Assembly (NCBI GenBank): GCA_020429915.1 | Contig: JAGQKV010000002.1 | Span: forward strand, 405,874 to 469,873 | Direction: 5' to 3' | From: Candidatus Omnitrophota bacterium | GTDB lineage: Bacteria; Omnitrophota; Gorgyraeia; Zapsychrales; Zapsychraceae | DNA length: 64,000 nt | Shown: positions 1 to 64,000 of the stretch, piece after piece | Layout: every line of letters starts with the position of its first letter | How positions within the stretch are numbered: position 1 is the stretch's first letter | Notes under the pieces: model-generated | The model's input: only the letters and a program-made list of their open reading frames with translations | What the model was told of the DNA's origin: nothing | Database searches by the model: none | Position numbers and translations under genes: made by a program

Positions 1-1
1 C

Positions 2-151
2 TTCAAAGATGACGGCACCCTGGTCGGCACGGCGCGGACCGTTCACGTGACGATCGACAAGGACACCCAACAAAAAATTCCGTTACCCGAACGCATGAAG
101 GCCCGGATAGCGGAACTGTACGCCGCAGACAATGCCGCATCAGCGGATTAA
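2..151 (+). CDS. C-terminal fragment of a hotdog-fold acyl-CoA thioesterase (YbgC/4HBT-like; possibly DHNA-CoA thioesterase), 5'-truncated by window edge
   Basis: Frame-2 translation FKDDGTLVGTARTVHVTIDKDTQQKIPLPERMKARIAELYAADNAASAD* resembles C-termini of 4HBT-type thioesterases; convergent with men operon. Confidence 0.4.
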   Translation, partial: FKDDGTLVGTARTVHVTIDKDTQQKIPLPERMKARIAELYAADNAASAD

Positions 152-1573
152 ATGGCGCGGTTTTATCTGGGCCGTCAATCGTTTGCGATCTACCTTCAAG
201 CCCTCGTTCGACAGCTTTGGCGGCCAGCGGTAAAAGGCATCCGGCACCTTGAACTTTTCAAGACGCCCTTGGAGACGGCCGCGCAACTCTTCCGCCGTCA
301 GATTCCTGCCCTCCCGAAATTGCACGACACCGACCGGCCGCTGACCGTAACGGACCGAGGGCACCGGCAGCACCGCCGCAGCACCGATCTCTTCGAAACC
401 CATCAAAATACGCTCGATCTCCTCCGGAAAAATATTTTCGCCGCCGGATATGAACATATTGTCCATCCGCCCCAGCACCTGCAGTTCATTTTTCCGTGAC
501 AACCGTCCGCGGTCACGGGTACGGTACCACCCGTCCTTGCCGCCGACAGGTTTCAGCCGGCCCGCTTTCCAAATCCCGAGACATAGCATCGGCCCCTTGA
601 CCTGGATTTCCTCGTCCGGGCCGATCCGCACCTGCCGGTAAGCTAGCACCCGGGCCCGCCCGACATCCTCTGCTGATCGTAAACAGCGGGTGGTCGCGAC
701 CTGGGAACTCATCTCGGTCAAACCGTAGCTCGCATAAACCGGTAACCCGGCCCGGCATATCCGCCGCATTAAATCTGCAGGCATGGGACTGCCACCGAGC
801 AAAATCGCCTTAAACTTCCGCAGTTTCCGCCTAGCTGTTGCGTCCTCCATGAGCTCGCTTAACTGTGACGGCACGCATGAAATATGTGAAACGCCTGTCG
901 TTAAAATCGCTTGCGGCAATCGCACACCGGCGGCCGGAATCACTATTGTGGCACCGGCCTCAAAACATCGCCACGGGATGCTCAATCCGGCGACGTGGTA
1001 AACCGGCAATGACAACAACCAACCGTCGCCGGGCGCCAGACGGATATTCAGATTGGATCCCTTGGCGCTGTAGTGGTGATTGCCCACGGAGTGAATGACC
1101 GCCTTGGGTTCGCCGGCCGTTCCCGAAGTGAACATCACATTGGCCGGCGCATCCGTCGCGTACTCGACCTGACCCAGCGGCATAGGCCCATCCGAATCCT
1201 CATCCGGCCATTGAATCGCCTCGACCCCCTGAAAGCGGCTGCGATTGTCCGACGGGACGAGGATATGACTGCATTTCAGACGGGCATATTCCTCCATTGC
1301 CGCGCGCGCCGGCTTCCGGGTGCTGATCAGGCATGCGGTGCATCCTATGCGGATTAAAGCAAAATAGGCAATAATAAAGCCAGCCGAGGGCTCCGCCACC
1401 AAGGCGACACGCCGGCCTTTTCTGGCGCCGCCTTCAAGCAGTTGTCCCACGTAGGACGTAATGTTTTGTTCCAATTGCAGGTAGGTCAGCTGTCGGTCAC
1501 CGTACTGGACTGCCGAAGTGTTCCGTCGCGCTCCGCTAGCGATGCGGTTGATGGGACAGCGAAGGGTTTTCAT
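140..1573 (-). CDS. menE: O-succinylbenzoate-CoA ligase (AMP-binding acyl-CoA synthetase family)
   Basis: 477 aa AMP-binding-type protein; 4-nt overlap with menC; last gene of men operon. Confidence 0.75.
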   Translation of the reverse strand: MKTLRCPINRIASGARRNTSAVQYGDRQLTYLQLEQNITSYVGQLLEGGARKGRRVALVAEPSAGFIIAYFALIRIGCTACLISTRKPARAAMEEYARLKCSHILVPSDNRSRFQGVEAIQWPDEDSDGPMPLGQVEYATDAPANVMFTSGTAGEPKAVIHSVGNHHYSAKGSNLNIRLAPGDGWLLSLPVYHVAGLSIPWRCFEAGATIVIPAAGVRLPQAILTTGVSHISCVPSQLSELMEDATARRKLRKFKAILLGGSPMPADLMRRICRAGLPVYASYGLTEMSSQVATTRCLRSAEDVGRARVLAYRQVRIGPDEEIQVKGPMLCLGIWKAGRLKPVGGKDGWYRTRDRGRLSRKNELQVLGRMDNMFISGGENIFPEEIERILMGFEEIGAAAVLPVPSVRYGQRPVGVVQFREGRNLTAEELRGRLQGRLEKFKVPDAFYRWPPKLSNEGLKVDRKRLTAQIKPRHLIR

Positions 1574-2670
1574 GAAAGAGGGACTTCAGTGAGCAGGTCG
1601 AAATTGATATCGGCGGCGGTCATGCGCCGGCCACCGATTTCCATTTTGCCACGCTGGATCTCCAGCGGTTCGCGCAATAAATCCGACTCAAACCACTTGC
1701 CCGTATCCAGACCGGCTGCGTTGTTACGAAAGGAACAGCCGGCGAGATTGGCCAGGCACAACAAGCCGAGCGAAGATTCGAATATGGAACTGATCAGGGT
1801 ATTGATCCCCTGCGCCTTGGCGTCGCGTACCCAATCCCAGGTCTTTTCAATGCCGCCGATAATCGAAGGCTTCAGCACGATCACGTCCACCCCCTCCATT
1901 TTCTTGACATCATTGAAACTGACAACCCGCAGGGTTTCATCCAGGGCGACCGGGATGGTTGTCCGCCTGAAAAACTCGGGGATATCCGGATGCGATGCCA
2001 GCGGCTCCTCGATATAATCGACGGCGGCCAAGCCGACTTCATTGCCGAAATAAACCGCTTCATCGAGCGACCACGCCTGATTGGCATCGAGATGCAATAA
2101 CGCGTGGCCGTCGATGGCCTGGGAAATCCCTTTAACCAGCCGGATGTCGTCTTCAAGAGAGCGGCCGACCTTGAGTTTGATCGCGGTGAATCCCTCCGCT
2201 ACCAGCTGCCGGGCTTGTTCGATCAAAAGCGCCGGCTCACCCTGCAACAACCCGTTGATCGGAATGTGTGTGTGGCGGGTATCAGCCAGCAATTCCGTAA
2301 GCGTTACATCACGACCGCCCGCGATGAGATTGAGGATCGCCATCTCGATGCCGAAGGCGACGCTCGGCAGCAGCGAAAAATTTCCGAGCCAATCGTGAAA
2401 GCCACCCTCGAGCCGCTCCAAATGGTCCGGCATATGGTCCGCCATCAGCACGTGCCGCAACTGGCCGAGCTGGTCCCGGACGGAGGTCATAGATTCGGAA
2501 CTGAATCCTTCTAACGGAGAGATTTCACCATAACCGCGCGCCGGCCCGGCCCCCAGCTCCAAAACATAACCTGTCCGGCTAAGCACTTGATGACCTTTCA
2601 CCACGATCGGCCGAAGCAGTTTGAGTTCGTACGAGTAAAGTTTGACGATGTCGATCTTCATAAGATCCAT
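1570..2670 (-). CDS. menC: o-succinylbenzoate synthase (enolase superfamily, MR/MLE-like)
   Basis: 366 aa; KLKVG...DANQAWS...DYIEEP enolase-superfamily metal-binding pattern; operon context. Confidence 0.8.
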   Translation of the reverse strand: MDLMKIDIVKLYSYELKLLRPIVVKGHQVLSRTGYVLELGAGPARGYGEISPLEGFSSESMTSVRDQLGQLRHVLMADHMPDHLERLEGGFHDWLGNFSLLPSVAFGIEMAILNLIAGGRDVTLTELLADTRHTHIPINGLLQGEPALLIEQARQLVAEGFTAIKLKVGRSLEDDIRLVKGISQAIDGHALLHLDANQAWSLDEAVYFGNEVGLAAVDYIEEPLASHPDIPEFFRRTTIPVALDETLRVVSFNDVKKMEGVDVIVLKPSIIGGIEKTWDWVRDAKAQGINTLISSIFESSLGLLCLANLAGCSFRNNAAGLDTGKWFESDLLREPLEIQRGKMEIGGRRMTAADINFDLLTEVPLS

Positions 2671-3542
2671 CCCACGGAAAACAAGGCACTGTAAATCAAC
2701 AGAATCTTCCCGGTAAACGCCAGCGTGGCATTCAGCCGCTCCCCATCGGTGCTGCCGAAAACCGTCCTTATGCCGGGCAATGCCAACACGCTGATGACAC
2801 TGCAGACCAGGATCGCCACATGATCGTGGATGAGCATGTAAATCAGGACCGGGAGCAGCGCGGCCAGCATCAGACTCACCGCATACTCATACTGACCGAA
2901 TATCGGGCCGAACCGCACCGCCAGCGTTTTTTTACCGCTGCGCCGGTCGCCATCGATATCGCGGTAGTTGTTGACGGCGAGGATGGCCACGGAAATCAAC
3001 CCAGGCCCCAAACCGGCCAGAATTACGGCATAATTCAGTTCGTATGTCTGCACCAGGTATGTTCCGCCCACCGCGACGGGACCGAAAAAAACCAGCACAA
3101 AAAGTTCTCCCAGCCCGAGATATCCCAGCGGCTTAGGTCCTGCCGTATAAAAAATACCGGAAAGGATGCAAACGACCCCGAGCAGACCGATGGGCCAGCC
3201 GCCGCGTTGGACCAATATAAGAAAACCCAGCATGGTCACCGCGAAGACTCCGGCAAAGGCGTTGCGCACCGTTTCAGGTTTGATCAGTCCGGCCTGCGTG
3301 ACTCGCACCGGCCCCACGCGCTCGGCAGTGTCCGTGCCCTTTTTGAAATCATAGTAGTCGTTCGCCAGGTTGGTGCCGATTTGGATCGTCACGGCGGTCA
3401 ACAAACACACCAGCGCCGTCGGCCAGTGCCAGAGTCCGTCGCCGAAGGCCATGGCCGTACCGATGACTACCGGCGCGATCGCCGCCGGCAAAGTCTTGGG
3501 ACGGCACGCCAGCATCCAGTTTTTGATGGCCATTGAGGTCAT
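2658..3542 (-). CDS. menA: 1,4-dihydroxy-2-naphthoate polyprenyltransferase (UbiA family)
   Basis: 294 aa polytopic membrane protein, UbiA-type NDxxD-like motifs (NDYYD, NNYRDIDGD). Confidence 0.85.
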   Translation of the reverse strand: MTSMAIKNWMLACRPKTLPAAIAPVVIGTAMAFGDGLWHWPTALVCLLTAVTIQIGTNLANDYYDFKKGTDTAERVGPVRVTQAGLIKPETVRNAFAGVFAVTMLGFLILVQRGGWPIGLLGVVCILSGIFYTAGPKPLGYLGLGELFVLVFFGPVAVGGTYLVQTYELNYAVILAGLGPGLISVAILAVNNYRDIDGDRRSGKKTLAVRFGPIFGQYEYAVSLMLAALLPVLIYMLIHDHVAILVCSVISVLALPGIRTVFGSTDGERLNATLAFTGKILLIYSALFSVGWIL

Positions 3543-3547
3543 AATCG

Positions 3548-4381
3548 TTACGGGCGTCGCGGAAACTTTGAAAAGTCCGGCTTACGTTTTTCTACAAAGG
3601 CGTTGCGGCCTTCCTGTCCTTCCTCACTCATGTAAAACAGCATCGTCGCGTTGCCCGCTAATTCCTGTAAACCGGCTTGTCCGTCGCAATCAGCATTCAA
3701 CGCCGCCTTCAAACAACGTATGGCCAACGGCGAATTGCTGAGGATCTCGCGACACCATTGCACGGTCTCCGCTTCGAGCTGATCCAACGGAACAACCGTA
3801 TTGACCAAGCCCATCGCCAGCGCCTGCTGCGCATCGTATTGCCGGCAAAGAAACCAGATTTCACGTGCCTTTTTTTGTCCGACGATACGGGCCATGTAAC
3901 TGGCGCCGTACCCCCCGTCAAAGGAGCCGACCCGCGGGCCGGTCTGGCCGAAACGGGCATTTTCCGCCGCGATCGTCAGGTCGCATAAAAGGTGCAGAAT
4001 ATGTCCGCCGCCGATCGCGTAACCGGCGACCATGGCGACAATCGGCTTGGGACAGGTGCGCATCTGGCGCTGGAAGTCCAGCACATTCAGACGATTCGTC
4101 CCGTCGCTGTCCTTATATCCGGCGTCCCCGCGGATTTTTTGATCACCGCCGGAACAAAATGCCTTGTCGCCCTCACCAGTAAGAATAATGACACCGATGG
4201 ATTCATCGTCTCGCGCCTCGTTAAGGGCATGAGACATTTCGTGAACGGTCTGGGGCCGGAAGGCGTTGCGGACCTGCGGCCGGTTGATGGTAATCTTGGC
4301 GATCCCCTCGGCCTTATCATACTTAATATCTTCGTACTGTCCGGCTGATTGCCACTGTATCGATTCTCTCGTCATGGTCAT
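3548..4381 (-). CDS. menB: 1,4-dihydroxy-2-naphthoyl-CoA synthase (crotonase family)
   Basis: [20 protein letters not shown]-terminal KRKPDF motifs typical of MenB. Confidence 0.9.
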
Positions 4382-4382
4382 G

Positions 4383-6152
4383 TTATCCTCTTTCCTGCTT
4401 TCCCAAAGATTTGCGGATTCGGTTGGCGATGGTTTGATGCAAACGGAAGTTCTCTCGGCGGTCGGTCACCACTTCGATGAGTGTGGCGGACTTCGCTTTG
4501 ACGGCGGCGCGGTACGCCTTCTCAAAAGAAGCCGTCGTTTCAGGCCGCTCATAGTGCACGTGAAATTGGCGGGCGATATCGTCAAAATGCATGCCGTGCG
4601 GTGCGGCAAAATAGCGCTCAAAGTCCTTATTATTTTCGGCAATAGGCAGAAATTCAAAAATGCCGCCGCCGTTGTTATTCAGCACGACAATAACCGCGGG
4701 AGGCACATCCCGGGACCACAGCGCCAACGAATTCATGTCGTAGAGAAACGCCAGATCGCCCACCAGGACCGTCACCGGGCGACTCAAACCCTTGGCAAAA
4801 CCGGCGGCGCTGGCCAGTATGCCGTCGATGCCGCTGGCTCCGCGGTTGGCGCCCACCGGCACCTCATGGCGTCCGTCGGCGAAGGCGTCCATTTCCCTCA
4901 CCGCGAGACTGTTGGATACGAACAGCACGTGCGGTTTGGGCAGACAGTTGCTGACGATCTGCATGACGGCCGGCTCGCTGATCCGGGAGTCCCCCGCGCC
5001 CCATTGCCGAATCGTATTTTGAATGGCGGCTTCCTTCCGTTGAAAACGCTTGAGATGTTGTCCGGCCGGACGTTGGCGGACCGCTTGTGCCAACTTGCGC
5101 GCGAATTCCCCGGGGCAGCCTTGAACCCGGATTTCCACCTGATGCTGCGGATCGTTTCGCAACGGATGGTTGAGCACCATGATCACGTCCCGCGGACAAT
5201 AGCGCGCCAACCATTCATAATATGACTTGGCGGTCATGCGACCGCCGAGGTGCAACACCGCATCCACTCCCTCCCGGAGATACGGCAGCAGGTGCTGATA
5301 ATGCCGGATAACAAGATCGCCGTGCGGCGCCAGACGCAATCCCGAAGTGATATCGGGAAAGACCGGCCACTGCAGTTTCTGCGCCAAGCGCAGAACATGG
5401 CGGGTCGCCGCGGGTCCGGACAATTTTCCGCAAACAATGACTCCGGTTTTAGCCGATAGTATCCGTCCCGTGACGGCCTCAACGGCGGCCGCGGCGGGCA
5501 GCGTCTCGGGTGAAAAACAGGTCGTGTATGGGCGGGCGGTGCGCGCCCAACCGTACAACGCAGGGCCAACCGCGGAACCCAGACGGCCCTGTTGGGACTC
5601 GGCGGCAAACGGCTCACGGAACATCCAGTTAATATGGACCGGACCGGGAATCTCGCCCTGCGAACGATAGACGGCCTGATCCATGGTCGTCAATACAAAG
5701 GCCGGGTCGGTCTCAGCGCAGGCCACCGGCAGATCCGTTTCCCACCGGACGTAGCCGGAAAAGATGCCGGGCTGCGTGATCGTTTGATTGGCCCCGGTTT
5801 GACGCAACTCGGGAGGCCGGTCGGCGCTGAGTACCACCAGTGGCAGCTTTTTCTTGGAAGCCTCGATAACTGCGGGCAACAAATTGGCCACGGCCGTCCC
5901 CGATGTCGTAATCACAGCCACCCCGCCTTTACGGGCGGCGGCATAACCCAGGGCATAAAATCCCAAACCGCGCTCATCAAAGTGTACCAGCTGCCGCGCC
6001 TTGGGATTGGCCGCAACCGCCACGGTCAGCGGCGTGGAGCGCGATCCCGGCGCAACACAAAAATACTCGACACCACAGCGGATCAATTCCTCAACGGCGA
6101 GGTCGGCCCATAATTGTTGAAGGTCCGCACTTTTAATCTTTCGGGAACTCAT
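4383..6152 (-). CDS. menD: SEPHCHC synthase (2-succinyl-5-enolpyruvyl-6-hydroxy-3-cyclohexene-1-carboxylate synthase), ThDP-dependent
   Basis: 589 aa ThDP enzyme-like sequence, operon position between menF and menB. Confidence 0.85.
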
Positions 6153-7522
6153 CCGAATACTTTCATGAACCGACTGATCTTGGTTTCAATCTCTTCCCAC
6201 TCGTCATCGGCCTGAGAACCTTCGACGATCCCGGCCCCGGCATACAGGGACAAGATGTGATCGACGACCAATCCCGAGCGGATCGCCACGGCAAACTCAC
6301 AGGATCGGCGGGCGATCCACCCGACCGGCCCCGCGTACCAGCCGCGGGAAAATTCTTCCAAGGCACTGATTTGCCGGCAGGCCTGCGCCGCCGGATATCC
6401 ACCCACGGCAGGGGTCGGATGCAGCGCCCGCAATATGTCGGCCCGTGTGACATCGGCCGACAAGCGCCCGGTCATTTGGGTACAAAGATGCTGCACATTA
6501 TTCAACGCCATGACACCCGGTTCGGCAGGAATTTCAAACTCCGTGCACAACCGCTGCAGCTCCGTACGCAGATGATCGACCACAAACTGCTGCTCCCGCC
6601 GACACTTATCGGAGGCCAACAACTCCCGCCTGAAGGCCTGGGCCTCCTGTTCGCAGACCCCAGCCGGCATCGTCCCCGCCACCGCTTCGGTCAGAATCCG
6701 GTCTCCGTCGAGGCGAAATAAACGTTCGGGAGGCGCACCGACAAAACCGTGATGCGGACGCGGTTGAAAACAAAAATGATAGCAAGCGGGAGACGTCTGG
6801 CTTAAGAAATTGACGAGCGCGCTCGGCCGGATGGGCACATGAAACGCGAAATTACTTTGCCGGGCCAGCACGATCTTATGGTTGCGCTCCAGCCGCAAAC
6901 CGTCCACCAGTCTCCGCCAGGCTCCCCGGTTCGGAAAATCCACCCGGCTTAACCGGCGCGGCACCTGCCGGTAGCGCGTTTCCCCCGAGAACTCCAAGTC
7001 TTGCAACTCGCCGACCACCTGAGAAACAATGTCCGGCGTAATCTCCGCCACCCGTATATTGACGGCGAACACATACTCCGTATCACGACGGACAACTTCA
7101 AACCGGGGGACGACCCAGCGATACGCGCCAAAATCACACCATACGCCAGCTTCATCGCCTGGATCAAAACTGAAACCGCCGTAAAACCGAACCCGCTGAT
7201 TGTCGTCTCCGAGGCTCGCGTCAACGGCATCAAAGACTTCCTGATAGTCCGCCGATCCCGATCCGGTGAGCATTTTGGCCCGTCCGACACCGGCAGTTTC
7301 CTCAATACCTTCCCGGTCCGACCAATAAATCTTCTCGGCATTGACTTGGTTATGCAACCAACCCAACGGACGCATCGGCTCACAGTGAAACTCAAATCGC
7401 AAAACCGTGTCGGCGTCGCCTATCGCCGAGACCATTTGCGGCAACCGGGAAATCTGACCGGTCACGGCCTCACGGAGCTCCGCGTGACCGTACACACGGT
7501 CACTGCAAAACAAGGTCATCAT
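6149..7522 (-). CDS. menF: isochorismate synthase (chorismate-binding enzyme)
   Basis: 457 aa chorismate-utilising enzyme C-terminal domain (GGYPAAQA...SRGWYAGPVGW... AGAGIV). Confidence 0.85.
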   Translation of the reverse strand: MMTLFCSDRVYGHAELREAVTGQISRLPQMVSAIGDADTVLRFEFHCEPMRPLGWLHNQVNAEKIYWSDREGIEETAGVGRAKMLTGSGSADYQEVFDAVDASLGDDNQRVRFYGGFSFDPGDEAGVWCDFGAYRWVVPRFEVVRRDTEYVFAVNIRVAEITPDIVSQVVGELQDLEFSGETRYRQVPRRLSRVDFPNRGAWRRLVDGLRLERNHKIVLARQSNFAFHVPIRPSALVNFLSQTSPACYHFCFQPRPHHGFVGAPPERLFRLDGDRILTEAVAGTMPAGVCEQEAQAFRRELLASDKCRREQQFVVDHLRTELQRLCTEFEIPAEPGVMALNNVQHLCTQMTGRLSADVTRADILRALHPTPAVGGYPAAQACRQISALEEFSRGWYAGPVGWIARRSCEFAVAIRSGLVVDHILSLYAGAGIVEGSQADDEWEEIETKISRFMKVFG

Positions 7523-8247
7523 TCCCGCTCACCCTGATAGATCGTGGCGACACCGAACAGCTGCGGGTGCGCACTGACACGGGAAAATCCCGCCCGACGC
7601 ATCAGTTCGCAAAACTCCTCCCCATAAGGAAATTGCTCAATCGTTTCGTTGAGGTACTTGTAGGCCGCGTACTCGCCGCTCAATAACCAGCCTAAGGCCG
7701 GAACGACGGTGCGCAAGTACAGCAAATGCCCCGCGCGCAACAACGGATTCTTCGGAAAAGAAAACTCCAATATCAGGCTACGCCCGCCCGGTCGCAATAC
7801 GCGGCGCATTTCTTGCAGGGCCACCAGGGGATCATCCACATTGCGGATTCCGAAAGCGATCGTGGTGCAATTGAAGGTTTCTGCTTCAAATGGAATTTTA
7901 TTGGCATTGGCCGTGCGCAGGGTGAGCCTTTTATCAAGATTCTTTTTGATGATTTTCCTGCGGCCGATGTCCAGCATGCGAGCCGCCATATCCACTCCCA
8001 CGCCTTCGGTCAGCCGCGGTGCGTTCTCCGCCAGCGTGATCAGGACATCCGCGGTCCCGGTGGCCAAATCAAGTAATTTAAGATCCGGCTTGTCGGGCAA
8101 ATACGTACACAGCCGGCGGCGCCAGGAAAGGTCCAGCCCCAACGATAACAACCGGTTGAGCAGATCATAACGGGCCGAGATCCGGTTAAACATTTTCCAG
8201 GAATCGGACTTAGGGACAGGAAATTGACGGTCGACGGGATCGGTCAT
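7519..8247 (-). CDS. menG: demethylmenaquinone methyltransferase (UbiE/MenG SAM-dependent methyltransferase)
   Basis: 242 aa; LDLATGTADV SAM motif I; UbiE-like N-terminus FNRISARYDLLN. Confidence 0.85.
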   Translation of the reverse strand: MTDPVDRQFPVPKSDSWKMFNRISARYDLLNRLLSLGLDLSWRRRLCTYLPDKPDLKLLDLATGTADVLITLAENAPRLTEGVGVDMAARMLDIGRRKIIKKNLDKRLTLRTANANKIPFEAETFNCTTIAFGIRNVDDPLVALQEMRRVLRPGGRSLILEFSFPKNPLLRAGHLLYLRTVVPALGWLLSGEYAAYKYLNETIEQFPYGEEFCELMRRAGFSRVSAHPQLFGVATIYQGERE

Positions 8248-8364
8248 TGTGTTCTCTTTTGATTAAGCGGACAGCGAATTTGTCAGAAGATGGTGTATGC
8301 TAACACATTTGGTAGGCAAATTCAAAGCGTAATCCACGGACGGAATCGGCCGGGGGATCCGGGA

Positions 8365-9300
8365 TTACTGCTGGGAAAGGTAGCGTTCGGCCTCCAGGGC
8401 GGCCATGCAACCGGACCCGGCCGCGGTTACCGCCTGGCGGTAAATTTTGTCCTGGACATCCCCGCAGGCAAATACTCCCGGGCGGCTGGTGGCGGTCGAC
8501 TTGCCGCGGGTGACGATGTACCCCGTTTCATCCGTCTCGAGTTGGCCGTCGAGAAAAGCCGTGTTCGGTTCATGGCCGATGGCATAAAACAAACCGCCGG
8601 CCGCGGGAAGACTTTCACCTCCGGATTGATTGTCCACCAGTTTTACCTGCTCCAAACTGTTCTCCCCCAGAACCTCACGTAACTCCGTGTGCCACATAAC
8701 GTCGATTTTCTCGTTACGCGTTACCCGTTCCTGCATAACCTTCGAGGCCCGCATCACGTCCCGCCGGACACACATGATGACCTTGCTGGCGTACTTGGTC
8801 AGATACATCGCCTCCTCGCAGGCCGTATCACCGCCTCCGATCACAAATAAAACCTTATTGCGAAAGATAGGCAACGCCCCATCGCAGACTGCGCAGGCCG
8901 AAATCCCCCGTTGCCAAAGCTTGTCTTCCCCCGTTACGTGCAGGCGCTTGGCCGTCGCCCCGGTGGCGATAATCAATGTCATGCACTCAAGGCTGCTCTT
9001 TCCCGCGGTGACCTTAAAGGGAGCCGTACTCAGATCGACCTTGTCTACGGTCACGGTCTCAATGCGGGCACCGCATTTGAGCGATTGTTCGCGGCACCGT
9101 TCCATCAGTTCCGGCCCCATAATGCCCTGGGGAAAGCCCGGGAAATTTTCGACATCCGTCGTGGTCGTCAGCTGTCCGCCGGCCGCCACACCGCCGGCCA
9201 TCAAACCTTCAAACATCACGGGTTTCAACTGGGCACGTCCGGCGTAGATCGCTGCCGTATGGGCTGCGGGCCCTGAACCTATGATTATGACTCTTTCCAT
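8365..9300 (-). CDS. trxB: thioredoxin-disulfide reductase
   Basis: 311 aa; [13 protein letters not shown] motif, CAVCDG redox-active disulfide, second GGGD NAD(P) motif. Confidence 0.9.
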
Positions 9301-9301
9301 G

Positions 9302-10219
9302 CTAAATCTTGTATTTGTCGAGGATCTTGGTCCGGTCTTTGGAGCCGGCGGCCGCGACCTGTTCCTGCATCAGGGTATCGTACCGGGGTTTGGCCGGATC
9401 ATGATACAGCAGGCCGAAATAGGTCCTGTCGGTATTGGCCAGGGCGAACGCCGCCGTCAAGTCAGAGGGATCATGTTGCAGCTGCTCGGTCTTGTCAGCG
9501 ATCCGCTTGTCGGGCGGGATTCCCTTTTCATGCGTGAGAAAAGAAAACCAATCGGTGGATTTGTGTTCAAAATTATACGGGTCGAAATGCGGACACCGCT
9601 GCGAAACGTGTACAAACGAAAATCCTTTGTGACGGTAGGCCGCCTCCAGCGTATTGACCAAATGATCCGGCATCCAGTCGGCCGTATTAGCCACGAAGGA
9701 AGCGCCGATCCCCAAGACCATACGCAAGGCTTTAATCGGCGCCAGATAAGTACCGGCCGGTTGGGTGTTTGTCTTGTGACCTTGCCGAGTGGTCGGCGAG
9801 GTTTGACTCTTGGTCAGCGCGTACAACTCATTGTCATAAAGGACAAAGACGCAGTTAAAATTCTTGTTGAGCCCGTGGATAAGATGATTCCCGCCGATAC
9901 TGATGGCATCTCCGTCGCCGGAATGAATAAACAGGTTAAGCTCCGGACGGGTTAGAGACAATCCGGTCGCCACCGGGATGGCGCGGCCGTGAATCGAATG
10001 CACACCGTAAGTATTAATGTAAAACGGAGCCCGTCCTGAGCAACCGATGCCTGAGATATTCACGGTATTGTGCGGCGCTATGGCCTGATTAACCATAAAG
10101 CGCTTGATACCCATGATAATACTGAAATCACCGCAGCCCGCGCACCAGCGGGGATTTTCGGTGTTGAGTTCCTTGATCGTCAGCGGGGATTGGGATGATG
10201 GCTCGGTAGCGGTGGTCAT
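9302..10219 (-). CDS. korB: 2-oxoacid:ferredoxin oxidoreductase beta subunit (ThDP-binding)
   Basis: 305 aa; CAGCGDFS ThDP-binding beta-subunit signature; adjacent to alpha subunit. Confidence 0.8.
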
Positions 10220-10223
10220 TTGC

Positions 10224-12047
10224 TTATTCCTTATTCAAAGATTCTTTGATGGCGTTTTCAATGGTCATCGGCGTAATAGGCCGGCCGGTTGCCCGGCAAA
10301 TCATCGGTTTGACATTGACCAATGTCTTTGAGCGCAAAAACATAGCCAATGGAGTCCGCTTGAGGTAATCGCCGAAGGCCAATTCGACCGTCACAACCCT
10401 TTTAAAGCGTTTAAAAATGTCGGCCAACATCAGCGGTAACGGATAAATAACCTTAAAACAAATCCCGCCCGCCTTAAGTCCCTGCTTCTGGCATGACACA
10501 ACTGCTTCGCTTAGAGCACCGAAGGTGCTCCCCCAGCCGATAACCAAAATATCCCCTTCTTGACAATCGCCGATCATCTCGGGTTCTCGGAGACTGCGCT
10601 GCACATGATGAATTTTCTCGTTACGAACGGCATGCGACCGCTGATTGCTCTTGGCGAAATAATTAACCTTTCCTTCTTCATCCGTATTCAAACCGGTGAC
10701 CCGCCGCATGTGCCCCGGGACTCCCGGAGGAGACTGATCACGGCGGACCATCTCAATGTCGTCCGGAAGCCGGCTCATGCCGAAATATTCGAGCACCTCG
10801 TCGGCGATCTCATCGACGTTTTCCTCCAAGGCGTATGCCTTCGGCTTGGGGATTACCTTGTAGCTGTTGGCCATCTGAAAGTCACTCATGATAAATACCG
10901 GCAGCCTCAATTTCTCGGCGAAATAGCGCGCGATTTGCGGCGCGTAGAAGCAATCCAAAATGGATCCAACTCCGATGACGACCTGGGTGTTGTCGCCGTG
11001 CGCCCCGTAGATCGCTGACAGCAGATCTGACTGTTCGGTCTTGGTCGGCATCCCGGTGGATGGCCCCGAACGTTGGACATCAGCGATGATGATCGGAATT
11101 TCCGCCGCCGACGCATAACCGATGAACTCCTGCTTAAGTGACAATCCCGGCCCCGAAGTCGCCGTCAGGGCCGGCGTACCGCCGTAGTACGCCCCGATCG
11201 CCGACCCGATTGCCGAGATCTCGTCTTCTGCCTGGTGCACCATGCCTCCGTACGACGGAAAGCTCCGCGCCAGCGTGTGCATAATTGACGAAGCGGGGGT
11301 AATCGGATATCCGCAGACGATCTTGATGCCGGCATCGATGATCCCCATGCTTAATGCGGTGTTGCCGTCGATAAGTATCTTCTCCTGTGAAGATTCGGCG
11401 GCTGAGGCGATCTCAAAACTAAAATCGAAATTGTTCGACGCGAAATGATGTCCTTCCTGGAAAATTTCGATATTACGCGCCAGCACTTCCTCTTTCAACT
11501 TCTTGCCGAAGGTTGCCGTGATCTCCTCGACCATAGTTTCTTCAGGAACGTTATACATGGCACTGATCATGCCGAGATAATACATATTTTTGCCTTTACC
11601 GGCCAAGGCTTTAATATCGGCCTTGGCGGTGTCGGTCAAATCAAAGGGAAATATTTTCAATCCCAGCTTCGTCGCGCGCTTACAGACCATTTCATAAGAT
11701 TCTTCATTCGTCTTTTGATCGCCGATATCCAACAAAACTCGACAGTTCGGATTATGCTCTTCATCGTCGAGACGTCGATCCAACACGATTTCGTGTTGGG
11801 CAATGAGGATGTCGGTGTCATTCCCGATGTTGGTCAAATCCGTGTCTCCGACGCGAATAATGGTGCCGGACAGGGCCGGCTTTGAACGGGCGGGTGGTGA
11901 AATTTCCGCCGGGATCATCGGTTCGATAAAAACATAGCGCCCGCTGTGGGCAAACGCGCGAATCAGGATATCACCGGCTTTTTGAGCACCGAAACCGGCA
12001 TCCATTAGCAGCTCCATGCGATGAATATGGTGGACTTCTTTTGACAT
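10224..12047 (-). CDS. korA: 2-oxoacid:ferredoxin oxidoreductase alpha subunit (fused gamma-alpha type)
   Basis: 607 aa with N-terminal gamma-like domain (AGFGAQKAGDIL) fused to alpha domain; paired with korB. Confidence 0.75.
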   Translation of the reverse strand: MSKEVHHIHRMELLMDAGFGAQKAGDILIRAFAHSGRYVFIEPMIPAEISPPARSKPALSGTIIRVGDTDLTNIGNDTDILIAQHEIVLDRRLDDEEHNPNCRVLLDIGDQKTNEESYEMVCKRATKLGLKIFPFDLTDTAKADIKALAGKGKNMYYLGMISAMYNVPEETMVEEITATFGKKLKEEVLARNIEIFQEGHHFASNNFDFSFEIASAAESSQEKILIDGNTALSMGIIDAGIKIVCGYPITPASSIMHTLARSFPSYGGMVHQAEDEISAIGSAIGAYYGGTPALTATSGPGLSLKQEFIGYASAAEIPIIIADVQRSGPSTGMPTKTEQSDLLSAIYGAHGDNTQVVIGVGSILDCFYAPQIARYFAEKLRLPVFIMSDFQMANSYKVIPKPKAYALEENVDEIADEVLEYFGMSRLPDDIEMVRRDQSPPGVPGHMRRVTGLNTDEEGKVNYFAKSNQRSHAVRNEKIHHVQRSLREPEMIGDCQEGDILVIGWGSTFGALSEAVVSCQKQGLKAGGICFKVIYPLPLMLADIFKRFKRVVTVELAFGDYLKRTPLAMFLRSKTLVNVKPMICRATGRPITPMTIENAIKESLNKE

Positions 12048-12171
12048 AGCTCCTCGATACTAAGGTAATGGATTTGGGGGTGTTGATTCGAGTTTCATCA
12101 TAGCACCAACCCTATCCAGTTCAATAAAATTTACCAATTTTTTGGGGATTTTTGCGTAAAATCGGCTGGAT

Positions 12172-13332
12172 TTACTGCCTTTTCTCAATACAGGGACGCA
12201 GATCCGCGGCGTCCTTCAAAACGGTCTTTGTTCGGGATTCCGGCTCATCCGGCCGCGTGATGTTCTGCGGGCCGGCGAGGATTTGTTCCAACGGAATCTC
12301 GGACTTAATGGTAAAACCGGCATCCCGGATCATTTCCAGAGTACGGCGACGGTCATCTCCCTTGGTATTGAGATATCCGTCCAAGAATAGGGAATCCGCA
12401 GCATACAGCCCCATCACCTGAAGGCTGCGCAGATGCATTTCACGCCCAGCCGCCATGCGGATCTCAGCCTGCGGATTGATAAACCGGTACAAACATAGCA
12501 CTCGCAGGGCATATTGCGGGGTCAGCCCCTGAGGATCGGTGAGCCGGTTCCCCGGGATCGGCATCAGGAAATTGACCGGTATCGACTCGACCTTGAGCTG
12601 GCTCAGTTCGATGGCGACATCGATCAGGTCCTGTGGATCCTCCTTCATCCCGACAATGACCCCCGAACAGAGCTGCAACCCGGCCTGACGGGCGGCCGCG
12701 AGTGTTTGCCGGCGGTCCGCATATGTGTGAGTCGAGCAAATAGATCCGTAATGCCGTTCGGAGGTATTGAGATTGTGATTAAGCCGGTCCAGACCCGCCT
12801 CCCGGAGGACTGCGGCTTTGTCGGCATCGAGCAAACCGGCTGAAACACAGACTTCCAGCGGGTAGTTTTCTTTGATTTTCCGGATCAGGGCGCCCAGACG
12901 CTCCACCCGACTTCGGGACGGTCCGCGGCCGGCAAATACCATGCAATACCGATGAGCCCCTTTTTCGTAGGCGGCTTTGGCCTCCTTGAGAAACTCCTCA
13001 TCGGACTTGAGCGGGTATTCGTGAATGGCGGAATCGGAGCTCTTGGCCTGGGCACAGTATTGGCAATCTTCCGGACAGTAACCATTCTGGCCGTTGTTGA
13101 TGATATGAATCGTAACTATATTTCCTCGGAATGACTTACGAACAACATACGCGCCATGAAGAAGGTCAAGGATATCAATATCCGGATCGGAAAGCACCTG
13201 TTCGGCGACATTCCTGTCGACCGGCTCCCCGGCCAAGGCCGCGGTCGTCAAGTTCTGGTAAAATTCTGCGTTCACATCTCCTCCTGCTTGGTTTTGAAAG
13301 GATATTGTATTACAAACACTTGTGAATATCAA
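12172..13332 (-). CDS. bioB: radical SAM protein, biotin synthase (BioB)-like with N- and C-terminal extensions
   Basis: CPEDCQYC CX3CX2C cluster motif, LNHNLNTSERHY (BioB YNHNLDT-like); start uncertain. Confidence 0.6.
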   Translation of the reverse strand: MIFTSVCNTISFQNQAGGDVNAEFYQNLTTAALAGEPVDRNVAEQVLSDPDIDILDLLHGAYVVRKSFRGNIVTIHIINNGQNGYCPEDCQYCAQAKSSDSAIHEYPLKSDEEFLKEAKAAYEKGAHRYCMVFAGRGPSRSRVERLGALIRKIKENYPLEVCVSAGLLDADKAAVLREAGLDRLNHNLNTSERHYGSICSTHTYADRRQTLAAARQAGLQLCSGVIVGMKEDPQDLIDVAIELSQLKVESIPVNFLMPIPGNRLTDPQGLTPQYALRVLCLYRFINPQAEIRMAAGREMHLRSLQVMGLYAADSLFLDGYLNTKGDDRRRTLEMIRDAGFTIKSEIPLEQILAGPQNITRPDEPESRTKTVLKDAADLRPCIEKRQ

Positions 13333-13368
13333 GCCGGACCTGGCCGGGGGAAGAAAACGGGAAAAAAT

Positions 13369-13397
13369 TTGGTTTTCTTTATATCAGTATGTATAAT
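13369..13397 (+). promoter_or_regulatory. predicted sigma70-type promoter (TTGGTT-17 nt-TATAAT) for 13426 gene, followed by AGGAGG RBS
   Basis: TTGGTT at 13369-13374, TATAAT at 13392-13397, AGGAGG 8 nt upstream of ATG 13426. Confidence 0.45.
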
Positions 13398-13425
13398 AGT
13401 AAGACATTTTTAAGGAGGATCCAGC

Positions 13426-15252
13426 ATGTCCAACCCGCACACATTCCATATACCGGTGATGGGAACCGCGTTTTCCATCGATACTCCGGTCAAGGTCGCT
13501 CCCTTCGGGATTTCGTCCGTTATTTCCCTGGTAGACGACACACTGATCGAGCAAATGCGCGAGTATTATGCCAACCGGTACCGTATGCAGTTTGAACCGA
13601 TCACCAAATACGACGCTGATTTCCGGGCCCGCCGGATCGAGGAATACCTGAACCTGGTCCGCCATATTGTCGAAGATCACTTCGAAAAGGTCCGCAACTC
13701 GTGTTTCGAGATGGGCGGCGAGATCACCAAGTACTTTGAAATGCTGGCCAACAACTCTCCGCTTAAAAAGCTCTACAAGGAAATGCTGGCGACCGAAGAC
13801 CATGATCTCAAAGCGGAGCTGCAGACCCGTCTGCGAACTTTGATGAAACCGGGCAGCATCGATGTCAACATCATGACCAAGTTGGACAGGACCAATTTCT
13901 CCAGCAAGCGGGAAGAACTCGGGATGGAATTCTCCGATGCTCTCTCCGCCCTGCGCGGGTATGCCCAAAGCACGTTAAATTCGGCTATCATATTCTCAGC
14001 CGGGATCAACCGGCGACTGTACAGCTATGTCGAAAAATTCGAAGATTTCTATGCCGACACCACGGGCCGGATCAAAAAGAAAATCGTGCTGAAGGTCAGC
14101 GATTACCGTTCGGCGCTCATTCAAGGACGCTTTTTTGCCAAGAAAGGATTGTGGGTTTCTGAATTCCGCATCGAATCCGGTCTGAATTGCGGTGGCCATG
14201 CCTTTGCCTCGGACGGATACCTGCTTGGTCCCATTTTGGAAGAATTCAAGAAAAAGCGGACGGAGTTGATTGAAACGCTCTTTAAGATGTGCAATGAAGC
14301 CCTAAGCCAAAAGCAGCGGCCCACGCTGGCGTACCCGCCGGAATTACGCATTACCGCTCAAGGCGGAATCGGCACGGCTCTGGAAGACAGCTTCCTGTTA
14401 AATTACTACGATCTGGACGGAACCGGCTGGGCATCCCCCTTCCTGCTGTGTCCCGAGGTGACCAATGTCGATCTCGAAACCCTGCATAAACTTTCCCGGG
14501 CCGGCGAAGACGACTTGTATCTCAGCGAAGTCTCACCGTTGGGAGTACCGTTCAATAATCTGCGCGACACGCAAAGCGATACGGAACGAGACCGCCGGAT
14601 TACGGCTGGACGTCCGGGGAGCGCATGCCCCAAGGGCCATCTCGTCTCCAATACGGAATTCACGGAGACCCCGATATGTACGGCCTCACGGCAATATCAA
14701 AAATTGAAACTGGAGCAACTCGTTCAGGCCGACCTGAATCCGGCCGAAAAGGAAGCCGAAATTAAGAAGGTCACGGTCAAATCATGCATCTGCCATGACC
14801 TAGGTTCGGCAGCCCTTCTCAACAACGATTTGGTGCGTAAGGGGCAAACCGCCTTCTCCGCCATTTGCCCGGGCCCCAACATGGCCTATTTTTCCCGGAT
14901 CGCTTCGCTCGAAGAAATGATCGCCCACATCTACGGACGCCTCAATCTGCTGAATACAGACAAACGCCCGAATATGTTTATCAAGGAATTGCGGATGTAC
15001 GTGGATTACTTCTGCAAGGAAGTGCAAAAGTCCCTTCCGCAGGTCACGAAAAAGCAACAGGCTTATCTGCAGGAATTCGAGGCGAACATGCTGGATGGAA
15101 TCAACTATTACCGGGGGCTTATTCCCAAGATGGTTGAGGAAACCAAAGAGTATCGCGACCGCGCGCTTGAAGAATTGGAAGAACACCGCTCTCGATTACT
15201 GTCATTTATAGCGAGCCATCCTTCTATTTTTCCGCAGAAGGTCACAACGTAA
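13426..15252 (+). CDS. hypothetical protein, 608 aa; weak NMO/FabK/PfaD-like FMN TIM-barrel motifs
   Basis: Long ORF with strong promoter+RBS; motifs HIPVMGTAFS, GLNCGGHAF, GGIGTALE loosely resemble the NMO/FabK family; not recognised otherwise. Confidence 0.5.
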   Translation: MSNPHTFHIPVMGTAFSIDTPVKVAPFGISSVISLVDDTLIEQMREYYANRYRMQFEPITKYDADFRARRIEEYLNLVRHIVEDHFEKVRNSCFEMGGEITKYFEMLANNSPLKKLYKEMLATEDHDLKAELQTRLRTLMKPGSIDVNIMTKLDRTNFSSKREELGMEFSDALSALRGYAQSTLNSAIIFSAGINRRLYSYVEKFEDFYADTTGRIKKKIVLKVSDYRSALIQGRFFAKKGLWVSEFRIESGLNCGGHAFASDGYLLGPILEEFKKKRTELIETLFKMCNEALSQKQRPTLAYPPELRITAQGGIGTALEDSFLLNYYDLDGTGWASPFLLCPEVTNVDLETLHKLSRAGEDDLYLSEVSPLGVPFNNLRDTQSDTERDRRITAGRPGSACPKGHLVSNTEFTETPICTASRQYQKLKLEQLVQADLNPAEKEAEIKKVTVKSCICHDLGSAALLNNDLVRKGQTAFSAICPGPNMAYFSRIASLEEMIAHIYGRLNLLNTDKRPNMFIKELRMYVDYFCKEVQKSLPQVTKKQQAYLQEFEANMLDGINYYRGLIPKMVEETKEYRDRALEELEEHRSRLLSFIASHPSIFPQKVTT

Positions 15253-15255
15253 GTA

Positions 15256-17115
<1,860 letters not shown>

Positions 17116-17264
17116 CTAATCAAGGATATAGATAATCACAAAAACCGCGATAAGAATTGCCAATATCAACAATACCATAAGCCATGCTATGGTCAGTGCG
17201 CGGGAGTCTTGAAGACGCTCGGCCCGCGCGGCGACAACCGGCCCCGCCGGGGCCTGAAGATATG

Positions 17265-17594
17265 TCAGCTGAATGACGTTCCGCAGCCGCAGCTGTTTGT
17301 CGCGTTGGGGTTTTTATACTGAAAACCGCTTTCTTTGAGCGTATCGACGTAGTGGATTTCCGTGCCCTTGATAAACGGCACGCTCTCCGGATTGATCAGG
17401 ATCTTGACTCTCCCCTGATCTACAATAATATCGTTGTCATACGGCTTCTTTTGAAAACGCATATCATAAGACAAACCCGCGCATCCACCCGTTACAACTC
17501 CCACGCGCAGATAAGCACCTTCCTTGCCCTCTCGTTCAGCCATGGCAAGAATCTTATCAACCGCGGGTTCGGTCAGACGAATAATGTTGTCCAT
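17265..17594 (-). CDS. iron-sulfur cluster insertion/assembly protein (HesB/IscA/ErpA family)
   Basis: 109 aa; C-terminal SCGCGTSF motif typical of A-type carriers. Confidence 0.8.
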   Translation of the reverse strand: MDNIIRLTEPAVDKILAMAEREGKEGAYLRVGVVTGGCAGLSYDMRFQKKPYDNDIIVDQGRVKILINPESVPFIKGTEIHYVDTLKESGFQYKNPNATNSCGCGTSFS

Positions 17595-17715
17595 ATTGGA
17601 AATCCTGTGGGTGTTGGTTACAATCTAAGAATATACCACACAGCTTATATAAGTCAATTTGTAACTTAATTGCTTGGGAGACGGTCGAACACCGGTGGGA
17701 TCCGGAACCTTCGAT

Positions 17716-18300
17716 TCACCGCCACTTGATGGAACATCCCATGGCGGGTTTTTGATCGGAATTGACGGGAAGACCCTGCGTGTACTGGTCAACGGCCGCC
17801 TTCAGCTCTTGTTGCCGGACCTTGGCTTCATTCTGCCAATTATCATCCAAACGACCGTGATAGACCAATTTTTGATTCTCATCAAGCAGGTACAAGTCCG
17901 GCGTACATTGGGCATCGAAAAGGCGTGCCGCTGATTGGTCCTCATCGATCAGATAAAGAAAAGGAATCTCCCACTCCTTAATTTTTTCCAGCATCTTAAC
18001 GGGGCTGTCTTCGGGGTAATCGGGGTGGATATTTGGATTCACGGCCACCGTCATAATGCCGCGCTTCTTGGCATATTCGGAAAGTGTAATCAGCCGCGGC
18101 CAAATCGCTTGGGCGTACGGGCAATGATTGCACATAAACGCCACGATCAGGCCGGCATGTTTTCCCTCGGCAAAGAATGCCTGGGAATCAAACATATCGC
18201 CAGCGGGAGATTTCAGCTGAAAGTGAGGGATTTTTTTGCCTAACGGAATTGCAATCGAGTTGACGAGCGCCATGCTGACTCCATCCTTTCTTATTTTCAT
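17716..18300 (-). CDS. thioredoxin-fold thiol:disulfide oxidoreductase (redoxin/AhpC-TSA family)
   Basis: 194 aa with CNHCPY CxxC motif; start may be internal Met at 18273. Confidence 0.6.
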   Translation of the reverse strand: MKIRKDGVSMALVNSIAIPLGKKIPHFQLKSPAGDMFDSQAFFAEGKHAGLIVAFMCNHCPYAQAIWPRLITLSEYAKKRGIMTVAVNPNIHPDYPEDSPVKMLEKIKEWEIPFLYLIDEDQSAARLFDAQCTPDLYLLDENQKLVYHGRLDDNWQNEAKVRQQELKAAVDQYTQGLPVNSDQKPAMGCSIKWR

Positions 18301-18348
18301 TATAAGTTGGACGGAGGGATTGTCAACCCATTCGGATTGACGGGTGGA

Positions 18349-18774
18349 TTAATTTGGCAACGGTTGGATGTAATAACCGGACACGCGCCATTGCTGATCG
18401 GTGTCGCGCATCGGGGTAACCGTCTCGACCGCCTTGCGGCCGTCTTCCAGGACCGATTGAAACAGCACCACGACGTATTCCCCCTTCGGGGCATTGGGCA
18501 ATTCCGTCATGTACGTCGAAGAAAGAAATTTACGCGAGGCCACCTTCCCCATCGTAGTGCGCACCCGTTTCAGCGATCCGATCCACTGCCCCAGGGTCAA
18601 TTGAGCCTGAAAATGCGACGCCGTTTCCTTGTAGCTCTCTTCATACTGTTCGTTATCAACGAGGACCAGCCAATTTAAGGCGACTTCCTTGATCCCTTGT
18701 TGTTTGGGTGCCTGGGCCCACGCCGGGACCGACAGGGCAGACACCAGCAACATAGTCACTAACACCTTTTTCAT
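18349..18774 (-). CDS. secreted hypothetical protein (DUF4019-like)
   Basis: Signal peptide MKKVLVTMLLVSALSVPAWAQA; ORF-track start at 18963 overextended, ATG at 18774 preferred. Confidence 0.5.
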   Translation of the reverse strand: MKKVLVTMLLVSALSVPAWAQAPKQQGIKEVALNWLVLVDNEQYEESYKETASHFQAQLTLGQWIGSLKRVRTTMGKVASRKFLSSTYMTELPNAPKGEYVVVLFQSVLEDGRKAVETVTPMRDTDQQWRVSGYYIQPLPN

Positions 18775-18823
18775 GATAAACTCCTTCACATCCGCAAATA
18801 GTGCGCTAATTTGGTTGAAATTG

Positions 18824-18851
18824 TTGATCTTTGTGTGGCCTCCGCTATAAT
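18824..18851 (+). promoter_or_regulatory. predicted sigma70-type promoter (TTGATC-16-TATAAT) upstream of MBL hydrolase gene
   Basis: TTGATC 18824-18829, TATAAT 18846-18851. Confidence 0.3.
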
Positions 18852-18907
18852 GATAGCCAAAAAGAACGGAAATGTTAATTACAATATTCGCTATTTTTTC
18901 GTAGTCG

Positions 18908-19564
18908 ATGGATCTCCCCGAACAACTCATACTGAAACAGTTTGAAATCGGCCCTTTAAACAACTTTCTCTATTTTGTCGGTGACGTGTCAAGCGGTGAA
19001 ATTGCAGTAGTTGATCCTGCCTGGGACGTCGATTTTCTGTGCCGCCAGGCTCAACAAATGAACTATTGCATTGTGGCGGTCTTCCTCACACACGGCCATC
19101 CCGACCACGTCAACGGTCTGGATAAAATCCTGTCCCGGCATGATGTGCCTGCATACATTTCACGGCATGAACCCCCATTCTTGACACCCAAGCACAAGAA
19201 TATCGTCACCACCGAAGACGGTCAAATCCTAAAAGTGGGATCCCGCGAGTTTCGCTGCCTGCTCACTCCCGGTCATACCCCGGGATGCCAAAGTTTTCTG
19301 TATGAAAATGTGATGATCTGCGGTGACGCCATTTTTGTGGACGGCTGCGGCCGTTGCGACCTGCCGGGAGGTGACGCCTCGGTAATGTATGACACCCTGT
19401 ACAATATTATTATGCCTCTGCCGGACGACACCGTCATCTTCCCGGGCCACAATTACGGCCCGACACCTTGCGCCACTCTTGCCAGCCAGAAGCGCACCAA
19501 CCCGTATTTGACGTGCCGTAACCGCGAAGAATTTCTGGTACACCGTATGGGCTACGCCGCCTAA
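18908..19564 (+). CDS. MBL-fold metallo-hydrolase (glyoxalase II-like)
   Basis: THGHPDHVNG metal-binding motif. Confidence 0.8.
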   Translation: MDLPEQLILKQFEIGPLNNFLYFVGDVSSGEIAVVDPAWDVDFLCRQAQQMNYCIVAVFLTHGHPDHVNGLDKILSRHDVPAYISRHEPPFLTPKHKNIVTTEDGQILKVGSREFRCLLTPGHTPGCQSFLYENVMICGDAIFVDGCGRCDLPGGDASVMYDTLYNIIMPLPDDTVIFPGHNYGPTPCATLASQKRTNPYLTCRNREEFLVHRMGYAA

Positions 19565-19569
19565 TCTGC

Positions 19570-20832
19570 ATGTTGTCCTTTTTCCGACGGCACCCGCATC
19601 TTCTCTTATTCGGCATTTTGCAAATATTCTTTTCCGCGCCGGGACAGACGTTCCTGATCGCGCTCTTCGTCGGCCCCATCTTCAAAGAGTTGTCTATTTC
19701 ACAGAGTCTTTTTGCCGGACTCTACTCCGCCGCCACACTTTCGGCGGCCTTGCTGTTGAATCCGGCCGGCCGGCTGATTGACCGCTATTACATCCACACC
19801 ATTGTCAAAATCGTCACGGTGGCGATGGCGCTGGGTTGCGGGCTGCTGGCCATTGCGACCGGGGTGTGGGCGGTGTTTATCGCCTTCTTTATCCTGAGGC
19901 TGATCGGGCAGGGAGTCTACGGGTTGTGCGCCTCCACGCTGATGATCAAGTCTTTTCATAAAAACCGCGGTAAGGCTATGGGCATTATGACATTGGGCTT
20001 TCCGCTGTCCGAGGCGGTCTATCCGGGTTTGGCCGTACTGCTGCTAAACACGGTCGGCTGGCGTAACAGTTATCTCGTGTTCGGGGCCGTGAATATCGTC
20101 CTCATGCTCCCGCTGCAGCTGTTTTTGCTGCGCCGGGCGAGTATTGTTCACGGTCAGTTTCAAGCCGGTGAAATCGACGTCAACCCCCAACATCTACGCG
20201 GCCACCCCGAACAACGCGAGGTCCGCCCTCATCGCGATGTCCCCTTACGGGATGTCATTCGCGACATCAAATTTTACTTGTTGATCGTGGCATCCTGCTT
20301 GCCGCCGATGATCGTGACGGGATTATTCTTTCATCAGAACACCTTATTTGAGGCCCATGGTTGGAACATGAGCCTGGCCGCCGGGGGCTTGATGCTCTAC
20401 GCCTTCTGTAAGGCAGCCGGATCGATTTGGATCGGCCAGGTAGTGGACCGCTACGGACCGATGCTCCCTTTCGGCGGACTGATTTTTTTACTGGGATTGG
20501 GAACGCTGCTGGCAGGTGTCGGCGGACCGCCGACGCAGGTCTATCTGTTCTTTGCGTTAATCGGAGCTGCTCTCGGTTTCAGCAGTCCCGTCACCAACGT
20601 GGTTTATCCGTACTTTTACGGCACCAAACACATGGGCAGCATTAAGGGCTTGGTAGCCACCTACCGCAACGGATTGACCGCTCTTGGGCCATTACCCGTC
20701 GCTGTGGCCCTCGATGCGGGGATCACCATACAAAGTGTTTTGTGTATTACGGCGGCCGGGGTCCTGTTGTTGAGTACCCTTCCCTGGCTGATCTTCCGTC
20801 TTGACCGGTCCGATCAACTTTCCGACCGATAG
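19570..20832 (+). CDS. MFS transporter
   Basis: 420 aa, ~12 predicted TM helices, MFS-like charge loops. Confidence 0.7.
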   Translation: MLSFFRRHPHLLLFGILQIFFSAPGQTFLIALFVGPIFKELSISQSLFAGLYSAATLSAALLLNPAGRLIDRYYIHTIVKIVTVAMALGCGLLAIATGVWAVFIAFFILRLIGQGVYGLCASTLMIKSFHKNRGKAMGIMTLGFPLSEAVYPGLAVLLLNTVGWRNSYLVFGAVNIVLMLPLQLFLLRRASIVHGQFQAGEIDVNPQHLRGHPEQREVRPHRDVPLRDVIRDIKFYLLIVASCLPPMIVTGLFFHQNTLFEAHGWNMSLAAGGLMLYAFCKAAGSIWIGQVVDRYGPMLPFGGLIFLLGLGTLLAGVGGPPTQVYLFFALIGAALGFSSPVTNVVYPYFYGTKHMGSIKGLVATYRNGLTALGPLPVAVALDAGITIQSVLCITAAGVLLLSTLPWLIFRLDRSDQLSDR

Positions 20833-21689
20833 CCCTTGAAAATTTGACCGTAAACCATTCCGTAGAAAACGCGGAATGGTAAAAATCGACGCAGCCGGTA
20901 CATAAAACGGCCGCCGCGGTCGGGAATACTGCGAAACGGAGGATTTTTTACGTTGATAAGCATCTCGACGTGCTTGGCCACGTCCTCGGGATCATTCTTG
21001 CTACGGGCCACATGATCCTCAACCAGTTTTTTCACGTGCTGAGAGAGTTCGTAGTACGGGCTGCTGGTGTTGAAAAAATTCTTGGCGTAACGGACGTTTT
21101 CGTCGAAAATCTTGGTACGGAAGGTCCCCGGGCGGATCAATAAAACATCGATTCCGAATATTGAAAGTTCATAGCGGAGGCTCTCGCTGAATGCCTCCAG
21201 AGCCCACTTGGTAGCGCTGTAAGCCCCGAACCCGGGTGTCGCGTAAAAGCCCTGGACGCTGGACATATTGATAATCTTGGCGCCGGTCTGCTGGCGCATC
21301 AACGGAATCGCGGCCCGGGTGACATTCTGGACGCCGAAGAAATTGGTTTCGAACTGCTCCCGGATATCCTCTTCCGACAGGTCCTCAAATGCCCCGCCGA
21401 TTCCATAACCGGCATTATTAACCAGGACATCCAGATTTCCGGCCTCCTGGGCTATCGTCTGCAGGGCCGCGTCAATCGTGGTGGGGTCGGTCACATCCAA
21501 ACGTAACACGGCCACTTCCCCGCCGCGCCGGTTGACTTCGCTGATAAGCGGTGCCTGCTTATCGGGATTGCGCATGGTGGCATAGACGCGGTGGCCGGCC
21601 GCCGCGAGACGGGCGGCCGTCAGAAGTCCGAAACCGCTGGAACAACCCGTAATCAGTATCGTCCTTGGTTTGATTTCGGATGAGGACAT
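20814..21689 (-). CDS. SDR family oxidoreductase
   Basis: TGCSSGFG Rossmann motif, YxxxK active site region (YSATKWA). Confidence 0.8.
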   Translation of the reverse strand: MSSSEIKPRTILITGCSSGFGLLTAARLAAAGHRVYATMRNPDKQAPLISEVNRRGGEVAVLRLDVTDPTTIDAALQTIAQEAGNLDVLVNNAGYGIGGAFEDLSEEDIREQFETNFFGVQNVTRAAIPLMRQQTGAKIINMSSVQGFYATPGFGAYSATKWALEAFSESLRYELSIFGIDVLLIRPGTFRTKIFDENVRYAKNFFNTSSPYYELSQHVKKLVEDHVARSKNDPEDVAKHVEMLINVKNPPFRSIPDRGGRFMYRLRRFLPFRVFYGMVYGQIFKGYRSES

Positions 21690-21693
21690 ATCG

Positions 21694-22758
21694 TCAGGAG
21701 ATGGTCTTTTGTAACAAGAGGCAATCGGCGAGGGTCAGGGCGATCATCGCTTCGACCACCGGAACCACGCGCGGACAAATACACGGATCGTGCCGGCCTT
21801 TGACTTCGATTTGGGTTTGCTCACCGGAAGTGGTCACAGTCTGCTGAGACTGTGCTATGGAAGATGGTGGCTTGACAGCCACGCGCAGAACGATTTCTTC
21901 ACCGTTGGAGATTCCGCCGAGAATCCCGCCGGCGTAATTGGTCTTGGTATGGATCTCCCCGCCCTCGTTCACGAATTCGTCGTTATTCTCGCTTCCGCGC
22001 ATGCGGGTGGCCGCAAAACCGGCGCCGAATTCGATGCCTTTGATGGTACCGATCGACATCAACCCGTGCGCAAGCTTGGCATCAAGTTTGTCGAAAACCG
22101 GATCACCGAGTCCCGGCGGACAACCTTGGATTACAGCCTCAACCACTCCTCCTAAAGAATCCAAATTCCGACGGGCCTCATCGATCAAAGCAATCATCTT
22201 CTCTGCCGCGGCCATGTCCGGCGCGCGGACGATATTTTCTTCGATCACGGCAAAATCGCACTGCTCAGCCACAATGTCCGCCACGGAATGAACGTAAGCA
22301 ATCACTTTCACGCTGTGTTGTATCAGTAGCTGTTTGGCCACTGCCCCGGCAGCCACCCGGCATGCGGTCTCCCTTCCGGAGGAACGGCCGCCGCCGCGGT
22401 AATCCCGGATGCCGTACTTCTTAAGGAATGTCATATCGGCATGGCCCGGTCGGAATACATCTTTTATTTCCGAATAATCACGCGAACGCTGGTCCTTATT
22501 CCGGATAAGCAGGGCCAACGCCGTACCGGTGGTCTTGCCCTCAAAGACTCCGGAGAGTATCTCCACCGTATCCGGCTCCTGCCGCTGAGTGGTTATCTTG
22601 CTTTGCCCCGGACGGCGTCGATCCAATTCTTTTTGGATGTCAGCGACGTCCAGAGCTAGATTCGGAGGAACCCCGTCGAGTACGGCTCCGATAGCCGGAC
22701 CGTGGCTTTCACCGAACGTAGTCACCTTAAATATTTCGCCGTAAGTGTTTCCCGCCAT
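21694..22758 (-). CDS. aroC: chorismate synthase
   Basis: 354 aa; N-terminal [22 protein letters not shown] signature. Confidence 0.9.
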
Positions 22759-22775
22759 ATTTCGGTTGCCGCTCC

Positions 22776-24476
22776 TTACTGCGGTCCCGCGTCAGTTACC
22801 GCTCCAACGGATGCGGACGTCACCTGTTGCATGTATTTGTAAAGCACCCCGCTGGTGTAGCGCGGCTTGGGTTGGTTCCAGCTTTTAAGCCGCTTGCGGA
22901 TCTCTTCCGCGGGGATGTCCAGATTGATTTCCCGCTTGCGGGCATCGATCACAATCGGATCGCCGTTTTTAATAATCGCGATCGGCCCGCCCTCATAGGC
23001 CTCCGGCGTAATATGACCGACAACAAAACCGTGACTGCCTCCGGAAAAGCGGCCGTCGGTAATCAGGGCTACGTCCTTTCCTAAACCGCGGCCCATGACC
23101 GCCGAAGTCGGCGACAACATTTCCCGCATTCCCGGGCCGCCCTTGGGTCCTTCATAGCGGACCACGATCACGTCCCCCTTTCTTACGGTCCCGTCGAGAA
23201 TTTTTTGGAGCGCTTTTTCTTCCGATTCGAAAACCCGGGCCTTACCTTCAAAGCGCATCCCCTCTTTACCCGAGATCTTAGCCACGGCGCCGGTGGGCGC
23301 CAAGTTTCCGTAGAGAATAACAAGGTGTCCGTCTTTTTTAATCGGGTTAGTGAACGGGCGAATAACTTCCTGCCCTTTGGGATAATCTTTGACCCTTTTG
23401 AGATTCTCGGCCAACGTTTTTCCGGTCACGGTCAGGCAGTCCCCGTGCAACAGCCCCTTTGCCAGCAGCATCTTCATCAGCGGAGTAAGACCGCCGATTT
23501 TGACCAACTCCGCCACCACAAACCGTCCGGACGGTTTTAAATCCGCAAGCACCGGTACCTTTTTCCCGATCCGGGTAAAATCGTCGATAGTCAGTTTGAC
23601 CTTCGCCGCGCGCGCCATCGCCAGCAGGTGCAACACGGCATTGGTGGAGCCGCCGAGTGCCGTTACGACGGTAATCGCGTTTTCAAAGGCCTTGCGTGTC
23701 ATGATGTCCCGGGGGGTAATTCCCTTCTTGATGAGCTGCAGCACCGCTTTACCGGCGTTGACACAATCGCGTCGCTTATCCTCGGAGACGGCGGCTTGGG
23801 CGGAACTGTTCGGCAGGCTCATGCCGAGGGCCTCAATCGCGGAGGCCATGGTATTCGCCGTGTACATTCCCCCGCAGGACCCCGGCCCCGGTATGGCACA
23901 TGATTCGATGCCGGTCAGATCTCCTTTGGAGAGCTTGTTGTTCGCGTACGCGCCTACCGCTTCAAAGATGGATACGATATCCTTATTCTCCCCCTTGTAA
24001 CAGCCCGGCAGTATCGTTCCACCGTAGACAAATACCGACGGCCGGTTCAGCCGCGCCATGGCCATGAGGCAGCCGGGCATGTTTTTATCACAACCTCCGA
24101 TCGCCACCACGCCGTCAAACCCCTGACAACCAACTACCGTTTCCACACTATCGGCGATCACTTCCCGGGAGACCAAGGAATATTTCATTCCTTCCGATCC
24201 CATCGAAATTCCGTCCGAAATCGTAATCGTGTTGAAGATTACGCCTTTACCGCCGGCCTTATCGGCACCGGCCTGCGCCTGCAGCGCCAGCTCGTCGATG
24301 TGCATATTACACGGGGTCACCATGCTCCACGTCGAGGCGATACCGATTTGCGGTTTCTTGAAGTCCGCTGTCTTAAAGCCCACGGCCCGCAACATACCGC
24401 GGCTGGGCGCCCGGTCGTATCCGTCCGTTATCTCGGCCGAATACTTACGGAGGTTCGTTGTGCGTTTCTTAGTCAT
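22776..24476 (-). CDS. ilvD: dihydroxy-acid dehydratase
   Basis: CDKNMPG Fe-S motif; ORF-track start (24614) overextends into leuD, ATG at 24476 ([15 protein letters not shown]) preferred. Confidence 0.85.
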
Positions 24477-24498
24477 GGATCGATCCGATGTGATTGTG

Positions 24499-25113
24499 TT
24501 AAGCGAGCCAGGAGCGCTCATCGCGCAGACGCGACTCATAGTCTTTAATCTTATCCTCGTGCTGCAGGGTCCAGCCGATTTGGTCAAGCCCTTTAAGCAA
24601 ACATTCTTTGGCAAAGTCGTTTATTTCAAAGGCATGTTCCCCGCCTTTCGTGTCGGTGAGGATTTGTCGGGGCAAGTCCGCGGCGATTTCTGCCCCGGGC
24701 TGCTCCAGCACCTGACGGAAAAGCTCATCCACGTCCTGACTCTTAAGCTGGACCAGCAGGATACCGTTCTTGACACAGTTGTTGGCAAATATGTCGGCAA
24801 AACTCGGCGCGACGATGACGCGGAATCCGTAGTCGGCCAAGGCCCAAGGCGCATGTTCCCGGGACGAACCGCACCCGAAATTGTCCCGTGCCACCAAAAC
24901 CGTGGCCGGCCGGTAAGCCGCCTGGTTAAGGACAAAATCCGGGTTTTCCTTGGTCCCCTCATAGTCAAGATAACGCAGTTCGTGAAAAAGATGCTGACCG
25001 AAACCGGTGCGCTCAATTTTCCGTAAGAACTGCTTGGGGATGATCATATCGGTATCCACATTGACCCGGTCTAACGGAGCAGCAATACCTTTGTGTACAG
25101 TAAATGCTTCCAT
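24499..25113 (-). CDS. leuD: 3-isopropylmalate dehydratase small subunit
   Basis: 204 aa LeuD/aconitase swivel domain. Confidence 0.85.
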
Positions 25114-25144
25114 AATTTGATTTGTCTTTCCCTGTGATTATCGG

Positions 25145-26560
25145 TTACGCGGACTTCGGCAGGTAGTTGCGAATGTCACAAATCTTGCCTTCCAGTGCGG
25201 CGATGGCCACCATTTGAGGACTCATCAGGTGCGTGCGCCCTCCCGGACCTTGCCGTCCCTCAAAATTACGGTTGCTCGATGAAGCGCAGCGTTGTCCCGG
25301 CGTGAGTTGATCGTCGTTCATACCCAGGCACATCGAACATCCGGCGAAGCGCCATTCAAAACCGGCCTCGCTAAAAATCCGGTCCAGCCCTTCTCGTTCG
25401 GCTTGCCGGCGCACCCGTCCGGAACCCGGCACGACAATCGCCTGAACATCCTTATGCACCTTTTTTCCTTTAATAATTTCGGCGGCCACCCGCAAATCTT
25501 CAATACGGCCGTTGGTACAGGATCCCAAAAACGCCTTGTCGATGGTGATATCGGATATCTTGGTTCCCGGCTTGAGACCCATGTATTCCAGGGCATTGCG
25601 GGCTCCGGCGCGCGCCACCGGATCGGTAAAATCATCCGGGTCCGGGACCGTCCCTTCGACATCGGTGACCTGTCCCGGGGATGTCCCCCACGTCACCTGC
25701 GGCTTGATATCTTCGGCCTTGATATGCAGCTCATGATCAAATACGGCATCCGGATCCGAAGGCAGCGTGCGCCAGTAAGCGACGGCTTCCTCCCAGTCGT
25801 CTCCCGTAGGGCTGTGATCCCGGTCCTTTAAGTAGGCATACGTCGTGTCATCCGGCGCAATCATACCGGCACGGGCGCCGGCCTCGATGCTCATGTTGCA
25901 AATGGTCATCCGGCCCTCCATAGTCAAAGCGCGGATCGCGCTTCCGGCGTACTCGACCACATACCCGGTGGCACCGGCGGTTCCGATCTGACCGATGATG
26001 TACAGAATGATATCCTTGGGCGTCACTCCGAATCCCAATGTTCCTTCAATACTGATCAGCATGGATTTCGATTTGTTCTGCTGCAGCGTTTGAGTGGCCA
26101 GAACATGCTCCACTTCCGAAGTACCGATGCCGAAGGCGAGGGCGCCGAACGCGCCGTGGGTCGACGTATGAGAATCTCCGCACACGATCGTCAGTCCCGG
26201 CTGGGTAATCCCCATCTCCGGGCCGATAACATGCACAATCCCCTGGTCCTGATGCTTGAAATCATACAGGATGACATTAAAATCCCGGCAATTCTTGGCC
26301 AGCGTTTCCATCTGGATACGGGAAGTCTCCTCCACCAAGGACCAATCTTTGGTCCGGGTGGACACATTGTGATCCATGGTTGCAAAAGTTTTTTCCGGAC
26401 GCCGGACTTTACGGTGAGTAAGGCGCAAGCCCTCGAAGGCCTGGGGTGAAGTCACTTCATGAATGAGATGCCGGTCGATATAGATGATGGCGGTATCGCC
26501 TTGGCTTTCGCGGACCAAATGCGCATCCCAAATCTTGTCATACATTGTTTTGCCGGACAT
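25145..26560 (-). CDS. leuC: 3-isopropylmalate dehydratase large subunit
   Basis: 471 aa aconitase-family catalytic domain, [12 protein letters not shown]-terminus; Fe-S cysteines. Confidence 0.9.
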
Positions 26561-26658
26561 AGTTACGACTCCGCTAAAAAGTTCTAAGTCTTTGAGAATA
26601 GAGAAATAATGATTGTATCGGAAGGCTGGGGGGTTGTCAATGAAGAATTCCCGCCCGG

Positions 26659-27366
26659 TCAGTCCGGCTGCTCATAAGCCAACCGTTCGAAGGTATCCAT
26701 TTCGATACGGTACGCCGGTACAGCCTCCCGCCCCGCCACAGGGACGATTTTGTAATGTCCCTTCACCCGGCCGCCGCTCGGACAACAGTTACCGTCATGC
26801 CGTTCGCGCCAGATGAAAAACTCAAAATCGAGACCGTCTCCGGAAAAGCGGTTGTTTTCCCCTTTCCAAACGGCCTCGCCGACAGCTAAATACGGACGAT
26901 AGGATTCCGGAGCCGGAACATAATCCACGGGCTGTAACGTCAAGCCCCCACCTTCTGAGCCGATCCGGTATATATGCTCCTGGGTAAAGCTTCCCGTCCC
27001 GTAAATCTTCTCCGTCAGCTGCAGAAGAAAAAGACGGTCGCGGCGACCGGCCAGGCCCCGGGTTTCATACGGAAAAAAATTCGGACGAAGCAGATAACCG
27101 TTGCCCTGGGTTGAAACTTCTTCAAGGAGCCGATAACCGTCGGCCTCCCGGGCATAAATGCGGGCGATGTGATCGGGACCGTATTTCCGGTCGCTGACAT
27201 GCACGGTGATGAAGATTTCCTGCTGATTCCAAACCTGCTCCGTGAAAGCCCAGCGGAGTTCGTAAACATCTCCGCCGTCACCTGTATAGGAGATCACCGC
27301 TGCAGACTTCGACACCGGCTGCCCGGCGTACGTCGTAACGGGAAGCAAAAACAACAACACCAGCAT
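26659..27366 (-). CDS. secreted hypothetical protein
   Basis: Signal peptide [15 protein letters not shown]; ORF-track start overlaps acnA so internal ATG 27366 chosen. Confidence 0.45.
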
Positions 27367-27403
27367 GATGCCGACGCCTCGGATGAAGTTATCCTTTCCC
27401 GGC

Positions 27404-30106
27404 TTACGCCAGCTTACGCAGGACGGTGTGAAGGATCCCCCCGTTACGGACATAGTCGATCTCCACCGGTGTATCCAGCCGGCAGGTCGTGGTAAATTCA
27501 GTAACCTTTCCACCGGAAGCGGTGGCGCGGACCTTGATCTGCTGGCGTGGCTGCAATGAGTCGCCGATGCCTTCGAAGTCAAAATGCTCATCGCCCTTCA
27601 ACCCCAAAGAATCGACCGATTCCCCCGCCTGAAATTCCAGCGGTATTACTCCCATGCCGGCCAGGTTACTGCGGTGGATGCGTTCATAACTTTGCGCGAT
27701 CACGACCTTCACGCCCAGCAAGGCTGTTCCTTTGGCGGCCCAGTCACGGCTGGATCCGGTTCCGTACTCTTTGCCGGCCAGGACAATCAGGGGCGTACCG
27801 TCGGAGCGATACTTCTGGGAGGCATCAAAAATGCTCATTTTCTCCTGTGACGGAAAATACATGGTCCAGGATCCTTCCGTGCCGGGGGCCAGTTGATTAC
27901 GCAGCCGGATGTTGGCGAACGTGCCGCGCGTCATGACCCGGTCATTTCCCCGGCGCGAACCGTATGAATTAAAATCTTTCGGGGCAACACCCTGTTCCTG
28001 CAGATACCTTCCTGCCGGACTATCGGCGGCAATCGCCCCCGCCGGCGAGATGTGATCCGTGGTAATCGAGTCGCCCACCATGACCAGACAGCGGGCCCCG
28101 CCGATGGCCGCGATCGGCGCCGTGTCTTTGGTCATCCCGTCAAAAAACGGCGGTTCCTGAATGTAAGTGCTGAGCTCTTTCCAGTCGTAGAGTTCGGATG
28201 AGGTCTGGCTGATCGCATTCCAGTTTTCATTGCCTTGGGCCACGTTGGCGTACCGCTTGCGGAAAGATTCGGCGGAGACAAATTGCGCGACCAAATCGCT
28301 GATTTCTTTCTGTGTTGGCCAAATCTCTTTGAGGTAAACGTCCTTTCCTTGTGCATCCCGACCAATCGGTTCATTGACCAAATCTGTCTGTACGGATCCG
28401 GCTAGGGCGTAGGCCACGACGAGCGGCGGACTGGCCAGATAATTGGCCTTGGTATGCGGATTCACCCGCCCTTCAAAATTGCGGTTACCGCTCAGAACGC
28501 TTGCCGCTACGAGATCCCCCTCAACAATGGCCCTGGAGACCTCCTCGGGAAGCGGTCCGCTATTGCCGATGCAGGTGGTACAACCGTAACCGACGATGTG
28601 GAAACCGAGCTTTTCCAAGTAGGGCAATAATCCTGAGGCCCGGATATACTCCTCAACCACTTGAGATCCGGGGGCGAAACTGGTCTTCACATAATTCTTC
28701 ACGCTGAGTCCGCGTTCCACCGCTTTTTTCGCCACCAACCCGGCGCCGATCAGCACATAGGGGTTGGAGGTATTCGTGCAGCTGGTGATCGCGGCAATGA
28801 CGACGGAACCATGCCGCAGGGTCTCGGCGGTTCCGTTCACGACTTGGGCCTGGCGGTCCAAATCACCGCTGTCCAATCCGAAGCCACGTTCTTTTACGGG
28901 CGCAGTCAGGCTTTTGGAAAAGGCGTCTTTCATTTCGGCCAGCGTGATGCGGTCCTGCGGACGCTTGGGACCGGCGAGGCTGGGTGTAACATCCCCTATA
29001 TTCAGTGAGAGCTCATCGGTATATTTGGGATCGGGCGTGCCGGCATCATAGAACATGCCTTGCGCCTTCATGTATTTTTCGACCAGTTCCGTCTCTTCTT
29101 CGCTGCGGCCGGTCAACCGGTAATAACGCAGCGTCTCCTCGTCAACCGGGAACAACCCGATCGTGGCCCCGTATTCCGGTGCCATATTGGAGATGGTCGC
29201 GCGGTCGGGCAATGTCAGATGCCGTAAGCCCGGCCCGAAAAATTCCACAAATTTCCCGACCACTCCCCTCGCCCTCAGCATCTGTGTGACGGTAAGAACC
29301 AGATCGGTTGCCGTTACCCCCTCCTTGAGTTGACCGTCCAGACGAAAGCCGATCACTTCAGGCATCAGCATATAGATCGGTTCACCCAACATAACGGCTT
29401 CCGCTTCGATACCACCGACGCCCCAGCCGACCACGCCCAAACCGTTGATCATGGTGGTGTGGCTGTCGGTGCCGACCAGACTGTCGGGAAAGACGACCAC
29501 GTCACTGCCCGACTTCTTCTGCAGGACACCTTTGGCCAAGTATTCCAAATTCACCTGATGGACGATGCCGGTCGCCGGCGGAACGACCAGGAAATTGTCA
29601 AAGGCCTTTTGCCCCCATTTAAGAAACTCGTACCGCTCTTTGTTCCGGGCAAATTCCATCTCCACGTTTTTCGCCAGGGCATCCGGTGAGCCGAAGACAT
29701 CCACTTGTACCGAGTGATCTATGACCAGATCGCAGGGAACCTGGGGATTGATTTTCTGGGGATCACCTCCCAGACGTTTCAGGGCCGAGCGCATTGCGGC
29801 CAGGTCCACCACGCACGGAACTCCGGTGAAGTCCTGCAAAATCACCCGACCGGGCTTGAAGGCGATGTCCTTCGGATCCGTATACGCGGGGGACCACCCC
29901 AGCAAGGTTTCTATGTCGGCCATCGTAACCGCGTATCCGTCCAGATTGCGTAGCGCGCTCTCCAGCAGCACCTTGATGGAGTAAGGCAGCCCCGCGGGAT
30001 CGCCGATGCCCTGGACGGCCAGCTCCTTGAGATCGTAATACGTATATGTTTGTCCCCGCACCTCGAGGCTTTTCTTGCTGGCGTCATGATTAAAATCTGT
30101 AGTCAC
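27404..30106 (-). CDS. acnA: aconitate hydratase A
   Basis: 900 aa aconitase A; Fe-S ligands in [16 protein letters not shown]. Confidence 0.9.
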
Positions 30107-30255
30107 GAATGAATCCTTTGTTCTATGGACGTTAATGGGAAATTAGGACGAATGCTTTTGGGGTGCCGCCCTTTTCATGGGACGCGAATTCGTATTATAT
30201 TAAACCCGTATAGGATCGTCAACCGTTTCACCGGGCAAAAAAAGCAAAATTACCC

Positions 30256-30284
30256 TTGCACCCGGACATCCAGCTCACTATGAT
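30256..30284 (+). promoter_or_regulatory. predicted sigma70-type promoter (TTGCAC-17-TATGAT) for radical SAM operon
   Basis: TTGCAC 30256-30261, TATGAT 30279-30284; argues ORF-track ATG at 30256 is not the start. Confidence 0.4.
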
Positions 30285-30327
30285 GCATATAGAAATCAAC
30301 TTCAACTTGCCCTGCCCGATTGTACCT

Positions 30328-31848
30328 ATGAATGTTGCCATACTGAATCCCTCCTTCGGGGATGACTTTGTGCGCGTCGCCCGCTGGGCGGCCAAGTCAA
30401 GAGGCCGCGTCCAGCGCCATCCGGAATATCTCCTGACCGCCGCGCAAGTCCTGCTGGATCAAGGTCATGATACCCTATTCGTGGAGGCGGCCGCGCGCAA
30501 CCTCACACCCGAAGAGGCCTTCAAAATCTGCGAAGACCATCGCCCGGGATTACTCATTATTCATGCCACGACCCCGTCAATCTATAACGACATTGAACAA
30601 GCCAAGGAAATCAAGCTCAGAACGGGCTGCCGGGTATGCTTTGTCGGACAGCACGCCTCGGCCGAGGCGGAAAACACCTTCGAGATAGGCCGTAACGTCG
30701 TGGACTTTATCGCCCGCGGCGAATACGATCACACCGTCCGCGATTTGGCTGACGGCGTGGATCCCGGCAAGATTCTCGGATTGACCTGGTGGGATTCCGA
30801 ATCCTTGCAGGCGGTCAAAAATCCCGACCGTCCGCCCGTCGACGTAAATGAGCTCCCCTTCCCCGCCTGGCAATTGATCGAACCGGAGTGGTATCCGGAC
30901 GGCGGGAAAAAATTCCCCTTCCTGACACTGATTACCGGCCGCGGCTGTAACAATGGCTGCACATTCTGCCGCGACCCGCAAATTATGTACGGCTACCGGC
31001 TTCGCAACCGCACAGCCAAGAGTGTCGTCGATGAAATGGAATACGATTTGAAGATCCACCCGCAAGTCCGCGAAATCATGTTTGAGACCGATACATTCGC
31101 CGCCGATACCCAGCACGTGAAGGAAGTCTGCGAGGAAATTATGAAACGCGGACTCCACAAACGCATATCCTGGTCCTGCAATATGCGCGTGAATACCGAT
31201 TTGGAAGTCCTCCCTTTGATGCGTGAGTCCGGGTGCCGGATGCTAATGACGGGATTCGAATTCGGATATGACGACGGCCTGAAAGCGATCAATAAAGGCG
31301 GAGTGTCGGTGGATATGGCCCGTGACTATGCCCATGAGGCCAATCGGCTGGGATTCACCATTCACGGGTGCTTCATGATCGGCGCCCCCGGGGAAACACG
31401 GGAAACGGCACAGCAAACCATCGATTTTGCCAAGAGCCTGCCGCTGGACACGGTCCAGATCACCGGCGTGGCCTCCTACCCGGGCACCTCTCTTTACAAA
31501 TGGGCGAAAGAAAATGAATTCTTGCGTGCGGACGACTGGCGGGAATGGTTGAACGCTCAAAAGGAACAGCGGACACTGCTCAGCTATCCGCAATTCAGCA
31601 GCGAAGAAATCGACGAGTATATCGACCGCGGCCTCAAAGAATTCTATCTGCGCCCGAAGCAGATGTGGAAAATGCTGATCTCGATCCGAAGCATGGGAGA
31701 CCTGCTTCGAAAACTGCATGGATTTAAAGCATTTATGGACTATTTCTTCAAGAAAATCCGCTCTGCATTCGGAAGCACTCCACCCCCCACCGGGCCGGAC
31801 AAGCGGGTTGAGGAGGAACTCAGGACCGGTGAAACGGTCGCACTGTAG
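30328..31848 (+). CDS. B12-binding domain radical SAM protein (class B rSAM, methyltransferase/cyclase-like)
   Basis: N-terminal B12-binding-like domain (MNVAILNPSFGDD), CNNGCTFC CX3CX2C motif; start moved to ATG 30328 downstream of predicted promoter. Confidence 0.7.
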   Translation: MNVAILNPSFGDDFVRVARWAAKSRGRVQRHPEYLLTAAQVLLDQGHDTLFVEAAARNLTPEEAFKICEDHRPGLLIIHATTPSIYNDIEQAKEIKLRTGCRVCFVGQHASAEAENTFEIGRNVVDFIARGEYDHTVRDLADGVDPGKILGLTWWDSESLQAVKNPDRPPVDVNELPFPAWQLIEPEWYPDGGKKFPFLTLITGRGCNNGCTFCRDPQIMYGYRLRNRTAKSVVDEMEYDLKIHPQVREIMFETDTFAADTQHVKEVCEEIMKRGLHKRISWSCNMRVNTDLEVLPLMRESGCRMLMTGFEFGYDDGLKAINKGGVSVDMARDYAHEANRLGFTIHGCFMIGAPGETRETAQQTIDFAKSLPLDTVQITGVASYPGTSLYKWAKENEFLRADDWREWLNAQKEQRTLLSYPQFSSEEIDEYIDRGLKEFYLRPKQMWKMLISIRSMGDLLRKLHGFKAFMDYFFKKIRSAFGSTPPPTGPDKRVEEELRTGETVAL

Positions 31849-31927
31849 GCCGGCGCCTTTAAGTTGACAATCCAAGCTTATTCCGATATATTCAAGATAC
31901 AAATAACCAGCATGAATGGAGGTCGAG

Positions 31928-32206
31928 ATGACTCACGTTGTAACCGAACCTTGTGTTAAATGCAAATATACCGACTGTGTAACCGTCTGCCCGGTCGATT
32001 GCTTTCATGAAGACGAGGAAATGCTCGTCATAGACCCCGAAGTTTGCATCGACTGCGGGGCCTGCATTCCGGAATGTCCTGTTCAGGCCATCTACACGGA
32101 AGAAGATGTTCCCGATCAATGGAAGAGCTACATTGAGTTGAATTCCTCAAAGGCTCCGGATCTACCGGTGATTACCGAAAAGAAAGAGCCGCTCGCCGAT
32201 AGCTGA
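31928..32206 (+). CDS. fdxA: 7Fe ferredoxin (FdxA-type, [3Fe-4S][4Fe-4S])
   Basis: [26 protein letters not shown]...[12 protein letters not shown]; GGAGG RBS 5 nt upstream of ATG 31928. Confidence 0.85.
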
Positions 32207-32306
32207 TCCTCGGAGTCTTGTTCTGGTCTTATCCTTGTTCCGATAGGGCTGGCATACAGACCGAAGTGGGCATCACCAAACGCGTACTATGACGGGAGGT
32301 GTCTCA

Positions 32307-32669
32307 ATGGCTGGCTACGACCACGACAAGAACATTCCGAATCTTCCTGAGAAAATCACTGAAAAGAAAAAGAAACCGAAAATGGTTGCTGTCGTGGATG
32401 AGGATAATTGCACCGGTTGCCAAGCCTGCGTGCCTTTTTGTCCGGTCGACTGCATCGCACCTGTTCCTGACGGAAAATACGAAACGATTATTCCGCCAGT
32501 TCAAATCCGGTTTAACGAATGTACCGGCTGTTCCATCTGCGCCCGCGTATGCACCAAAATGACCTGGGACGCGATTGAGATGTTGCCGACCGCCACATTT
32601 GAAGAAGTTTACCAGATCGAACTCAGCGACGCCACCACTCCTCCCTACGGCACACCGAAGCCGAACTAG
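32307..32669 (+). CDS. 4Fe-4S dicluster ferredoxin
   Basis: CTGCQACVPFCP and CTGCSICARVC motifs; GGGAGG RBS before ATG 32307. Confidence 0.75.
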   Translation: MAGYDHDKNIPNLPEKITEKKKKPKMVAVVDEDNCTGCQACVPFCPVDCIAPVPDGKYETIIPPVQIRFNECTGCSICARVCTKMTWDAIEMLPTATFEEVYQIELSDATTPPYGTPKPN

Positions 32670-32704
32670 ATAGTTGATTCAGCGCCCAGCGGAGCTCCCC
32701 GTAC

Positions 32705-33190
32705 ATGTGGTTTTTTATGATTACCTGCTATGTCATGAGCGCCGTGACATTTGTCTTACTCAGCATAGCCTTTCTGCAAAGCTTTCTCAAATTTCACGTC
32801 TGGCAGGCAGACCACGTCACCTTCATGATTCTGACCAGCATCGTCTATTCGTTCACCGAAACTCTGGTCATTTTTTTCTTTGTCGGCACCGGCGTCAGCG
32901 TAAAAGAATATACACTTGAACATCACCTCGATAGCGGTTATCATAAGCGATCCATCGGAGTCAAACGGGAGGTGTATCCTCCGCTGATGATGAACATTTT
33001 GTATATGATTGTCCTGTTTGTCCTTGTGGGAGCAGTCGACACGCAGCGGGTACCGGCGTGGATTTATTACAGCCTATTTGTCTTCTGCATCGGCGACTAC
33101 CTCCGGGTGAAGATCATCCAGAACAACTGCTTTCGCAAAAACACGCAGATCATACTGGATATGTCCGGCATCAAAAAAAAGGTGGCCTGA
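32705..33190 (+). CDS. hypothetical membrane protein (4 TM)
   Basis: 161 aa hydrophobic ORF; ends in ATGA overlap with next ORF. Confidence 0.4.
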   Translation: MWFFMITCYVMSAVTFVLLSIAFLQSFLKFHVWQADHVTFMILTSIVYSFTETLVIFFFVGTGVSVKEYTLEHHLDSGYHKRSIGVKREVYPPLMMNILYMIVLFVLVGAVDTQRVPAWIYYSLFVFCIGDYLRVKIIQNNCFRKNTQIILDMSGIKKKVA

Positions 33191-33351
33191 TGTATTACGT
33201 GGCCAAGATGCTCCAAGCGGCGGCTTTATCGATCATATTGATCGACTTCCTGCGGAACTTTCCGGAACTGATGAGCCGGACGGTCCTGGTCGTCTGCATC
33301 GCCTTATTTACCTGCGGCTGGATTATTAACCGTTACTTCGTCCGACAATGA
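33190..33351 (+). CDS. small membrane protein, 53 aa (not in ORF track)
   Basis: MYYVAKMLQAAALSIILIDFLRNFPELMSRTVLVVCIALFTCGWIINRYFVRQ; ATGA coupling on both ends. Confidence 0.35.
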   Translation: MYYVAKMLQAAALSIILIDFLRNFPELMSRTVLVVCIALFTCGWIINRYFVRQ

Positions 33352-33488
33352 GCAAAAACAAAGATGTTTTAAAATTCGATTCCGGAGCCGACGGATTTAA
33401 ATTCATGATCTATGTGTTGGCCGTCAGCGCCGTCGTTACTTTGATTCTCGGCGGATATTTTCTGTATACCAATTTTTGTCGACCATGA
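33348..33488 (+). CDS. small membrane protein, 46 aa (not in ORF track)
   Basis: MSKNKDVLKFDSGADGFKFMIYVLAVSAVVTLILGGYFLYTNFCRP; ATGA overlaps at both ends. Confidence 0.35.
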   Translation: MSKNKDVLKFDSGADGFKFMIYVLAVSAVVTLILGGYFLYTNFCRP

Positions 33489-33829
33489 GCCTTCCCCCCT
33501 TTGTCAAAAGATTGATGACCAAGTGGAAAATTAATTCCCTATGGGACTTTTTCGCCATCATGCTGGTTTTCTCACTAGCCGGCATGAGCATCGTATATGT
33601 CCGCCGACCGGTGTTTCATCTGGTCGGTATCACCAAAGAGACCCCCTTCATTTTGAAGTTCTTCTGCTGGCTGCTGGTCGTCTTTCCGTCCTATCAGCTG
33701 GGGCTGCTGGTTTTCGGCTTTTTGCTGGGACAATGGAATTTTTTCTGGGCGAAGGAAAAGCAGATGTTTTCCGCCATCTCTCGGTTGGGCCGGTCGTCGG
33801 CGAGCACCGGCGATAACAAGGCGGCTTAG
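33485..33829 (+). CDS. hypothetical membrane protein (3 TM)
   Basis: ATG 33485 preferred over TTG 33476; hydrophobic 114 aa. Confidence 0.4.
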   Translation: MSLPPFVKRLMTKWKINSLWDFFAIMLVFSLAGMSIVYVRRPVFHLVGITKETPFILKFFCWLLVVFPSYQLGLLVFGFLLGQWNFFWAKEKQMFSAISRLGRSSASTGDNKAA

Positions 33830-34239
33830 AATACGTAGAGCATCAGGTAGATAACAACACCCGTCACCGACACATACATCCACACCGGAAACAGCCAGCG
33901 TGTAATCTTGACATGCCGCGCGAAATCCCCTTTTAGCGCGAAATAAACCGCCGCCAGGATAAAAGGAACCATCAGGGCCGCCAGCGGCGTATGCGTCAGC
34001 AATATGGCGAAATATACCATGCGGATGAAGCCTTCTTCCGCATATTTGGTGGATCCGTGAAGATAATGATACGTCAGGTAAGAAATAAGGAACAAGCCGG
34101 ACGCCGTCAGGGCGGCGATCATGGCCTTCTTATGGGTCTGCTGATCCCCCTTCTTGATGGCGGTATATCCCCACCAGAGGAAAATACCGGCCAAAAAGTT
34201 GAGTGTGGCATTGATCGTCGGAAACACCGGGATACCCAT
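33826..34239 (-). CDS. DUF420 membrane protein (CtaM-like heme-copper oxidase assembly factor)
   Basis: 137 aa, 4 TM, DUF420-like sequence; adjacent to sco/ctaB/ctaA/cox genes. Confidence 0.6.
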   Translation of the reverse strand: MGIPVFPTINATLNFLAGIFLWWGYTAIKKGDQQTHKKAMIAALTASGLFLISYLTYHYLHGSTKYAEEGFIRMVYFAILLTHTPLAALMVPFILAAVYFALKGDFARHVKITRWLFPVWMYVSVTGVVIYLMLYVF

Positions 34240-34835
34240 CAGAACCGCTCCTTTAACAAAGCCGATGCATCCAGGAATAACTGATTCACCTCGGCGGTCA
34301 CCGTTCCGTCGTAGTAGCCGCGGATATACCCGCTGCGATCCACCAACGCCAGCGTGGGACTGAAGGCCCCGGTCGCATCCAGATCGAGACGCAACTGCCG
34401 CTGGACAAATTCATCCACCTCCTCGCGTCTTCCCCCGACAAAAAACCAATTCCCCTTCCCCTGCACATAGCGCCCGGAGAATTCAGACAGTACCTGAGGC
34501 GTATCGCGTACGGGACTGAGTGTCACCGCCACCAGCTTAACAGCGGTCACCTGCTCAAAGGTCCGGCTCAAAGAGGCCATATTCTTCATCATGGCGTTAC
34601 ATCCGTTCACACACGGGGTTGAGAATGCGCCGGCAATCCAAACGTTCCGGTACAGGTCCTGCGCAGCCAGCTTTTTGTTCTGTGCATCCGTGAAGGTGAA
34701 CGGCTTCACCTGTCCCAAGACAGGCAGACGCGGTCGCTGCAGGGACGACTGGAAAATATAGACACCACAAATAACGGCCAGTGCGACGGATAAAGCAACG
34801 CCTGCCATGACAAGATTTTTGCGGGAAGCGGCCAT
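34239..34835 (-). CDS. SCO1/SenC-like thioredoxin-fold protein (copper delivery to CuA)
   Basis: N-terminal TM anchor, CxxxC (CVNGC) in thioredoxin-like fold; context. Confidence 0.55.
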   Translation of the reverse strand: MAASRKNLVMAGVALSVALAVICGVYIFQSSLQRPRLPVLGQVKPFTFTDAQNKKLAAQDLYRNVWIAGAFSTPCVNGCNAMMKNMASLSRTFEQVTAVKLVAVTLSPVRDTPQVLSEFSGRYVQGKGNWFFVGGRREEVDEFVQRQLRLDLDATGAFSPTLALVDRSGYIRGYYDGTVTAEVNQLFLDASALLKERF

Positions 34836-34838
34836 GAT

Positions 34839-35690
34839 TTAAAAGCGCGCGTCGACGATAATCAGGGTTAACAAAATGGGGAGATAAATTACCGTTGCCT
34901 TCAGCAGACGGCGGGCATCGAGCAGGGATTCTGAGCGGATGAATTGAAGACTCACACACAGCATCCACAGTCCCGTGACAAAAGCGCCCAGAAGATAAAT
35001 GAATCCGGATAGTCCGGTCACAGCCGGGATCAATGACACCGGGATCAATAGTATCGAGTAACACTGGATTTGGTGGAACAAATCCCAGCCGTCATGTTCG
35101 CGACCGGGCAGCATCTTGAAACCGGCATTACGATAGTCCTCACGAAACATCCAGGCAATTGCATAAAAATGCGGATGCTGCCAAATGAAAAGGATCAAAA
35201 AAAGTATCCCGGCATCGAAATTCAGATGTCCCGTCGCGGCAGCCCATCCGCCTAACGGTGGCATGGCGCCGGGAAACGCACCGATAGTCGTATTCCACCA
35301 ACTGACTTTTTTCATCGGCGTGTAAACCAACACATACATAAAATTGGTCAACAGCCCCAGAAATGCGGTCAGAATGTTCAACTTCGTGTACAGCACGAAG
35401 ATTCCCAAAAGACTGATGAGGATGCCGAACTGCAAGGCGCGGCGGGGTTCGATGCGTCCGGCGGGCAAAGGCCGTTTGCGCGTGCGGTTCATTAAATTGT
35501 CGGTATCGCGTTCCAGATAGTGATTCAGTACGGCTGAACCACCACAGACCAAACTTGTTCCCAACAGCAAGTAAAACAGGCGCACATAGGAATGGATCCC
35601 CTGCCCGCCCAAATAGTAGCCGATGGTAGCGGTAATTAATACCAACAGAACGATGCGCGGCTTGGTCAATTCAAAATAATCACGCATCAT
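34839..35690 (-). CDS. ctaB: protoheme IX farnesyltransferase (heme O synthase)
   Basis: 283 aa UbiA-family; MMRDYFELTKPRIVLLV N-terminus. Confidence 0.85.
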   Translation of the reverse strand: MMRDYFELTKPRIVLLVLITATIGYYLGGQGIHSYVRLFYLLLGTSLVCGGSAVLNHYLERDTDNLMNRTRKRPLPAGRIEPRRALQFGILISLLGIFVLYTKLNILTAFLGLLTNFMYVLVYTPMKKVSWWNTTIGAFPGAMPPLGGWAAATGHLNFDAGILFLILFIWQHPHFYAIAWMFREDYRNAGFKMLPGREHDGWDLFHQIQCYSILLIPVSLIPAVTGLSGFIYLLGAFVTGLWMLCVSLQFIRSESLLDARRLLKATVIYLPILLTLIIVDARF

Positions 35691-36745
35691 ATCGAATGCC
35701 CCTTCATAAATACTGACATTCGCAACGGAGCGATGCGCAACAGCAGCAGAAAGGTGAGTCCCAATAAGGCAGCTCCGGTCACCACATGCAAACTGGTCGT
35801 GAGCGGTCCTTTCCCGGTTAGCACTGTGGCGATACCCAGGAAAACCTGCGTCGCGATAACTGCGTCAATCCCGAACACGATACGCAAAACAGAGTCCTTT
35901 TGCGGCAACCGGCAACGCAGAGCGAACATGTTGACGACTCCCGCAATGATCACCAGAATGACGGCCCAGAAACGGTGCGCCAAGTGATATAACACATTTG
36001 CCCGTGCGATCGGATCGAGGCCATGCTCAAAACGCCAGTCGTTGACGCGCGCCAAGAACTGATCGTTCACCGTCGGCCACCACTGCCCGGCCATGGTTGG
36101 AAAATCGTAAACCGCCAGCCCTGATCCGGTATGCCGCATGACCGCCCCCAGAATGAGCTGGACGTAAATGCCGGCCAACATGAGGATCGCGGCCGCCTGC
36201 AGACGCCCGTCTCGTGCCTCCGGCAACTCCTGACGACGGCGACGCTCCACAGACTGGGAATAAGCCAGGAAGATTGTCATTAAAAAAAATGTTTGCGCCA
36301 AAACGCCGTGTGCCACGGATACCGGTGTCGGAAGATAAAAAAGCACCGTAATGCCTCCCAGAACCCCCTGCAAAATCACGGCGCCGAGCGCGCAAAAGCC
36401 AACGACCTTTATCCACTTGCGGACTTCCGCAAAAGCCAGCCAAATAGCCAGGCACAGCGTTAAGGCGCCGACGCATGTGGCAATCATCCGATGGCCATGT
36501 TCATAGAATACGCCGCCGACCATCGGCGGGAAAAGCGTACCGTAAGAAAGCGGCCAATCAGGGACGGATAATCCGGATCCGGTCGACGTCACCATGCCCC
36601 CGGCAAAAATCAGAAACAGCGTGGCGGTAACGGTGAGCTTGGTATAACGGCGTAACCAGGGATTATCTTGAGAATCGGCTCGCGAGAGGTCCCGGGAACC
36701 GGGACGGCCGGTACTAGTTCCAGAAGTCGTCATATTCCTCTGCAC
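35687..36745 (-). CDS. ctaA: heme A synthase (COX15/CtaA family)
   Basis: 352 aa polytopic protein with conserved His pairs; overlaps coxB 3' end (start may be ATG 36733). Confidence 0.7.
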   Translation of the reverse strand: MQRNMTTSGTSTGRPGSRDLSRADSQDNPWLRRYTKLTVTATLFLIFAGGMVTSTGSGLSVPDWPLSYGTLFPPMVGGVFYEHGHRMIATCVGALTLCLAIWLAFAEVRKWIKVVGFCALGAVILQGVLGGITVLFYLPTPVSVAHGVLAQTFFLMTIFLAYSQSVERRRRQELPEARDGRLQAAAILMLAGIYVQLILGAVMRHTGSGLAVYDFPTMAGQWWPTVNDQFLARVNDWRFEHGLDPIARANVLYHLAHRFWAVILVIIAGVVNMFALRCRLPQKDSVLRIVFGIDAVIATQVFLGIATVLTGKGPLTTSLHVVTGAALLGLTFLLLLRIAPLRMSVFMKGHSI

Positions 36746-37499
36746 CCTCCTCCCCGATCACAGGGGCATTGCGCGCCACCCACGCGTCATACTCTTCCTG
36801 ATGGTGCACGACTAGGTTGCCGCGCATCCGGTAATGGCCAATTCCGCACAGCTGGGCACAGCCGATTTCAGACGTACCGGATTTGGTGGGTGTAAACCAG
36901 GTCGGAATAACCAGGCCGGGGATGGCATCCTGCTTCACGCGCATGATCGGCAGCGCGAAACTGTGGATTACATCCTTAGAAGTGAGGTAGATGATGGCCG
37001 GTTTGCCGATGGGAAGATGTAACTGGTTGATGGTGGTAAAATCATCCTTACCGTTAGGGTCATCGGGATCAAGACCCAGCGGGTTGGTCTGTGTGTCGAC
37101 CAGCTCGGGACGAGCACTTCCGAATAAACCGTCTGCACCGGGATAATGCACGTTCCAGGCAAACTGCTCTGCCACCACACGGACTTCCACAATATCCTTG
37201 CGGTCGGGAAAGGCATTGACCTGCTTCGCCCAAAACGGGATCGAGAATCCGATCAGTAGCAGGGCCTCGGCCACGACGACTCCGGCCTCGATGTAGCTGG
37301 AGACATGGGATTTCACGCCGCGGTAATTGGCCTTGGGATTCACCCATTTGTTGAAGCGTCCGATACAGATCACAAAAAAGATCCCCCAACCGATAAACAG
37401 GCCGACCATCAGCAGATGGACGAGGATAATCACCATGTCGATGTCGTGCCCGTGCGAAGAGGCAACTATGGGAAGATTGAGCATTTCGGATAAATTCAT
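36714..37499 (-). CDS. coxB: cytochrome c oxidase subunit II (CuA; no fused cytochrome c domain)
   Basis: CuA ligands H...CAQLCGIGHYRM; two N-terminal TM helices; 261 aa, no CxxCH. Confidence 0.9.
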   Translation of the reverse strand: MNLSEMLNLPIVASSHGHDIDMVIILVHLLMVGLFIGWGIFFVICIGRFNKWVNPKANYRGVKSHVSSYIEAGVVVAEALLLIGFSIPFWAKQVNAFPDRKDIVEVRVVAEQFAWNVHYPGADGLFGSARPELVDTQTNPLGLDPDDPNGKDDFTTINQLHLPIGKPAIIYLTSKDVIHSFALPIMRVKQDAIPGLVIPTWFTPTKSGTSEIGCAQLCGIGHYRMRGNLVVHHQEEYDAWVARNAPVIGEEGAEEYDDFWN

Positions 37500-37723
37500 A
37501 ACTCTCCTGTCGACAATCGCGCGCGCTTCTTAAACCTTATTAAGAATGTAACGAACACCGCCATGATCACCAATAAAACCGCCAGCAACGTTAGCACTCC
37601 CCACCGCAGACCACGGTTGGCCGGGGTATCGGTGTCGCCATAGAAACAAATGCTGCACGCCAGAGCTGCGCGCGGAATGGCGGCCAGTATGAACAGATTA
37701 ATCATTATGATCACGCGCACCAT
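37496..37723 (-). CDS. small membrane protein associated with oxidase operon (75 aa)
   Basis: 4-nt overlap with coxB; one TM plus CSIC motif. Confidence 0.35.
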   Translation of the reverse strand: MVRVIIMINLFILAAIPRAALACSICFYGDTDTPANRGLRWGVLTLLAVLLVIMAVFVTFLIRFKKRARLSTGEL

Positions 37724-37724
37724 G

Positions 37725-37919
37725 TCAGTCCTTTACTTTCTTAGCAAACATAATCCCGTAAACAATAAAACCCACGCCGACCAGAAGCGAGCCGATCATG
37801 CTCCACAGATAACTGGGAGAAGCGGTGAGTTGATACTGTTGATAAGCCCAGTAAGCGAAAAACCCCGAAAGAGATACCGTAGCCATAACAAACAGAATAT
37901 GAAAACCGCGCAGGCTCAA
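37725..37919 (-). CDS. small membrane protein associated with oxidase operon (64 aa, 2 TM)
   Basis: overlaps coxD stop by 4 nt. Confidence 0.35.
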   Translation of the reverse strand: MSLRGFHILFVMATVSLSGFFAYWAYQQYQLTASPSYLWSMIGSLLVGVGFIVYGIMFAKKVKD

Positions 37920-38323
37920 TGATGCCCTCCCGACGCCTCCGGAGCCTCCGGCGTTTCCGTATGCGAACCATGTGTTCCGCCGTGCGCACCCGCCTTTTCA
38001 ACATAGTACTCGAAATTGAGGTTCTTGGTCCCATCCGGCACGTCGTGAACCGTATAAACGATGAAAATCATCATAAACAAGAACATAAATGCGGTAAGGC
38101 TCATCACCAGATAAATCAATTTCTTTTCATGGCTCAAATGCATGAAGAACGAGGCCACCAGAGACGCCTTGGTGGTCGCCACGAACAACGCCAAAAAAAT
38201 AGCCAAAGCGATACCGATCTTCAGGCTGCTGATCGCGACGGTGATGACGGTCAGTACGGCCAAGGTGCCGAAGACTTTGTAATACAGGGCCTGCTCTTTT
38301 TTAAAATCGGTTGTTTCTGCCAT
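37916..38323 (-). CDS. coxD: cytochrome c oxidase subunit IV (bacterial CoxD family)
   Basis: MAETTDFKKEQALYYKVF...; ORF-track start overextended, ATG at 38323 chosen. Confidence 0.6.
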   Translation of the reverse strand: MAETTDFKKEQALYYKVFGTLAVLTVITVAISSLKIGIALAIFLALFVATTKASLVASFFMHLSHEKKLIYLVMSLTAFMFLFMMIFIVYTVHDVPDGTKNLNFEYYVEKAGAHGGTHGSHTETPEAPEASGGHH

Positions 38324-38333
38324 ATGAGTTATC

Positions 38334-38930
38334 CTATAAAAGGTAAAGAACGGGAAAGAGGAATATCCATACGAGGTCAACAAAGTGCCAGTACAACCCC
38401 ACCACCTCGATTCGATTGGTGAACCGTTGCGGCTGAGTTTTCCACATCTTGGTTCCCACCGGGAGCCAGAAATACATCAACACTATCGCCCCGCCCACGA
38501 TATGCAGGGCGTGTAATCCGGTGAGCGTGTAATAGATGGCAAAGTACGCGCTCTCCTTGGGAAATATACCGTGAGAGAATTTGGTGCCGTATTCGATCGC
38601 TTTAATAATCATGAAGATCAAGCTGCACAATAACGTCAAACCGAGGGTAAGCTTAAACTTCGGGATGTTTTTTTCTTTCAGAGCCACCCAGGCCAAAACC
38701 ATCGATACACTCGACGAAATCAGGACCAATGTGTTCACTGTGCCTAGCGGCACGTTGAGCAAATCGGAACCGTGCGGCCACGCCGGGGATCCGGTGCGCA
38801 GCAGGACATAGCCTGAAAAAAGCCCTCCGAACAGCATGACTTCGGAAGCCAGAAAAAGCCAAATACCGAATTTCGCATTGTAAAGTCCTGTATCCGGTCG
38901 CGCTTCGACTGTGTACGGAATCATCTCCAT
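38334..38930 (-). CDS. coxC: cytochrome c oxidase subunit III
   Basis: 198 aa, 5 TM, COX3 family. Confidence 0.85.
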   Translation of the reverse strand: MEMIPYTVEARPDTGLYNAKFGIWLFLASEVMLFGGLFSGYVLLRTGSPAWPHGSDLLNVPLGTVNTLVLISSSVSMVLAWVALKEKNIPKFKLTLGLTLLCSLIFMIIKAIEYGTKFSHGIFPKESAYFAIYYTLTGLHALHIVGGAIVLMYFWLPVGTKMWKTQPQRFTNRIEVVGLYWHFVDLVWIFLFPVLYLL

Positions 38931-40693
38931 CAGGCGGCCTCCTTCTGTGCCGGGGCCTCTTCCATTTCGACCTCAGGTTCGTACTGCGGACTGAAGTCTC
39001 TCTTGGCGCCGGGAACACTATATTCGTAAGCCGCACGATACACCACCGGCTCGGTAACGAAATTACCGTGTCCCGGTGGACTCGGAGTGTTCCATTCCAG
39101 AGTGGTCGCTTCCCACGGATTATCCGATTCGACTTTCTTGCCCTTGAACATACTCCAGAAAAAATTAAAGATAAACGGAAGTTGCGCCAGCCCGAGCCCC
39201 CAGGCCGCCCACGAGGACGTGATGTTCAGATGCAAAACGTCCTGGGCATGTTCATAGCCGGCACCGCCATCGTACAACCGACGCGAAACACCTGCCAACC
39301 CGACGATAAACATCGGCATGAAAATGAAGTTCATACAGACCAGGGACGGCCAGAAATGAAGCTGCCCCAAAAGCTCGTTCATCTTGCGTCCGGTCGCCTT
39401 CGGATACCAATGATAAATCCCCGCAAACAGCGCGAAAATGGTACCCGGGGCAACGACGTAGTGGAAATGACCGATGACATAGTAGGTGTCGTGCAAGTGG
39501 ATATCCGCCGTCGAAAGGCCCAAAGGCAAACCGGTCAGGCCGCCGATCCCGAACATCGGCAAGAACGCCAGGGCAAAGAGCATCCGGGTATTAAACCGGA
39601 TCGATCCTCCCCACAGAGAGATAAACAATGCCGTCAGGATGATGATCGACGGTATGGAGATGATCATTGTGGTCGCCTGGAAAAAAGCGTTGATGACAGT
39701 CCCCATCCCCGTCAGGAACATATGATGCGCCCACACGACAAATGACATGAATCCCAAAAAAACAATCGAATACACCATGGACTTATAGCCCCAAAGCGGC
39801 TTGCGGATATTGTTGGCTATGACTTCCGAAACGATCCCCATCGCCGGTAATATCAACACATACACCTCCGGGTGTGCTAAAAACCAGAACAAGTGCTGCC
39901 ACAGCAACACGCTTCCCCCGCCGCTGATGTCGAGCTGTTGACCGCTGACCACCAATCCCGACGGCATAAAGAAGCTGGTACCCGCGACCCGGTCCATCAA
40001 TTGCATGACGCCGGCCGCCAGCAGCGGCGGAAAGGCCAATACAAGCAGGAATGACGTGACCAGCTGCGCCCACACGAAGAACGGCAGCCGCATGAATGTC
40101 AGCCCTTTGGCACGTAACTGAAAAATCGTGACAATGATGTTAATGGAACCCAACAAAGACGATTGGATCAGACAAACCATACCGATAATCCAAAAGGTCT
40201 GTCCCACGGATGCTATAACGGCTAACGGAGCATAAGCCGTCCAGCCGGATGAGGCGGCTCCCCCCGGAAGGAAGAAACTGCCGAGCATGATGATCCCGCC
40301 CGCGAAATACAGCCAGTAACTGGTCATATTTAAGCGCGGAAAGGCCATATCCGGCGCCCCGACCTGAAGCGGAACCACAAAATTTCCAAAGGCGCCGACC
40401 GCCAGCGGAACAATCCCCAGAAAGACCATAATGGTTCCGTGCATGGCGCCAAGTTCGTTGTAAAACTCCGGGAGCATGACACCGCCGGGCATCCGGGAAT
40501 CACCGAACAGATGGCCTATGAGCGGCAGAGGCTGCTCGGGATAGGCTAATTGCCAGCGCATAAGCATAATGAGTCCGAAACCGAACAACAAGAAGAACAA
40601 CGCGGTGATCCCATACTGGATACCGATGACTTTGTGGTCTACCGAAAAAATGTATTTGCGCCAAAACGGCAGTTCGTGATGTGATTCGCTCAT
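38930..40693 (-). CDS. coxA: cytochrome c oxidase subunit I (heme-copper oxidase catalytic subunit)
   Basis: 587 aa, 12+ TM, conserved His ligands (GHPEVY, HHMF). Confidence 0.95.
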   Translation of the reverse strand: MSESHHELPFWRKYIFSVDHKVIGIQYGITALFFLLFGFGLIMLMRWQLAYPEQPLPLIGHLFGDSRMPGGVMLPEFYNELGAMHGTIMVFLGIVPLAVGAFGNFVVPLQVGAPDMAFPRLNMTSYWLYFAGGIIMLGSFFLPGGAASSGWTAYAPLAVIASVGQTFWIIGMVCLIQSSLLGSINIIVTIFQLRAKGLTFMRLPFFVWAQLVTSFLLVLAFPPLLAAGVMQLMDRVAGTSFFMPSGLVVSGQQLDISGGGSVLLWQHLFWFLAHPEVYVLILPAMGIVSEVIANNIRKPLWGYKSMVYSIVFLGFMSFVVWAHHMFLTGMGTVINAFFQATTMIISIPSIIILTALFISLWGGSIRFNTRMLFALAFLPMFGIGGLTGLPLGLSTADIHLHDTYYVIGHFHYVVAPGTIFALFAGIYHWYPKATGRKMNELLGQLHFWPSLVCMNFIFMPMFIVGLAGVSRRLYDGGAGYEHAQDVLHLNITSSWAAWGLGLAQLPFIFNFFWSMFKGKKVESDNPWEATTLEWNTPSPPGHGNFVTEPVVYRAAYEYSVPGAKRDFSPQYEPEVEMEEAPAQKEAA

Positions 40694-40702
40694 ACTAATC
40701 CC

Positions 40703-41419
40703 TTACTTTCCATCCGGTCGTTGAAATGTAAAATCTACCTCCTTGGTCTCCCCTTCGCCCAAGGTGACGGTCACCTGCTGCGGAGCCAAGCGCTGGTGCC
40801 AGGCCTCCAGCACGTATTGGCCCGGCGGCAGATTGTCGATCGTGTAGGTACCGGTTTCGTCGGTCGTCGTGTAAAACGGATGACTCATAACCGTGATATA
40901 CGCACTCATCCACGGGTGGACGTCACATTTGACCTCAAACATGAACTCCGGCTTATCAAAGGTTTTGGTAATTTCTGTGCGGAACTTGGGCATGGCGACG
41001 TTAAACTCGGCATTTTTCTTCGGCAAGGCATGCACATTGTGCAACGTTCCGTCCGGATTCAGGATTTTCAACGGCTGCCCGGCCATGACGCCCATTACGG
41101 CGGGCGTGTAAATACATCCGTGCTGGTTTAACACCTTGGGCTCCTTGGGCACGGGGAAATTGGATTTGGGAAGCCCGTCCTTGACTTGCAAAAAGACATT
41201 CTTAAGCTCATTGTTGGGCCCCAGAATGATCGTTTTGGGAAATACCGTGTCGGTATGCTTGGTAAGACATACGGGATCCGCCCCCATTTTGATGGGCCGG
41301 AGTTTCGGTCGTCGTCCTTGATAGGTCACTTTACCTTTGATCGCGGCCGCCTGCGCCGGCATGGGAAAAGCAAGAATGGCAGCGAGAAACGAGGCTAGTG
41401 TTACGTAGTATATATTCAT
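40703..41419 (-). CDS. secreted beta-sandwich protein with carboxypeptidase-regulatory-like domain signatures and a putative type-1 copper motif (C-x2-H-x2-M)
   Basis: Signal peptide; IKGKVTYQG and TDETGTYTIDNLPPGQYVLEAWH β-sandwich signatures; HNVH...CDVHPWM resembles amicyanin CTPHPFM. Confidence 0.35.
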   Translation of the reverse strand: MNIYYVTLASFLAAILAFPMPAQAAAIKGKVTYQGRRPKLRPIKMGADPVCLTKHTDTVFPKTIILGPNNELKNVFLQVKDGLPKSNFPVPKEPKVLNQHGCIYTPAVMGVMAGQPLKILNPDGTLHNVHALPKKNAEFNVAMPKFRTEITKTFDKPEFMFEVKCDVHPWMSAYITVMSHPFYTTTDETGTYTIDNLPPGQYVLEAWHQRLAPQQVTVTLGEGETKEVDFTFQRPDGK

Positions 41420-41501
41420 ATTCTTAAAGTAATATAGGGGGGTGCTGTAGTGACTATAATATAGGTGAAGCAGTCAGGATTGTCAAGCGGGTTTGGCAAA
41501 A

Positions 41502-41538
41502 AAGGGTGGTTTTCCCGCCAGGAAAAACCACCCTTTTA
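41502..41538 (-). terminator. rho-independent terminator (14-15 bp GC-rich stem, loop CGCCA, flanked by A/T tracts; bidirectional)
   Basis: AAGGGTGGTTTTCC-CGCCA-GGAAAAACCACCCTT followed by TTTAT; immediately 3' of anti-sigma gene. Confidence 0.6.
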
Positions 41539-41546
41539 TCACCGAC

Positions 41547-44309
41547 TTATTTGAACTGCAACGGGGGAGATTCCTCCGCCGGGTAGGGCTGGTATCCGGT
41601 GTAGGGCTCCGGATAGGGATAGCGCGGATAGTGCGTTCGATGGTCCAGACGCTTTGCCTGCTCCACCAGCCGGATAAACTCCGCCCGGAGGCCTTCCAGA
41701 TCGCTGCCGCGGGTACGGCTCGCCCGTTCCAGGACCTGATCATAACTGGCATGGCCTTTAAATCGGGAGTTACGCAGCAACAGACCGAATTCGGCTACGG
41801 CACTGGCAAAGGCCGCTTCAGGGTCCATGTAGTCGGTGACGTCACCGCGCTTGAATGTTTGGCGAATCAGACGGCTGTGATTGGATTTGACCGGTTTATA
41901 GCGCAGCTTGACCGTCATCAGCTCCTGATTCACAAACATACGCGGCTTCTGGTATTTCAAACGGTCAACACCCTGCTCGGCGTACGGAACCGGCTCCACA
42001 CCGTAGGCTGGGACAACTTCATACAAAGCGGTGACCGTATGGCCGGCCCCGATTTCTCCGGCGTCGACCCGGTCATTATTGAAATCACGATTGTTCATAA
42101 CCCTGTTTTCGTACCCAATCAACCGGTAGGCATGCACGTGCTGCGGATTGAACTCGACCTGGATCTTGACGTCCTTGGCGATCGTAAAGAGCGTGGATCC
42201 CAGTTCACTGACCAGGATCTTCCGCCCTTCTTCAAGAGAATCGATGTAATAGTAGTTCCCGTTGCCGTTGTCGGCGATCTTCTCCATTTTGGCGTCTTTG
42301 TAATTACCGGAGCCGAAACCGAGAATTGACAGGAACACCCCCTCCCTGCGTTTGCTTTCGATCAATTGGACCAACTCGTAATCATTCTTCATACCGACGT
42401 TAAAATCTCCGTCCGTGGCCAGAATGACGCGATTGTTGCCGTTGCGGATGTAGTTATCGCGGGCGATGCGATAAGCCAGATTCAGCCCCGCCTCACCGGC
42501 TGTCGAACCGCCCGCCTGCAGATTGTCAATCGCGGCATGAATCCGGTGTTTGTACGTGCCGGGTGTTGAATCCAGCACCAACCGGGCTGAGCCGGAGTAG
42601 GTTACAATGGCCACCTGTTGGTCCGGACGCAATTGGTCCACCATGAGTTTCAACGATTGCTTGAGCAGCGGCAATTTGTTCGACCGTTTCATCGAACCGG
42701 AAACGTCGATCAAAAACACCAGATTGCTCGGAGGAATCTTCCGCTGCGACGGCACGTTCCCTTTAAGACCGACCTGGACGAGCAGGTGTCGGGTATTCCA
42801 AGGACAAACGGATCCGCGCATAGTCACACTAAACGGTTCCCCGCGGGTCGGCTTGGGATAATTATAGTCAAAGTAGTTGACCATTTCCTCCACCCGGACG
42901 GCATCGGCCGGCGGCAGCTGCCCGCGATCCAGAAAACGGCGCACGTTGCTGTAGGACGCCGTATCGACGTCGATCGAGAAGGTTGATAGCGGCGCGCTGG
43001 ATGCGACCAGGAACGGATTTTCATAGATCGGATCGTACTCTTCGGTATTCTGCTCCGGCGGACGATGATAGTAAGTCGGCGGCGTGTAATCGGGTTCGGG
43101 GGGCGGTGCGGGATAAAAGAGTTCATCCGCATCATCGCCGTAACCCATATCATAGCCGCGACGAACCTGCTCTTCGGCTTCATAAATCGGCTCTTCCGCA
43201 TCGTAGGGATACGGTCGGCGCGCCCTGGATTTGGTGGGAAGGTTATATACCTCCTCCTTCATGATCATCCCTTGGGCCATTACGGCTTCCGACCCACCGA
43301 TGATTTGGCCGTTGTCGACCTCGATCCGCTTGAATCCGGCGAAGGCCCGGTCTTTGCGAGGTTCTTCCGTGATGCTTTTGGCGACGGCGCTCCGGTCTTT
43401 CGACTCCAGCATATCGCGATAAGCACCGGGGGCCGTTTGTGAACGACTGCCGGAGATCTGCGCCGGTATTTTGTTCCCATCGGCATCAGAGTAGTCCCCC
43501 AACCCACGTATCTTCTCGGCACCTGTATAAGTGGAGGCTTGAAATCCACCTATACTCCGCGCCGGGCTGGTCGATGTCTCATCAGCCTTTTTGTCATTCA
43601 TCACGATCGGTTGCCCCGTATAAGCTGAACTTTGGAAACCGCCATGCCCGACCGCCTTCTGTTTTTCCCGAACCGCCGGTGACGGCTGAGACTGCCGGGC
43701 ATCATCCAACCGGTCGGCTGCGTCGATTTCCTGGTAGGAAGCTGCCAGGTCATACTGATTATCAGCGAGGGGTGCTTGAGCCTGAGGCGTCGATTCCCCT
43801 TCAGGCTTACCCGCTTTTCGTTGGGAAAATTCTGACCGCCTCATTCCGGGAGCGTCTTCACCGGCTTTCTGCATGACATTCCGACGCTCCTCCTCCAAAT
43901 AGTAAGGTTCGTATGTCTTGGGACGGTAAATTTGTGATTTTGAGGCGTAGTCGTTACGTGCCTCCTGTGAAAACGTCCGCAAATAGACTATTCCTACGAT
44001 CATGCACAGCGCGAATGTCACCAGCGCGCCTCCGCCGACCTTCAACCAGGTGTCGCCTTTCATAGTGGGTCCCTCCTGGAGCTTCTCATCTAGAAGCGTC
44101 TTTTGAATCTCATTGGCCATATCGGCCGAGACTTCCTCATCCTTCCATTCCTGCAACGTTCCCGACAATTTTTGCAATTCCTTGTAATATTCCTGCCATT
44201 GAGTGTCGTTAAGGATAAGGTCTTCCACTTCATGCCGTTCCGTGTCCGAAACGGCTCCGTCAATATATGATGAGATAAGCTCTTTAATTTTTTCGTAATC
44301 TTTATTCAT
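41547..44309 (-). CDS. membrane anti-sigma factor fused to periplasmic low-complexity linker and vWA (YfbK-like) domain
   Basis: N-terminal anti-sigma region, single TM (WLKVGGGALVTFALCMIVGIVYL), vWA MIDAS-like FLIDVSGSM; 8-nt overlap with ECF sigma gene. Confidence 0.65.
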   Translation of the reverse strand: MNKDYEKIKELISSYIDGAVSDTERHEVEDLILNDTQWQEYYKELQKLSGTLQEWKDEEVSADMANEIQKTLLDEKLQEGPTMKGDTWLKVGGGALVTFALCMIVGIVYLRTFSQEARNDYASKSQIYRPKTYEPYYLEEERRNVMQKAGEDAPGMRRSEFSQRKAGKPEGESTPQAQAPLADNQYDLAASYQEIDAADRLDDARQSQPSPAVREKQKAVGHGGFQSSAYTGQPIVMNDKKADETSTSPARSIGGFQASTYTGAEKIRGLGDYSDADGNKIPAQISGSRSQTAPGAYRDMLESKDRSAVAKSITEEPRKDRAFAGFKRIEVDNGQIIGGSEAVMAQGMIMKEEVYNLPTKSRARRPYPYDAEEPIYEAEEQVRRGYDMGYGDDADELFYPAPPPEPDYTPPTYYHRPPEQNTEEYDPIYENPFLVASSAPLSTFSIDVDTASYSNVRRFLDRGQLPPADAVRVEEMVNYFDYNYPKPTRGEPFSVTMRGSVCPWNTRHLLVQVGLKGNVPSQRKIPPSNLVFLIDVSGSMKRSNKLPLLKQSLKLMVDQLRPDQQVAIVTYSGSARLVLDSTPGTYKHRIHAAIDNLQAGGSTAGEAGLNLAYRIARDNYIRNGNNRVILATDGDFNVGMKNDYELVQLIESKRREGVFLSILGFGSGNYKDAKMEKIADNGNGNYYYIDSLEEGRKILVSELGSTLFTIAKDVKIQVEFNPQHVHAYRLIGYENRVMNNRDFNNDRVDAGEIGAGHTVTALYEVVPAYGVEPVPYAEQGVDRLKYQKPRMFVNQELMTVKLRYKPVKSNHSRLIRQTFKRGDVTDYMDPEAAFASAVAEFGLLLRNSRFKGHASYDQVLERASRTRGSDLEGLRAEFIRLVEQAKRLDHRTHYPRYPYPEPYTGYQPYPAEESPPLQFK

Positions 44310-44883
44310 GATGCCCCTCCTGAATATAAGAAGCCAGCTCGGTGCGGAGCCGTTCTCGCCCGCGGAAGATCAACTGCTTCACATTGGCCAGGGAACAATT
44401 CAGGATCTTGGCTATTTCGTCGTATGAAAACCGATGATACTCCCGCAGGACGATCGCCTCTCTTTGCTGGTACGGCAACCGCAGGATGGCCTCCTGAACG
44501 TGCCGGGCCCGTTCCTTTTTCTGCAGCAGCTCGGCCGAGGAGTCGGCGTGGTCCGGGACATCCCATTGTTCATCCACCGATTTGTCCCTATTGGTGAAGG
44601 TCAGCGAAAAAAGCCGTTTGGATTTGCGCAATTTGTCGATACAGCGGTTGCGCGCGATGGTGAAGAGCCAAGTCGAAAACTTCGCGTTCGTCTGATAACG
44701 GTAGCTGCTCCCGATGAGGGAGACAAATACATCGTGGGTGGCATCCTCGGCGTCGGCCCGGTTGCCCAGCATCCGCAGACAAAAGTTGAGTATCCGATTC
44801 TTGTAGCGATGGAATATCATGGTGATGGCCTCGCGATTTCCCTGCTGGAAATCGTGCATGATGTCTTCGTCCGTCTGATCCAT
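44302..44883 (-). CDS. ECF-type RNA polymerase sigma-70 factor
   Basis: 193 aa sigma70 region 2/4. Confidence 0.85.
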   Translation of the reverse strand: MDQTDEDIMHDFQQGNREAITMIFHRYKNRILNFCLRMLGNRADAEDATHDVFVSLIGSSYRYQTNAKFSTWLFTIARNRCIDKLRKSKRLFSLTFTNRDKSVDEQWDVPDHADSSAELLQKKERARHVQEAILRLPYQQREAIVLREYHRFSYDEIAKILNCSLANVKQLIFRGRERLRTELASYIQEGHHE

Positions 44884-44967
44884 TTTGCCGTAATTCGCTC
44901 TCTGTTAACTAGTTACGAGGTCTTCCGCCGGCGGGCGCCCGTCCGGTGCGGCTGACCTTTCCCTCTT

Positions 44968-44994
44968 GTAACGGCGGGAATGCGGAAAAGTTAC
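44968..44994 (-). promoter_or_regulatory. putative ECF-type autoregulatory promoter (GTAAC-N16-CGTT on minus strand)
   Basis: minus-strand GTAACTTTTCCGCATTCCCGCCGTTAC ~75 nt upstream of sigma ATG. Confidence 0.25.
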
Positions 44995-45013
44995 ATCTTC
45001 TTACAACAACCGT

Positions 45014-45430
45014 TTACCGGTATTTGTCGTATTTGAGGCCGATATGATGCAGGAACGGCTTGAAACGATGGTGCTGGTCTTCAAAGCCGTGGAACTCACA
45101 ACCGCAACGGTAGCAGTTGAGAATATGCGGTACCTTGCGGTACAACGCCAAATCTATCAGAAAAACCGCAGGCAGGCTCAACCCGTAGGTCCACGGGACA
45201 AAGATTATACCCACAGCCATGATCAGACAGCCGAGAAATTGGTTAAAATTTTTAGACAGGTAGAATTGCCGGCAGGGACAACGCGGACAACGGTCGAACA
45301 CGTCATCGGGGTTGGAGACGGCACCCAGTTGATGCCCGCAATTCGGACACATCAAATCCGTCTGCCCTGTCCAGGGGACCTGAACATACTGCTTGCATTC
45401 GGGACAGTGACAGGCAACAATCCGGTTCAC
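45014..45430 (-). CDS. Cys-rich zinc-ribbon membrane protein
   Basis: CHCPEC...CPNC, CPRCPC, CYRCGC pairs plus central TM helix; last gene of bc operon. Confidence 0.45.
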   Translation of the reverse strand: MNRIVACHCPECKQYVQVPWTGQTDLMCPNCGHQLGAVSNPDDVFDRCPRCPCRQFYLSKNFNQFLGCLIMAVGIIFVPWTYGLSLPAVFLIDLALYRKVPHILNCYRCGCEFHGFEDQHHRFKPFLHHIGLKYDKYR

Positions 45431-46200
45431 AAAGTTATCCCGAATTTGATGAGGAAATATTTGTAGGCGATATCACCCACTAAAACGCCGCACAGGATAA
45501 CGTATAAAATGCCTGTTGCGGCCTGGGTGTTCTTGAGCTTGATAATTTCATGGACCATAAACATCGCCCCGAACGGTAACAGCACCCCGAAGAAAATCGG
45601 TACCATCAGCAAAAAACCGTCCAGGCGCCCCATGAACTCGTAAAGCCTGATATTCTGGCCTTGATAAAGTATCTGCCCGGTAACAGCATGCACGAGGTTC
45701 CATAGTAACCGAGCGGTAATCAAAATCCAGAAGGCATTGGCGGCATGGCGCAGATGCTTGATGGGCAGGCCATGAACGTTTAAATACCAGTGTCCCAAAT
45801 TCATCGCATACAATGATGCCGAGAAGATCAGCCCGCTTAACGTCATCGTCAACATGCCTGGCAGCCCCCCCGCTACCAGACCGCTTTGAACCTGATAGGT
45901 AAGACCCAACCCACACACGCATAAAAATGTCGTAGCTCCGATCGGAGCAGACTCACGGCGCCAGGCATACGCCGTCAATACCAGTGCGGCGATCATCCAC
46001 AGCACCGCCCCAATATTCACCCAGCTAGGCGTCTCGGCGCGAACAACAAAAAAAAGGGCCAATATACCGACGATAACAGGCAGCCCCAGATGGAAATGAT
46101 GAAAATTATTCTTTAGTGGATCATGACGACTGATCCAAAAGCACAACGGATAGGTGAAAGCAAAATAAAGAGTGGTGAGTAGAGTGATGGTATACAGCAT
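45427..46200 (-). CDS. hypothetical polytopic membrane protein (~7 TM)
   Basis: 257 aa hydrophobic; 4-nt overlap downstream gene. Confidence 0.45.
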   Translation of the reverse strand: MLYTITLLTTLYFAFTYPLCFWISRHDPLKNNFHHFHLGLPVIVGILALFFVVRAETPSWVNIGAVLWMIAALVLTAYAWRRESAPIGATTFLCVCGLGLTYQVQSGLVAGGLPGMLTMTLSGLIFSASLYAMNLGHWYLNVHGLPIKHLRHAANAFWILITARLLWNLVHAVTGQILYQGQNIRLYEFMGRLDGFLLMVPIFFGVLLPFGAMFMVHEIIKLKNTQAATGILYVILCGVLVGDIAYKYFLIKFGITL

Positions 46201-46237
46201 CGGACGACCTGACTATCAGGGCAAACGCGGCCTGCGC

Positions 46238-49174
46238 TTACGGTGTTTCGGGCACAGGCGCGGCGACGTCCCGCTGTTGTTCTTCGGAAAGAGTTAACAG
46301 GAAATTACGCAGGACGCGGATCTGTTCGTTTTCGTTGCCGTCCAACAGATCATCGGGTCCGGACGTGTCGTAGTTCTCCGGATCGAAGAAGGTCGGCATC
46401 TTGGTCCCGGGCATCAGCTTCGAAGGATTCTTGATCCACTCGATAAGCCACTCCGGCTGCAGGCGCGTCTTGGCCAAGGCCAAGTTGGGTGCCCAGGAGT
46501 CCTGTGAGCCGGTCGGCAGTTTGCTGCCCACCACGTGACACTGAGTACAACCGAAATAGTCCTCGGAGAACAATTTGGCGGCGGCTTCATATTCTTTATC
46601 GGTCAAGCCGGTCTCGACATTTATCTTGAGCGGAAAATTGTCGCCGTCTACGGCCTGGAAATATTTCACTAACGTATTCAGGTGCACGACATTGAAATTG
46701 AAAGTCGGCATGCGCACACGTAACCACGGGCGGACCTTTTGCTTGGGTTCATGCAGAAAATTGAACAGCCATTCCGGATTGAGCTTGCGGCCCACTCCGT
46801 GGAGATTGGGCGGCGAAAAGCTGTCGCGCACTTTGGCGGCTTCGTTATCCGTTTTTTCCTCGAAATCCACCAACCATTTTTCCACGCTGTCATGTATGCT
46901 GCCGCCCTGTCCTTCGACCATATGGCAACCACGACAGTTAAACTGGGCCACCAGCTCCTCTCCCTGCTCCTTAGCCAAATTTTCCGGTGTCCGCGGCTTG
47001 ATCTTGGCTTGCACCTGACTCTCGTCGACGAATCCCAACAAGGCGGTCACAATGGCTTCAATTTCATCATTCTTAAGATTGAAGTTGGGCATCCGCAACT
47101 TTTCATCCGGAGCCTTAATCTTACCTTTGTCAAAACTGCGCGGATCCTTCAACTTTTGAGCATACCAAGCATGTTTGCTATGTTCGATATGCAAGAATCC
47201 GAAATCAAATTTGTGCAGGGACTTACTGGACTCCTCACTGAGCGCCACGCCGATCGGTTTGGCATTGTCAAAGCCTTTAATATTGTGACAGCTGAAACAG
47301 CCGTATTGCGCGATCAGCTTTTCCCCGGCAAACTCCAGTTTCTGCTCAAGCTTCATACCGGCCAGCGTGTTGCGCGCGCCCTGGTCGGTGTCGGCCCGTT
47401 TGAGAAAACCGAGTACAATATCGTTGAGCACATTGACGTTAACGGCCGGGACCGGATGCTGACTGAACGCGTTGTTCTTGTCCTGAATGAGAAAACTGGC
47501 AATGTCCGCAGCCTCCTGATCGGTCAACCGTAAATTAGGCATCGCGGTATCGGGATGATAGCTGTTAGGATCCTTCAACCAATTGTACAACCAGCGGGCG
47601 GACGTCTTCGTACCGATATCGATTAAATTCGGGCCAAAGCGCCGGCGCAAGCCGTCGACGGTGACCATCTCGTCGCCCTTCTCCGGTTGGATCTGGTGAC
47701 AGGCATAGCAGCCGACTGAGGCGACAAGCTCCTCGCCGCGTGCCGGATCGCCCTTGATCGGCAACCGGTCGCTAGGATAGGGTTGAGCGTTCTCAAACAG
47801 GTAATGCAAGATGGCGTGAATTTCCTGATCACTGCGTTTCTTGGACACCACATCGCTGTTGTTGGACTGATTAAAATACGACGGCATCATTGTATTGTGC
47901 CGGAAAGAGTGCGGATCATTCAACCAGCGCCAGCCCCACTCCTTATCGATTTTACCGGCCAATTTGGTCAGGTTCGGCCCCGGCTTCGGCCAGTCTTTGT
48001 AACGTTCGATCTCGTGACAAGCATAACAGCCCGCCGTCTCGATCATGGCCAGCCCCGTACTCAACTTTTCCGCGCCCTTGACCGGAAACTCTCCGGAGTG
48101 ACATTTGTAACAACCGGCCTCTGTGTAAGGTAGCGGCAGCATCGGCTCCTCCCACAGTTCCATCTGATGATAGCCGTATTTTTCCTCCCACTCCTTCTTT
48201 TGTTGCGGCGATGACGGCACGTGCACCGCGCCGTTAAAGCTCGTCCCGCGCGGACGGCCGGCGTGACAAACGGTACACCCGAATTCCTCCAGCGGGTGAG
48301 GTGAATTCTTCCCCACGTAAAGTTCTAGATTCGGGTGCGTCGTAAACGGTTGGGCTTCGTTTACGTAGTCAGGATTGGTAATACCCAGGTGGCAGGTGGT
48401 GCAGCGGTCGACCCGCGGCACATTCATAAAATTGACGTCCTCGGTGACATCCTTGAGTACGATTTGTTCGACTTTGTTGCGTGGATTGGCCAACTCCAGG
48501 ATCGGCAAGTCGCGGACCATATTGGCGACCTGGTTGGTCAGATTCATGGCATTCGGATCGATGCTGTCCAATTGACGGACGAGGATGCTCTGACGGGCGG
48601 TCATCTGCCGCTCATCGCGCTCCAGTTGAGCGAGTTGGGCGCCGCAGTTGTCCATCATCCGCTGTTTGCTTTTCAGGGCGGTCTTGGCCTCCTCGACGTC
48701 GAGCGCCAATTTGGTTACCTGTTGATCCAAGGATTGAAACGCTTCCCTGTATTGATCAACATCGTGTTCATGATAAGCCTCGCCGTGTTCAAACCGGTAT
48801 TTGGCCGCATCAAATTCCGCCTTGCGGAATTTGTAATCTTGTTCCACCAGCGTCAACTTGGCGTTCGCCTCTTCGATCTGCTCCTGCAGCTCCGTTTGCG
48901 CCAGGCACTTGTCTTTATAAGCCTGCTTGGCCGCTGCTATTTTGCCCTCAAGTTCTTCATACTCTGCCTGCTGGGACAGCTCGATATTCTCCTTGTCGAG
49001 TTTGACGCGGGCTTTTTCTATTTCAATCGTGCGGAATTGACGCTGGTAATCCTTCCAGTCGCGGTCATAATCGTTCATAAACACGCTCATCAGTGTCAGC
49101 AACAGCACAACGCTAACCACGGCGAAGACGACGTTTAGTTTGTTAATATTATAATGGCGTTCGTCTTTTCCCAA
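46238..49174 (-). CDS. octaheme c-type cytochrome with N-terminal TM anchor and ~230-aa coiled coil
   Basis: Eight CxxCH (CTTCH, CTVCH, CYKCH, CYACH x2, CFSCH, CRGCH, CTQCH); repeated Met-Pro ligand motifs (TMMPSYF, TAMPNL, RMPNFN, RMPTFNF, TKMPTFF). Confidence 0.85.
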   Translation of the reverse strand: MGKDERHYNINKLNVVFAVVSVVLLLTLMSVFMNDYDRDWKDYQRQFRTIEIEKARVKLDKENIELSQQAEYEELEGKIAAAKQAYKDKCLAQTELQEQIEEANAKLTLVEQDYKFRKAEFDAAKYRFEHGEAYHEHDVDQYREAFQSLDQQVTKLALDVEEAKTALKSKQRMMDNCGAQLAQLERDERQMTARQSILVRQLDSIDPNAMNLTNQVANMVRDLPILELANPRNKVEQIVLKDVTEDVNFMNVPRVDRCTTCHLGITNPDYVNEAQPFTTHPNLELYVGKNSPHPLEEFGCTVCHAGRPRGTSFNGAVHVPSSPQQKKEWEEKYGYHQMELWEEPMLPLPYTEAGCYKCHSGEFPVKGAEKLSTGLAMIETAGCYACHEIERYKDWPKPGPNLTKLAGKIDKEWGWRWLNDPHSFRHNTMMPSYFNQSNNSDVVSKKRSDQEIHAILHYLFENAQPYPSDRLPIKGDPARGEELVASVGCYACHQIQPEKGDEMVTVDGLRRRFGPNLIDIGTKTSARWLYNWLKDPNSYHPDTAMPNLRLTDQEAADIASFLIQDKNNAFSQHPVPAVNVNVLNDIVLGFLKRADTDQGARNTLAGMKLEQKLEFAGEKLIAQYGCFSCHNIKGFDNAKPIGVALSEESSKSLHKFDFGFLHIEHSKHAWYAQKLKDPRSFDKGKIKAPDEKLRMPNFNLKNDEIEAIVTALLGFVDESQVQAKIKPRTPENLAKEQGEELVAQFNCRGCHMVEGQGGSIHDSVEKWLVDFEEKTDNEAAKVRDSFSPPNLHGVGRKLNPEWLFNFLHEPKQKVRPWLRVRMPTFNFNVVHLNTLVKYFQAVDGDNFPLKINVETGLTDKEYEAAAKLFSEDYFGCTQCHVVGSKLPTGSQDSWAPNLALAKTRLQPEWLIEWIKNPSKLMPGTKMPTFFDPENYDTSGPDDLLDGNENEQIRVLRNFLLTLSEEQQRDVAAPVPETP

Positions 49175-49188
49175 TGTTTCACCGATTC

Positions 49189-50307
49189 CTAGATATTGAA
49201 GAAAAATTCCGGTATGGCTATGATGTACTTAACGTTGAAAGCCCAGCGCAGCAGCATTTTTATGGGCAGGCTGAGCGTCAGCAGCAGCAAAATGACAAAA
49301 ACGCTGTAGCGTAACGGTCCCAGGTTTTTGAAGACATTTTTGAGGAAGGTCTTGGCAAACAGCAGAGGCATCAGTCCGAAATAAATACCGAGGACCAAGA
49401 ATCCCCACATCTCCCGCAACAGAATATTGGTGGGCAGCTCCCGTTTCATCCAAATCATATACACGTACTCCGACAGATTGATATTCGTCAAGGCCGCCAG
49501 TTTATGCGAGTCCCAGTATTCAAACGGACCGAAGAAATTCCAGTTGGGTCCGCGCAGGAAAGTCCCTACAGATATAAGGAAGATCCATAGGACCAGCCAC
49601 AAAAACATGAACATGGAGACGGCCATTTGCCGGTCCTTGAAAGTGTAGTAGCCGGAACCTTTGGTGTTATTGTCGATAAACGGAATAGACATCAAGCCCA
49701 ACAGGATGACCGTTGGAAACACCACCCCGGCAAGCCAGGGGTCGAAGTAAACCAACATCTCCTGTAATCCGAGAAAATACCACGGAGCCTTGGAGGGATT
49801 AGGCGACACGGACGGATTGGCCGGCTCCTCGATCGGAGCATGTAGGGACATCGCCCATACCAACAGTAGCACCGAGCACAGAATGAGCGCGATCAGTTCG
49901 ATGTAGACCAGATCCGGCCACACCAGAATCTTTTCCTTGGCATCTTCCGCTTCATTTGGCCTCTTCCCGGCTGCGATCCGGGCGTCGTTCTCGTAGGCCT
50001 GTTTCATGGCAAACCACAGGAAGAAGACCACTAAAAACAGCAGACCCACGATCGGCACATTATCCGGTTTCGTGACAATTTTGCGGAAGTTGGCATCGGT
50101 CATCCCGAAACAGAAAAACGAGAACAACGTCCCGATCATCAAGGCTCCGCCGGCGTTGGTCCACAGTTTGTAGATCCCCAAACGCTCGTTAATCCGAAGA
50201 AAAAACTTGTTGATCGGAAAGACGAAGACGTAAACGACCGCCAACAAAGGAAAGAGAATTTGCGGATTGGTAAACTTGTTGATGAAAGCTTTTATCGCTT
50301 CGATCAT
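49189..50307 (-). CDS. cytochrome b C-terminal half / subunit IV-like protein (extended)
   Basis: APWYFLG (PEWY-like Qo motif), 8-9 TM, no CxxCH. Confidence 0.7.
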   Translation of the reverse strand: MIEAIKAFINKFTNPQILFPLLAVVYVFVFPINKFFLRINERLGIYKLWTNAGGALMIGTLFSFFCFGMTDANFRKIVTKPDNVPIVGLLFLVVFFLWFAMKQAYENDARIAAGKRPNEAEDAKEKILVWPDLVYIELIALILCSVLLLVWAMSLHAPIEEPANPSVSPNPSKAPWYFLGLQEMLVYFDPWLAGVVFPTVILLGLMSIPFIDNNTKGSGYYTFKDRQMAVSMFMFLWLVLWIFLISVGTFLRGPNWNFFGPFEYWDSHKLAALTNINLSEYVYMIWMKRELPTNILLREMWGFLVLGIYFGLMPLLFAKTFLKNVFKNLGPLRYSVFVILLLLTLSLPIKMLLRWAFNVKYIIAIPEFFFNI

Positions 50308-50349
50308 TCTGACTCGATTCTGTACAGATTAGTGCTGTCCGAGACCGGC

Positions 50350-51144
50350 TTAAGTCGGTCCGGATATCCCCCCGTCCTTGCGGACCCTCCAAAAGTGCAC
50401 GATCATGAAAATCATCATGACAAACGGCAGGCCGATGCAGTGCAGGACATAAAAGCGCAATAAGGCGGCCTCGCCGACGAATCGTCCGCCGAGCATGGCA
50501 AACTTGGCGTCACTTGTTGATGTCACGAAATTGACATCCCCGATGGCCAACAGTGATGACCCCGGCCCGCCGGTCCCCACGAACGGCGTCGCCCCGGCCA
50601 TATTGGACCCGACGGTGATCGCCCAGATGGCCAGCTGGTCCCACGGCAGCAAGTATCCCGTGAAACTCATCAGCATGGTCAGGACCAGCAGAATAACCCC
50701 CACCGCCCAATTGAATTCACGCGGCGGCTTGTAGGATCCGGTCATGAAGACCCGAAACATGTGCAGCCACACGGTGATAACCATCAAGTGAGCGCCCCAG
50801 CGGTGGATCTCCCTCATGATCCCCAACGGGACTTGCTCGCGAAGATCGATGATGTCACCGTAGGCGTACTCCACCGTAGGTCTGTAGTAAAACATCAGCA
50901 GAATTCCGGTGATCGTCAGGACCAGAAAAACAAAAAAAGACAGCCCGCCCATGCACCAGGTGTACTTGACTTTGACCGCATGCTTGGGGAGCCTTACCGG
51001 ATGAAGGTGCAAAAAGACGCCGTTAAGGACGACCATCATCCGTTGGCGGGGGGTCGTCGGGATACCGGTCCGGAAAATAGCCCGCCAGACCTGCGTGTTA
51101 ACGACGAAACTCTGAAACTTTTTCCATGCGTTATTTTCGGACAT
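50350..51144 (-). CDS. cytochrome b (b6-type N-terminal half)
   Basis: 264 aa; 4 TM with conserved His pairs ([12 protein letters not shown]...H). Confidence 0.85.
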
Positions 51145-51162
51145 AAAACTACCTAGACAAAT

Positions 51163-51852
51163 TTAGACGAGGATGAACGACTCGGGATCGGTCCATTCCC
51201 CTTTTTCCTGTTGAAATTTTTTGGTTTTGTCGACAATAATTTCCCCGTCCGGAGCCTGGGTGATCTTGAACCGCTCCAAGGGTCGCGGCGCGGGCCCCTC
51301 GAAATTGATGCCATTCTTGTAGAAGCCGCTACCGTGACAGGGACACTTGTACTTGCCTTCGCTCTCCAACCAGTTGGGAGTACAACCCAGATGGGTGCAT
51401 ACCGTGGATAGGGCGTATATTTTCTCGGCGTCTCTTACAATCCACACGGCCTGGGTTTCTTTGAAATTCTCGTTCACTTCGCCGACGGTATAATCGTCCG
51501 GATAGCCGGCACGGAAGGATTGTTTCGGTTCGAAGAGGACGTTCGGAAAGAGGTAGCGCAGCAAAAGCGTCCCGTAACCGCCGATCACCGCGGCAAAGGC
51601 GGTCCATCCCAAGGCAGCCCACTTGATAAAAGTGCGCCGGTCGACGTTTTCCCCCTCCGGTGCACGGACGATGGGCGTGGCGACTGCAGACTTTTTCTGC
51701 AGCTCCTGCGGTGTCACTCCGATCTGCTTGTTTTGCGAATTGGACGCCTGATCAGCGCCGCCCGCGGCATCTTGCGTTGGGGCTGTCGGGCGCGGAGGGA
51801 TCTTGGACGTTTTTTGAGATTTATTCTTCTGCGGTTTATTCTTGTCTGACAT
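51163..51852 (-). CDS. Rieske [2Fe-2S] protein with long N-terminal extension
   Basis: CTHLGC...CPCHGS Rieske boxes; Tat-like RRTFIKWAAL ~70 aa from first ATG; possible GTG start at 51717. Confidence 0.85.
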   Translation of the reverse strand: MSDKNKPQKNKSQKTSKIPPRPTAPTQDAAGGADQASNSQNKQIGVTPQELQKKSAVATPIVRAPEGENVDRRTFIKWAALGWTAFAAVIGGYGTLLLRYLFPNVLFEPKQSFRAGYPDDYTVGEVNENFKETQAVWIVRDAEKIYALSTVCTHLGCTPNWLESEGKYKCPCHGSGFYKNGINFEGPAPRPLERFKITQAPDGEIIVDKTKKFQQEKGEWTDPESFILV

Positions 51853-51856
51853 GTGA

Positions 51857-52720
51857 CTATTTCTTTACTGCCTTCAGGGCGGCAGCCCTGACCATCATAT
51901 TATTGTCTTTCTCTGATATAAACTTTATGCGGGACTTGATCTCCCGGTCGTCGTACACGGCCCCGGCGTTTATGGCGGCCATAATTAAGTCGTTTTGTTC
52001 GGTTGGGTCGACTTCGGAGAACTGACTGAGATAGTCCCGGTCCAGCACATTCAACAATACGGATTTGCCGGATAGGTCACCCATATTGGCAAGGGATATT
52101 GCTGAACCCCATTTTACATTGGGTTCGGGATCTTGCAATCCTTTTTTTAAAAACTCAACGGACTGTGGATCTCCCAACCGGCCCAAGGCGACCACCGTGA
52201 TTGAGCGGACGCGCGCATTGCCGTGACCGACAAACTCATGCAGGCGTTCTGCGTTCCCCGGATCGCCGATCATGCCGATGGCGTAAATCAGTGCCGGCAG
52301 GTTCTCTTCCTTTTCTTCCGCCAGACTGGCGGTGAGTACCGGCCCGAAGACCTTACGTTGCGTTCTGCCCATCGCCAGCGCCAGGTATTGGCGCACCCTG
52401 TTGTCATCATGTTGGGCCGCCTTAAAGGCCGAGATGAGTTCGTTGTCAAAACGCTCCTCCTGCGGGACCAGCTTGGGATTGGCGAGCATTTTGGAAAGCT
52501 CAAAGGCCCCCTGCCAGCGTTTACTGCGGCCGCCGACCTTGACGTCATTGAGGTAATCGTAGACGCTGCGTTTTTCCTGGGTCAGCAACCGCATTCCGGC
52601 AAATAACAGGACACCGAACACCGCGATGAGAAACGGTATGATGAAAAACGAATGAACGATCACCCGCAGAAACGATTTTTCCTCTTCCGCGGGCACTTCT
52701 GTGTGCTGTTCATTATCCAT
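51857..52720 (-). CDS. membrane-anchored HEAT-repeat protein
   Basis: N-terminal TM helix then HEAT/PBS-lyase-like repeats (VRQYLALAMG..., VRSITVVALGRLGDP, VKWGSAISLANMGD, VRAAALKAV); 5 nt from Rieske gene. Confidence 0.6.
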   Translation of the reverse strand: MDNEQHTEVPAEEEKSFLRVIVHSFFIIPFLIAVFGVLLFAGMRLLTQEKRSVYDYLNDVKVGGRSKRWQGAFELSKMLANPKLVPQEERFDNELISAFKAAQHDDNRVRQYLALAMGRTQRKVFGPVLTASLAEEKEENLPALIYAIGMIGDPGNAERLHEFVGHGNARVRSITVVALGRLGDPQSVEFLKKGLQDPEPNVKWGSAISLANMGDLSGKSVLLNVLDRDYLSQFSEVDPTEQNDLIMAAINAGAVYDDREIKSRIKFISEKDNNMMVRAAALKAVKK

Positions 52721-52771
52721 ATACTAATGCACCTGATTATAACAATTAAAATTATTCCGAAAAGGCTTTTC

Positions 52772-54495
<1,724 letters not shown>

Positions 54496-54501
54496 TTATC
54501 C

Positions 54502-55371
54502 TTATTTGATGGCCTCGGCTCCGGCGACGATTTCTGTCAGTTCCGTGGTGATCGCCGCCTGGCGGGCCCGGTTGCGCAACAGCGTATAGCGTTCAATCAT
54601 TTCCGAGGCATTTTTGGTCGCGTTGTCCATCGCCGACATGCGCGCGCCGTGTTCGCCGGCGGCGTTTTCCAGCAATGAAAAATAAATCTCAAAATACAGG
54701 TAGTGCGGTATCAGAAACCTAAGCAGCTCCTCGGCCTGTGGCTCAAAAATATACTCGGCAGGATGATCGACCGCTTCGTCGACCAATTCATGCGGGTCGA
54801 TCGGCAGGATTTTCCGAAACACTGTTTTTTGCGAAATCGGGCTGAGAAACTGATTATACACCGTATAAATGGCATCGAACCGGCCGGACTGAAAATCACT
54901 TTCCATGTCGGCGCCGATCAATTCCGCGCCTTCAAAGCCGGGATCGGCCACGATGCCGTCGTAATACTTGTGCACGGCCATCCGCTTCTTGAAAAACTGA
55001 TATCCGCGCCGGCCGCAGAAACTCAGCGAGATCGACTCGTACTGCGCTTGATTCTCTTCCACCCAGCGCAACACACGTTTGTTGGCGTTATGATTGAAAG
55101 CCCCGCACAATCCCCGGTCCGACGTGATCACCAAAATCAGGATCCGCCGGTCCCGGTTGCGGGCGACAAAATACGGATGCAGCGAGGCATGCACCGTGGC
55201 CGAAATCCGCGAGGTCAGCCCGGCCAAATGCCGGGCGTACAGCTTGGCATTTCCTTGCGCTTCCTGGGCCCGGCGGAGCTTACTGGCCGCGACCATCTTC
55301 ATCGTACGCGTAATCTTCTGCGTATTCTTAAGACTCTTCAGTTTTTTGTTGTATTCCTTGATGTTGCTCAT
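54502..55371 (-). CDS. atpG: F1 ATP synthase gamma subunit
   Basis: [27 protein letters not shown]-terminus. Confidence 0.9.
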
Positions 55372-56887
55372 CGTTGTCGAAATTTCTCTTTTTAAAGTCG
55401 ATGATCAATCTGTCCAGATCCGTTTTGATCTCATCGGTGAGGACCTGTTCCTTTTCCAGTTTTCTGACAAAATCCGCATATTCCGCGTCCAGAGCTTGGT
55501 GTAGGAGTTGTTCGAATTCCTGAACTTGGTCGACGGGGATATCATCGAGATAACCGTTAACACCGGCGTAGATGACCGCGATCTGATTGACCACGGGCAA
55601 AGGAGAGTATATGCCCTGCTTGATGACCTCCATCAGCCGCTGTCCCCGTTCCAACTGGCGGCGCGTTGTTTCATCGAGGTCCGAGGCAAATTGTGAAAAC
55701 GCGGCGAGTTCACGGTACTGCGCCAAATCGAGTCGCAGTGTCCCGGCGGTCTGCTTCATCGCCTTGATTTGGGCGTCCCCACCGACCCGCGATACGGAAA
55801 TACCGGGATTAATGGCCGGCCGCTGCCCCGAATTGAACAAGTCCGATTCGAGAAAAATCTGACCGTCGGTAATGGAAATAACGTTGGTCGGAATATACGC
55901 CGACACGTCCCCGGCTTGAGTCTCGATGACCGGCAAGGCTGTCAGGCTGCCGGCGCCCATCTTGTCGCTCATCTTGGCGGCGCGTTCGAGCAGTCGGCTG
56001 TGCAGATAGAAAATATCCCCCGGGTAGGCCTCACGTCCCGGCGGGCGGCGCAGCAGCAACGACAGCTGGCGGTAGGCCTGGGCCTGTTTGGTCAAATCAT
56101 CATACACGATCAACGCATGGCGCCCGCTGTCGCGGTAGAACTCGGCCATGGCGCAGCCGGAGTACGGCGCCAAAAACTGCATCGGGGCCGGGTCGGAGGC
56201 GGTCGCCGCGACGATCGTCGTGTATTCCATCGCCCCGTACCGTTTGAGTGTTTCGTGGACCAGGGCGACGGTCGATCTCTTTTGACCGATCGCCACGTAA
56301 AAACACTGCACGCCCTTACCGCGCTGATTGATGATCGTATCGATGGCCAGGGCGGTCTTACCGGTTTTACGGTCACCGATGATCAACTCGCGCTGACCGC
56401 GGCCGATCGGGGTCAACGCGTCGATGACCTTAATCCCCGTCTGCAACGGTTCGTGGACGTTCTTGCGCTCGATAATGCCCGGCGCCTTGGTCTCGATCTG
56501 GCGCATCTCGTGGGTCTCGATCGGAGCCAGCCCGTCGATGGCGGTCCCCAGCGCGTCGACGATCCGCCCGGTGAGGGCCTCGCCGACCGGCACCGACGCG
56601 ATGGTCTCGGTGCGCTTGACCTGATCGCCTTCGACGATCCCCGTATCGGATCCGAATATCGCAATTCCCACGTTGTCCGATTCCAGATTGAGGACCATTC
56701 CGCGCACGCCGTTGGCAAACTCGACCAGCTCGCCGGCCATGACCCCGGCCAGCCCGTAGACACGCGCGATACCGTCGCCGACGGTCAGCACCGTCCCCAC
56801 TTCATAAATATCGCCACGATTATTGAAATCCGCCAATTGCTTTTTAAGGATCGTGGAAATTTCTTCGGGTCTGATTTTGCTTTGCAT
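55328..56887 (-). CDS. atpA: F1 ATP synthase alpha subunit
   Basis: GDRKTGKT P-loop, 519 aa. Confidence 0.95.
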
Positions 56888-56896
56888 TATGCTTCC

Positions 56897-57433
56897 TTAA
56901 TAATTGATGATCGAACGCTTGAATTTAAGCAATTTGGATTCGACGGTATGATCATAAATCGTATTACGGATCTTCACCCGGAAACCGCCGAGCATATCCG
57001 GATTAACGATCATTTCGGGAATAATATCGGCCCCCATCAGAGCGCGAAAGCGCTCGCGGATCTTACCGACCTGACTCTCGGTCAAGGGGACCTTACTCTC
57101 AATACTTGCCGGCAATTGTCCGCGTGCATCGAGATAAAGCTCGACATAACAGCCGGCCATGATAGGCAGCAGCGCCAACCGTTTTTTTTCGGCGAGAAAA
57201 TCCAGAAATGTAAGCGTCGGGGGAGAGAGTTTGTCCGTGAAGCAGGCCGTGAGCACCTGTTTTTTGTCCGTTGCCGAAATGACAGGATCGGTCAACAACC
57301 GGGCGAACGGAGCGGACTGCCGGTGCAGATCGCGCAAAGCGTCCATATCGGCTTTGACGTCCCCGGAAGTACCGGCTTTTTCCGTTTGCTCGTAAAAGGC
57401 ACGGGCATATCGGTCGGCGATAATCTTACTCAT
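56897..57433 (-). CDS. atpH: F1 ATP synthase delta (OSCP) subunit
   Basis: 178 aa OSCP family. Confidence 0.8.
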   Translation of the reverse strand: MSKIIADRYARAFYEQTEKAGTSGDVKADMDALRDLHRQSAPFARLLTDPVISATDKKQVLTACFTDKLSPPTLTFLDFLAEKKRLALLPIMAGCYVELYLDARGQLPASIESKVPLTESQVGKIRERFRALMGADIIPEMIVNPDMLGGFRVKIRNTIYDHTVESKLLKFKRSIINY

Positions 57434-57972
57434 AAATCGTCAATATACTTGCTGATTAACTTCTTGCTTTTTGCCTCGTCGAGATGTTCCTCGATAATCT
57501 TGGAAGCCAACTCCACGGCCACCGACGCGCCCACCTCGCGCAGCTCAGCCTGCGCTTCCTTTACCTTTTCGGTCACGTCGCGTTCGGCGTTTTGCAGGAT
57601 AATTTGTGCTTCTTCCCGAGCCTGATCTGTAATGTGGCGCGCGGCTTCCTTGGCGGCCTTCCGGCTATCCTCAATGATCCCTTTGGCCTGTTCTTCGGCC
57701 TCGCGAACCATCATCTTTTGCGTGCTGGCCAGTTGCTCCATCTCCTGGCGAATCTGCTCGGCATCCTCCACGGATTTCTTGATGTTCTCCTCCCGCGCGT
57801 CCAGTGCGGCCAGGATCGGCTTCCAGGCAAATTTACCCAAAACCAGGGCGAAGGCGAAGAAACACGTCCACGTCACCAGCATGAGCATAATATCCAGCGC
57901 CAGAAATTCGGGCAAATGGCTCTCCGGATGCATTTCCGCGGCGGCGTCTATGACATTCATCGGTGCGTTCAT
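57430..57972 (-). CDS. atpF: Fo ATP synthase b subunit
   Basis: N-terminal TM plus long charged helix. Confidence 0.8.
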   Translation of the reverse strand: MNAPMNVIDAAAEMHPESHLPEFLALDIMLMLVTWTCFFAFALVLGKFAWKPILAALDAREENIKKSVEDAEQIRQEMEQLASTQKMMVREAEEQAKGIIEDSRKAAKEAARHITDQAREEAQIILQNAERDVTEKVKEAQAELREVGASVAVELASKIIEEHLDEAKSKKLISKYIDDL

Positions 57973-57977
57973 AAGAA

Positions 57978-58196
57978 TTATTTCAGGATGATGGTTAAGA
58001 GGGCTACGATGATACTGATAACAGCGACCCCTTCAATCAGGACCGCCGCCAGCAGCATGGCCTGGCGAATCTCTTTCGTCGCCTCCGGTTGGCGGGCGAT
58101 CCCCTCCATGGCGGCCGCGGCCAGCTTGCCGATACCCATTCCCGCTCCGATAGTTATGAGCCCCACCCCCAAGGCGGCAAATGTTGCGCCAGTCAT
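57978..58196 (-). CDS. atpE: Fo ATP synthase c subunit
   Basis: 72 aa hairpin MTGATFAALGVGLITIGAGMGIG...LIEGVAVISIIVALL; ORF-track start overextended. Confidence 0.85.
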   Translation of the reverse strand: MTGATFAALGVGLITIGAGMGIGKLAAAAMEGIARQPEATKEIRQAMLLAAVLIEGVAVISIIVALLTIILK

Positions 58197-58276
58197 ATTC
58201 GTTCCTTTCGTTATGTTTTTGAAAATAAATTTGTACTGATTATAACAATCCCCGAGCGAATGTAAAATTTTTGTTC

Positions 58277-59062
58277 CTAGTGCTCCGGATGATACATCAT
58301 GCCGATAAATTGCGCCGAAAGCACGGTAAAGACAAACGCCTGAAAAAAGGCGACGATGATCTCCAGGCAATAGACAAACACCACTACCGGAACCACCCCG
58401 GGAACAATGACGGCCCCTAAAACAGCCGTCAAACCGGTCAATGTCAGGATCACAAAGTGGCCGCCCAACATATTGGCAAACAAACGGATCATCAGTACCG
58501 TCGGCTTGATGAAGAAACTGAGGACCTCGATGAAGACGCCCAGCGGCGTCAGCCACGCCGGCAGGTCCGGGAGCACGAACGCACCGCAGAATTTCTTAAG
58601 GCCGACCTTCCGTATCGCCCCCACCGTCATGAAACCGAACGTCACCAGCATCAAACCTCCGGTCACGTTGTAATTAGCCGTCGCCGTCGAGAACAGCGGG
58701 ATTAAACCCATCAAGTTCAGGATCAGGATGATAAAAAAGAAACTGCACAATAACGGCGTCAGCTTCCGACCGTCTTCCTCTCCCAACATGGAAATCGCGA
58801 TATCATCGCGTACGAAGATTACCACCGCCTCGATGGCGTTAGTCCAGCGGCCCCGCGGATACTTCCCCTTGAAATCGAAAAAACGCCAAAAGACAAAGCC
58901 CAGCAATCCAACGGCGATAAATTGCATGACCAAATGCAGGCTTAACGGGACTGGCAGCGGTATGGCGGGTATGAACGGGAGTTGAAGGTTCCATTCGTGG
59001 GAGTTTGCCACGTGATGCAGCAAATGGTCTCCCAAAGAAAATTGTTCACCCGTTTGTTCCAT
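58277..59062 (-). CDS. atpB: Fo ATP synthase a subunit
   Basis: 261 aa; conserved Arg region (RLFANMLGGH). Confidence 0.85.
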   Translation of the reverse strand: MEQTGEQFSLGDHLLHHVANSHEWNLQLPFIPAIPLPVPLSLHLVMQFIAVGLLGFVFWRFFDFKGKYPRGRWTNAIEAVVIFVRDDIAISMLGEEDGRKLTPLLCSFFFIILILNLMGLIPLFSTATANYNVTGGLMLVTFGFMTVGAIRKVGLKKFCGAFVLPDLPAWLTPLGVFIEVLSFFIKPTVLMIRLFANMLGGHFVILTLTGLTAVLGAVIVPGVVPVVVFVYCLEIIVAFFQAFVFTVLSAQFIGMMYHPEH

Positions 59063-59315
59063 AACGAATCGTTGTGTGAAGTAGGCTGGCGATATAGAGC
59101 AGTATAAATACTACAATAAAATAAATCCGGTTGATTTCTGCCCACAGGATAACACCAACCAATCCGGCAATCAAGCCAAAAATACGGCCCGCATTGCCCG
59201 AGATGACGTAGCGTAATCCGGCCGCCTCAGGAAGTTTCTCCGCCCCGGAGTTTATCCGGCGCATCGCCCAAAAATTAAGCGCGTTGATCAGGACCGCCCA
59301 AGCGCATTCTGTCAT
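59046..59315 (-). CDS. atpI: ATP synthase protein I-like membrane protein
   Basis: ~90 aa, 2-3 TM upstream of atpB; start set to internal ATG 59315. Confidence 0.4.
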   Translation of the reverse strand: MTECAWAVLINALNFWAMRRINSGAEKLPEAAGLRYVISGNAGRIFGLIAGLVGVILWAEINRIYFIVVFILLYIASLLHTTIRYGTNG

Positions 59316-59316
59316 C

Positions 59317-59523
59317 TCACTCGTCCTTTTCCGCACTGATGTCCTTAATGACCCGGCAAATGATATACCCGCAATACGCCATACCCGCGAGGGCTCCGCC
59401 GACCGTCCACCAGTGCCCGCCGGTCTTGACATCCAGCCAGTAGCCGGCGCCGATAAATACGGCGGACCCGACAGCCAGTTGCCAGCCGATGTACATATAC
59501 TGAAGCATCGACCGTTTGCCCAT
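59317..59523 (-). CDS. AtpZ/AtpR-like small membrane protein
   Basis: 68 aa, two TM helices, Arg-containing second helix; first gene of atp operon. Confidence 0.45.
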   Translation of the reverse strand: MGKRSMLQYMYIGWQLAVGSAVFIGAGYWLDVKTGGHWWTVGGALAGMAYCGYIICRVIKDISAEKDE

Positions 59524-59542
59524 CGCGTCCCCCGCTTAAAAG

Positions 59543-61627
59543 CTACATGTACAACCGCCGGAACTCGGCGATCCCTTTTTTATCCCCGATAATCGTGAGG
59601 CGGTCGCCTTCATGAAGCATCTTGCTGCCGGTGGGGACGATCGGAATGCCGTCACGATTGATGATGGCGATCAATGCCTCCTCCGGCATGTGGATATCGC
59701 GAATGCGCCGGTTGACCAAGGCCTCTGAACTGGTCCCCATCCGCAGTTTGATATTAAGGAAATTCTCATCCCGGAGCAGGACTTCCTTGAGTTGCTGTTC
59801 ATCTTCACAGGCCAGCCACTCGTCGATGAATCCCGGATCGTCGACCCGGCCGGCGATCTTGGCCAGAATGCGCAGATGTTGTTTGGGATTCTCCTCCGGA
59901 CTCACCAAAAAAAAGATCGCATGAATTTCCCCCTGCGGCACGTGCGGCCCCCACAAATCCTCCTCGATCTCCAGGTCAACACCCTCCCGCGCCCGCACCA
60001 TCAGGATCATCGGCTCAATGATGTGCGACAGGCGCATGTGCGGCAGCGCCACCCCGCCCGAAACAGGCGTCCCGCCGACCTTGGTCCCATCCAAGAATTC
60101 TTTCTCGATCTGGTCGACCGGATGCGAAAGTTTGGTGGACAGCATCATTGCGGCCTGTTTGATTACCCCTTCGAAGCTCTCGCGTTCGATCAAATCGATC
60201 ACCTGTGCCTGTGCGATGATCTCTTCAAACGGGTCCTGATCACGCAGCCCTTTTTCCTTGAGGATTCCGCGCAGCTCTGCGTCCAGCCCGAGATGACGGT
60301 TCTGACCGAGACGTTCGAATACATGCAGAATGGCACCCCCCCGTTCCACGCGGTGCCGGGCATAGTAAAAAAACCAGGCCGTGCCGGCCACCACCAGCCC
60401 CGCACTGAACAGCGTGGGCGTGATCCCCATCTCGATAATCAACCACGCCGAGCTGACGATCCCCACAATCGACATCCAAGGATAAAGCGGCGAACGGAAA
60501 CCCGGGTCATAGGCCTCGATACGGCTCTCGCGCATGATGATCACCGCCCCGCAGCAAAATGCGAAAACCAGCAGCTGAAAGGCGCTGGCCAGCTTGGCGA
60601 TCTTCAGCGGATTGAGAAACAGGATGATCAACATAATCACACCGACAGTGAACAGCACACTGACGTAGGGAATTCCGGACTTGGTCAACGAGCGAAACTG
60701 TCGGGGCAGCAAATGGTCGCGGCTCATGGCGAGCGGATAGCGCGAGGCGCTCAGGATGCCCGCGTTGGTCATCGAGAAAAAGGCCAACACCGCGGCGATC
60801 GTTACCAGCACCGTTCCCCAGTGTCCGACGATATTCTGTGCCGCCAGAGCGACCGGCGTCAAACTCTTGCTGAGATCATTGATCGGGACCACCCCGACCA
60901 TCACGATCGTCCCCAGGACATAGACGACCAATGCGGTGGCAAAGGCCAGCAGCATACCCCGCGTTAGGTTTTTTTCCGGGTCCGCCACCTCCTCGGCTAC
61001 ACTGGTGACCTTGGTGATGCCCGCGTAACTGATGTAAACGAGACCGGCCGTGGCCAGGATATTGGTGGATCCGGCCATAAAGAAATTCTCGAAATTCGCC
61101 GGCTGCAATTCCCAGATCCCGGTGCCGATAAATCCCGCCAGCAACACCAGAATCGCCGCCACCATAATCACCTGCAGCAGGCCGATCTCCTTGGCCCCGA
61201 GGAGATTGACGACGCCGAAAAACAGGGCGAATCCCAACGCCACCGGGATCATAATGTCGCCGGAAATAAAAAGGCTCAAATACGCCCCCATCCCGATCAA
61301 CGCAAAGGCCGACTTCAACACCAGCGACAGCCAGGTGCCGATCCCCCCGATCGTCCCGGCGAGCGGGCCCAGACTGCGGTCCAAAAAATAGTAAGCGCCG
61401 CCGGCGCGCGGCATCGCGGTGGCCAGTTCGATCATACAGAACATCGTAGGGACAAGAGGAATCGCTGCGATAAGATAACTGAGGATCATGGCCGGACCGG
61501 CCTGTTTGGCGGCTAAACCGGGAAGGAGAAAAAAACCGGCACTGAGCGTTGTGCCGGTGGCGATGGCATACACGTTAATGAGGGAGAGTTCTTTTTTGAG
61601 GACCTTATGCTTGGCAGCTGCGGTCAT
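59543..61627 (-). CDS. APC-family amino acid permease fused to cytoplasmic regulatory domains (PTS-EIIA-2-like and TrkA-C-like)
   Basis: ~12 TM APC core (1-440) then ~250 aa cytoplasmic tail with EIIA-2-like and TrkA_C-like segments. Confidence 0.65.
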   Translation of the reverse strand: MTAAAKHKVLKKELSLINVYAIATGTTLSAGFFLLPGLAAKQAGPAMILSYLIAAIPLVPTMFCMIELATAMPRAGGAYYFLDRSLGPLAGTIGGIGTWLSLVLKSAFALIGMGAYLSLFISGDIMIPVALGFALFFGVVNLLGAKEIGLLQVIMVAAILVLLAGFIGTGIWELQPANFENFFMAGSTNILATAGLVYISYAGITKVTSVAEEVADPEKNLTRGMLLAFATALVVYVLGTIVMVGVVPINDLSKSLTPVALAAQNIVGHWGTVLVTIAAVLAFFSMTNAGILSASRYPLAMSRDHLLPRQFRSLTKSGIPYVSVLFTVGVIMLIILFLNPLKIAKLASAFQLLVFAFCCGAVIIMRESRIEAYDPGFRSPLYPWMSIVGIVSSAWLIIEMGITPTLFSAGLVVAGTAWFFYYARHRVERGGAILHVFERLGQNRHLGLDAELRGILKEKGLRDQDPFEEIIAQAQVIDLIERESFEGVIKQAAMMLSTKLSHPVDQIEKEFLDGTKVGGTPVSGGVALPHMRLSHIIEPMILMVRAREGVDLEIEEDLWGPHVPQGEIHAIFFLVSPEENPKQHLRILAKIAGRVDDPGFIDEWLACEDEQQLKEVLLRDENFLNIKLRMGTSSEALVNRRIRDIHMPEEALIAIINRDGIPIVPTGSKMLHEGDRLTIIGDKKGIAEFRRLYM

Positions 61628-61725
61628 GACCGATACCCGCCTCCTGTTAAGCTCCGGGCCATCCCTCCGGCGCGACGCGTGCCCGCGAGAAGGCGCGCGG
61701 CGACCGACCGCCCGTCGCAGGCCGT

Positions 61726-62772
61726 TTACATATCACTGGTCTGAAACAAACCGGTCTTTTCGATCTTCGTATAGAACTCGTCGATCTTGGCGGCGATGAT
61801 CTCGTTGACAGCCGTGACGGCGGCCTGCCGTTTCAACAAGCTCTCTTCCACCACAGATTCCAAATCATCGATGTGATACAGCGACACGTTGTCAAGCAGG
61901 GCGATCTTGGGATCGATATTGCGGGGCATCGAAATGTCGACAAACATCAGAGGACGCTGGCCGCGGGCCGCCATGCATTTCTCAACCACACCGGCCTCGA
62001 TCACATAATGCGGTGCCGATGATGAGCAGACACACAGGTCAACCAACGCCAAAGTTTCCTTCATATCACAAAATGAAACCACCTCGGCCTCAAAGCGGGC
62101 CGCCAAGTCCCGGGCATGCTGTTCGGTGCGGTTCATCACGTACAACTTCCGGAATCCCTTGTTGGAAATCTGACCGACGGCCAGCTTGCTCATCTTTCCG
62201 GCCCCGACCATCAACACGGACTTGTCGCTGAGGCTACCTAAATCGCGTTCCGCCGTCATGATGGCTGCCCAACTGACGGAAGAACCGCCGATGCCGATAT
62301 CGGTCTCCGCCTGCGCCTTTTTCCCAGCCCGGATGGCGACATTGGCCAGGATATTGAAATTCTTCAGAAAAAATCCCTTCTGCTGCCCTTTGTCGAAGGC
62401 GGACTTCATCTGGCCGAGAATCTGCCGTTCGCCGATCACCAGCGAATCAAGACCGGCACAGACCTGCATCAGATGCGCCACAGCGACACGATCGTGATAG
62501 GTATAAAAGTATCCCATCAGACCGCTGTTGTACGCAATTCCGCGGATCTGGCAGATGATCATGACCACCCGTTGGATTTCATAGTCCGCGTCGATCACAT
62601 TCACATAGACCTCGGTGCGGTTGCAGGTCGACGCCACGAAGGCCTCGGTCACGGCCGCATCGGACTTTAATTCACTGAGCAGCAGGTCCTCTTGTATGGG
62701 AGTCAGATAAAATTTCTCGCGAATGGATATCGGGGCCGTCTTGTGGTTGATGCCCACGGCAATAATGTTCAT
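61726..62772 (-). CDS. hemA: glutamyl-tRNA reductase (short form, 348 aa)
   Basis: MNIIAVGINHKTAPISIREKF...STCNRTEVY active-site Cys region; NADP Rossmann GAGKMS. Confidence 0.85.
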   Translation of the reverse strand: MNIIAVGINHKTAPISIREKFYLTPIQEDLLLSELKSDAAVTEAFVASTCNRTEVYVNVIDADYEIQRVVMIICQIRGIAYNSGLMGYFYTYHDRVAVAHLMQVCAGLDSLVIGERQILGQMKSAFDKGQQKGFFLKNFNILANVAIRAGKKAQAETDIGIGGSSVSWAAIMTAERDLGSLSDKSVLMVGAGKMSKLAVGQISNKGFRKLYVMNRTEQHARDLAARFEAEVVSFCDMKETLALVDLCVCSSSAPHYVIEAGVVEKCMAARGQRPLMFVDISMPRNIDPKIALLDNVSLYHIDDLESVVEESLLKRQAAVTAVNEIIAAKIDEFYTKIEKTGLFQTSDM

Positions 62773-62866
62773 GCGTTATCTTTCACTATTATTATTAAGA
62801 GGTAAGTCGGAGTATAACAAAAAGCCCGTCTCAATTCAAACGATTTTCCGGCGAATCCGCAGTATT

Positions 62867-63910
62867 TCAGGGAGTTTCGACCGCAGCAGGCACAGCGTTG
62901 TTGAGGACCAAATCCGTCAGACAATCGACCCACAGGGGATGGTCGTTCAGACTATTGGCCAAGTCGAGCCACTCCCCACCCTGCGCCACAAATTGCTCAT
63001 AGTAGGTTTCGCCGATCTCCACCGTGGTCTCCAGACAGTCCGCCACGAACGAAGGCGAAAAGGCCAGAATGCGTTTGACCCCTTGAGCGGCCAGCTCGTC
63101 GATGACTTTATCGGTATAGGGTTTGATCCACGGATCGCGGCCCAAGCGGGATTGAAAACTGACCGTGTAGCGGCCCTCCTCAATCCCCAGCCGCTGCACC
63201 AGCAACCGTGTGGTTTCGTAGCACTGCGCCCGGTAACAATACCGGTTGCGATCGTGCAGGACCGAGCAGCATTTGGCGCTCAGCTGACAGTACCCCGTGG
63301 AACTCTTGCGGATTTGCCGTTCGGGCAGGCCGTGATAGGTAAACAGGTAATGATCGTAATCTTTTTTGGCGATATAATTTCGACCGATTTCGGCGAACGC
63401 CTCCAGAAAAAGCGGATGATCAAAAAACTGACTGACGACCTCCAGGCGCGGAAAGGTCTCCATCCGGCGCAATTCATCTAGGACCTTCTCAATCGACGAA
63501 CCAGTGGAGGCCGAGGCGTACTGCGGATACAGCGGAACGACAACCAGCTTTTTCAAGCTGCGCAGAGCAAATTTGTCCAGCGCCTCGCGGATCGAAGGAT
63601 TCTGATAACGCATCCCCAGCTCCACCTGGTATTCCTCACCAAGTGCGGCCTGCAGCATTTCGCGTATTTTCACACCATAGATCAACAACGGCGAGCCGCT
63701 CTCGGTCCACAATTTTTGATATTCGGCCGCCGATTTGGGAGCCCGAAAAGGCGCGATGATCCCCTGGACCAGTAAAAACCGTTGCCAGGCCGGGATATCG
63801 ATGACGCGTCCGTCCATCAGGAATTCGCGTAAATAGCGGCGGACATCCGGCACCTGCGGGCTGTCGGGTGTCCCCAGATTAACCAACAATACTCCAGTGT
63901 GAGGACTCAT
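62867..63910 (-). CDS. hemH: ferrochelatase
   Basis: 347 aa; LLVNLGTPDSP N-terminus and conserved His/Glu core. Confidence 0.9.
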   Translation of the reverse strand: MSPHTGVLLVNLGTPDSPQVPDVRRYLREFLMDGRVIDIPAWQRFLLVQGIIAPFRAPKSAAEYQKLWTESGSPLLIYGVKIREMLQAALGEEYQVELGMRYQNPSIREALDKFALRSLKKLVVVPLYPQYASASTGSSIEKVLDELRRMETFPRLEVVSQFFDHPLFLEAFAEIGRNYIAKKDYDHYLFTYHGLPERQIRKSSTGYCQLSAKCCSVLHDRNRYCYRAQCYETTRLLVQRLGIEEGRYTVSFQSRLGRDPWIKPYTDKVIDELAAQGVKRILAFSPSFVADCLETTVEIGETYYEQFVAQGGEWLDLANSLNDHPLWVDCLTDLVLNNAVPAAVETP

Positions 63911-63911
63911 G

Positions 63912-64000
63912 TCACTTTCTCAATTTGGTTATGAATTCAGCGATTTCGAGGACCAGCCGGCGCGAGTCCTCCCAACCCAGGCACGGATCGGTGATGGACT
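63912..64000 (-). CDS. 3' fragment of upstream gene (possibly another heme biosynthesis gene such as hemE)
   Basis: C-terminal peptide SITDPCLGWEDSRRLVLEIAEFITKLRK*; truncated by window edge. Confidence 0.2.
   Translation of the reverse strand, partial: SITDPCLGWEDSRRLVLEIAEFITKLRK

Follow-up and report, generated by a model that had tools for sequence, protein, structure and literature searches.

The FMN-dependent TIM-barrel enzymes of the NMO/FabK/FabX/PfaD superfamily include nitronate monooxygenase (NMO), the NADH:quinone reductase PA1024, the enoyl-ACP reductase II FabK (PDB 2z6i), the PfaD and trans-AT polyketide synthase (PKS) enoyl reductases (PDB 4yx6, 6lkc, 4cw5, 4z38), and FabX of Helicobacter pylori (HP0773; PDB 7e1q, 9lt5), an FMN/[4Fe-4S] decanoyl-ACP dehydrogenase/isomerase. 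FadH (2,4-dienoyl-CoA reductase) and trimethylamine dehydrogenase combine an FMN TIM barrel and a [4Fe-4S] cluster with an NADPH/FAD module. The catalytic His144 of FabK has been equated with His182 of FabX, and the part of the fold that carries the NAD(P)H motif in FabK is occupied in FabX by its [4Fe-4S] subdomain (residues 267-363; PMC8626469). Homologues of FabX that work anaerobically, with an unknown electron acceptor, have been reported (PMC11300592), and proteins with ~36-50% identity to HP0773 are treated in the literature as FabX. The protein described here, 608 aa in length, is encoded in an assembly of Candidatus Omnitrophota (GCA_020429915.1; contig JAGQKV010000002.1), in a 64-kb stretch of DNA that was analysed as a whole (hereafter, the window) and to which all positions refer.

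The locus and its expression signals

The gene and the features that surround it are as follows:

12172..13275, minus strand: bioB (biotin synthase), divergent neighbour (TIGR00433, 359 bits against a cut-off of 225)
13369..13397, plus strand: putative sigma-70-type promoter, read from the sequence (TTGGTT at 13369-13374, 17-nt spacer, TATAAT at 13392-13397)
13413..13418, plus strand: Shine-Dalgarno AGGAGG, read from the sequence, 7 nt before the ATG of the 608-aa open reading frame (ORF)
13426..15252, plus strand: coding sequence of the 608-aa protein (ATG start; stop codon 15250-15252)
15256..17052, minus strand: thiC, convergent neighbour (NF006763, 1025 bits)

The gene is considered real because conservation extends over its full length down to 33% identity among 58 aligned sequences, and because its AlphaFold2 model has a pLDDT of 95.3 (pTM 0.93). 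The stop codons of the 608-aa ORF and thiC are 3 nt apart. On the other side, the bioB ORF is listed up to 13332, and its true start is likely the GTG at 13275, behind an AGGAGG (13285-13280) and a TTGATA-17-TACAAT site.

An earlier note on this DNA had placed the gene between BioB and ThiC genes, and the model matches bear this out for both neighbours. It had begun the gene at 13333, which is the start of the intergenic region, the gene itself beginning at 13426; and it had described a lone plus-strand gene in a minus-strand stretch of 22 kb, which in the window measures ~19 kb (140-18963), with plus-strand genes after the 608-aa ORF next starting at 18908 and 19570. The promoter and ribosome-binding site had been called textbook; TTGGTT-17-TATAAT and AGGAGG are indeed present, but the word overstates the case, as the -35 hexamer is weak and agrees with TTGACA at only 3 of 6 positions. 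A consensus promoter scanner did not report the site for this reason. The more general pattern TTG-N20-TATAAT is present at two sites in the 64-kb window, where 0.29 would be expected; a count of two was attained by only 1 of 100 shuffles, and one of the two sites is located 28 nt upstream of the ATG of the 608-aa ORF. A reading of TGTATAAT as an extended -10 element was rejected, since a pattern search found no TGnTATAAT at the site.

Fold, domain architecture and conserved residues

The 608-aa protein belongs to the NMO/FabK/FabX/PfaD FMN TIM-barrel superfamily, as a very distant and enlarged relative. In a Foldseek search of the PDB with the AlphaFold2 model, the best match was H. pylori FabX (E 2.8e-11; TM 0.66, normalised to FabX; 17% identity), followed by PfaD, the DfnA/MlnA enoyl reductases, FabK, NMO, PA1024 and fungal and mycobacterial FAS-I chains, and the best 34 PDB matches all belong to the NMO/FabK/FabX/PfaD group, these FAS-I chains included. 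Alignment of the family profile with a 12-sequence NMO/FabK profile by hhalign gave a probability of 72% (E 3.3e-5, 307 columns) at full length, and of 93.9% (E 1.6e-7) with lineage-specific insertions removed. The alignment pairs N148 with the Asn of the VNI motif, GGH258 with the GGH144 of FabK, QGGIG with AGGIA, and GWxxPF with VGTRF. H258 is found in 58 of 58 aligned sequences, and N148, K223, E250, S251 and G257 are invariant in the same alignment. FMN binding is predicted from these conserved motifs only.

The loose resemblance to NMO/FabK/PfaD that had been remarked on earlier therefore reflects a real remote homology: HIPVMGTAFS, ESGLNCGGHAF and GGIGTALE are all present in the translation, Foldseek and hhalign agree, these motifs fall on the VNI, GGH, GGI and GTRF motifs of FabK, and the fold search of the model that had been suggested retrieved the FabX/PfaD/FabK/NMO group. 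The segments of the protein are:

13426..13545, plus strand: residues 1-40, first barrel strands, with HIPVMGT(G/A)F and GISSVISL (model strands E7-9 and E30-34)
13546..13842, plus strand: residues 41-139, family-specific helical insertion of ~100 aa (model helices H38-51, H66-90, H99-105, H112-122 and H126-139)
13843..14460, plus strand: residues 140-345, FMN TIM-barrel core, with DVNIMTK (N148), LKVSDYRSA (K223), the catalytic loop, QGGIGT (Q312-G314) and GW(A/G)xPF (hhalign, Foldseek)
14173..14199, plus strand: catalytic loop E250-S-G-L-N-C255-G-G-H258, with H258 aligned to FabK His144 (hhalign)
14581..14868, plus strand: residues ~386-481, Cys-rich subdomain, putative Fe-S or other metal site, with C401 (14626), C418 (14677), C454 (14785), C456 (14791) and C481 (14866)
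14971..15249, plus strand: residues 516-608, antiparallel three-helix bundle (H517-536, H542-568 and H574-596 in the models), with E521 invariant

In the first segment, G13, G28, S31 and S34 are nearly invariant, and its motifs resemble the N-terminal P-I-x-Q-G-G-M and AGGLG of NMO/FabK, a likeness seen by inspection only in a segment that hhalign leaves unaligned. For the helical insertion (residues 41-139), hhalign gave no credible FabK counterpart; R67, R70 and L107 are nearly invariant here, and the insertion may possibly form a lid or a substrate tunnel. Within the catalytic loop, C255 is present in 57 of 58 sequences.

The end of FabK has its counterpart in residues ~345-385 and ~476-510. 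The segment that corresponds to the NAD(P)H motif of FabK is interrupted by an insertion of ~95 aa (residues ~386-475), which hhalign places after the R-x-x-N segment and before the terminal FMN loop. The insertion holds four conserved Cys residues, with a fifth, C481, just after it; among the 58 sequences, C401, C418 and C456 are found in all, C454 in 57 and C481 in 56. The subdomain would most likely bind an iron-sulfur cluster. The spacing C-x16-C-x35-C-x-C-x24-C is unlike that of the FabX cluster motif, and the Cys residues may instead form a redox dithiol or hold Zn in a structural role.

The C-terminal 264 residues, modelled alone (pLDDT 80.9), retrieved only generic three-helix bundles in a fold search of the PDB (E >= 0.27), and the Cys-rich subdomain is thus unmatched to a known Fe-S or Zn fold. 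The claim that the C-terminal ~250 aa have no recognisable features holds insofar as this part has no PDB relative when taken alone, yet it contains the segments that align to the end of FabK, the Cys-rich insertion and the helix bundle.

Family distribution, gene fusions and neighbourhood

The family comprises 1086 clusters at 50% identity and at least 8000 at 90% identity, and it is found in both aerobes and anaerobes, in Omnitrophota, many Bacteroidota, Ignavibacteriota, Acidobacteriota, Zixibacteria and others; its carriers range from cultured soil and aquatic Bacteroidota to many uncultured phyla. Cultured carriers include Pontibacter, Runella, Dyadobacter and Gillisia. Searches of Pfam and NCBIfam with the 608-aa protein gave no match, including to the Pfam NMO (PF03060) and nitronate monooxygenase models, and of the 58 relatives only one matches Pfam NMO (E 1.4e-4). 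When the PDB was searched by sequence, both phmmer and the family profile gave nothing but noise, with no match to any FabX chain; weak matches to "apolipoprotein" and to designed helical proteins were rejected as helical-repeat noise from the C-terminal helices. The source name is "hypothetical" for every member seen, and no paper on this protein family was found in the literature. The family is therefore unannotated and widely conserved, and lies outside every characterised family, a gap of some size given that no Pfam or NCBIfam model, no solved relative by sequence and no name is available for so many clusters. The earlier description of a protein of unknown function was accordingly upheld: no characterised family was matched, identity to FabX is 17%, and no conserved context was found.

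Fusions are rare (3 of ~290 sequences examined). Two Omnitrophota-type ORFs of 1167-1168 aa from independent MAGs (P0121 and L018) carry an appended, complete CysJ-like module, which matches TIGR01931 over model positions 58-597 with 548-566 bits, below the cysJ equivalog cut-off of 668; a 981-aa protein found in two samples (P0148) is fused to a PlsB/PlsC-type acyltransferase domain. A TetR fusion (P0133) was given no weight, as no TetR neighbours occur at other loci. In sulfite reductase, the partner that receives single electrons from CysJ contains [4Fe-4S] and siroheme. NADPH (-320 mV) is able to drive enoyl reduction and acyl dehydrogenation is unable to reduce NADP+, so that on this thermodynamic argument the CysJ-fused forms would be reductases; the fusions thus point to reduction, and not to an O2-linked dehydrogenation.

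Gene neighbourhoods were surveyed by clustering the ORFs of 80 genome loci, together with 5 further contigs. Every neighbour family is limited to at most 12 of the 80 loci, so that no conserved operon was detected, and no fatty-acid-synthesis, ACP or PKS genes are conserved beside the family in the loci or the contigs. Those of the distant members P0182, P0196 and P0179 have uninformative neighbours, the six largest neighbouring ORFs checked encode toxins, kinases, TPR proteins and a protease, with no PKS or Pfa among them, and no other NMO/FabK homologue is encoded in the 64-kb window. Since only Omnitrophota-like relatives have bioB, thiC, trxB and ferredoxin-oxidoreductase as neighbours, the adjacency to bioB and thiC reflects synteny in the Omnitrophota lineage rather than an operon, and gives no functional clue. 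In the window, as in related loci of Omnitrophota type, genes for 2-oxoacid:ferredoxin oxidoreductase are located within two genes of the family gene; in two loci of Cytophagales type (Bacteroidota) they immediately precede it, in the same orientation. This proximity, which would fit a ferredoxin donor, amounts to two independent events only. In two Chitinophagaceae loci, a normal FabK gene lies 4-5 kb from the family gene, indicating that a simple role as a replacement enoyl-ACP reductase is not required there.

Proposed reaction and comparison with known systems

The assignment to the superfamily is firm. The reading that is tentatively preferred, with a confidence somewhat short of even, is that the family forms a new branch of the NMO/FabK/FabX enzymes: a soluble oxidoreductase with FMN and a probable Fe-S cluster that takes its electrons from ferredoxin or flavodoxin and acts on an acyl or enoyl thioester. 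In this reading, the presence of FMN and of an Fe-S cluster, the electron donor, reduction as the direction and a thioester as the substrate are all inferred. FMN would be held in the barrel by the loops VNIM (N148), K223, E250/S251, GG (256-257), QGG (312-314) and C-P-G-P (481-484), and His258, probably together with Cys255, would act as acid/base next to the flavin. A cluster in the Cys-rich subdomain (C401, C418, C454, C456 and C481) would pass single electrons to FMN from an external low-potential donor, which may be ferredoxin or flavodoxin in most members and the fused CysJ-type NADPH-FAD-FMN reductase in the two Omnitrophota-type relatives. An alpha,beta-unsaturated acyl thioester, which would be a lipid intermediate resembling enoyl-ACP or enoyl-CoA, would then receive a hydride at its beta-carbon from reduced FMN and a proton at its alpha-carbon from His258/Cys255. 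Electrons would pass from NADPH to FAD to FMN to [Fe-S] to FMN to C=C, in the manner of FadH but on a FabX-like scaffold. A link to lipids is suggested by the acyltransferase fusion of P0148 and by the closest structural relatives (FabX, PfaD, the trans-AT enoyl reductases, FabK and FAS-I), whose substrates are acyl or enoyl thioesters; other members of the superfamily use nitronates and quinones.

A protein of this architecture could also run in the oxidative direction as FabX does, that is, as an acyl-ACP dehydrogenase/isomerase that forms the cis double bond of unsaturated fatty acids, with the Fe-S cluster passing electrons from FMN to O2 or to an anaerobic acceptor. FabX is the top structural match, a Cys-rich subdomain occupies the same region of the fold in both proteins, the presence of the family in aerobes as well as anaerobes would fit, and anaerobic FabX homologues are on record (PMC11300592). 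This reading is nevertheless regarded as quite unlikely, because the protein is only 17% identical to FabX and differs from it in the cluster motif, the helical insertion and the three-helix bundle are missing from FabX, and the fusions to a CysJ-type NADPH reductase fit a reductive reaction only; moreover, a FabX recognised in Bacteroidales has ~40% identity to HP0773 and carries the annotation nitronate monooxygenase flavoprotein, which this family lacks. The fusions also argue against a FabK-like enzyme that reduces enoyl-ACP directly with NAD(P)H and uses its Cys residues as a structural zinc site, not as a redox cluster, as binding NAD(P)H itself would make a fused NADPH diflavin reductase redundant. 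Cys clusters of long, irregular spacing often bind Zn, and the catalytic GGH loop and flavin motifs align with those of FabK; but the segment of the NAD(P)H motif (PMC8626469) is interrupted by the ~95-aa insertion, and such an enzyme appears very unlikely.

An FMN oxidoreductase of the NMO/PA1024 type would act on a non-lipid substrate (a nitronate, a quinone or another small electrophile), the likeness to fatty-acid enzymes being that of a shared scaffold. Significant Foldseek matches to NMO and PA1024 (E 1e-7 to 1e-5), the lack of a lipid-gene context, and a solitary gene with variable neighbours, as would be expected of a stand-alone housekeeping or detoxification enzyme, are consistent with this type. 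It is judged unlikely, given that the best and highest-TM matches are acyl-thioester enzymes, that one relative carries a fused acyltransferase, and that the protein is nearly twice the size of an NMO enzyme, with the extra modules conserved. A PfaD-like enoyl reductase acting in trans for a PUFA synthase, a PKS or another secondary-lipid synthase is disfavoured as highly improbable: although PfaD and DfnA/MlnA hold Foldseek ranks 4-13 and PfaD is similar in size (~500-540 aa), the TM scores to PfaD are low (0.33-0.40), and a synthase is conserved nearby in none of the 80 loci. A PfaD-type role was rejected for this lack of synthase neighbours, the six largest neighbouring ORFs checked being unrelated.

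The placement among FabX, FabK and PfaD predicts an FMN and Fe-S enzyme with a low-potential donor and an acyl-thioester substrate. A stronger proposition, which seems rather doubtful, is that the family constitutes a widespread ferredoxin/flavodoxin-dependent FMN-[4Fe-4S] class of lipid-synthesis enzymes, whose members would be enoyl-ACP reductases of a new type or else enzymes that desaturate or saturate acyl chains without O2. Such a class would fill a gap in the making or remodelling of fatty acids in Bacteroidota, Ignavibacteriota, Omnitrophota, Acidobacteriota and allied phyla. Bacterial "Fab" enzymes are targeted by antibiotics and give rise to triclosan-type resistance; their list would grow if the family proved to be a new enoyl reductase or desaturating enzyme, which could also partly explain fatty-acid metabolism in phyla where the known enzymes are incomplete. 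If the substrate is non-lipid, the family would still represent a new architecture in a well-studied flavoenzyme superfamily, of narrower interest.

Compared with FabX, the 608-aa protein shares the NMO-type FMN barrel, the catalytic His, which is aligned by way of FabK (H258 = FabK His144 = FabX His182), and a Cys-bearing subdomain in the part of the fold that carries the NAD(P)H motif in FabK. It differs in length (608 aa against 363 aa), in the Cys pattern, which is C-x16-C-x35-C-x-C-x24-C and not the C300-x3-C304-x3-C308-x11-C320 of FabX (PMC8626469), and in its extra ~100-aa helical insertion, C-terminal three-helix bundle and conserved Cys255 in the catalytic loop; its identity to FabX in the structural alignment (17%) is below the range of ~36-50% over which the name is used. 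The FabX-like Cys motif was likewise found in none of the NMO-family ORFs from the plasmid matches. With FabK and Pfam NMO (PF03060), the motifs VNI, E-x-GGH, GGI and GTRF are in register, but the region of the NAD(P)H motif is interrupted here by the Cys-rich insertion and the protein is nearly twice as long. PfaD and the trans-AT PKS enoyl reductases are related in fold (E 1e-10 to 1e-8), are of similar length and have lid-like additions to the barrel, whereas the TM scores of 0.3-0.47 are low, NAD(P)H is the direct reductant of PfaD-type enzymes, and no PUFA or PKS synthase is located near the gene described here.

The likeness to FadH would be one of logic, with electrons passing from NADPH to FAD to [4Fe-4S] to FMN and then to the C=C of an acyl thioester, an arrangement that the CysJ-fused relatives may place in one polypeptide. 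FadH and trimethylamine dehydrogenase have a barrel of the Old Yellow Enzyme (OYE) type, in contrast to the NMO type here, so the relation is an analogy and not family membership; trimethylamine dehydrogenase appears at Foldseek rank 39 (E 3e-3), with no OYE or FadH structure among the matches listed. The fused module itself is a full CysJ-like flavodoxin-FAD-NADPH reductase, as in the CysJ-CysI sulfite reductase, but its partner here is an FMN barrel and not a siroheme protein.

Gene, signals and surroundings

The 608-aa ORF between bioB and thiC, the signals ahead of it and the surrounding minus-strand run lie as follows (window positions):

13369–13374, plus strand, −35 hexamer TTGGTT, read from the sequence
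13392–13397, plus strand, −10 hexamer TATAAT, 17-nt spacer after TTGGTT
13413–13418, plus strand, Shine-Dalgarno AGGAGG, 7 nt ahead of the ATG
13426–15252, plus strand, coding sequence, ATG start, 608 aa
140–18963, minus strand, run of about 19 kb with the ORF as sole plus-strand gene

An earlier note credited the gene with a textbook promoter and ribosome-binding site. For the promoter this is overstated: the −10 hexamer is perfect, but the −35 hexamer shares no more than 3 of its 6 positions with TTGACA, and the site is therefore absent from consensus-scanner output. A pattern search found no extended −10, the TG ahead of TATAAT being out of register. TTG-N20-TATAAT occurs twice in the 64 kb (0.29 expected; two sites reached in 1 of 100 shuffles), and the site upstream of the ORF is sensibly spaced from the start codon. 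The other (TTGACG...TATAAT, 30194–30222, minus strand) lies just upstream of the larger of two neighboring aconitase-family genes (25145–26560 and 27404–30106, minus strand), between it and a divergently oriented radical-SAM gene of 530 aa (30256–31848).

The minus-strand run, in which the ORF is indeed the only plus-strand gene, is about 19 kb long and not 22 kb as put in the same note. It comprises menE/C/A/B/D/F, ubiE, trxB, 2-oxoacid:ferredoxin oxidoreductase beta and alpha, and bioB, and past the ORF thiC, an IscA-like gene, a peroxiredoxin gene and a DUF4019 gene. Its portion at 140–8247 (minus strand) is a near-complete classical menaquinone operon (AMP-binding MenE-like, menC, menA, menB, menD, menF, ubiE/menG), in which no MenH was seen. 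The listed start of the bioB ORF (12172–13332, minus strand) is a TTG at 13332; the GTG at 13275 is likelier, with AGGAGG (13285–13280) and TTGATA-17-TACAAT (13332–13304) upstream, and its use would leave an intergenic region of about 150 nt (13276–13425) with two back-to-back divergent promoters. The stop codons of the ORF (plus) and thiC (minus) lie 3 nt apart (15250–15258) with no terminator-like hairpin between them, so that the convergent transcripts must overlap or finish within the opposite gene. Rfam at gathering thresholds gave no match in the whole window, and in particular no TPP riboswitch before thiC (5′ region 17053–17700), which may share a transcript with the upstream IscA-like gene (17265–17594).

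Elsewhere in the window, aerobic-respiration genes (34839–40693 and 46238–50307, minus strand) encode CtaB (UbiA family), CtaA, COX2-like, COX1, a 977-aa multi-haem cytochrome c and a cytochrome b-like protein, in a genome with Omnitrophota MAGs as closest relatives. Two minus-strand ORFs of 309 aa (26659–27591) and 256 aa (45427–46200) had no Pfam match at E ≤ 1e-5; the former runs into the beginning of the large aconitase ORF, and one of the two starts is thus probably mis-called.

Family, fold and cysteines

The ORF is a real gene, one of a large family that has no name. The protein matched nothing in Pfam-A or NCBIfam, and PDB sequence searches, run both with the protein and with the family profile as query, returned only helical-repeat noise. 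A word-indexed search gave at least 8000 significant clusters at 90% identity, and among the matches listed nearly all were full length and unnamed or "hypothetical protein"; an exhaustive search of 50% representatives gave 1086 clusters (227 with E ≤ 1e-30), and ten representatives checked singly had no name beyond "hypothetical". Matches extend to at least 594 species-level genomes, among which the closest relatives listed were Omnitrophota. The family occurs in cultured Bacteroidota (Runella, Pontibacter, Adhaeribacter, Dyadobacter, Gillisia), in Bacteroidota MAGs (Mucilaginibacter, Pedobacter, Chitinophaga), in Ignavibacteriota, Acidobacteriota, Zixibacteria, Sumerlaeota and Elusimicrobia, and in a few Pseudomonadota and Desulfobacterota MAGs. 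Full-text literature searches found no paper on it. As a gap in annotation the family is unusually large, and the biochemical hypothesis it offers is concrete and testable.

An AlphaFold2 model built from a 58-sequence alignment (identity down to 33%) reached a mean pLDDT of 95.3 and a pTM of 0.93. The model and alignments divide the protein as follows (residue numbers):

1–40, first barrel strands
41–139, family-specific helical insertion
140–345, barrel core with catalytic loop
346–385 and 476–515, post-barrel elements common with FabK
386–475, insertion with C401, C418, C454 and C456
481, cysteine directly ahead of the last flavin loop
517–596, antiparallel three-helix bundle

Foldseek returned 36 PDB matches with E ≤ 1e-3, of which ranks 1–3 and 7–8 were H. 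pylori FabX (E 2.8e-11; TM 0.66 normalised to FabX; 17% identity), followed by PfaD, the DfnA/MlnA trans-acting enoyl reductases, FabK, nitronate monooxygenases (NMOs), the quinone reductase PA1024 and fungal/mycobacterial FAS-I, with GuaB3 last. These matches bear out the earlier guess of an NMO/FabK/PfaD FMN TIM barrel, and the three peptide motifs cited then are all present in the translation. Profile comparison was made against S. pneumoniae FabK (query sequence checked against PDB 2z6i: 690 bits over residues 1–324) plus eleven other members of the NMO/FabK group, taken from plasmid records and family loci. In hhalign, the full family profile scored 72% probability (E 3.3e-5, 307 columns), rising to 93.9% (E 1.6e-7) after removal of the parts with no NMO/FabK counterpart (41–139, 263–302, 386–475, 516–608). 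The alignment pairs DVN148IM with FabK GVNIM, E-S-G-L-N-C-G-G-H258 with E-G-M-E-A-G-G-H144, Q-G-G-I-G with A-G-G-I-A, G-W-x-x-P-F with V-G-T-R-F, and C481-P-G-P with the terminal A-G-Q loop; FabX contacts to FMN include N99, E175, G180, G221, Q240 and T243 (PMC8626469). One family member matches Pfam NMO (E 1.4e-4). The protein very probably belongs to the NMO-like superfamily.

Twenty alignment columns are invariant, including N148, K223, E250, S251, G257, H258, C401, C418 and C456; C454 is kept in 57 of the 58 sequences, C481 in 56 and the catalytic-loop C255 in 57. The [4Fe-4S] subdomain of FabX (residues 267–363; cluster cysteines C300, C304, C308, C320), which according to its authors takes the place of the FabK NAD(P)H motif (PMC8626469), sits in the part of the fold corresponding to the cysteine-rich insertion, although the cysteine spacings are unlike. 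Searching the PDB with a separate model of the C-terminal 264 residues (pLDDT 80.9) brought up no structural relative and nothing beyond generic helix bundles at E ≥ 0.27. Given the different spacing and the lack of a PDB relative, the putative metal or cluster site at these cysteines is a well-motivated proposal rather than a demonstrated feature.

Fusions, gene context and proposed activity

CysJ-like modules take electrons from NADPH and hand them one by one to partners with Fe-S, heme or siroheme, and an acyl/enoyl couple is unable to reduce NADP+. Two homologues from independent MAGs, P0121 (1167 aa) and a 1168-aa ORF in locus L018, carry a complete CysJ-like flavodoxin-FAD-NADPH reductase (TIGR01931, 548–566 bits, model positions 58–597). 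Given the inability of the couple to reduce NADP+, this fusion argues for the reductive direction, with electrons taken singly, as an Fe-S relay to FMN would take them. A PlsB/PlsC-type acyltransferase domain in a third homologue (P0148, 981 aa, two samples) hints at acyl-lipid metabolism. Two further apparent fusions, with glucuronate isomerase UxaC (P0231, 418 aa, family fragment) and with a TetR regulator (P0133, 812 aa, full-length family protein), find no support from any other locus and may therefore be gene-calling or assembly artefacts.

The family gene is otherwise solitary: across 80 loci no neighbor family is conserved, the commonest occurring in at most 12. The bioB/thiC flanks reflect synteny particular to Omnitrophota, and distant members have unrelated neighbors. 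In the window, as in related Omnitrophota-type loci, the family gene is no more than two genes away from 2-oxoacid:ferredoxin oxidoreductase genes. This placement is echoed in two Cytophagales-type (Bacteroidota) loci, from a Cytophagaceae MAG and Emticicia, where the alpha and beta genes immediately precede the family member in the same orientation (L045 4489–9800 and L062 4838–9800; gap 250–290 nt). Both placements are weakly consistent with a ferredoxin-type donor. In two Chitinophagaceae MAGs, a canonical FabK (L024 14080–15018 and L030 13556–14509; E 1e-72 to 1e-75 against S. pneumoniae FabK) is encoded 4–5 kb downstream of the family member; both proteins thus coexist in one genome.

We tentatively favor an FMN oxidoreductase with an Fe-S relay that reduces the C=C of α,β-unsaturated acyl thioesters. 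Electrons would come from ferredoxin, from flavodoxin or from a CysJ module in the fused forms, the Fe-S relay would hand them on to FMN, and the double bond would then be reduced with His258 and Cys255 as proton donor. A non-lipid NMO- or quinone-reductase-type enzyme, of the kinds also found among the structural matches, is unlikely beside the acyltransferase fusion. An oxidative, FabX-like dehydrogenase/isomerase for unsaturated fatty acids, which the leading structural matches would suit and against which the CysJ fusions argue, is about equally unlikely. An NAD(P)H enzyme resembling FabK, with Zn bound in a structural site, would accord with the profile alignment, and is very unlikely. 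A PfaD-like trans-acting enoyl reductase is hardly credible despite its structural match, no PKS or PUFA synthase being present among the six largest neighboring ORFs checked.

Comparison with known families

Membership of Pfam NMO is ruled out for this protein by the lack of an HMM match, identity with FabX by the low sequence identity and different cysteine motif, and identity with PfaD by the lack of synthase context. Nor is a place in FabK demonstrated, as an insertion interrupts the segment where FabK has its NAD(P)H motif. The family is best seen as a large new branch within the NMO-like superfamily, set apart by two added modules and a five-cysteine signature of its own. FadH passes electrons from NADPH through FAD and [4Fe-4S] to FMN and the enoyl substrate; the proposed working mode is alike, on a FabX-like scaffold instead, and the family probably follows known flavin/Fe-S enoyl chemistry in a varied form.

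Follow-up and report, generated by a model that had tools for sequence, protein, structure and literature searches.

Gene content and promoters of the locus

The window that we analysed, a stretch of 64,000 nucleotides (64 kb) from a Candidatus Omnitrophota bacterium, carries a gene for a radical SAM (rSAM) protein between a divergently oriented aconitase gene and two ferredoxin genes, fdxA and fdx2, beyond which lies a cluster of oxidase genes on the opposite strand (Table 1). The original prediction for this region had described the rSAM gene with its promoter, both ferredoxin genes and their GGAGG sites, and all of these features were found where it had placed them, with three small corrections.

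Table 1. Features of the rSAM locus, with positions in the window.
Feature	Position	Strand	Description
Aconitase A gene	27404..30106	-	900 aa; Pfam Aconitase 559.6 bits; conserved divergent neighbour
Aconitase promoter (predicted), divergent	30194..30222	-	TTGACG, 17 nt, TATAAT; 11/12 consensus positions; from consensus scan
rSAM promoter (predicted)	30256..30284	+	-35 TTGCAC 30256-30261, 17-nt spacer, -10 TATGAT 30279-30284
rSAM gene	30328..31848	+	506 aa; N-terminal Rossmann-like (B12-binding-like) domain, radical SAM barrel, C-terminal helical region
fdxA promoter (predicted), separate	31864..31892	+	TTGACA-17-TATATT; 11/12 consensus positions; from consensus scan
fdxA	31928-32206	+	92-aa 7Fe ([3Fe-4S][4Fe-4S]) FdxA-type ferredoxin; GGAGG 31918-31922
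fdx2	32307-32669	+	120-aa 2x[4Fe-4S] ferredoxin; GGAGG 32295-32299
Oxidase cluster	33826-40693	-	DUF420, SCO1, CtaB, CtaA, COX2/3/1

The open reading frame track begins the rSAM gene at a TTG (30256..31848, 530 aa). The ATG at position 30328, which had been proposed as the true start instead, is borne out by an identical protein of 506 aa annotated at NCBI (P0001) and by a first methionine that is invariant among 37 aligned homologs; the length of 507 aa given earlier is thus off by one residue. A look-up of the exact protein returned no annotated flanks on record, either for the window rSAM or for P0001. The protein belongs to the radical SAM superfamily, since it scores 74.5 bits with Pfam Radical_SAM (PF04055) against a cutoff of 29.5, and its CX3CX2C motif (C207/C211/C214) is invariant in all 132 aligned proteins. 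Three further cysteines, C268, C284 and C303, are widely conserved in the superfamily alignment.

For the rSAM gene, transcription is predicted to start at about position 30291, which would give a leader of about 36 nt without a clear Shine-Dalgarno site. Because only 8 of the 12 consensus positions are matched, the predicted promoter does not appear in the list from the consensus scan. However, the proposal that the gene has a promoter of its own is supported by its relatives: a promoter-like pattern, TTG[AC][AC]-N16-18-TAN[TAG]AT, which was written after inspection of the upstream regions, occurs within 130 nt upstream of rSAM in 34 of 43 Omnitrophota loci, where mononucleotide shuffles lead one to expect 0.7. 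A feature that the original prediction had missed is the stronger promoter-like site directly upstream of fdxA. A related site precedes fdxA in 23 of 32 loci (0.04 expected), and it is kept in the four loci in which rSAM and fdxA lie 2.4-3.5 kb apart (L024, L030, L034 and L042), in three of which ilvB, encoding acetolactate synthase, immediately follows fdxA. The divergent promoter predicted for aconitase is likewise conserved in the aligned intergenic regions. Since no terminator was detected between rSAM and fdxA, and since fdxA lies directly 3' of rSAM in most Omnitrophota loci, read-through from one gene into the other, and with it a functional link, is conceivable. Rfam scans, by gathering threshold over the whole window and by E-value over positions 30050-33500 and a putative thiC leader, returned no riboswitch, and hence no cobalamin riboswitch; tRNA genes were not found either.

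The types originally assigned to the two ferredoxins, 7Fe FdxA-type and 2x[4Fe-4S], each with a GGAGG Shine-Dalgarno site, were confirmed in the sequence. The fdxA product displays the cysteine pattern CxxCxxxxCxxxCP...CxxCxxCxxxCP (C9, C12, C17, C21 and C40, C43, C46, C50) and matches Pfam Fer4 families, and we class it as a 7Fe FdxA-type ferredoxin on this pattern, with a score (128.6 bits) marginally under the cutoff of 135 of the NCBIfam FdxA model NF045490. It resembles this Azotobacter-type FdxA in cysteine pattern and length and covers model positions 1-91 of 104, but has a shorter C-terminal tail. The fdx2 product, which is supported by domain matches, carries two CxxCxxCxxxC cluster motifs that are separated by an insert and preceded by an N-terminal extension.

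Conservation of the neighbourhood in Omnitrophota

Across Omnitrophota loci, the rSAM gene is embedded in a conserved housekeeping block with the order leuB-leuD-leuC-acn, rSAM, fdxA-ilvBN. Aconitase directly adjoins rSAM, as in the window, in 22 of 52 loci, and in a further 11 the two genes lie 1.6-4.9 kb apart. We regard aconitase as context only, outside any functional unit with rSAM. The rSAM protein is the more conserved of the two in 31 of 32 loci (identity 73.7%, as compared to 68.4% for aconitase), and as judged from these identities, purifying selection on the rSAM gene is stronger than on its neighbour.

The original prediction had considered both ferredoxins to be dedicated to the rSAM enzyme. 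Yet at least eight Omnitrophota loci keep rSAM without fdxA in the flank, and fdx2 turned up in no more than 11 of the 53 sequences compared (the window and ten loci), every one of which also has cytochrome-oxidase genes. No homolog of fdxA, fdx2 or aconitase was found near rSAM in any of the 7 genomic and 55 metagenomic relatives (62 in all) that fall outside the Omnitrophota clade. Thus, neither the distribution of the ferredoxin genes across relatives nor the separate promoter of fdxA fits a dedicated rSAM-ferredoxin operon. Both genes have the look of independent housekeeping genes, not of private helpers of the rSAM enzyme.

The original prediction had also pointed to the nearby haem and oxidase machinery and had listed a quinone, a haem or a lipid such as a hopanoid among the candidate substrates, and the window does carry menaquinone, haem and oxidase genes, as well as a 2-oxoacid:ferredoxin oxidoreductase, which is another ferredoxin user. 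The oxidase cluster, however, is present in only 17 of 52 loci, and at its position an ECF sigma/anti-sigma pair directly follows rSAM in other Omnitrophota, such that the cluster looks like a lineage-specific insertion. Hopanoid genes were absent from the window and from all flanks examined, and the proposed link is not supported.

Fold of the rSAM protein and the question of cobalamin

The label of a class-B, that is, cobalamin-dependent, rSAM enzyme was upheld in one part but not in the other. An AlphaFold2 model (pLDDT 74, pTM 0.75) supports a class-B-like two-domain fold, and a Foldseek search with this model ranks AprD4 first (TM 0.66/0.73), followed by TsrM, MgmA, OxsB, CysS and TokK. 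The latter five, all class B structures, share the two-domain architecture of the window protein (Foldseek probability 1.0, TM 0.55-0.65), albeit at an identity of 12-20%. Cobalamin dependence, in contrast, is not established: with 21.5 bits, the match to Pfam B12-binding does not reach the cutoff of 32.1, and AprD4, to which the structure is most similar, is a protein that binds no cobalamin (PMC12931638).

AprD4 (PDB 6fd2) is the top match among solved structures both by fold and by sequence (60.5 bits), and in both proteins a Rossmann-like N-terminal domain precedes the rSAM barrel. AprD4 is a radical SAM 1,2-diol dehydratase that acts on the aminoglycoside sugar of paromamine, and thus has a sugar substrate. 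However, the two proteins are only about 20% identical, and AprD4, which binds no cobalamin, stems from an actinomycete antibiotic pathway.

Relationship to HpnJ and other named families

The best-scoring curated family for the rSAM protein is HpnJ (TIGR03471), with which it shares the domain order and an alignment from end to end (residues 8-474 on model positions 9-468 of 472). Nevertheless, its score of 343 bits falls far short of the equivalog cutoff of 577.6. The window protein is about 33-35% identical to other HpnJ-like proteins whose function is not known, representatives of which reach 291-471 bits with the same model, and since ten other, unrelated HpnJ-like representatives score 320-470 bits, a match of this size is generic for the superfamily. 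None of 10 further representatives scanned against NCBIfam arrived at the HpnJ cutoff (best, 470.6 bits), so that no clade of our tree could be identified as true HpnJ. The remaining named class-B equivalogs are likewise below their cutoffs (BchE 97.1 of 481 bits, HpnR 66 of 650, ladderane rSAM 82.9 of 360, PhpK 79 of 600), as are HpnP and the others. Orthology to a characterised enzyme, which the original prediction had named as the finding that would speak against it, is therefore not seen.

[quoted passage not shown] In a genome survey, HpnJ domains were found only in genomes with SHC and HpnH, and Omnitrophota are not mentioned in its main text (bioRxiv 2025.07.29.667474). The window rSAM differs from HpnJ both in its N-terminal signature (R25, R27, R30, H31) and in having no hopanoid context: shc, hpnH, hpnI, hpnK and hpnG were found neither in the 64-kb window nor in any flank of the 52 related loci.

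A clade linked to a glycan cassette

Phylogenetic placement, which had been suggested as a check, was done by neighbour-joining, without support values, and puts the protein in an HpnJ-like, cassette-linked rSAM clade that we define in this study and call type A. In this tree, the Omnitrophota proteins are one group, nested among proteins from a glycosyltransferase context (L039-L041, L044, L045, L049, L050 and L059). Seven signature residues (R25, R27, R30, H31, H79, C101 and C348) are common to the window rSAM, L039-L050, L059 and P0121-P0125; the other 108 HpnJ-like proteins of the alignment have different residues at these positions. Tree placement and signature residues thus agree in assigning the window protein to type A, and its identity to the cassette-linked members is 41-58%.

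The cassette, a conserved set of glycan/glycolipid genes, has the order short GT2, DUF2304, rSAM, membrane GT2 (MftF-like) and SAM methyltransferase, is often accompanied by Alg13/14-like, LPG_synthase_TM and GT-C (PMT_2 or STT3) genes, and is found in Elusimicrobia, Patescibacteria and other groups. L059/L060 show it in extended form (GT2, DUF2304, rSAM, GT2, methyltransferase, Alg14, Alg13, LPG_synthase_TM), and gene overlaps in L049, L050 and L059 suggest translational coupling. A membrane GT2 gene lies within 3.5 kb of rSAM in all 7 genomic relatives outside Omnitrophota; among the 55 metagenomic type-A relatives, one or more cassette genes occur in the flank in 41 cases, and the membrane GT2 in 36. 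HpnJ acts after a GT2, HpnI, and the cassette relatives likewise pair rSAM with a membrane-bound GT2. Unlike in the HpnJ system, however, this partner is MftF-like: it matches the MftF, EpsD and PgaC models, and an identity as HpnI was rejected, as there was no HpnI match at E <= 1e-10. A literature search on the type-A clade or the cassette found nothing.

In the window and in the Omnitrophota type-A loci, no cassette gene is present within 8 kb of rSAM. Omnitrophota that do have a membrane GT2 pair it with a different paralog, here called type B, whose identity to the window rSAM is 33%, and for this reason the type-A enzyme of Omnitrophota may have a different substrate. None of the more than 120 membrane-GT2 homologs compared lies on a contig whose length equals that of a contig bearing type A, which is weak negative evidence against a partner GT2 elsewhere on the same contig. 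Remnants of cassette genes were not found in deeper-branching Omnitrophota loci, whose recurrent neighbours (DJ-1, an SPL-like rSAM, aldo-keto reductase, exonuclease III, NfnAB-like proteins and RlmL) give no link to the cassette.

Discussion

To our knowledge, no function has been assigned to most radical SAM enzymes that carry a B12-binding-like domain. For the protein described here, radical tailoring of a sugar or glycoconjugate is the most likely role by analogy, and we see an even chance that it does so as a stand-alone member of the uncharacterised, HpnJ-like type-A clade. The chemistry can be described by analogy only. The enzyme would use the 5'-deoxyadenosyl radical on the sugar moiety of its target, which may be lipid-linked (e.g., polyprenyl-phosphate-linked) or nucleotide-linked and bound for the cell envelope. 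Its nearest characterised relatives provide precedent for ring contraction to a carbocycle (HpnJ), diol dehydration (AprD4) and C-methylation (MoeK5/Fom3), any of which might apply. In Omnitrophota, the gene would have been separated from the cassette and have come to lie within the housekeeping block, and the [4Fe-4S] cluster of the enzyme would probably be reduced by the general ferredoxin pool, to which abundant FdxA may belong.

Several other explanations have to be weighed against this one. Radical SAM enzymes require a one-electron donor, and the position of fdxA directly downstream of rSAM, with no terminator-like site between them, is what one would expect if the enzyme formed a dedicated module with both ferredoxins as its cognate low-potential reductants; the menaquinone, haem and oxidase genes of the window would then point to a quinone, haem or lipid tied to the haem A/oxidase machinery as the substrate. 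We consider this quite unlikely, in view of the near-consensus promoter of fdxA, whose counterpart is kept even where the gene lies at a distance, the restriction of fdx2 to loci with oxidase genes, the presence of the oxidase cluster in a minority of loci and at the position of an insertion, the loci that have rSAM without fdxA, and the lack of ferredoxin homologs near rSAM in relatives outside the Omnitrophota clade. Moreover, adjacency of aconitase and rSAM is about as stable as that of rSAM and fdxA, as expected for neutral synteny, and the window itself encodes another user of ferredoxin. Far less probable still is that the protein is HpnJ itself and forms the cyclitol-ether head group of bacteriohopanepolyols, or that it is one of the other enzymes of hopanoid or bacteriochlorophyll synthesis, such as HpnR, HpnP or BchE. 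That HpnJ is the best-scoring curated family, aligned end to end, would fit, but with a score that is generic and far below the cutoff, BchE and HpnR lower still, none of the hopanoid genes seen in the window or in any flank, and surveyed HpnJ domains confined to genomes with SHC and HpnH, this explanation is already largely refuted.

It is also unlikely, in our estimate, that the Omnitrophota enzyme has been repurposed for a core function outside glycan synthesis that is tied to aconitase, leuBCD and fdxA-ilvBN, such as an Fe-S- or central-carbon-linked cofactor or the modification of a lipid made from branched-chain precursors. The conserved synteny of the block, a conservation of rSAM that exceeds that of aconitase, the local absence of the cassette partners and the service of the type B paralog in the glycan cassette of Omnitrophota would all be accommodated by such a change. 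Yet each gene has a separate promoter, insertions of 1.6-4.9 kb part aconitase from rSAM in 11 loci, unrelated housekeeping genes are the neighbours in loci without fdxA, and we know of no rSAM step in the aconitase, leu or ilv pathways. Furthermore, the signature residues of type A have all been kept, which speaks for a substrate-binding site that has not changed.

For the annotation of similar loci, it follows that adjacency to ferredoxin or oxidase genes does not equal a functional module, that a B12-binding label is no proof of cobalamin dependence, and that HpnJ as the top match does not imply hopanoids. The type-A clade, for its part, gains a testable context, namely a compact cassette across several mostly uncultured phyla, and in Omnitrophota an enzyme that is kept on its own and surpasses aconitase in conservation.

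If type-A enzymes do tailor sugars, one can go a step further and suppose that they generate an unusual envelope-glycoconjugate sugar (a carbocyclic cyclitol-type, deoxy or C-branched one) common to Patescibacteria, Elusimicrobia and other little-studied phyla, with an Omnitrophota version that is stand-alone, highly constrained and may draw electrons from the co-located FdxA. This extension is tentative, and we think it rather unlikely to hold in full. Should HpnJ-like ring contraction or C-methylation of a sugar prove true, an undescribed envelope glycoconjugate would exist in Patescibacteria, Elusimicrobia and Omnitrophota, and with an unusual sugar of this kind, head-group chemistry like that of HpnJ and calditol would extend past hopanoids and archaeal lipids.

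The radical SAM enzyme and its family

The window derives from a Candidatus Omnitrophota metagenome-assembled genome. NCBI lists, on a contig of 520,922 bp, a protein identical to the product of the window's radical SAM gene, rSAM (P0001; 100% identity, 506 aa), under the name "radical SAM protein [Candidatus Omnitrophica bacterium]". Mechanical ORF calling places the start at TTG 30256 and the end at 31848, and P0001 begins at ATG 30328. Since residues M1, N7, P8 and S9 are furthermore invariant across 37 aligned homologs, ATG 30328 is the real start, as originally proposed, and the protein has 506 rather than 507 residues. It carries the motif C207-x3-C211-x2-C214 and matches Pfam Radical_SAM with 74.5 bits and B12-binding with 21.5 bits, below the cutoff of 32.1. 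An AlphaFold2 model (pLDDT 74, pTM 0.75) places a Rossmann-like N-terminal domain before the radical SAM barrel. Its closest solved structure, and also the top PDB sequence match, is the sugar 1,2-diol dehydratase AprD4 (TM 0.66/0.73), followed by the cobalamin enzymes TsrM, MgmA, OxsB, CysS and TokK. AprD4 does not bind cobalamin (PMC12931638). The model supports a class-B-like two-domain fold; given AprD4, dependence on cobalamin is only a possibility.

Among curated families, HpnJ fits best, aligning over its whole length with 343 bits (cutoff 577.6); BchE and HpnR give 97 (cutoff 481) and 66 bits (cutoff 650). The enzyme thus falls far below all three cutoffs and was rejected as an ortholog of these characterised enzymes. 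Because 16 other superfamily representatives reach 291-471 bits on the HpnJ model, the match reflects membership in a large HpnJ-like superfamily and not orthology. When 1.84 billion cluster representatives were searched exhaustively with phmmer, the matches fell into two tiers, five clusters at 43-59% identity and then a continuum at about 30-40%.

Relatives in a glycan cassette

Outside the Omnitrophota, seven genomic relatives share 41-58% identity with the window enzyme; they stem from Elusimicrobia, Rifleibacterium, a Dehalococcoidia MAG and unclassified bacteria. Each of the seven carries a membrane-anchored GT2 within 3.5 kb of rSAM, and none has an aconitase or a homologous ferredoxin near it. 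These GT2s are homologous, about 325 aa long and MftF-, EpsD- or PgaC-like by NCBIfam. Accompanying genes encode a short polyprenyl-phosphate-type GT2 with DUF2304, GT4 and PMT_2 (GT-C) glycosyltransferases, UDP-glucose dehydrogenase, UXS-like and RmlD-like enzymes and a class I methyltransferase. At locus L049 the order is GT2, DUF2304, rSAM, membrane GT2, with DUF2304 and rSAM overlapping by 4 nt; at L059/L060, on a contig with a GT2 ascribed by NCBI to a Nealsonbacteria MAG, it is GT2, DUF2304, rSAM, GT2, methyltransferase, Alg14, Alg13, LPG_synthase_TM. A metagenome scan queried with the L049 enzyme added 55 relatives that share 42-61% identity with the window enzyme. The available flank holds one or more cassette genes in 41 of them, the membrane GT2 in 36, and a homolog of fdxA, fdx2 or aconitase in none. 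Some metagenomic proteins (P0324 and P0394, 541-543 aa) combine membrane GT2 and class I methyltransferase in a single polypeptide, which supports action of both on the same product. In mycofactocin glycosylation, MftF and a methyltransferase likewise cooperate.

A neighbour-joining tree of 132 proteins, calculated without support values, nests the Omnitrophota enzymes as one group among the cassette enzymes. Both groups share R25, R27, R30, H31, H79, C101 and C348, positions at which the remaining 108 HpnJ-like sequences differ. We call this clade type A, and found no description of it or of the cassette in the literature searched. The window rSAM thus is an enzyme of an uncharacterised HpnJ-like clade, with a conserved promoter of its own, whose orthologs elsewhere lie within a glycan/glycolipid cassette.

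No cassette gene is present in the window or at any Omnitrophota type-A locus, and no membrane-GT2 homolog lies on a contig whose length equals that of a type-A-bearing contig, such that type A appears to be physically uncoupled from the cassette in this phylum. It is nevertheless highly constrained: all type-A signature residues are retained, and rSAM is more conserved than aconitase at 31 of 32 loci (73.7% vs 68.4% identity to the window proteins), indicating strong purifying selection. Some Omnitrophota do have the membrane GT2 and methyltransferase, sometimes with DUF2304, a short GT2 and STT3, and there the membrane GT2 is preceded by a paralog, type B, 33% identical to the window enzyme. 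The phylum as a whole thus harbors two HpnJ-like lineages, in different contexts. At loci L053-L058, an MftF-like membrane GT2 and a class I methyltransferase directly follow type B; in L055 (6538-9630) the flanking genes of this group are STT3 and DUF2304 with a short GT2.

Gene order and promoters in the Omnitrophota

Features of the 64-kb window
Feature	Position	Strand	Remarks
Menaquinone operon	140-8247	-	classical, apparently complete
2-oxoacid:ferredoxin oxidoreductase, beta and alpha subunits	9302-12047	-	POR_N, POR, TPP_enzyme_C
ThiH/BioB-like radical SAM gene	12172-13332		
608-aa ORF	13426-15252	+	no Pfam match
Putative thiC	15256-17052		
Aconitase promoter	30222..30194		TTGACG-17-TATAAT; divergent; likewise conserved across loci
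rSAM promoter	30256-30284		TTGCAC-17-TATGAT; 8/12 consensus positions; not listed by consensus scan
rSAM	30328-31848	+	
fdxA promoter-like site	31864-31892		TTGACA-17-TATATT; 11/12 consensus positions; from consensus scan
fdxA	31928-32206		7Fe cysteine pattern; NCBIfam FdxA 128.6 bits, cutoff 135; preceded by GGAGG
fdx2	32307-32669		two CxxCxxCxxxC motifs; preceded by GGAGG
Small membrane proteins	32705-33190 and 33476-33829		between fdx2 and oxidase cluster
Candidate insertion	32705-41419		8.7 kb
ECF sigma factor and 920-aa vWA/YfbK_C protein	41547-44883	-	beyond oxidase cluster
978-aa multihaem cytochrome c	within 46238-50307	-	Cytochrom_C, Cytochrome_C7, MtrC-like domains

Synteny was compared across 52 species-representative genome loci. 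An aconitase homolog is found at 34, directly divergent from rSAM as in the window at 22 and 1.6-4.9 kb away at 11 more. A homolog of fdxA is present at 31, mostly directly downstream of rSAM and 2.4-3.5 kb off in four; it is missing within the flank at at least eight Omnitrophota loci. The oxidase cluster, which in the window (DUF420, SCO1, CtaB, CtaA, COX2/3/1) lies beyond the ferredoxins on the minus strand, occurs at 17 of the 52. At loci without it, a pair of ECF sigma factor and anti-sigma-vWA genes comes directly after rSAM (or fdxA); the 920-aa protein of the window is homologous to proteins that we take to be anti-sigma factors. The haem/oxidase adjacency therefore looks like a lineage-specific insertion, and the position of this pair suggests that the candidate region in the table was inserted. 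The ancestral arrangement would be a housekeeping block, leuB-leuD-leuC-acn / rSAM / fdxA-ilvBN. Insertions interrupt its aconitase-rSAM junction about as often as its rSAM-fdxA junction, as expected under neutral retention of gene order.

Both small membrane proteins are mostly found at loci also carrying oxidase genes (16 and 19 loci) and may be oxidase accessory proteins; the first, of 161 aa, has no Pfam or NCBIfam match, and the second is DUF6787.

The originally predicted rSAM promoter is a weak match to the consensus but is supported comparatively: an element CTTGCA/CTTGAA, about 17 nt, TAnTAT recurs at the same relative position in related Omnitrophota loci. A pattern derived post hoc from inspection of these upstream regions is found within 130 nt of the rSAM start at 34 of 43 loci against 0.7 expected from mononucleotide shuffles, an excess that is still very large. 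The promoter-like site before fdxA, which had gone unnoticed, outscores it on consensus match. A related site precedes fdxA at 23 of 32 loci (0.04 expected), and a Shine-Dalgarno GGAG or GAGG at all 32. The site is retained in L024, L030, L034 and L042, four loci where fdxA lies 2.4-3.5 kb from rSAM, immediately upstream of ilvB-ilvN in the first three and followed by ilvB in L042. This argues that fdxA is an autonomous unit, probably strongly expressed. As the scan of the window found no terminator-like site between the two genes, some read-through from rSAM may occur.

Possible function and alternative explanations

We propose that the enzyme would perform radical tailoring of a lipid- or nucleotide-linked sugar. 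Precedents among the nearest characterised relatives are ring contraction (HpnJ), diol dehydration (AprD4) and C-methylation (MoeK5/Fom3): HpnJ contracts a ring (PMC13459092; PMC9204698), and MoeK5 and Fom3, which co-cluster with it in a published similarity network, both methylate carbon (PMC9204698). We give sugar or glycoconjugate tailoring about as much credence as doubt, and any single chemistry much less. One may speculate that the Arg-rich type-A signature suits a phosphate-bearing substrate.

The features on which the original prediction built, namely rSAM, two ferredoxins, GGAGG sites and oxidase neighbours, are all located in the sequence and real. A module made up of them, with ferredoxins dedicated to rSAM and a functional tie to the haem/oxidase genes, is improbable, since fdxA has its own promoter, fdx2 (detected at 10 loci besides the window) is confined to loci with oxidase genes, none of 62 relatives outside the Omnitrophota clade has a homolog of these ferredoxins nearby, and the oxidase cluster is itself sporadic. 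FdxA moreover has other obvious partners, as the window also encodes a 2-oxoacid:ferredoxin oxidoreductase, an evident alternative for both ferredoxins, and rSAM would probably draw its electrons from the general ferredoxin pool. Uncoupling from the cassette could also mean that the Omnitrophota repurposed the enzyme for a core, non-glycan role; this we consider rather unlikely, the type-A signature residues being fully retained. That it is a true HpnJ, HpnR or BchE, as the end-to-end HpnJ match might suggest, is scarcely credible given the bit scores. This HpnJ-like enzyme, found outside any hopanoid context and apart from its ancestral cassette, is a reasonable lead in enzymology and in the envelope glycobiology of uncultured phyla, though only one among a great many radical SAM enzymes of unknown function.

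Other observations

NfnAB-like ferredoxin:NADP oxidoreductase subunits (Fer4_20 and Pyr_redox_2; DHODB_Fe-S_bind and NAD_binding_1) recur several kb downstream of rSAM on the opposite strand in L023, L033 (14607-16846) and L035, Omnitrophota loci without fdxA, probably as housekeeping synteny. The 608-aa ORF lies between the ThiH/BioB-like gene and a gene recognised by eye, presumably thiC; no TPP riboswitch or other Rfam family was found upstream of the latter (16900-17750), even at E <= 1, and the whole window yielded no Rfam match or tRNA gene. The menaquinone operon is 22 kb from rSAM and unlinked to it at other loci; Pfam confirms MenF (Chorismate_bind), MenD (TPP domains) and MenA (UbiA), and we take further members, by eye, to be MenE, MenC, MenB and a methyltransferase. 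Upstream of the ATP synthase genes, the multihaem cytochrome c adjoins a cytochrome b-like membrane protein, and the two may constitute an unusual module for quinol oxidation or extracellular electron transfer.

Follow-up and report, generated by a model that had tools for sequence, protein, structure and literature searches.

CcoG, a protein with two [4Fe-4S] clusters encoded in ccoGHIS, is a cupric reductase needed for full activity of the cbb3 oxidase, and the electron donor for copper reduction of the CcoG type is described as unknown (PMC7558416). Heme-copper oxidase function is also supported by CrpH, whose role overlaps genetically with that of CcoG (PMC13038864). A ferredoxin takes part in heme O hydroxylation with Cox15 (Barros et al. 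2001, as cited in PMC12808453).

Here we describe a locus in a window of 64,000 nucleotides from a Candidatus Omnitrophota bacterium (contig JAGQKV010000002.1), in which the genes of two ferredoxins and four small membrane proteins (g1–g4) run toward the gene cluster of an A1-type cytochrome c oxidase. From this gene context we infer a ferredoxin-fed small membrane complex that would support cofactor maturation of the oxidase, a tentative reading to which we give a probability of about 0.42. To our knowledge, no physiological electron donor has been identified for bacterial heme A synthase, and no module linked to ferredoxin has been described for the assembly of aa3-type oxidases or for electron input into them. 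A search of the literature on DUF6787 (the family of g4), on ferredoxin in COX operons and on Omnitrophota oxidases found no description of the module and no mention of DUF6787.

Genes, reading frames and junctions

The initial annotation had proposed four translationally coupled genes for hydrophobic proteins, and all four reading frames are found on the + strand of the window:

32705–33190, + strand: g1, 161 aa, four-helix-bundle membrane protein, core of the module
33190–33351, + strand: g2, 53 aa, two-TM hairpin
33348–33488, + strand: g3, 46 aa, single-pass membrane protein
33485–33829, + strand: g4, 114 aa, DUF6787

All four products are indeed hydrophobic (GRAVY 0.57–1.00), and a Kyte-Doolittle scan together with AlphaFold models gives approximately 4, 2, 1 and 2 TM helices for g1–g4, respectively. 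An ATGA overlap had been reported at every junction. Two of the three hold, with 4-nt overlaps at g2/g3 (33348–33351) and g3/g4 (33485–33488), whereas the g1/g2 junction is TGATG with an overlap of 1 nt (g1 stop 33188–33190, g2 start 33190–33192). ATGA overlaps are common in prokaryotes, and the motif is not kept as such in orthologous loci, where most junctions (intact orthologous micro-ORFs from about 45 species-level genomes) lie between −4 and +14 nt, so that the overlap by itself is not the strong sign it was taken for. What g1–g4 do display is the arrangement of a translationally coupled operon: a common strand, overlaps of 1, 4 and 4 nt, and tight packing in orthologous loci. On this basis, ribosome coupling is predicted. 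A Shine-Dalgarno site for g2 (AGGTGG, 33180–33185) and a possible one for g1 (GGAG, 32691–32694) are present, and the sequence upstream of g3 and g4 contains none. Since g3 lacks such a site and overlaps g2 by ATGA, its translation probably depends on coupling.

Two of the genes had been noted as missing from the list of open reading frames. They are absent from it because of a length threshold, and a metagenome gene caller found all four genes on the identical contig. The mechanical list carries g2 as a 97-aa GTG-start frame (33058–33351) and g4 as a 117-aa TTG-start frame (33476–33829); the N-termini of orthologues support ATG starts at positions 33190 and 33485 instead. In the window, scans for Rfam families and tRNA genes found nothing.

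Conservation of the micro-ORFs and of their junctions, on which the initial annotation had staked its proposal, is borne out by intact orthologues, tight junctions and low pN/pS. All four genes have intact orthologues in about 70 Omnitrophota-type loci. Median pN/pS is 0.23 for g1, 0.33 for g2, 0.32 for g3 and 0.38 for g4; these are uncorrected values, used because NG86 dN/dS failed on saturated synonymous sites (pS of about 0.8). The idea that g2 and g3 are chance reading frames, or leftovers of one frameshifted larger gene, could draw on their lengths of only 46 and 53 aa and on the missing Shine-Dalgarno sites of g3 and g4. It is refuted by the conservation data and retains next to no probability: the frames are intact, with length and motif kept across phyla and even on the opposite strand in Spirochaetia, and pN/pS is near 0.3 against a saturated pS. 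In many loci the frames are separate and do not overlap, which excludes a single frameshifted gene. Thus, g1–g4 are genuine, conserved and tightly packed genes.

Ferredoxins belong to the unit

The unit had been taken to start at 32705. Its start lies further upstream, and the functional unit is larger than the four reading frames, including the upstream ferredoxin:

30280–31848, + strand: B12-binding radical-SAM gene, HpnJ-like (TIGR03471 3e-102, 343 bits vs 578-bit cutoff)
31864–31892, + strand: promoter-like site TTGACA-17-TATATT, just upstream of fdxA (11/12, consensus scan only)
31928–32206, + strand: fdxA, 92-aa 7Fe-type ferredoxin, FdxA_Protbact-like
32307–32669, + strand: fdxB, 120-aa soluble 2x[4Fe-4S] ferredoxin, like the C-terminal part of RnfB

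FdxA, 92 aa long in the gene call on the identical contig, matches NCBIfam NF045490 (1e-37, 128 bits) just under the 135-bit cutoff and is probably the electron carrier of the module. Its gene lies upstream of g1 in 41 of the 42 Omnitrophota-type loci and also in the Spirochaetia locus. The fdxB gene ends 35 nt upstream of g1. FdxB carries a conserved basic N-terminal segment (YxHYK..P....KKxKPK), keeps eight Cys in an alignment across 5 lineages, and matches Fer4 families in Pfam as well as TIGR01944 (rnfB) at 3e-13, below cutoff. It adjoins g1 in Poribacteria, Marinimicrobia, Calditrichaceae, Spirochaetia and a metagenome contig (L128). At least one ferredoxin gene (fdxA, fdxB or both) is found directly upstream in all 42 Omnitrophota-type loci, and a ferredoxin is present in every other lineage that has g2. 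The association is equally clear from the side of g2, whose HMM matches in 105 of 157 g1 loci, never where ferredoxin is absent, and in none of the 35 loci in which g1 stands alone. Poribacteria, Marinimicrobia, Calditrichaceae and Spirochaetia also have the ferredoxin-g1-g2 core; g3 is missing from some lineages, and g4 is a lineage-specific addition outside the core, seen in 68 loci, all of Omnitrophota type and with cox genes wherever the flanks allow.

In Spirochaetia, fdxA, fdxB and g1 face g3 and g2 on the opposite strand, and the gene of an FprA/adrenodoxin-reductase homologue (E=5e-116 to 1lqt) is transcribed divergently from g2-g3, which points to a chain from NADPH through ferredoxin to the membrane.

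The radical-SAM gene is a facultative upstream neighbour outside the core. As an obligatory partner it is rejected, being present in only 31 of the 42 Omnitrophota-type loci and in none of the other phyla. The promoter-like site may be the start of an fdxA-fdxB-g1-g2-g3-g4 transcript apart from it.

The neighbouring oxidase cluster

Gene calls, Pfam and NCBIfam agree with the earlier placement of g1–g4 between radical-SAM/ferredoxin genes and convergent oxidase-assembly genes. The latter are part of an oxidase cluster, listed here in transcription order (all assignments from Pfam and NCBIfam):

33826–41419, − strand: convergent oxidase cluster, whole
40703–41419, − strand: cupredoxin-like protein, first gene
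38930–40693, − strand: CoxA, HPEVY motif
38334–38930, − strand: CoxC
37916–38383, − strand: subunit IV
37725–37919, − strand: sm64, unclassified small ORF of 64 aa, between subunit IV and the next small ORF
37496–37723, − strand: sm75, unclassified small ORF of 75 aa, before CoxB
36714–37499, − strand: CoxB, CuA motif CAQLCGIGHYRM
35687–36745, − strand: CtaA
34839–35690, − strand: CtaB
34239–34835, − strand: SCO1
33826–34239, − strand: DUF420/CtaM-like, last gene and immediate convergent neighbour

The two gene strings touch: the stop codon of g4 (TAG, 33827–33829) overlaps that of the DUF420 gene (33826–33828). All 29 Omnitrophota-type loci with flanks of at least 4 kb have the module converging on DUF420-SCO1-ctaB-ctaA-cox. 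In Marinimicrobia, fdxB-g1-g2-X-PAP2 is convergent on DUF420-SCO1-ctaB-ctaA. Two further arrangements are co-directional with the cox structural genes, namely g1-g2-fdxB-coxA-coxC-cox4-sm75-coxB on the metagenome contig L128 (gaps of 2, 62 and 20 nt) and coxB-fdxB-g1 in Calditrichaceae (L056). At least three gene orders thus place the module beside one and the same A1-type cytochrome c oxidase cluster, and in two of these it runs in the direction of the structural genes; this supports an oxidase link that is more than Omnitrophota synteny. This link is not universal, because no cox or cta gene is found within the available 5–10 kb around the module in Poribacteria (about 15 loci) and Spirochaetia. 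Furthermore, CoxA identity across phyla is high (70–85%), which suggests that the region as a whole may be transferred horizontally; if so, the apparently independent linkage of module and cox would be inflated.

The proteins are small and hydrophobic and sit beside cox genes, within the cox gene string in two lineages, and the cox operon already has two other unclassified small membrane ORFs. They could accordingly be pictured as supernumerary parts of the oxidase, structural or stabilising in the manner of subunit IV or CtaF, with no redox role and with the ferredoxins as mere neighbours. We regard this as very unlikely. In Omnitrophota g1–g4 are encoded on the strand opposite to cox, and two phyla have the module with no cox genes close by. 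Members of the g1 family are found in many genomes in unrelated contexts, the module is tied more strictly to ferredoxin than to cox, and hhalign detects no similarity to subunits III and IV or to the small ORFs.

The modules that stand alone in Poribacteria and Spirochaetia fit with an independent ferredoxin-dependent membrane enzyme acting on a lipid-soluble molecule (quinone, a hopanoid-like lipid, heme or another isoprenoid), sometimes with the B12 radical-SAM enzyme; adjacency to cox would then reflect a respiratory gene island or co-transfer. In 31 of the 42 Omnitrophota-type loci the HpnJ-like radical-SAM gene runs in the direction of the module, FprA, ferredoxins and membrane proteins of Spirochaetia resemble a three-component monooxygenase/reductase chain, and a UbiE-like methyltransferase and a flavoprotein reductase follow distant g1 homologues in three loci (L075, L161, L162). 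Such an enzyme nevertheless appears unlikely to us, considering that the radical-SAM gene is absent from every other phylum and from 11 of the 42 loci, that three gene orders keep the module by cox (two in the direction of cox transcription, with gaps of 20–70 nt), and that a Pfam scan finds no His-box or known membrane-hydroxylase/desaturase signature.

Structure and relatives of g1–g4

None of g1–g4 has detectable homology to any characterised protein in Pfam, NCBIfam, PDB, Foldseek or hhalign searches. The g1 family comprises 418 homologues (158 representative clusters at 50% identity). Profile searches of Pfam, NCBIfam and PDB sequences give no match, and a Foldseek search of the PDB with the g1 model returns nothing below E=0.3 and generic helical bundles only. 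The AF2 model (pLDDT 95) consists of four helices (residues 2–28, 37–72, 78–112 and 118–154). The positive-inside rule predicts that both termini are cytoplasmic. Residues 61–91 and 139–154 would then form a conserved cytoplasmic helical extension. By column conservation, His37 (outer end of TM2) and position 121 (outer end of TM4) are conserved family-wide. Position 121 is His in most of the family and Tyr in the protein of the window and throughout Omnitrophota, which counts against a simple bis-His heme in the Omnitrophota clade. Neither a CXXCH motif nor a second heme site that would span the membrane is present in the protein.

Several assignments of these proteins were considered and rejected. 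A di-heme four-helix cytochrome b (cytochrome b561/CybB, FdnI type) requires four conserved His positions vs two in g1, which has no Pfam match; FdnI (1kqf_C) is matched by the g1 model at a Foldseek E of only 1.9. Remote homology of g1 to a neighbour (CtaA half, DUF420, subunit III/IV, CtaB, small ORFs) reaches at most 0.8% in hhalign. As small subunits of cytochrome c oxidase (COX4_pro, subunit III), g1–g4 have no Pfam match and at most 0.3% in hhalign against cox4, coxC, sm64 and sm75.

Ten longer g1 homologues (207–277 aa), checked as Rosetta-stone fusions, contain no Pfam domain; some have an extra C-terminal two-TM hairpin, which is not detectably g2. A distant g1 subfamily (Acidobacteria and Nitrospinae-like) displays no consistent link to ferredoxin or cox. 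Neighbours of this subfamily and of g1-alone relatives include ychF, a UbiE-like methyltransferase and a Pyr_redox_2 flavoprotein, and the methyltransferase and flavoprotein recur beside distant g1, probably within one lineage. In single cases the neighbour of a distant homologue is a cytochrome c, a cupredoxin-like protein or HEM4. Several look-ups of representative clusters fell on contigs shorter than 2 kb. The contexts of the distant subfamily assign no function to g1.

The g2 protein is 50–56 aa long in orthologues, with K6, P25, F40, G43 and W44 conserved. The g3 orthologues (38–54 aa; Omnitrophota, Poribacteria and, on the opposite strand, Spirochaetia) share an invariant N-terminal motif KFDxGxxGF (LKFDxGxxGF), followed by one TM helix. 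A place for these two peptides among small-protein families had been thought worth a search; neither has a profile match in Pfam, NCBIfam or PDB. The g4 protein belongs to Pfam DUF6787 (PF20584; 82.9 bits vs a cutoff of 27.5 bits, E=2e-23, profile positions 2–76 of 79), and all 21 of its homologues carry this domain. Its AF2 model (pLDDT 85) contains an amphipathic N-terminal helix, two TM helices and a C-terminal amphipathic helix, and resembles only generic helical bundles in the PDB (Foldseek E>0.3).

A proposed ferredoxin-fed helper of the oxidase

A conserved module with a ferredoxin beside the cox cluster in several phyla is probably a new oxidase helper. In the arrangement that we propose, g1–g4 would be the membrane part and the upstream ferredoxin (fdxB, fdxA or both) the soluble part, with the g1 four-helix bundle and its small partners g2 and g3, joined by g4 in Omnitrophota, assembling into a small membrane complex. 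Reduced ferredoxin would dock on the cytoplasmic helical platform of g1, having probably been reduced, in Spirochaetia, by the adjacent FprA-type NADPH:ferredoxin reductase. The reducing equivalents would be used at a polar, ligand-type site formed by His37, Asp/His112 and His/Tyr121 at the outer ends of TM2, TM3 and TM4, where g1 may hold a redox cofactor. The A1-type cytochrome c oxidase encoded alongside is the presumed physiological client. During its maturation the complex would most likely maintain a cofactor, or the carrier of that cofactor, in the reduced state, whether copper for SCO1/CuA/CuB or heme for the step from heme O to heme A catalysed by CtaA, by analogy to CcoG/ccoGHIS of cbb3 oxidases, to CrpH, or to ferredoxin (Yah1)/Arh1 serving mitochondrial Cox15. 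The position of the ligand-type residues on the outer face counts against such a helper, as ferredoxin is on the cytoplasmic side and no second cofactor site that bridges the membrane is found in g1.

Electrons may alternatively pass through the module into respiration itself. Ferredoxin-g1-g2(-g3) would then be a minimal transmembrane conduit from cytoplasmic ferredoxin/NADPH to a periplasmic carrier (the cupredoxin-like protein heading the cox operon, or a cytochrome c) and on to CuA and O2, a ferredoxin:oxygen shortcut, respiratory or detoxifying, around quinone and the bc complex. The co-directional modules of L128 and L056 accompany structural and not assembly genes, the periplasmic face of g1 carries conserved His, Asp and Tyr residues, one distant g1 homologue (L075) is found beside a homologue of the same cupredoxin-like protein and a cytochrome c', and another (L069) immediately follows the gene of a monoheme cytochrome c. 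These carrier neighbours are single cases, absent from five other long-contig contexts, and the Marinimicrobia modules (L078, L079) have assembly genes only as neighbours. Moreover, g1 offers a single conserved pair of potential ligands, His/Tyr in Omnitrophota, and lacks the CXXCH motif and second heme site mentioned above, which makes direct electron entry quite unlikely.

A bolder formulation covers both the proposed helper and direct entry: ferredoxin-g1-g2-g3 as an unrecognised minimal transmembrane redox machine without relatives among known families, carrying electrons from cytoplasmic ferredoxin/NADPH to the outer face, either as the dedicated donor for bacterial heme A synthase or aa3 copper-centre assembly or along a ferredoxin-cupredoxin-oxidase route. 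To this we attach a low probability.

Implications

With this gene cluster, three families absent from Pfam, NCBIfam and PDB (g1, g2 and g3), together with DUF6787, become concrete candidates for the donor question. The question becomes testable, with a 2x[4Fe-4S] ferredoxin as genomic partner, plus an FprA-type reductase in one lineage, and a named candidate client, the A1-type oxidase cluster headed by a cupredoxin-like protein. Direct electron entry, if true, would be a route into aerobic respiration in lineages usually thought to be anaerobic or host-dependent (Omnitrophota, Marinimicrobia, Poribacteria). As g2 and g3 (53 and 46 aa) fall below common ORF-length thresholds, accessory genes of aerobic respiration in these lineages may be missed or left unlinked in annotation.

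Comparison with known systems

The likeness of g1 to heme A synthase is architectural only, in that TM2 and TM4 of a four-helix bundle each carry a His at the outer end; identity with CtaA/COX15, including compact 4-TM forms, is rejected (no PF02628 match, hhalign 0.0% against the CtaA profile). Like DUF420/CtaM and other small oxidase proteins, the module consists of small helical membrane proteins encoded with SCO1, ctaA and ctaB, but g1 and DUF420 are different families (hhalign <1% against the DUF420 profile). CrpH (PepSY_TM) and the STEAP/Fre-type metalloreductases are membrane proteins that move cytoplasmic electrons to an outer-face site, as we propose for g1. The g1 protein differs from them in fold and size, being a 161-aa four-helix bundle with no Pfam match, and one of its two candidate heme ligands is Tyr in Omnitrophota.

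FdxB aligns to the 2x[4Fe-4S] region of RnfB (TIGR01944 3e-13; RsxB models 1e-11 to 5e-12) and, like it, would be an Fe-S protein at the cytoplasmic face of a membrane complex. It is not RnfB: the TIGR01944 match scores 49.8 bits vs a cutoff of 68.7 and covers only model positions 98–169, the N-terminal TM helix and the Cys-rich FeS domain of RnfB are absent, and no RnfA, C, D, E or G genes are found nearby.

The module has several features in common with CcoG/ccoGHIS (fixGHIS): a small membrane domain combined with two cytoplasmic [4Fe-4S] clusters, very small single-pass partners (CcoS of about 50 aa, CcoH with one TM), and genes beside the structural genes of a heme-copper oxidase. Unlike CcoG, its Fe-S protein is a separate soluble polypeptide; it has neither a Cu-ATPase gene nor a periplasmic Ig-like domain, and its partner oxidase is A1-type aa3 and not cbb3. 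The sequences are unrelated, and membership in this system is rejected, as fdxB scores 18.2 bits against Fer4_18 (27-bit cutoff), g1–g4 match none of FixG_C, FixS and FixH at E≤1, and the cluster contains no ATPase gene.

Compared to Yah1/Arh1 with Cox15, for which we know of no membrane adaptor between Yah1 and Cox15, the module employs [4Fe-4S]/7Fe ferredoxins instead of the [2Fe-2S] Yah1, and its Spirochaetia locus has no ctaA within 8 kb. CtaA is a candidate acceptor. The proposed chain is the same, from NADPH through an adrenodoxin-reductase-type flavoprotein and a ferredoxin to a heme a step in the membrane: the Spirochaetia locus has the FprA/adrenodoxin-reductase homologue by fdxA, fdxB, g1, g2 and g3, and the Omnitrophota module faces ctaA and ctaB.

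Four small membrane-protein genes

Downstream of two ferredoxin genes, the window carries four small genes on the same strand:

31928-32206, +, fdxA, ferredoxin gene
32307-32669, +, fdxB, ferredoxin gene
32705-33190, +, g1, membrane protein of 161 aa
33190-33351, +, g2, membrane protein of 53 aa
33348-33488, +, g3, membrane protein of 46 aa
33485-33829, +, g4, membrane protein of 114 aa

All four ORFs (g1–g4) are genuine genes. The initial annotation was essentially right about them: they lie at these coordinates and are hydrophobic (GRAVY 0.57–1.00 for all). It misdescribed one junction, in that the ATGA overlap it gave for each is present at g2/g3 and g3/g4, whereas g1/g2 reads cTGATGt, a 1-nt overlap. 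The absence of two genes from the ORF track reflects only a length threshold, since a gene finder called all four on the identical ENA contig. Read from the sequence, a Shine-Dalgarno-like GGAG stands 10 nt 5' of g1 and AGGTGG 4 nt 5' of g2; no Shine-Dalgarno sequence precedes g3 or g4, which would be compatible with termination-reinitiation. The stop codons of g4 and the convergent DUF420 gene overlap in TTAG (33826–33829), leaving no intergenic room for terminators, so the convergent transcripts must overlap or terminate within the opposite gene. In other loci this gap is also small, only about 10–60 nt.

The nearest named relative of g1, with 95% identity, is found in a Candidatus Omnitrophica MAG. 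Conservation of the micro-ORFs and their junctions was checked with a tblastn panel of window proteins against 67 loci of species-representative genomes and 80 of metagenomes. The order g1-g2-g3-g4 is kept in 68 loci, orthologues everywhere have 50–56 aa (g2) and 38–54 aa (g3), and the spacing remains tight, mostly −4 to +14 nt. Median uncorrected pN/pS is 0.23 (g1), 0.33 (g2), 0.32 (g3) and 0.38 (g4), with pS saturated at about 0.8. The alignments contain the motifs FFFVGTG..(I/V)KEY, KR.VYPP and GAVDT in g1, conserved K6, P25, F40, G43 and W44 in g2, an invariant KFDxGxxGF ahead of a single TM helix in g3, and KW.I...IM..FSLAG...R.P.F and LGQF.FFW in g4. The ORFs do not overlap in many loci and thus are not fragments of one frameshifted gene; the available evidence excludes the reading that they are not genes.

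Linkage to ferredoxin and distribution

The initial interpretation is partly supported, and the unit it proposed needs to be widened to take in the ferredoxin genes. Among Omnitrophota-type loci, a ferredoxin gene lies 5' of g1 in all 42 with at least 3 kb upstream (7Fe-type fdxA in 41, RnfB-like 2x[4Fe-4S] fdxB in 16). The latter is strongly conserved across phyla, keeping eight Cys and a basic N-terminal segment; its window copy stops 35 nt short of g1. Just 5' of fdxA stands a sigma-70-like site close to the consensus, identified by consensus match only. An HpnJ-like B12 radical-SAM gene accompanies the ferredoxin genes, co-directionally, in only 31 of the 42 loci. The window copy (30280–31848, +) is divergent from an aconitase gene and encodes a B12-binding enzyme that scores highest against hopanoid-associated HpnJ (343 bits, below the cutoff of 578) and then against BchE (1e-27); it is thus a paralogue with no assigned substrate.

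Beyond Omnitrophota, the arrangement is fdxB-g1-g2-g3 in Poribacteria, fdxB-g1-g2 in Marinimicrobia and fdxB-g1 in Calditrichaceae, where the contig ends. In Spirochaetia, fdxA-fdxB-g1 occupy one strand, and g3 and g2 follow directly downstream on the opposite strand (HMM scores of 47 and 25 bits). Adjoining g2 divergently is a gene whose product is homologous to FprA/adrenodoxin reductase of M. tuberculosis (E=5e-116 to 1lqt). This scrambled module spans 7175–10370 of locus L066 (chromosome OZ242313), which has no cox genes within 8 kb; locus L112 is arranged alike. Of 157 g1 loci scanned with HMMs in six frames, 105 have g2 and 90 have g3. Both are absent from 35 ferredoxin-less g1 loci, mostly in Marinimicrobia beside ychF, and from a distant g1 subfamily. 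By this shared presence and absence, ferredoxin, g1 and g2 behave as one evolutionary unit, of which g3 is a frequent and g4 a lineage-specific member.

Association with the oxidase cluster

Convergent with the module, the window has a complete cytochrome c oxidase cluster of the A1 type, in which CoxA has HPEVY and CoxB a CuA site. Every Omnitrophota-type locus with 4 kb or more on each flank (29 of 29) has the cluster, a synteny that on its own could be explained by phylogenetic inertia. The link recurs outside these loci in different gene arrangements.

Gene order in the window's oxidase cluster and in linked loci (sm64 and sm75, small ORFs of 64 and 75 aa)
Window, cox cluster in transcription order: cupredoxin-like, CoxA, CoxC, subunit IV, two unclassified small ORFs, CoxB, CtaA, CtaB, SCO1, DUF420
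Marinimicrobia (L051, L055, L078–L081): fdxB-g1-g2, followed after two further genes by convergent DUF420-SCO1-ctaB-ctaA or cox
Calditrichaceae (L056): coxA-coxC-cox4-sm64-sm75-coxB-fdxB-g1, single strand
Metagenome contig (L128): g1-g2-fdxB-coxA-coxC-cox4-sm75-coxB, single strand, first four genes spaced 2, 62 and 20 nt

In L078 (3284–4641), and also in L055, genes for an unclassified membrane protein of 166 aa and a phosphatase of the PAP2 family separate g2 from the convergent DUF420-SCO1-ctaB-ctaA. CoxA identity across the phyla carrying the link is 70–85%, which leaves room for co-transfer of the entire region.

Further genes make this part of the window a respiratory island, with a bc-type complex in addition to the oxidase:

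37496-37723, −, small membrane ORF of 75 aa, between subunit IV and CoxB
37725-37919, −, small membrane ORF of 64 aa, likewise
40703-41419, −, secreted cupredoxin-like protein of 238 aa, first in the cox operon
41547-44883, −, ECF sigma factor and 920-aa zf-HC2/VWA/YfbK_C anti-sigma-like protein, between the bc-type complex and the oxidase cluster
46238-51144, −, bc-type complex 5' of the oxidase cluster: cytochrome b split into N and C parts, and 978-aa multiheme cytochrome c

The two small ORFs are conserved in most related loci (tblastn), belong to no Pfam or NCBIfam family and may encode extra oxidase subunits. The cupredoxin-like protein combines a type-1-copper-like ligand pattern (LHNVH ... 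CDVHPWM) with a CarboxypepD_reg Ig-like domain at its C-terminal end, the only domain that Pfam detects; the N-terminal part matches blue copper domain 5fc9 at only E=0.47. In 37 loci of different phyla, its gene is the first of the cox/cta cluster or lies with it, and the protein probably donates electrons to this oxidase in the periplasm.

Co-directional module and cox genes would fit a route by which ferredoxin electrons reach the periplasm and feed the cupredoxin-like protein and the oxidase. Anecdotally, distant g1 homologues neighbour cytochrome c (L069) or cytochrome c' and a member of the same cupredoxin-like family (L075 7477–8256, −, 37% identity). We consider such a route quite unlikely.

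In the flanks available, neither the Spirochaetia nor about 15 Poribacteria loci have a cox or cta gene, which argues against a universal oxidase link, and only 5 of 11 ferredoxin-plus-g1 loci that lack g4 and have good flanks carry cox. Such stand-alone loci would suit a ferredoxin-dependent membrane enzyme of independent function that is only carried along with respiratory genes, as would the radical-SAM neighbour and the surroundings of the distant g1 subfamily (about 22–27% identity, named members from Acidobacteria). There, a UbiE-like SAM methyltransferase gene lies directly 3' of the g1-like gene (L075 9001–11580, L162 6001–8560, L161 6001–7257), followed in two cases by a Pyr_redox_2/Pyr_redox_dim flavoprotein gene, whose product may partner the g1 family as a reductase of a second type. 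Given the oxidase arrangements tabulated here, we regard an independent enzyme as rather unlikely.

Protein families and predicted structures

All membership tests on the module proteins are negative except for g4, which matches Pfam DUF6787 (82.9 bits), a family mentioned in no paper that we found. As single sequences or profiles, g1, g2 and g3 have no match in Pfam, NCBIfam or PDB sequences. That g1–g4 are plain structural subunits of the oxidase is improbable; profile-profile comparison of g1 with CtaA, DUF420, subunits III and IV, CtaB and the small ORFs gives probabilities of at most 0.8%.

At 50% identity and E≤0.001 the g1 family comprises 158 representative clusters, a modest number, and nearly all members are about 160 aa long. 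The confident AlphaFold model of g1 (pLDDT 95) consists of four long helices (2–28, 37–72, 78–112 and 118–154), for which Foldseek against the PDB returns nothing but generic helical bundles (E>0.3). The positive-inside rule predicts cytoplasmic N- and C-termini, under which residues 61–91 and 139–154 would form a conserved cytoplasmic helical platform. Polar residues conserved across the family map to the outer ends of TM2 and TM4: of 45 sequences, 38 keep His37 and 34 have His at position 121. The latter position is Tyr in the window and all Omnitrophota, which argues against a simple bis-His heme. Between the two, at the outer end of TM3, the window has Asp at position 112, for which the distant-subfamily consensus has His; position 132 is Tyr in the Omnitrophota clade and His in a few relatives. 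A coordinated swap of ligand-type residues at 112, 121 and 132 (window about 33038–33100) in the whole clade may reflect a different metal or cofactor. In the g4 model (pLDDT 85), two TM helices are flanked by an amphipathic helix at each terminus; no structural match to this model was found.

Proposed function and comparison with known systems

Genes for three or four small membrane proteins are thus linked with one for a soluble 2x[4Fe-4S] ferredoxin. Often their neighbours are the genes of an aa3-type oxidase and of its cofactor assembly, and once a gene for an NADPH:ferredoxin reductase. From these neighbours we infer a ferredoxin-fed small membrane complex that supports oxidase cofactor maturation, a tentative reading with a probability of roughly 0.4. 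The initial annotation had suggested a small membrane complex or an oxidase/cofactor assembly module; the gene linkage supports this in part. Ferredoxin would donate electrons to the complex at the cytoplasmic face, and the complex would spend them in support of the oxidase. Its most likely task would be cofactor maturation, either copper reduction or handling for SCO1, CuA and CuB, or supply of reductant for the O2-dependent CtaA reaction. One weak point is that, in the predicted topology, the conserved ligand-type residues of g1 lie on the outer face and ferredoxin inside, with no bridging cofactor site visible; the Tyr at position 121 in Omnitrophota is another.

Our literature search found no description of this module, which, judged by sequence comparison, is built from families without any characterised relative. 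It offers a concrete, testable handle on how reducing power is supplied to aa3-oxidase cofactor assembly, or to the oxidase itself, in several uncultivated phyla.

Precedents of like kind exist, none of them homologous to the module proteins. CcoG, a cupric reductase with two [4Fe-4S] clusters whose physiological donor is not known, is encoded in ccoGHIS adjoining the cbb3 genes, with very small membrane partners (PMC7558416). CrpH, a heme-containing PepSY_TM protein, supports heme-copper oxidase function (PMC13038864), and mitochondrial ferredoxin is needed together with Cox15 for heme O hydroxylation, according to Barros et al. 2001 as cited in PMC12808453. By analogy with these systems, the module would most resemble an already known kind, the ferredoxin- or Fe-S-linked membrane accessory of a heme-copper oxidase.

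Follow-up and report, generated by a model that had tools for sequence, protein, structure and literature searches.

Few respiratory enzymes have been studied as thoroughly as the cytochrome bc complexes, whose accessory subunits vary by lineage. The supernumerary subunits of bc1 and b6f complexes, exemplified by subunit IV of Rhodobacter sphaeroides, cyanobacterial PetP and PetG/L/M/N, stand outside the three-subunit catalytic core; they are small and restricted to particular lineages, and in several of them a single transmembrane (TM) helix provides the anchor at the core periphery. A membrane-anchored alpha-solenoid is known in CcmI (System I), a periplasm-facing TPR protein that chaperones apocytochrome c. 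Split cytochrome b complexes with a CxGG motif and multihaem acceptors, some of them with extra non-core subunits, have been described as Geobacter ExtOPQS and anammox R/b, and neither the Geobacter ext cluster nor the anammox complexes include a HEAT protein as described (PMC5600118, PMC5877670). We analyzed here a stretch of 64,000 nt from a Candidatus Omnitrophota genome (contig JAGQKV010000002.1, positions 405,874 to 469,873; hereafter, the window), in which the gene of a membrane-anchored HEAT-repeat protein and four genes of a complex with such features form one cassette. The HEAT protein would be the dedicated partner of one kind of quinol:cytochrome c oxidoreductase, which we call type A and take to comprise a Rieske protein, a b6-type cytochrome b with CxGG, a 357-374-aa subunit-IV-like protein with APWY and a membrane-anchored octahaem cytochrome c. 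Against the NCBIfam ExtP model the window cytochrome b scores 266 bits (cut-off 290), and the subunit-IV-like protein and the cytochrome c match ExtQ and ExtS weakly; since these scores fall below the equivalog cut-offs, type A is a different subtype from Geobacter Ext.

All five genes of the cassette are read from the minus strand. The HEAT-repeat protein gene occupies 51857..52720 (287 aa; an ORF with an ATG start and its stop codon at 51857-51859) and is followed by that of a Rieske [2Fe-2S] protein at 51163..51852 (229 aa; Pfam Rieske, 1.4e-10; NCBIfam PetC-like), the low-complexity N-terminal tail of which carries an RRTF twin-arginine motif. Next come a four-helix cytochrome b6-type subunit at 50350..51144 (264 aa; Pfam Cytochrome_B, 1e-42), with cytochrome b6 (1vf5_A, 1e-42) as best PDB match and a W63-C64-M-G-G motif (50944-50958) that aligns to the haem-cn Cys35 motif of b6; a subunit-IV-like membrane protein at 49189..50307 (372 aa; Pfam Cytochrom_B_C), which has additional helices and carries APWYF as its Qo-site motif; and, last, an octahaem cytochrome c at 46238..49174 (978 aa), assigned from Pfam, NCBIfam and a count of 8 CxxCH motifs. 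Both motifs are widely kept in the GTDB species set described below, CxGG in 67/69 and APWYF in 65/66 loci. The cytochrome c is built from an N-terminal TM helix, a coiled coil of ~200 aa (SMC-like matches) and then the haem domains. Two further minus-strand genes follow at 45014..46200, one for a 257-aa polytopic protein (45427-46200) that has no Pfam or NCBIfam match and is found in 36/61 genome loci, mostly of Omnitrophota, and the other for a 138-aa Cys-rich, zinc-ribbon-like membrane protein (45014-45430); these lineage-specific followers are outside the universal cassette.

The window is a respiratory island, with menaquinone genes, a haem-copper oxidase accompanied by CtaA/CtaB/SCO, ATP synthase, hemA and hemH. 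The menaquinone genes may point to menaquinol as substrate of the bc complex, which would fit the non-canonical APWY Qo motif. The menaquinone-biosynthesis-like genes, as read from N-terminal sequences, form a run at 140-8247 (minus strand). Upstream of the atp operon, positions 61726-63910 (minus strand) encode a hemA-like glutamyl-tRNA reductase and a long membrane-anchored ferrochelatase; haem-synthesis genes also lie directly upstream of the HEAT gene in the loci L030, L031, L033, L046 and L049, all of which are devoid of atp genes at that place. Just before COX1, a gene at 40703-41419 (minus strand) encodes a 238-aa secreted protein with a CarboxypepD_reg-like domain and a conserved HNVH...KCDxHPWM arrangement (His/Cys/His/Met, resembling a type-1 copper site). 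In another locus (L086), the gene placed immediately between those of the octahaem cytochrome and COX1 (13771-14487) has a product 34% identical to this 238-aa protein. We regard the latter as a candidate cupredoxin-like carrier between the bc complex and the oxidase, its sole PDB support being a weak blue-copper match (E=0.48).

At its downstream junction, 4 nt separate the end of the HEAT stop codon (51857) from the Rieske ATG (51852); across the GTDB species loci HEAT-to-Rieske gaps have a median of ~6 nt, with many -4 overlaps. On the upstream side the atpC stop ends at 52772, and 51 nt separate it from the HEAT start. A preliminary description of this DNA had placed the HEAT gene ~50 nt after atpC, which stands, and 5 nt before the Rieske gene, which is corrected here to 4 nt. 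The AT-rich atpC-HEAT gap (52721..52771, minus strand), as read from the sequence, runs ...TTGTTATAATCAGGTGCATTAGTAT-ATG on the minus strand and contains, by eye, an extended -10-like TGTTATAAT and an SD-like AGGTG. A consensus scan for promoters and terminators called nothing in this gap, with counts near shuffle expectation. A short AT-rich hairpin (GAAAAGCCTTTTC) is also present there. It is plausible from the sequence of the junctions that the HEAT gene is the first of the bc transcript, and co-transcription with atp would likewise be possible in the Omnitrophota organism.

The HEAT protein is laid out as a short acidic N-tail, one TM helix and ~7 HEAT-type helix pairs. It matches Pfam HEAT_2 (PF13646; 7e-17, 61.9 bits against a gathering threshold of 27.7), HEAT_PBS (PF03130; 2e-8, 34.2 bits, threshold 20.9) and HEAT (31.6 bits, threshold 23.5), and falls into no specific Pfam or NCBIfam family. 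In an AlphaFold model computed with 21 orthologues as input (mean pLDDT 89, pTM 0.77), a disordered acidic N-tail leads into a long helix at residues 17-47 and then into an all-alpha solenoid of ~7 pairs. That helix includes the hydrophobic stretch taken as the TM segment, residues 20-43 (VIVHSFFIIPFLIAVFGVLLFAGM; 52592..52663, minus strand), which the family alignments also support, and the solenoid is assigned to residues 53-287 (51860..52564, minus strand) from the model, Foldseek and alignments. An N-terminal TM helix followed by four or more HEAT repeats had been noticed before, a count that proves conservative in the light of the ~7 modeled pairs. Among PDB entries, the best Foldseek matches of the model were designed alphaRep/HEAT and armadillo proteins and CpcE, the last being the best natural structural match with a TM-score of 0.57; taken together, sequence and fold searches of the PDB returned designed alphaRep/armadillo proteins, CpcE, DOHH, YibA and AP-2 beta, and gave no functional lead. 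As modeled, the fold is that of a generic binding solenoid. Chain d2 of PDB 10lk, a 291-aa 'HEAT repeat domain-containing protein' from a large assembly, also matched weakly (E=0.0019); a bc complex is improbable here, as the entry is absent from the matches obtained with cytochrome b.

A sequence search retrieved 785 homologues at E<=1e-3, and the 120 matches listed are near-full-length orthologues that cover 94-100% of the query at 54-100% identity; because of these homologues and orthologues the ORF is not a chance one. The closest named homologues are annotated as 'HEAT repeat domain-containing protein' in Candidatus Omnitrophota MAGs. Across 33 family representatives the only invariant residues are P29, W69, A72, G180, L195, W204, A207 and A281, and no conserved His, Cys or acidic pair was found among these sequences; the HEAT domain bears the signature G-x4-(K/R)RWQ(A/S)A(F/Y)EL at residues 63-76. 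This pattern of conservation fits a binding scaffold, not an enzyme. His23 is invariant among Omnitrophota and was considered as a cofactor ligand, and this was rejected because the residue is lost in distant members. Similarly, deoxyhypusine hydroxylase, a di-iron HEAT enzyme, gave a weak PDB match (4d4z, 5e-8), yet the family has no invariant His/Glu, and this candidate was also discarded. The TM segment, on its part, is among the best-conserved portions of the protein. Indeed, Omnitrophota members share 12 invariant TM positions, and Pro29 is constant family-wide, which suggests that the helix makes a specific contact within the membrane and is more than a passive anchor.

We examined gene neighborhoods from the HEAT side by scanning GTDB genomes, one for each species, with an alignment of 21 sequences, which yielded 144 relatives; the best 80 of these 144 loci were used, neighbors being called by tblastn with the window proteins and gene starts by a simple ORF caller. 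In all loci that extend 400 nt or more downstream (75/75), the HEAT gene was directly followed by a Rieske gene of the same orientation, and the HEAT-Rieske junction never exceeded 134 nt or accommodated another gene in any locus of the set. Rieske, cytochrome b, subunit IV and a ~1000-aa cytochrome c were all found downstream in each of the 61 loci (61/61) that extend over at least 6.3 kb. On the opposite side, atpD-atpC preceded the HEAT gene in just 34/68 loci, five of which have 0.8-1.7 kb between atpC and HEAT. Given that the ATP synthase neighborhood is so unevenly retained, the HEAT gene belongs with bc and not with atp. By depositor labels, the HEAT-bc linkage spans about eight or more phylum-level groups: record titles in the GTDB set name Omnitrophota, Neomarinimicrobiota, Fidelibacterota, Hydrogenedentota, Calditrichaceae, 'Spirochaetia' and 'Planctomycetales', and further HEAT members are labeled Acidobacteriota, Latescibacterota and Lentisphaerota. 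All named carriers found are uncultured MAGs. COG counts reported in 2011 for Ca. Solibacter usitatus list HEAT repeat (6), Rieske (5) and cytochrome b (4) as co-expanded, and these are not connected there (PMC3174227); this bacterium is a possible cultured host of the HEAT gene.

The linkage also extends to distant members of the family. A whole-library profile search gave ~40 full-length single-stretch relatives among its top 150 matches, the rest of which are filled by giant multi-HEAT proteins. We inspected five members that share 30-35% identity with the window protein and bear labels such as Lentisphaerota and Acidobacteriota, and bc linkage was kept in all five. Four of them have HEAT, Rieske, cytochrome b and subunit IV in this order, followed by cytochrome c where the contig allows, and in the fifth (L090, 1427-7888) the order is Rieske-cytochrome b-subunit IV-cytochrome c-HEAT, with HEAT last. 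A linkage that survives this rearrangement is hard to explain by inertia. Synteny was equally kept in a sixth look-up, an acidobacterial-type contig of 1.09 Mb, where unrelated housekeeping genes flank the five genes on both sides and thus fix the boundaries of the cassette. The preliminary description had proposed a functional link of the HEAT protein to the bc complex, to be checked by gene-neighborhood conservation across genomes. With non-synteny to Rieske/cytochrome b seen in none of the 75 loci, the complete downstream set in 61/61 and the distant members in agreement, this link is supported, and physical membership in the complex is what we still infer.

For the reverse approach, HEAT-blind sampling was performed by scanning metagenomes for the cytochrome b motif YTWCMGG, which gave at least 80 loci, and these were then searched with the HEAT family HMM. 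In 37 loci, Rieske lies upstream of cytochrome b with at least 900 nt beyond, and 26 of the 37 carry a HEAT gene, calls that depend on the HMM threshold; when only cytochrome b sequences at least 70% identical to that of the window are considered, the HEAT gene is present in 18/18 loci. The loci without HEAT represent a sister 'type B', planctomycete-like, with a cytochrome b 63-69% identical to the window's, a subunit IV of 405-493 aa that has 1-2 extra N-terminal helices, and cytochromes of 1100-1880 aa, CxGG being kept. Since type B works without a HEAT protein, the latter is not essential to the core chemistry of bc complexes. In addition, no recognizable HEAT gene was detected by the HMM search directly upstream in two type-A-like loci (L148 and L152), so the association between HEAT and type A is tight but perhaps not absolute.

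Several further features of these loci were recorded. Type B without HEAT comprises L091, L098, L110, L117, L122, L130, L135, L150, L153, L162 and L169, and type B Rieske proteins are 370-450 aa long, often with a cytoplasmic N-terminus of long Ala/Pro-rich repeats built around a 'DILAAARAQ'-like motif. The coiled-coil layout of the cytochrome c, an unusual tether for a bc acceptor, is common to both operon types. A tie of the HEAT protein to this N-terminal coiled coil was considered and rejected, as type B cytochromes have it too. In L113 (8661-11708), cytochrome b and subunit IV are followed by a weakly matching HEAT-like gene, and there is no Rieske gene upstream. Two loci with a Lentisphaerota label, L086 (8543-9340) and L087, have WLMGI in place of WCMGG in cytochrome b, that is, they lack the haem-cn Cys and the second Gly, and keep the HEAT gene; upstream of the latter, at a distance of 31 nt, is a gene for a 2x[4Fe-4S] ferredoxin.

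As for membrane topology, the K/R count is 0.94 for the five residues that precede the TM helix versus 0.42 after it, a bias displayed by 18 sequences versus 3 with the opposite one. Net charge over the 15-residue flanks is -1.25 on the N-terminal versus -0.92 on the C-terminal side in 184 close sequences, and the flanks of the window protein itself lean the opposite way from the K/R bias, with the C-flank being the more basic. The soluble domain is strikingly poor in Cys, with 35 in 55,161 residues (0.06%) and none at all in 199/232 domains, compared with 0.72% in generic HEAT proteins and 1.4% in the window ORFs. A twin-arginine-like RRSFLL precedes the TM helix in one weak, contig-truncated HEAT-like ORF, that of L113 (HMM score 35). 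The K/R bias, the scarcity of Cys and the RRSFLL motif, all three of them weak indications, lean towards a periplasmic solenoid in an N-in/C-out orientation, and net flank charges point to neither orientation.

Collectively, these data argue that the HEAT protein is very probably an accessory part of the bc complex, be it a subunit or an assembly helper. Our preferred reading, to which we assign a probability of about 0.5, is that it is a supernumerary subunit of the type A complex. Its conserved Pro-containing TM helix would pack against the membrane core, and the rigid seven-repeat solenoid would provide a protein-binding surface on one membrane face. If periplasmic, the solenoid could sit beside the Rieske head and the octahaem cytochrome, holding or docking either of them or their acceptor, for which the cupredoxin-like protein and the haem-copper oxidase of the same island are possible candidates. 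The analysis establishes the gene, its fold class and the strict gene linkage with its phyletic limits; that the protein associates physically with the complex, in what stoichiometry, on which side of the membrane and with which partner is what we infer from comparisons of genomes. Median identity across the genome loci is 51% for HEAT, 49% for cytochrome c and 84% for cytochrome b, and the divergence rate of the HEAT protein is typical of peripheral components. Against a supernumerary subunit, all the support is genomic, operon-encoded chaperones such as NarJ and TorD show the same kind of linkage, type B does without the protein, the topology evidence is mixed, and the two type-A-like loci L148 and L152 have no recognizable HEAT gene directly upstream. 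A more specific version, in which the HEAT protein is a stoichiometric, periplasm-facing subunit that organizes electron exit by holding the octahaem cytochrome or by docking the cupredoxin-like carrier/haem-copper oxidase into a supercomplex, is speculative and we consider it doubtful.

The main rival, possible if somewhat unlikely, is that the HEAT protein is instead a dedicated assembly factor or chaperone, namely a solenoid tethered to the membrane that would hold for a time a partner still unfolded or lacking its cofactor, for which the long apo-octahaem cytochrome c and the Tat-exported Rieske protein would be candidates. Gene linkage speaks for such a role as much as for a subunit, a solenoid without catalytic residues would suit it, and the HEAT protein evolves as fast as cytochrome c, both well apart from cytochrome b. 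However, type B has larger cytochromes (1100-1880 aa) and a Rieske protein yet no HEAT gene, and so strongly conserved a TM helix points to a stable intramembrane contact; moreover, to our knowledge, chaperone genes are rare in known bc operons.

Haem cn resides on the n-side (cytoplasmic) of the membrane, and the CCB system is the known example of its maturation. A further reading is that the HEAT protein is the missing haem-cn (ci) lyase, a CpcE/F-like protein that would join haem to Cys64 of cytochrome b by a single thioether in lineages without CCB, which we judge highly improbable. The idea is tempting, as the WCMGG of cytochrome b aligns to the Cys35 motif of b6 and is found in 67/69 loci, the E/F-type bilin lyases, which form thioethers between a tetrapyrrole and Cys, are themselves HEAT proteins, and the window protein weakly matches CpcE (5n3u_A, 7e-8) and NblB (1.6e-8). 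Furthermore, haem cn attachment outside cyanobacteria and plastids 'remains a mystery' (Dibrova et al. 2017, PMC5600118). What disfavors this reading is that the HEAT gene and CxGG are decoupled both ways: type B operons have CxGG but no HEAT gene, and L086 and L087 have HEAT although their cytochrome b reads WLMGI. Besides, no family-wide residue looks catalytic or haem-binding, His23 being lost in distant members, and NCBIfam lyase models score 21-34 bits against equivalog cut-offs of 300-600 (NblB, 34.3 versus 300; CpeY, 21.4 versus 600; CpcE, 21.1 versus 330). A periplasmic location, towards which the weak topology evidence leans, would put the solenoid on the wrong side for haem cn, and we know of no such HEAT gene with Firmicute CxGG complexes. 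A tempting candidate is thus removed from the question of haem cn attachment outside cyanobacteria. Least probable of all is the absence of any functional link to bc, the protein being a generic HEAT protein between two operons or an ATP-synthase-associated one: the gene is indeed 51 nt downstream of atpC without a clear terminator between, and atp is directly upstream in half of the loci, but the synteny data have already effectively refuted this reading, with Rieske/cytochrome b linkage in every locus across some eight or more phylum-level labels, those without atp upstream included, its persistence in the shuffled order of L090, and atpC-HEAT distances of 0.8-1.7 kb in five loci when HEAT-Rieske is always <=134 nt.

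The HEAT family marks a distinct five-gene variant of complex III under these phylum-level labels, and its carriers include Marinimicrobia, Acidobacteriota and Omnitrophota, which abound in oceans, soils and groundwater, respectively. A true subunit would offer a handle for recognizing and purifying the type A variant, and, were the electron-exit reading true, electron transfer in Omnitrophota, Marinimicrobia, Acidobacteriota and other phyla would have a repeat-protein scaffold built into its architecture.

Of the known systems with which the protein can be compared, CpcE/CpcF and NblB belong to the same repeat class (Pfam HEAT_PBS), a resemblance at the level of repeat class only: these are soluble, cytoplasmic cyanobacterial proteins without a TM helix, whereas the HEAT protein is membrane-anchored and its carriers, unlike the hosts of CpcE/CpcF/NblB, are devoid of phycobiliproteins. 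CcmI, likewise a membrane-anchored alpha-solenoid, serves as working analogy for an assembly factor but differs in its repeat family, in having two TM helices and in being encoded with ccm genes, not in a bc operon; no sequence relationship between CcmI and the HEAT protein was detected. In the solved bc/b6f entries found in the PDB with the window cytochrome b, no chain matches the HEAT family, and a full-text literature search found no link of a HEAT-repeat or PBS-lyase protein to a Rieske/cytochrome b complex. The preliminary description had held that a HEAT subunit of a bc complex has not been described, and literature, families and solved structures agree with it. None of the supernumerary subunits of bc1 and b6f complexes named above is known to be a HEAT protein or an alpha-solenoid, whereas the window protein, with its putative association to the complex, has a repeat domain of 235 residues. 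Accessory subunits of bc complexes are already known, and a HEAT-solenoid one would be new: if the protein is a true subunit, no bc-type complex before it would have contained a repeat-protein scaffold.
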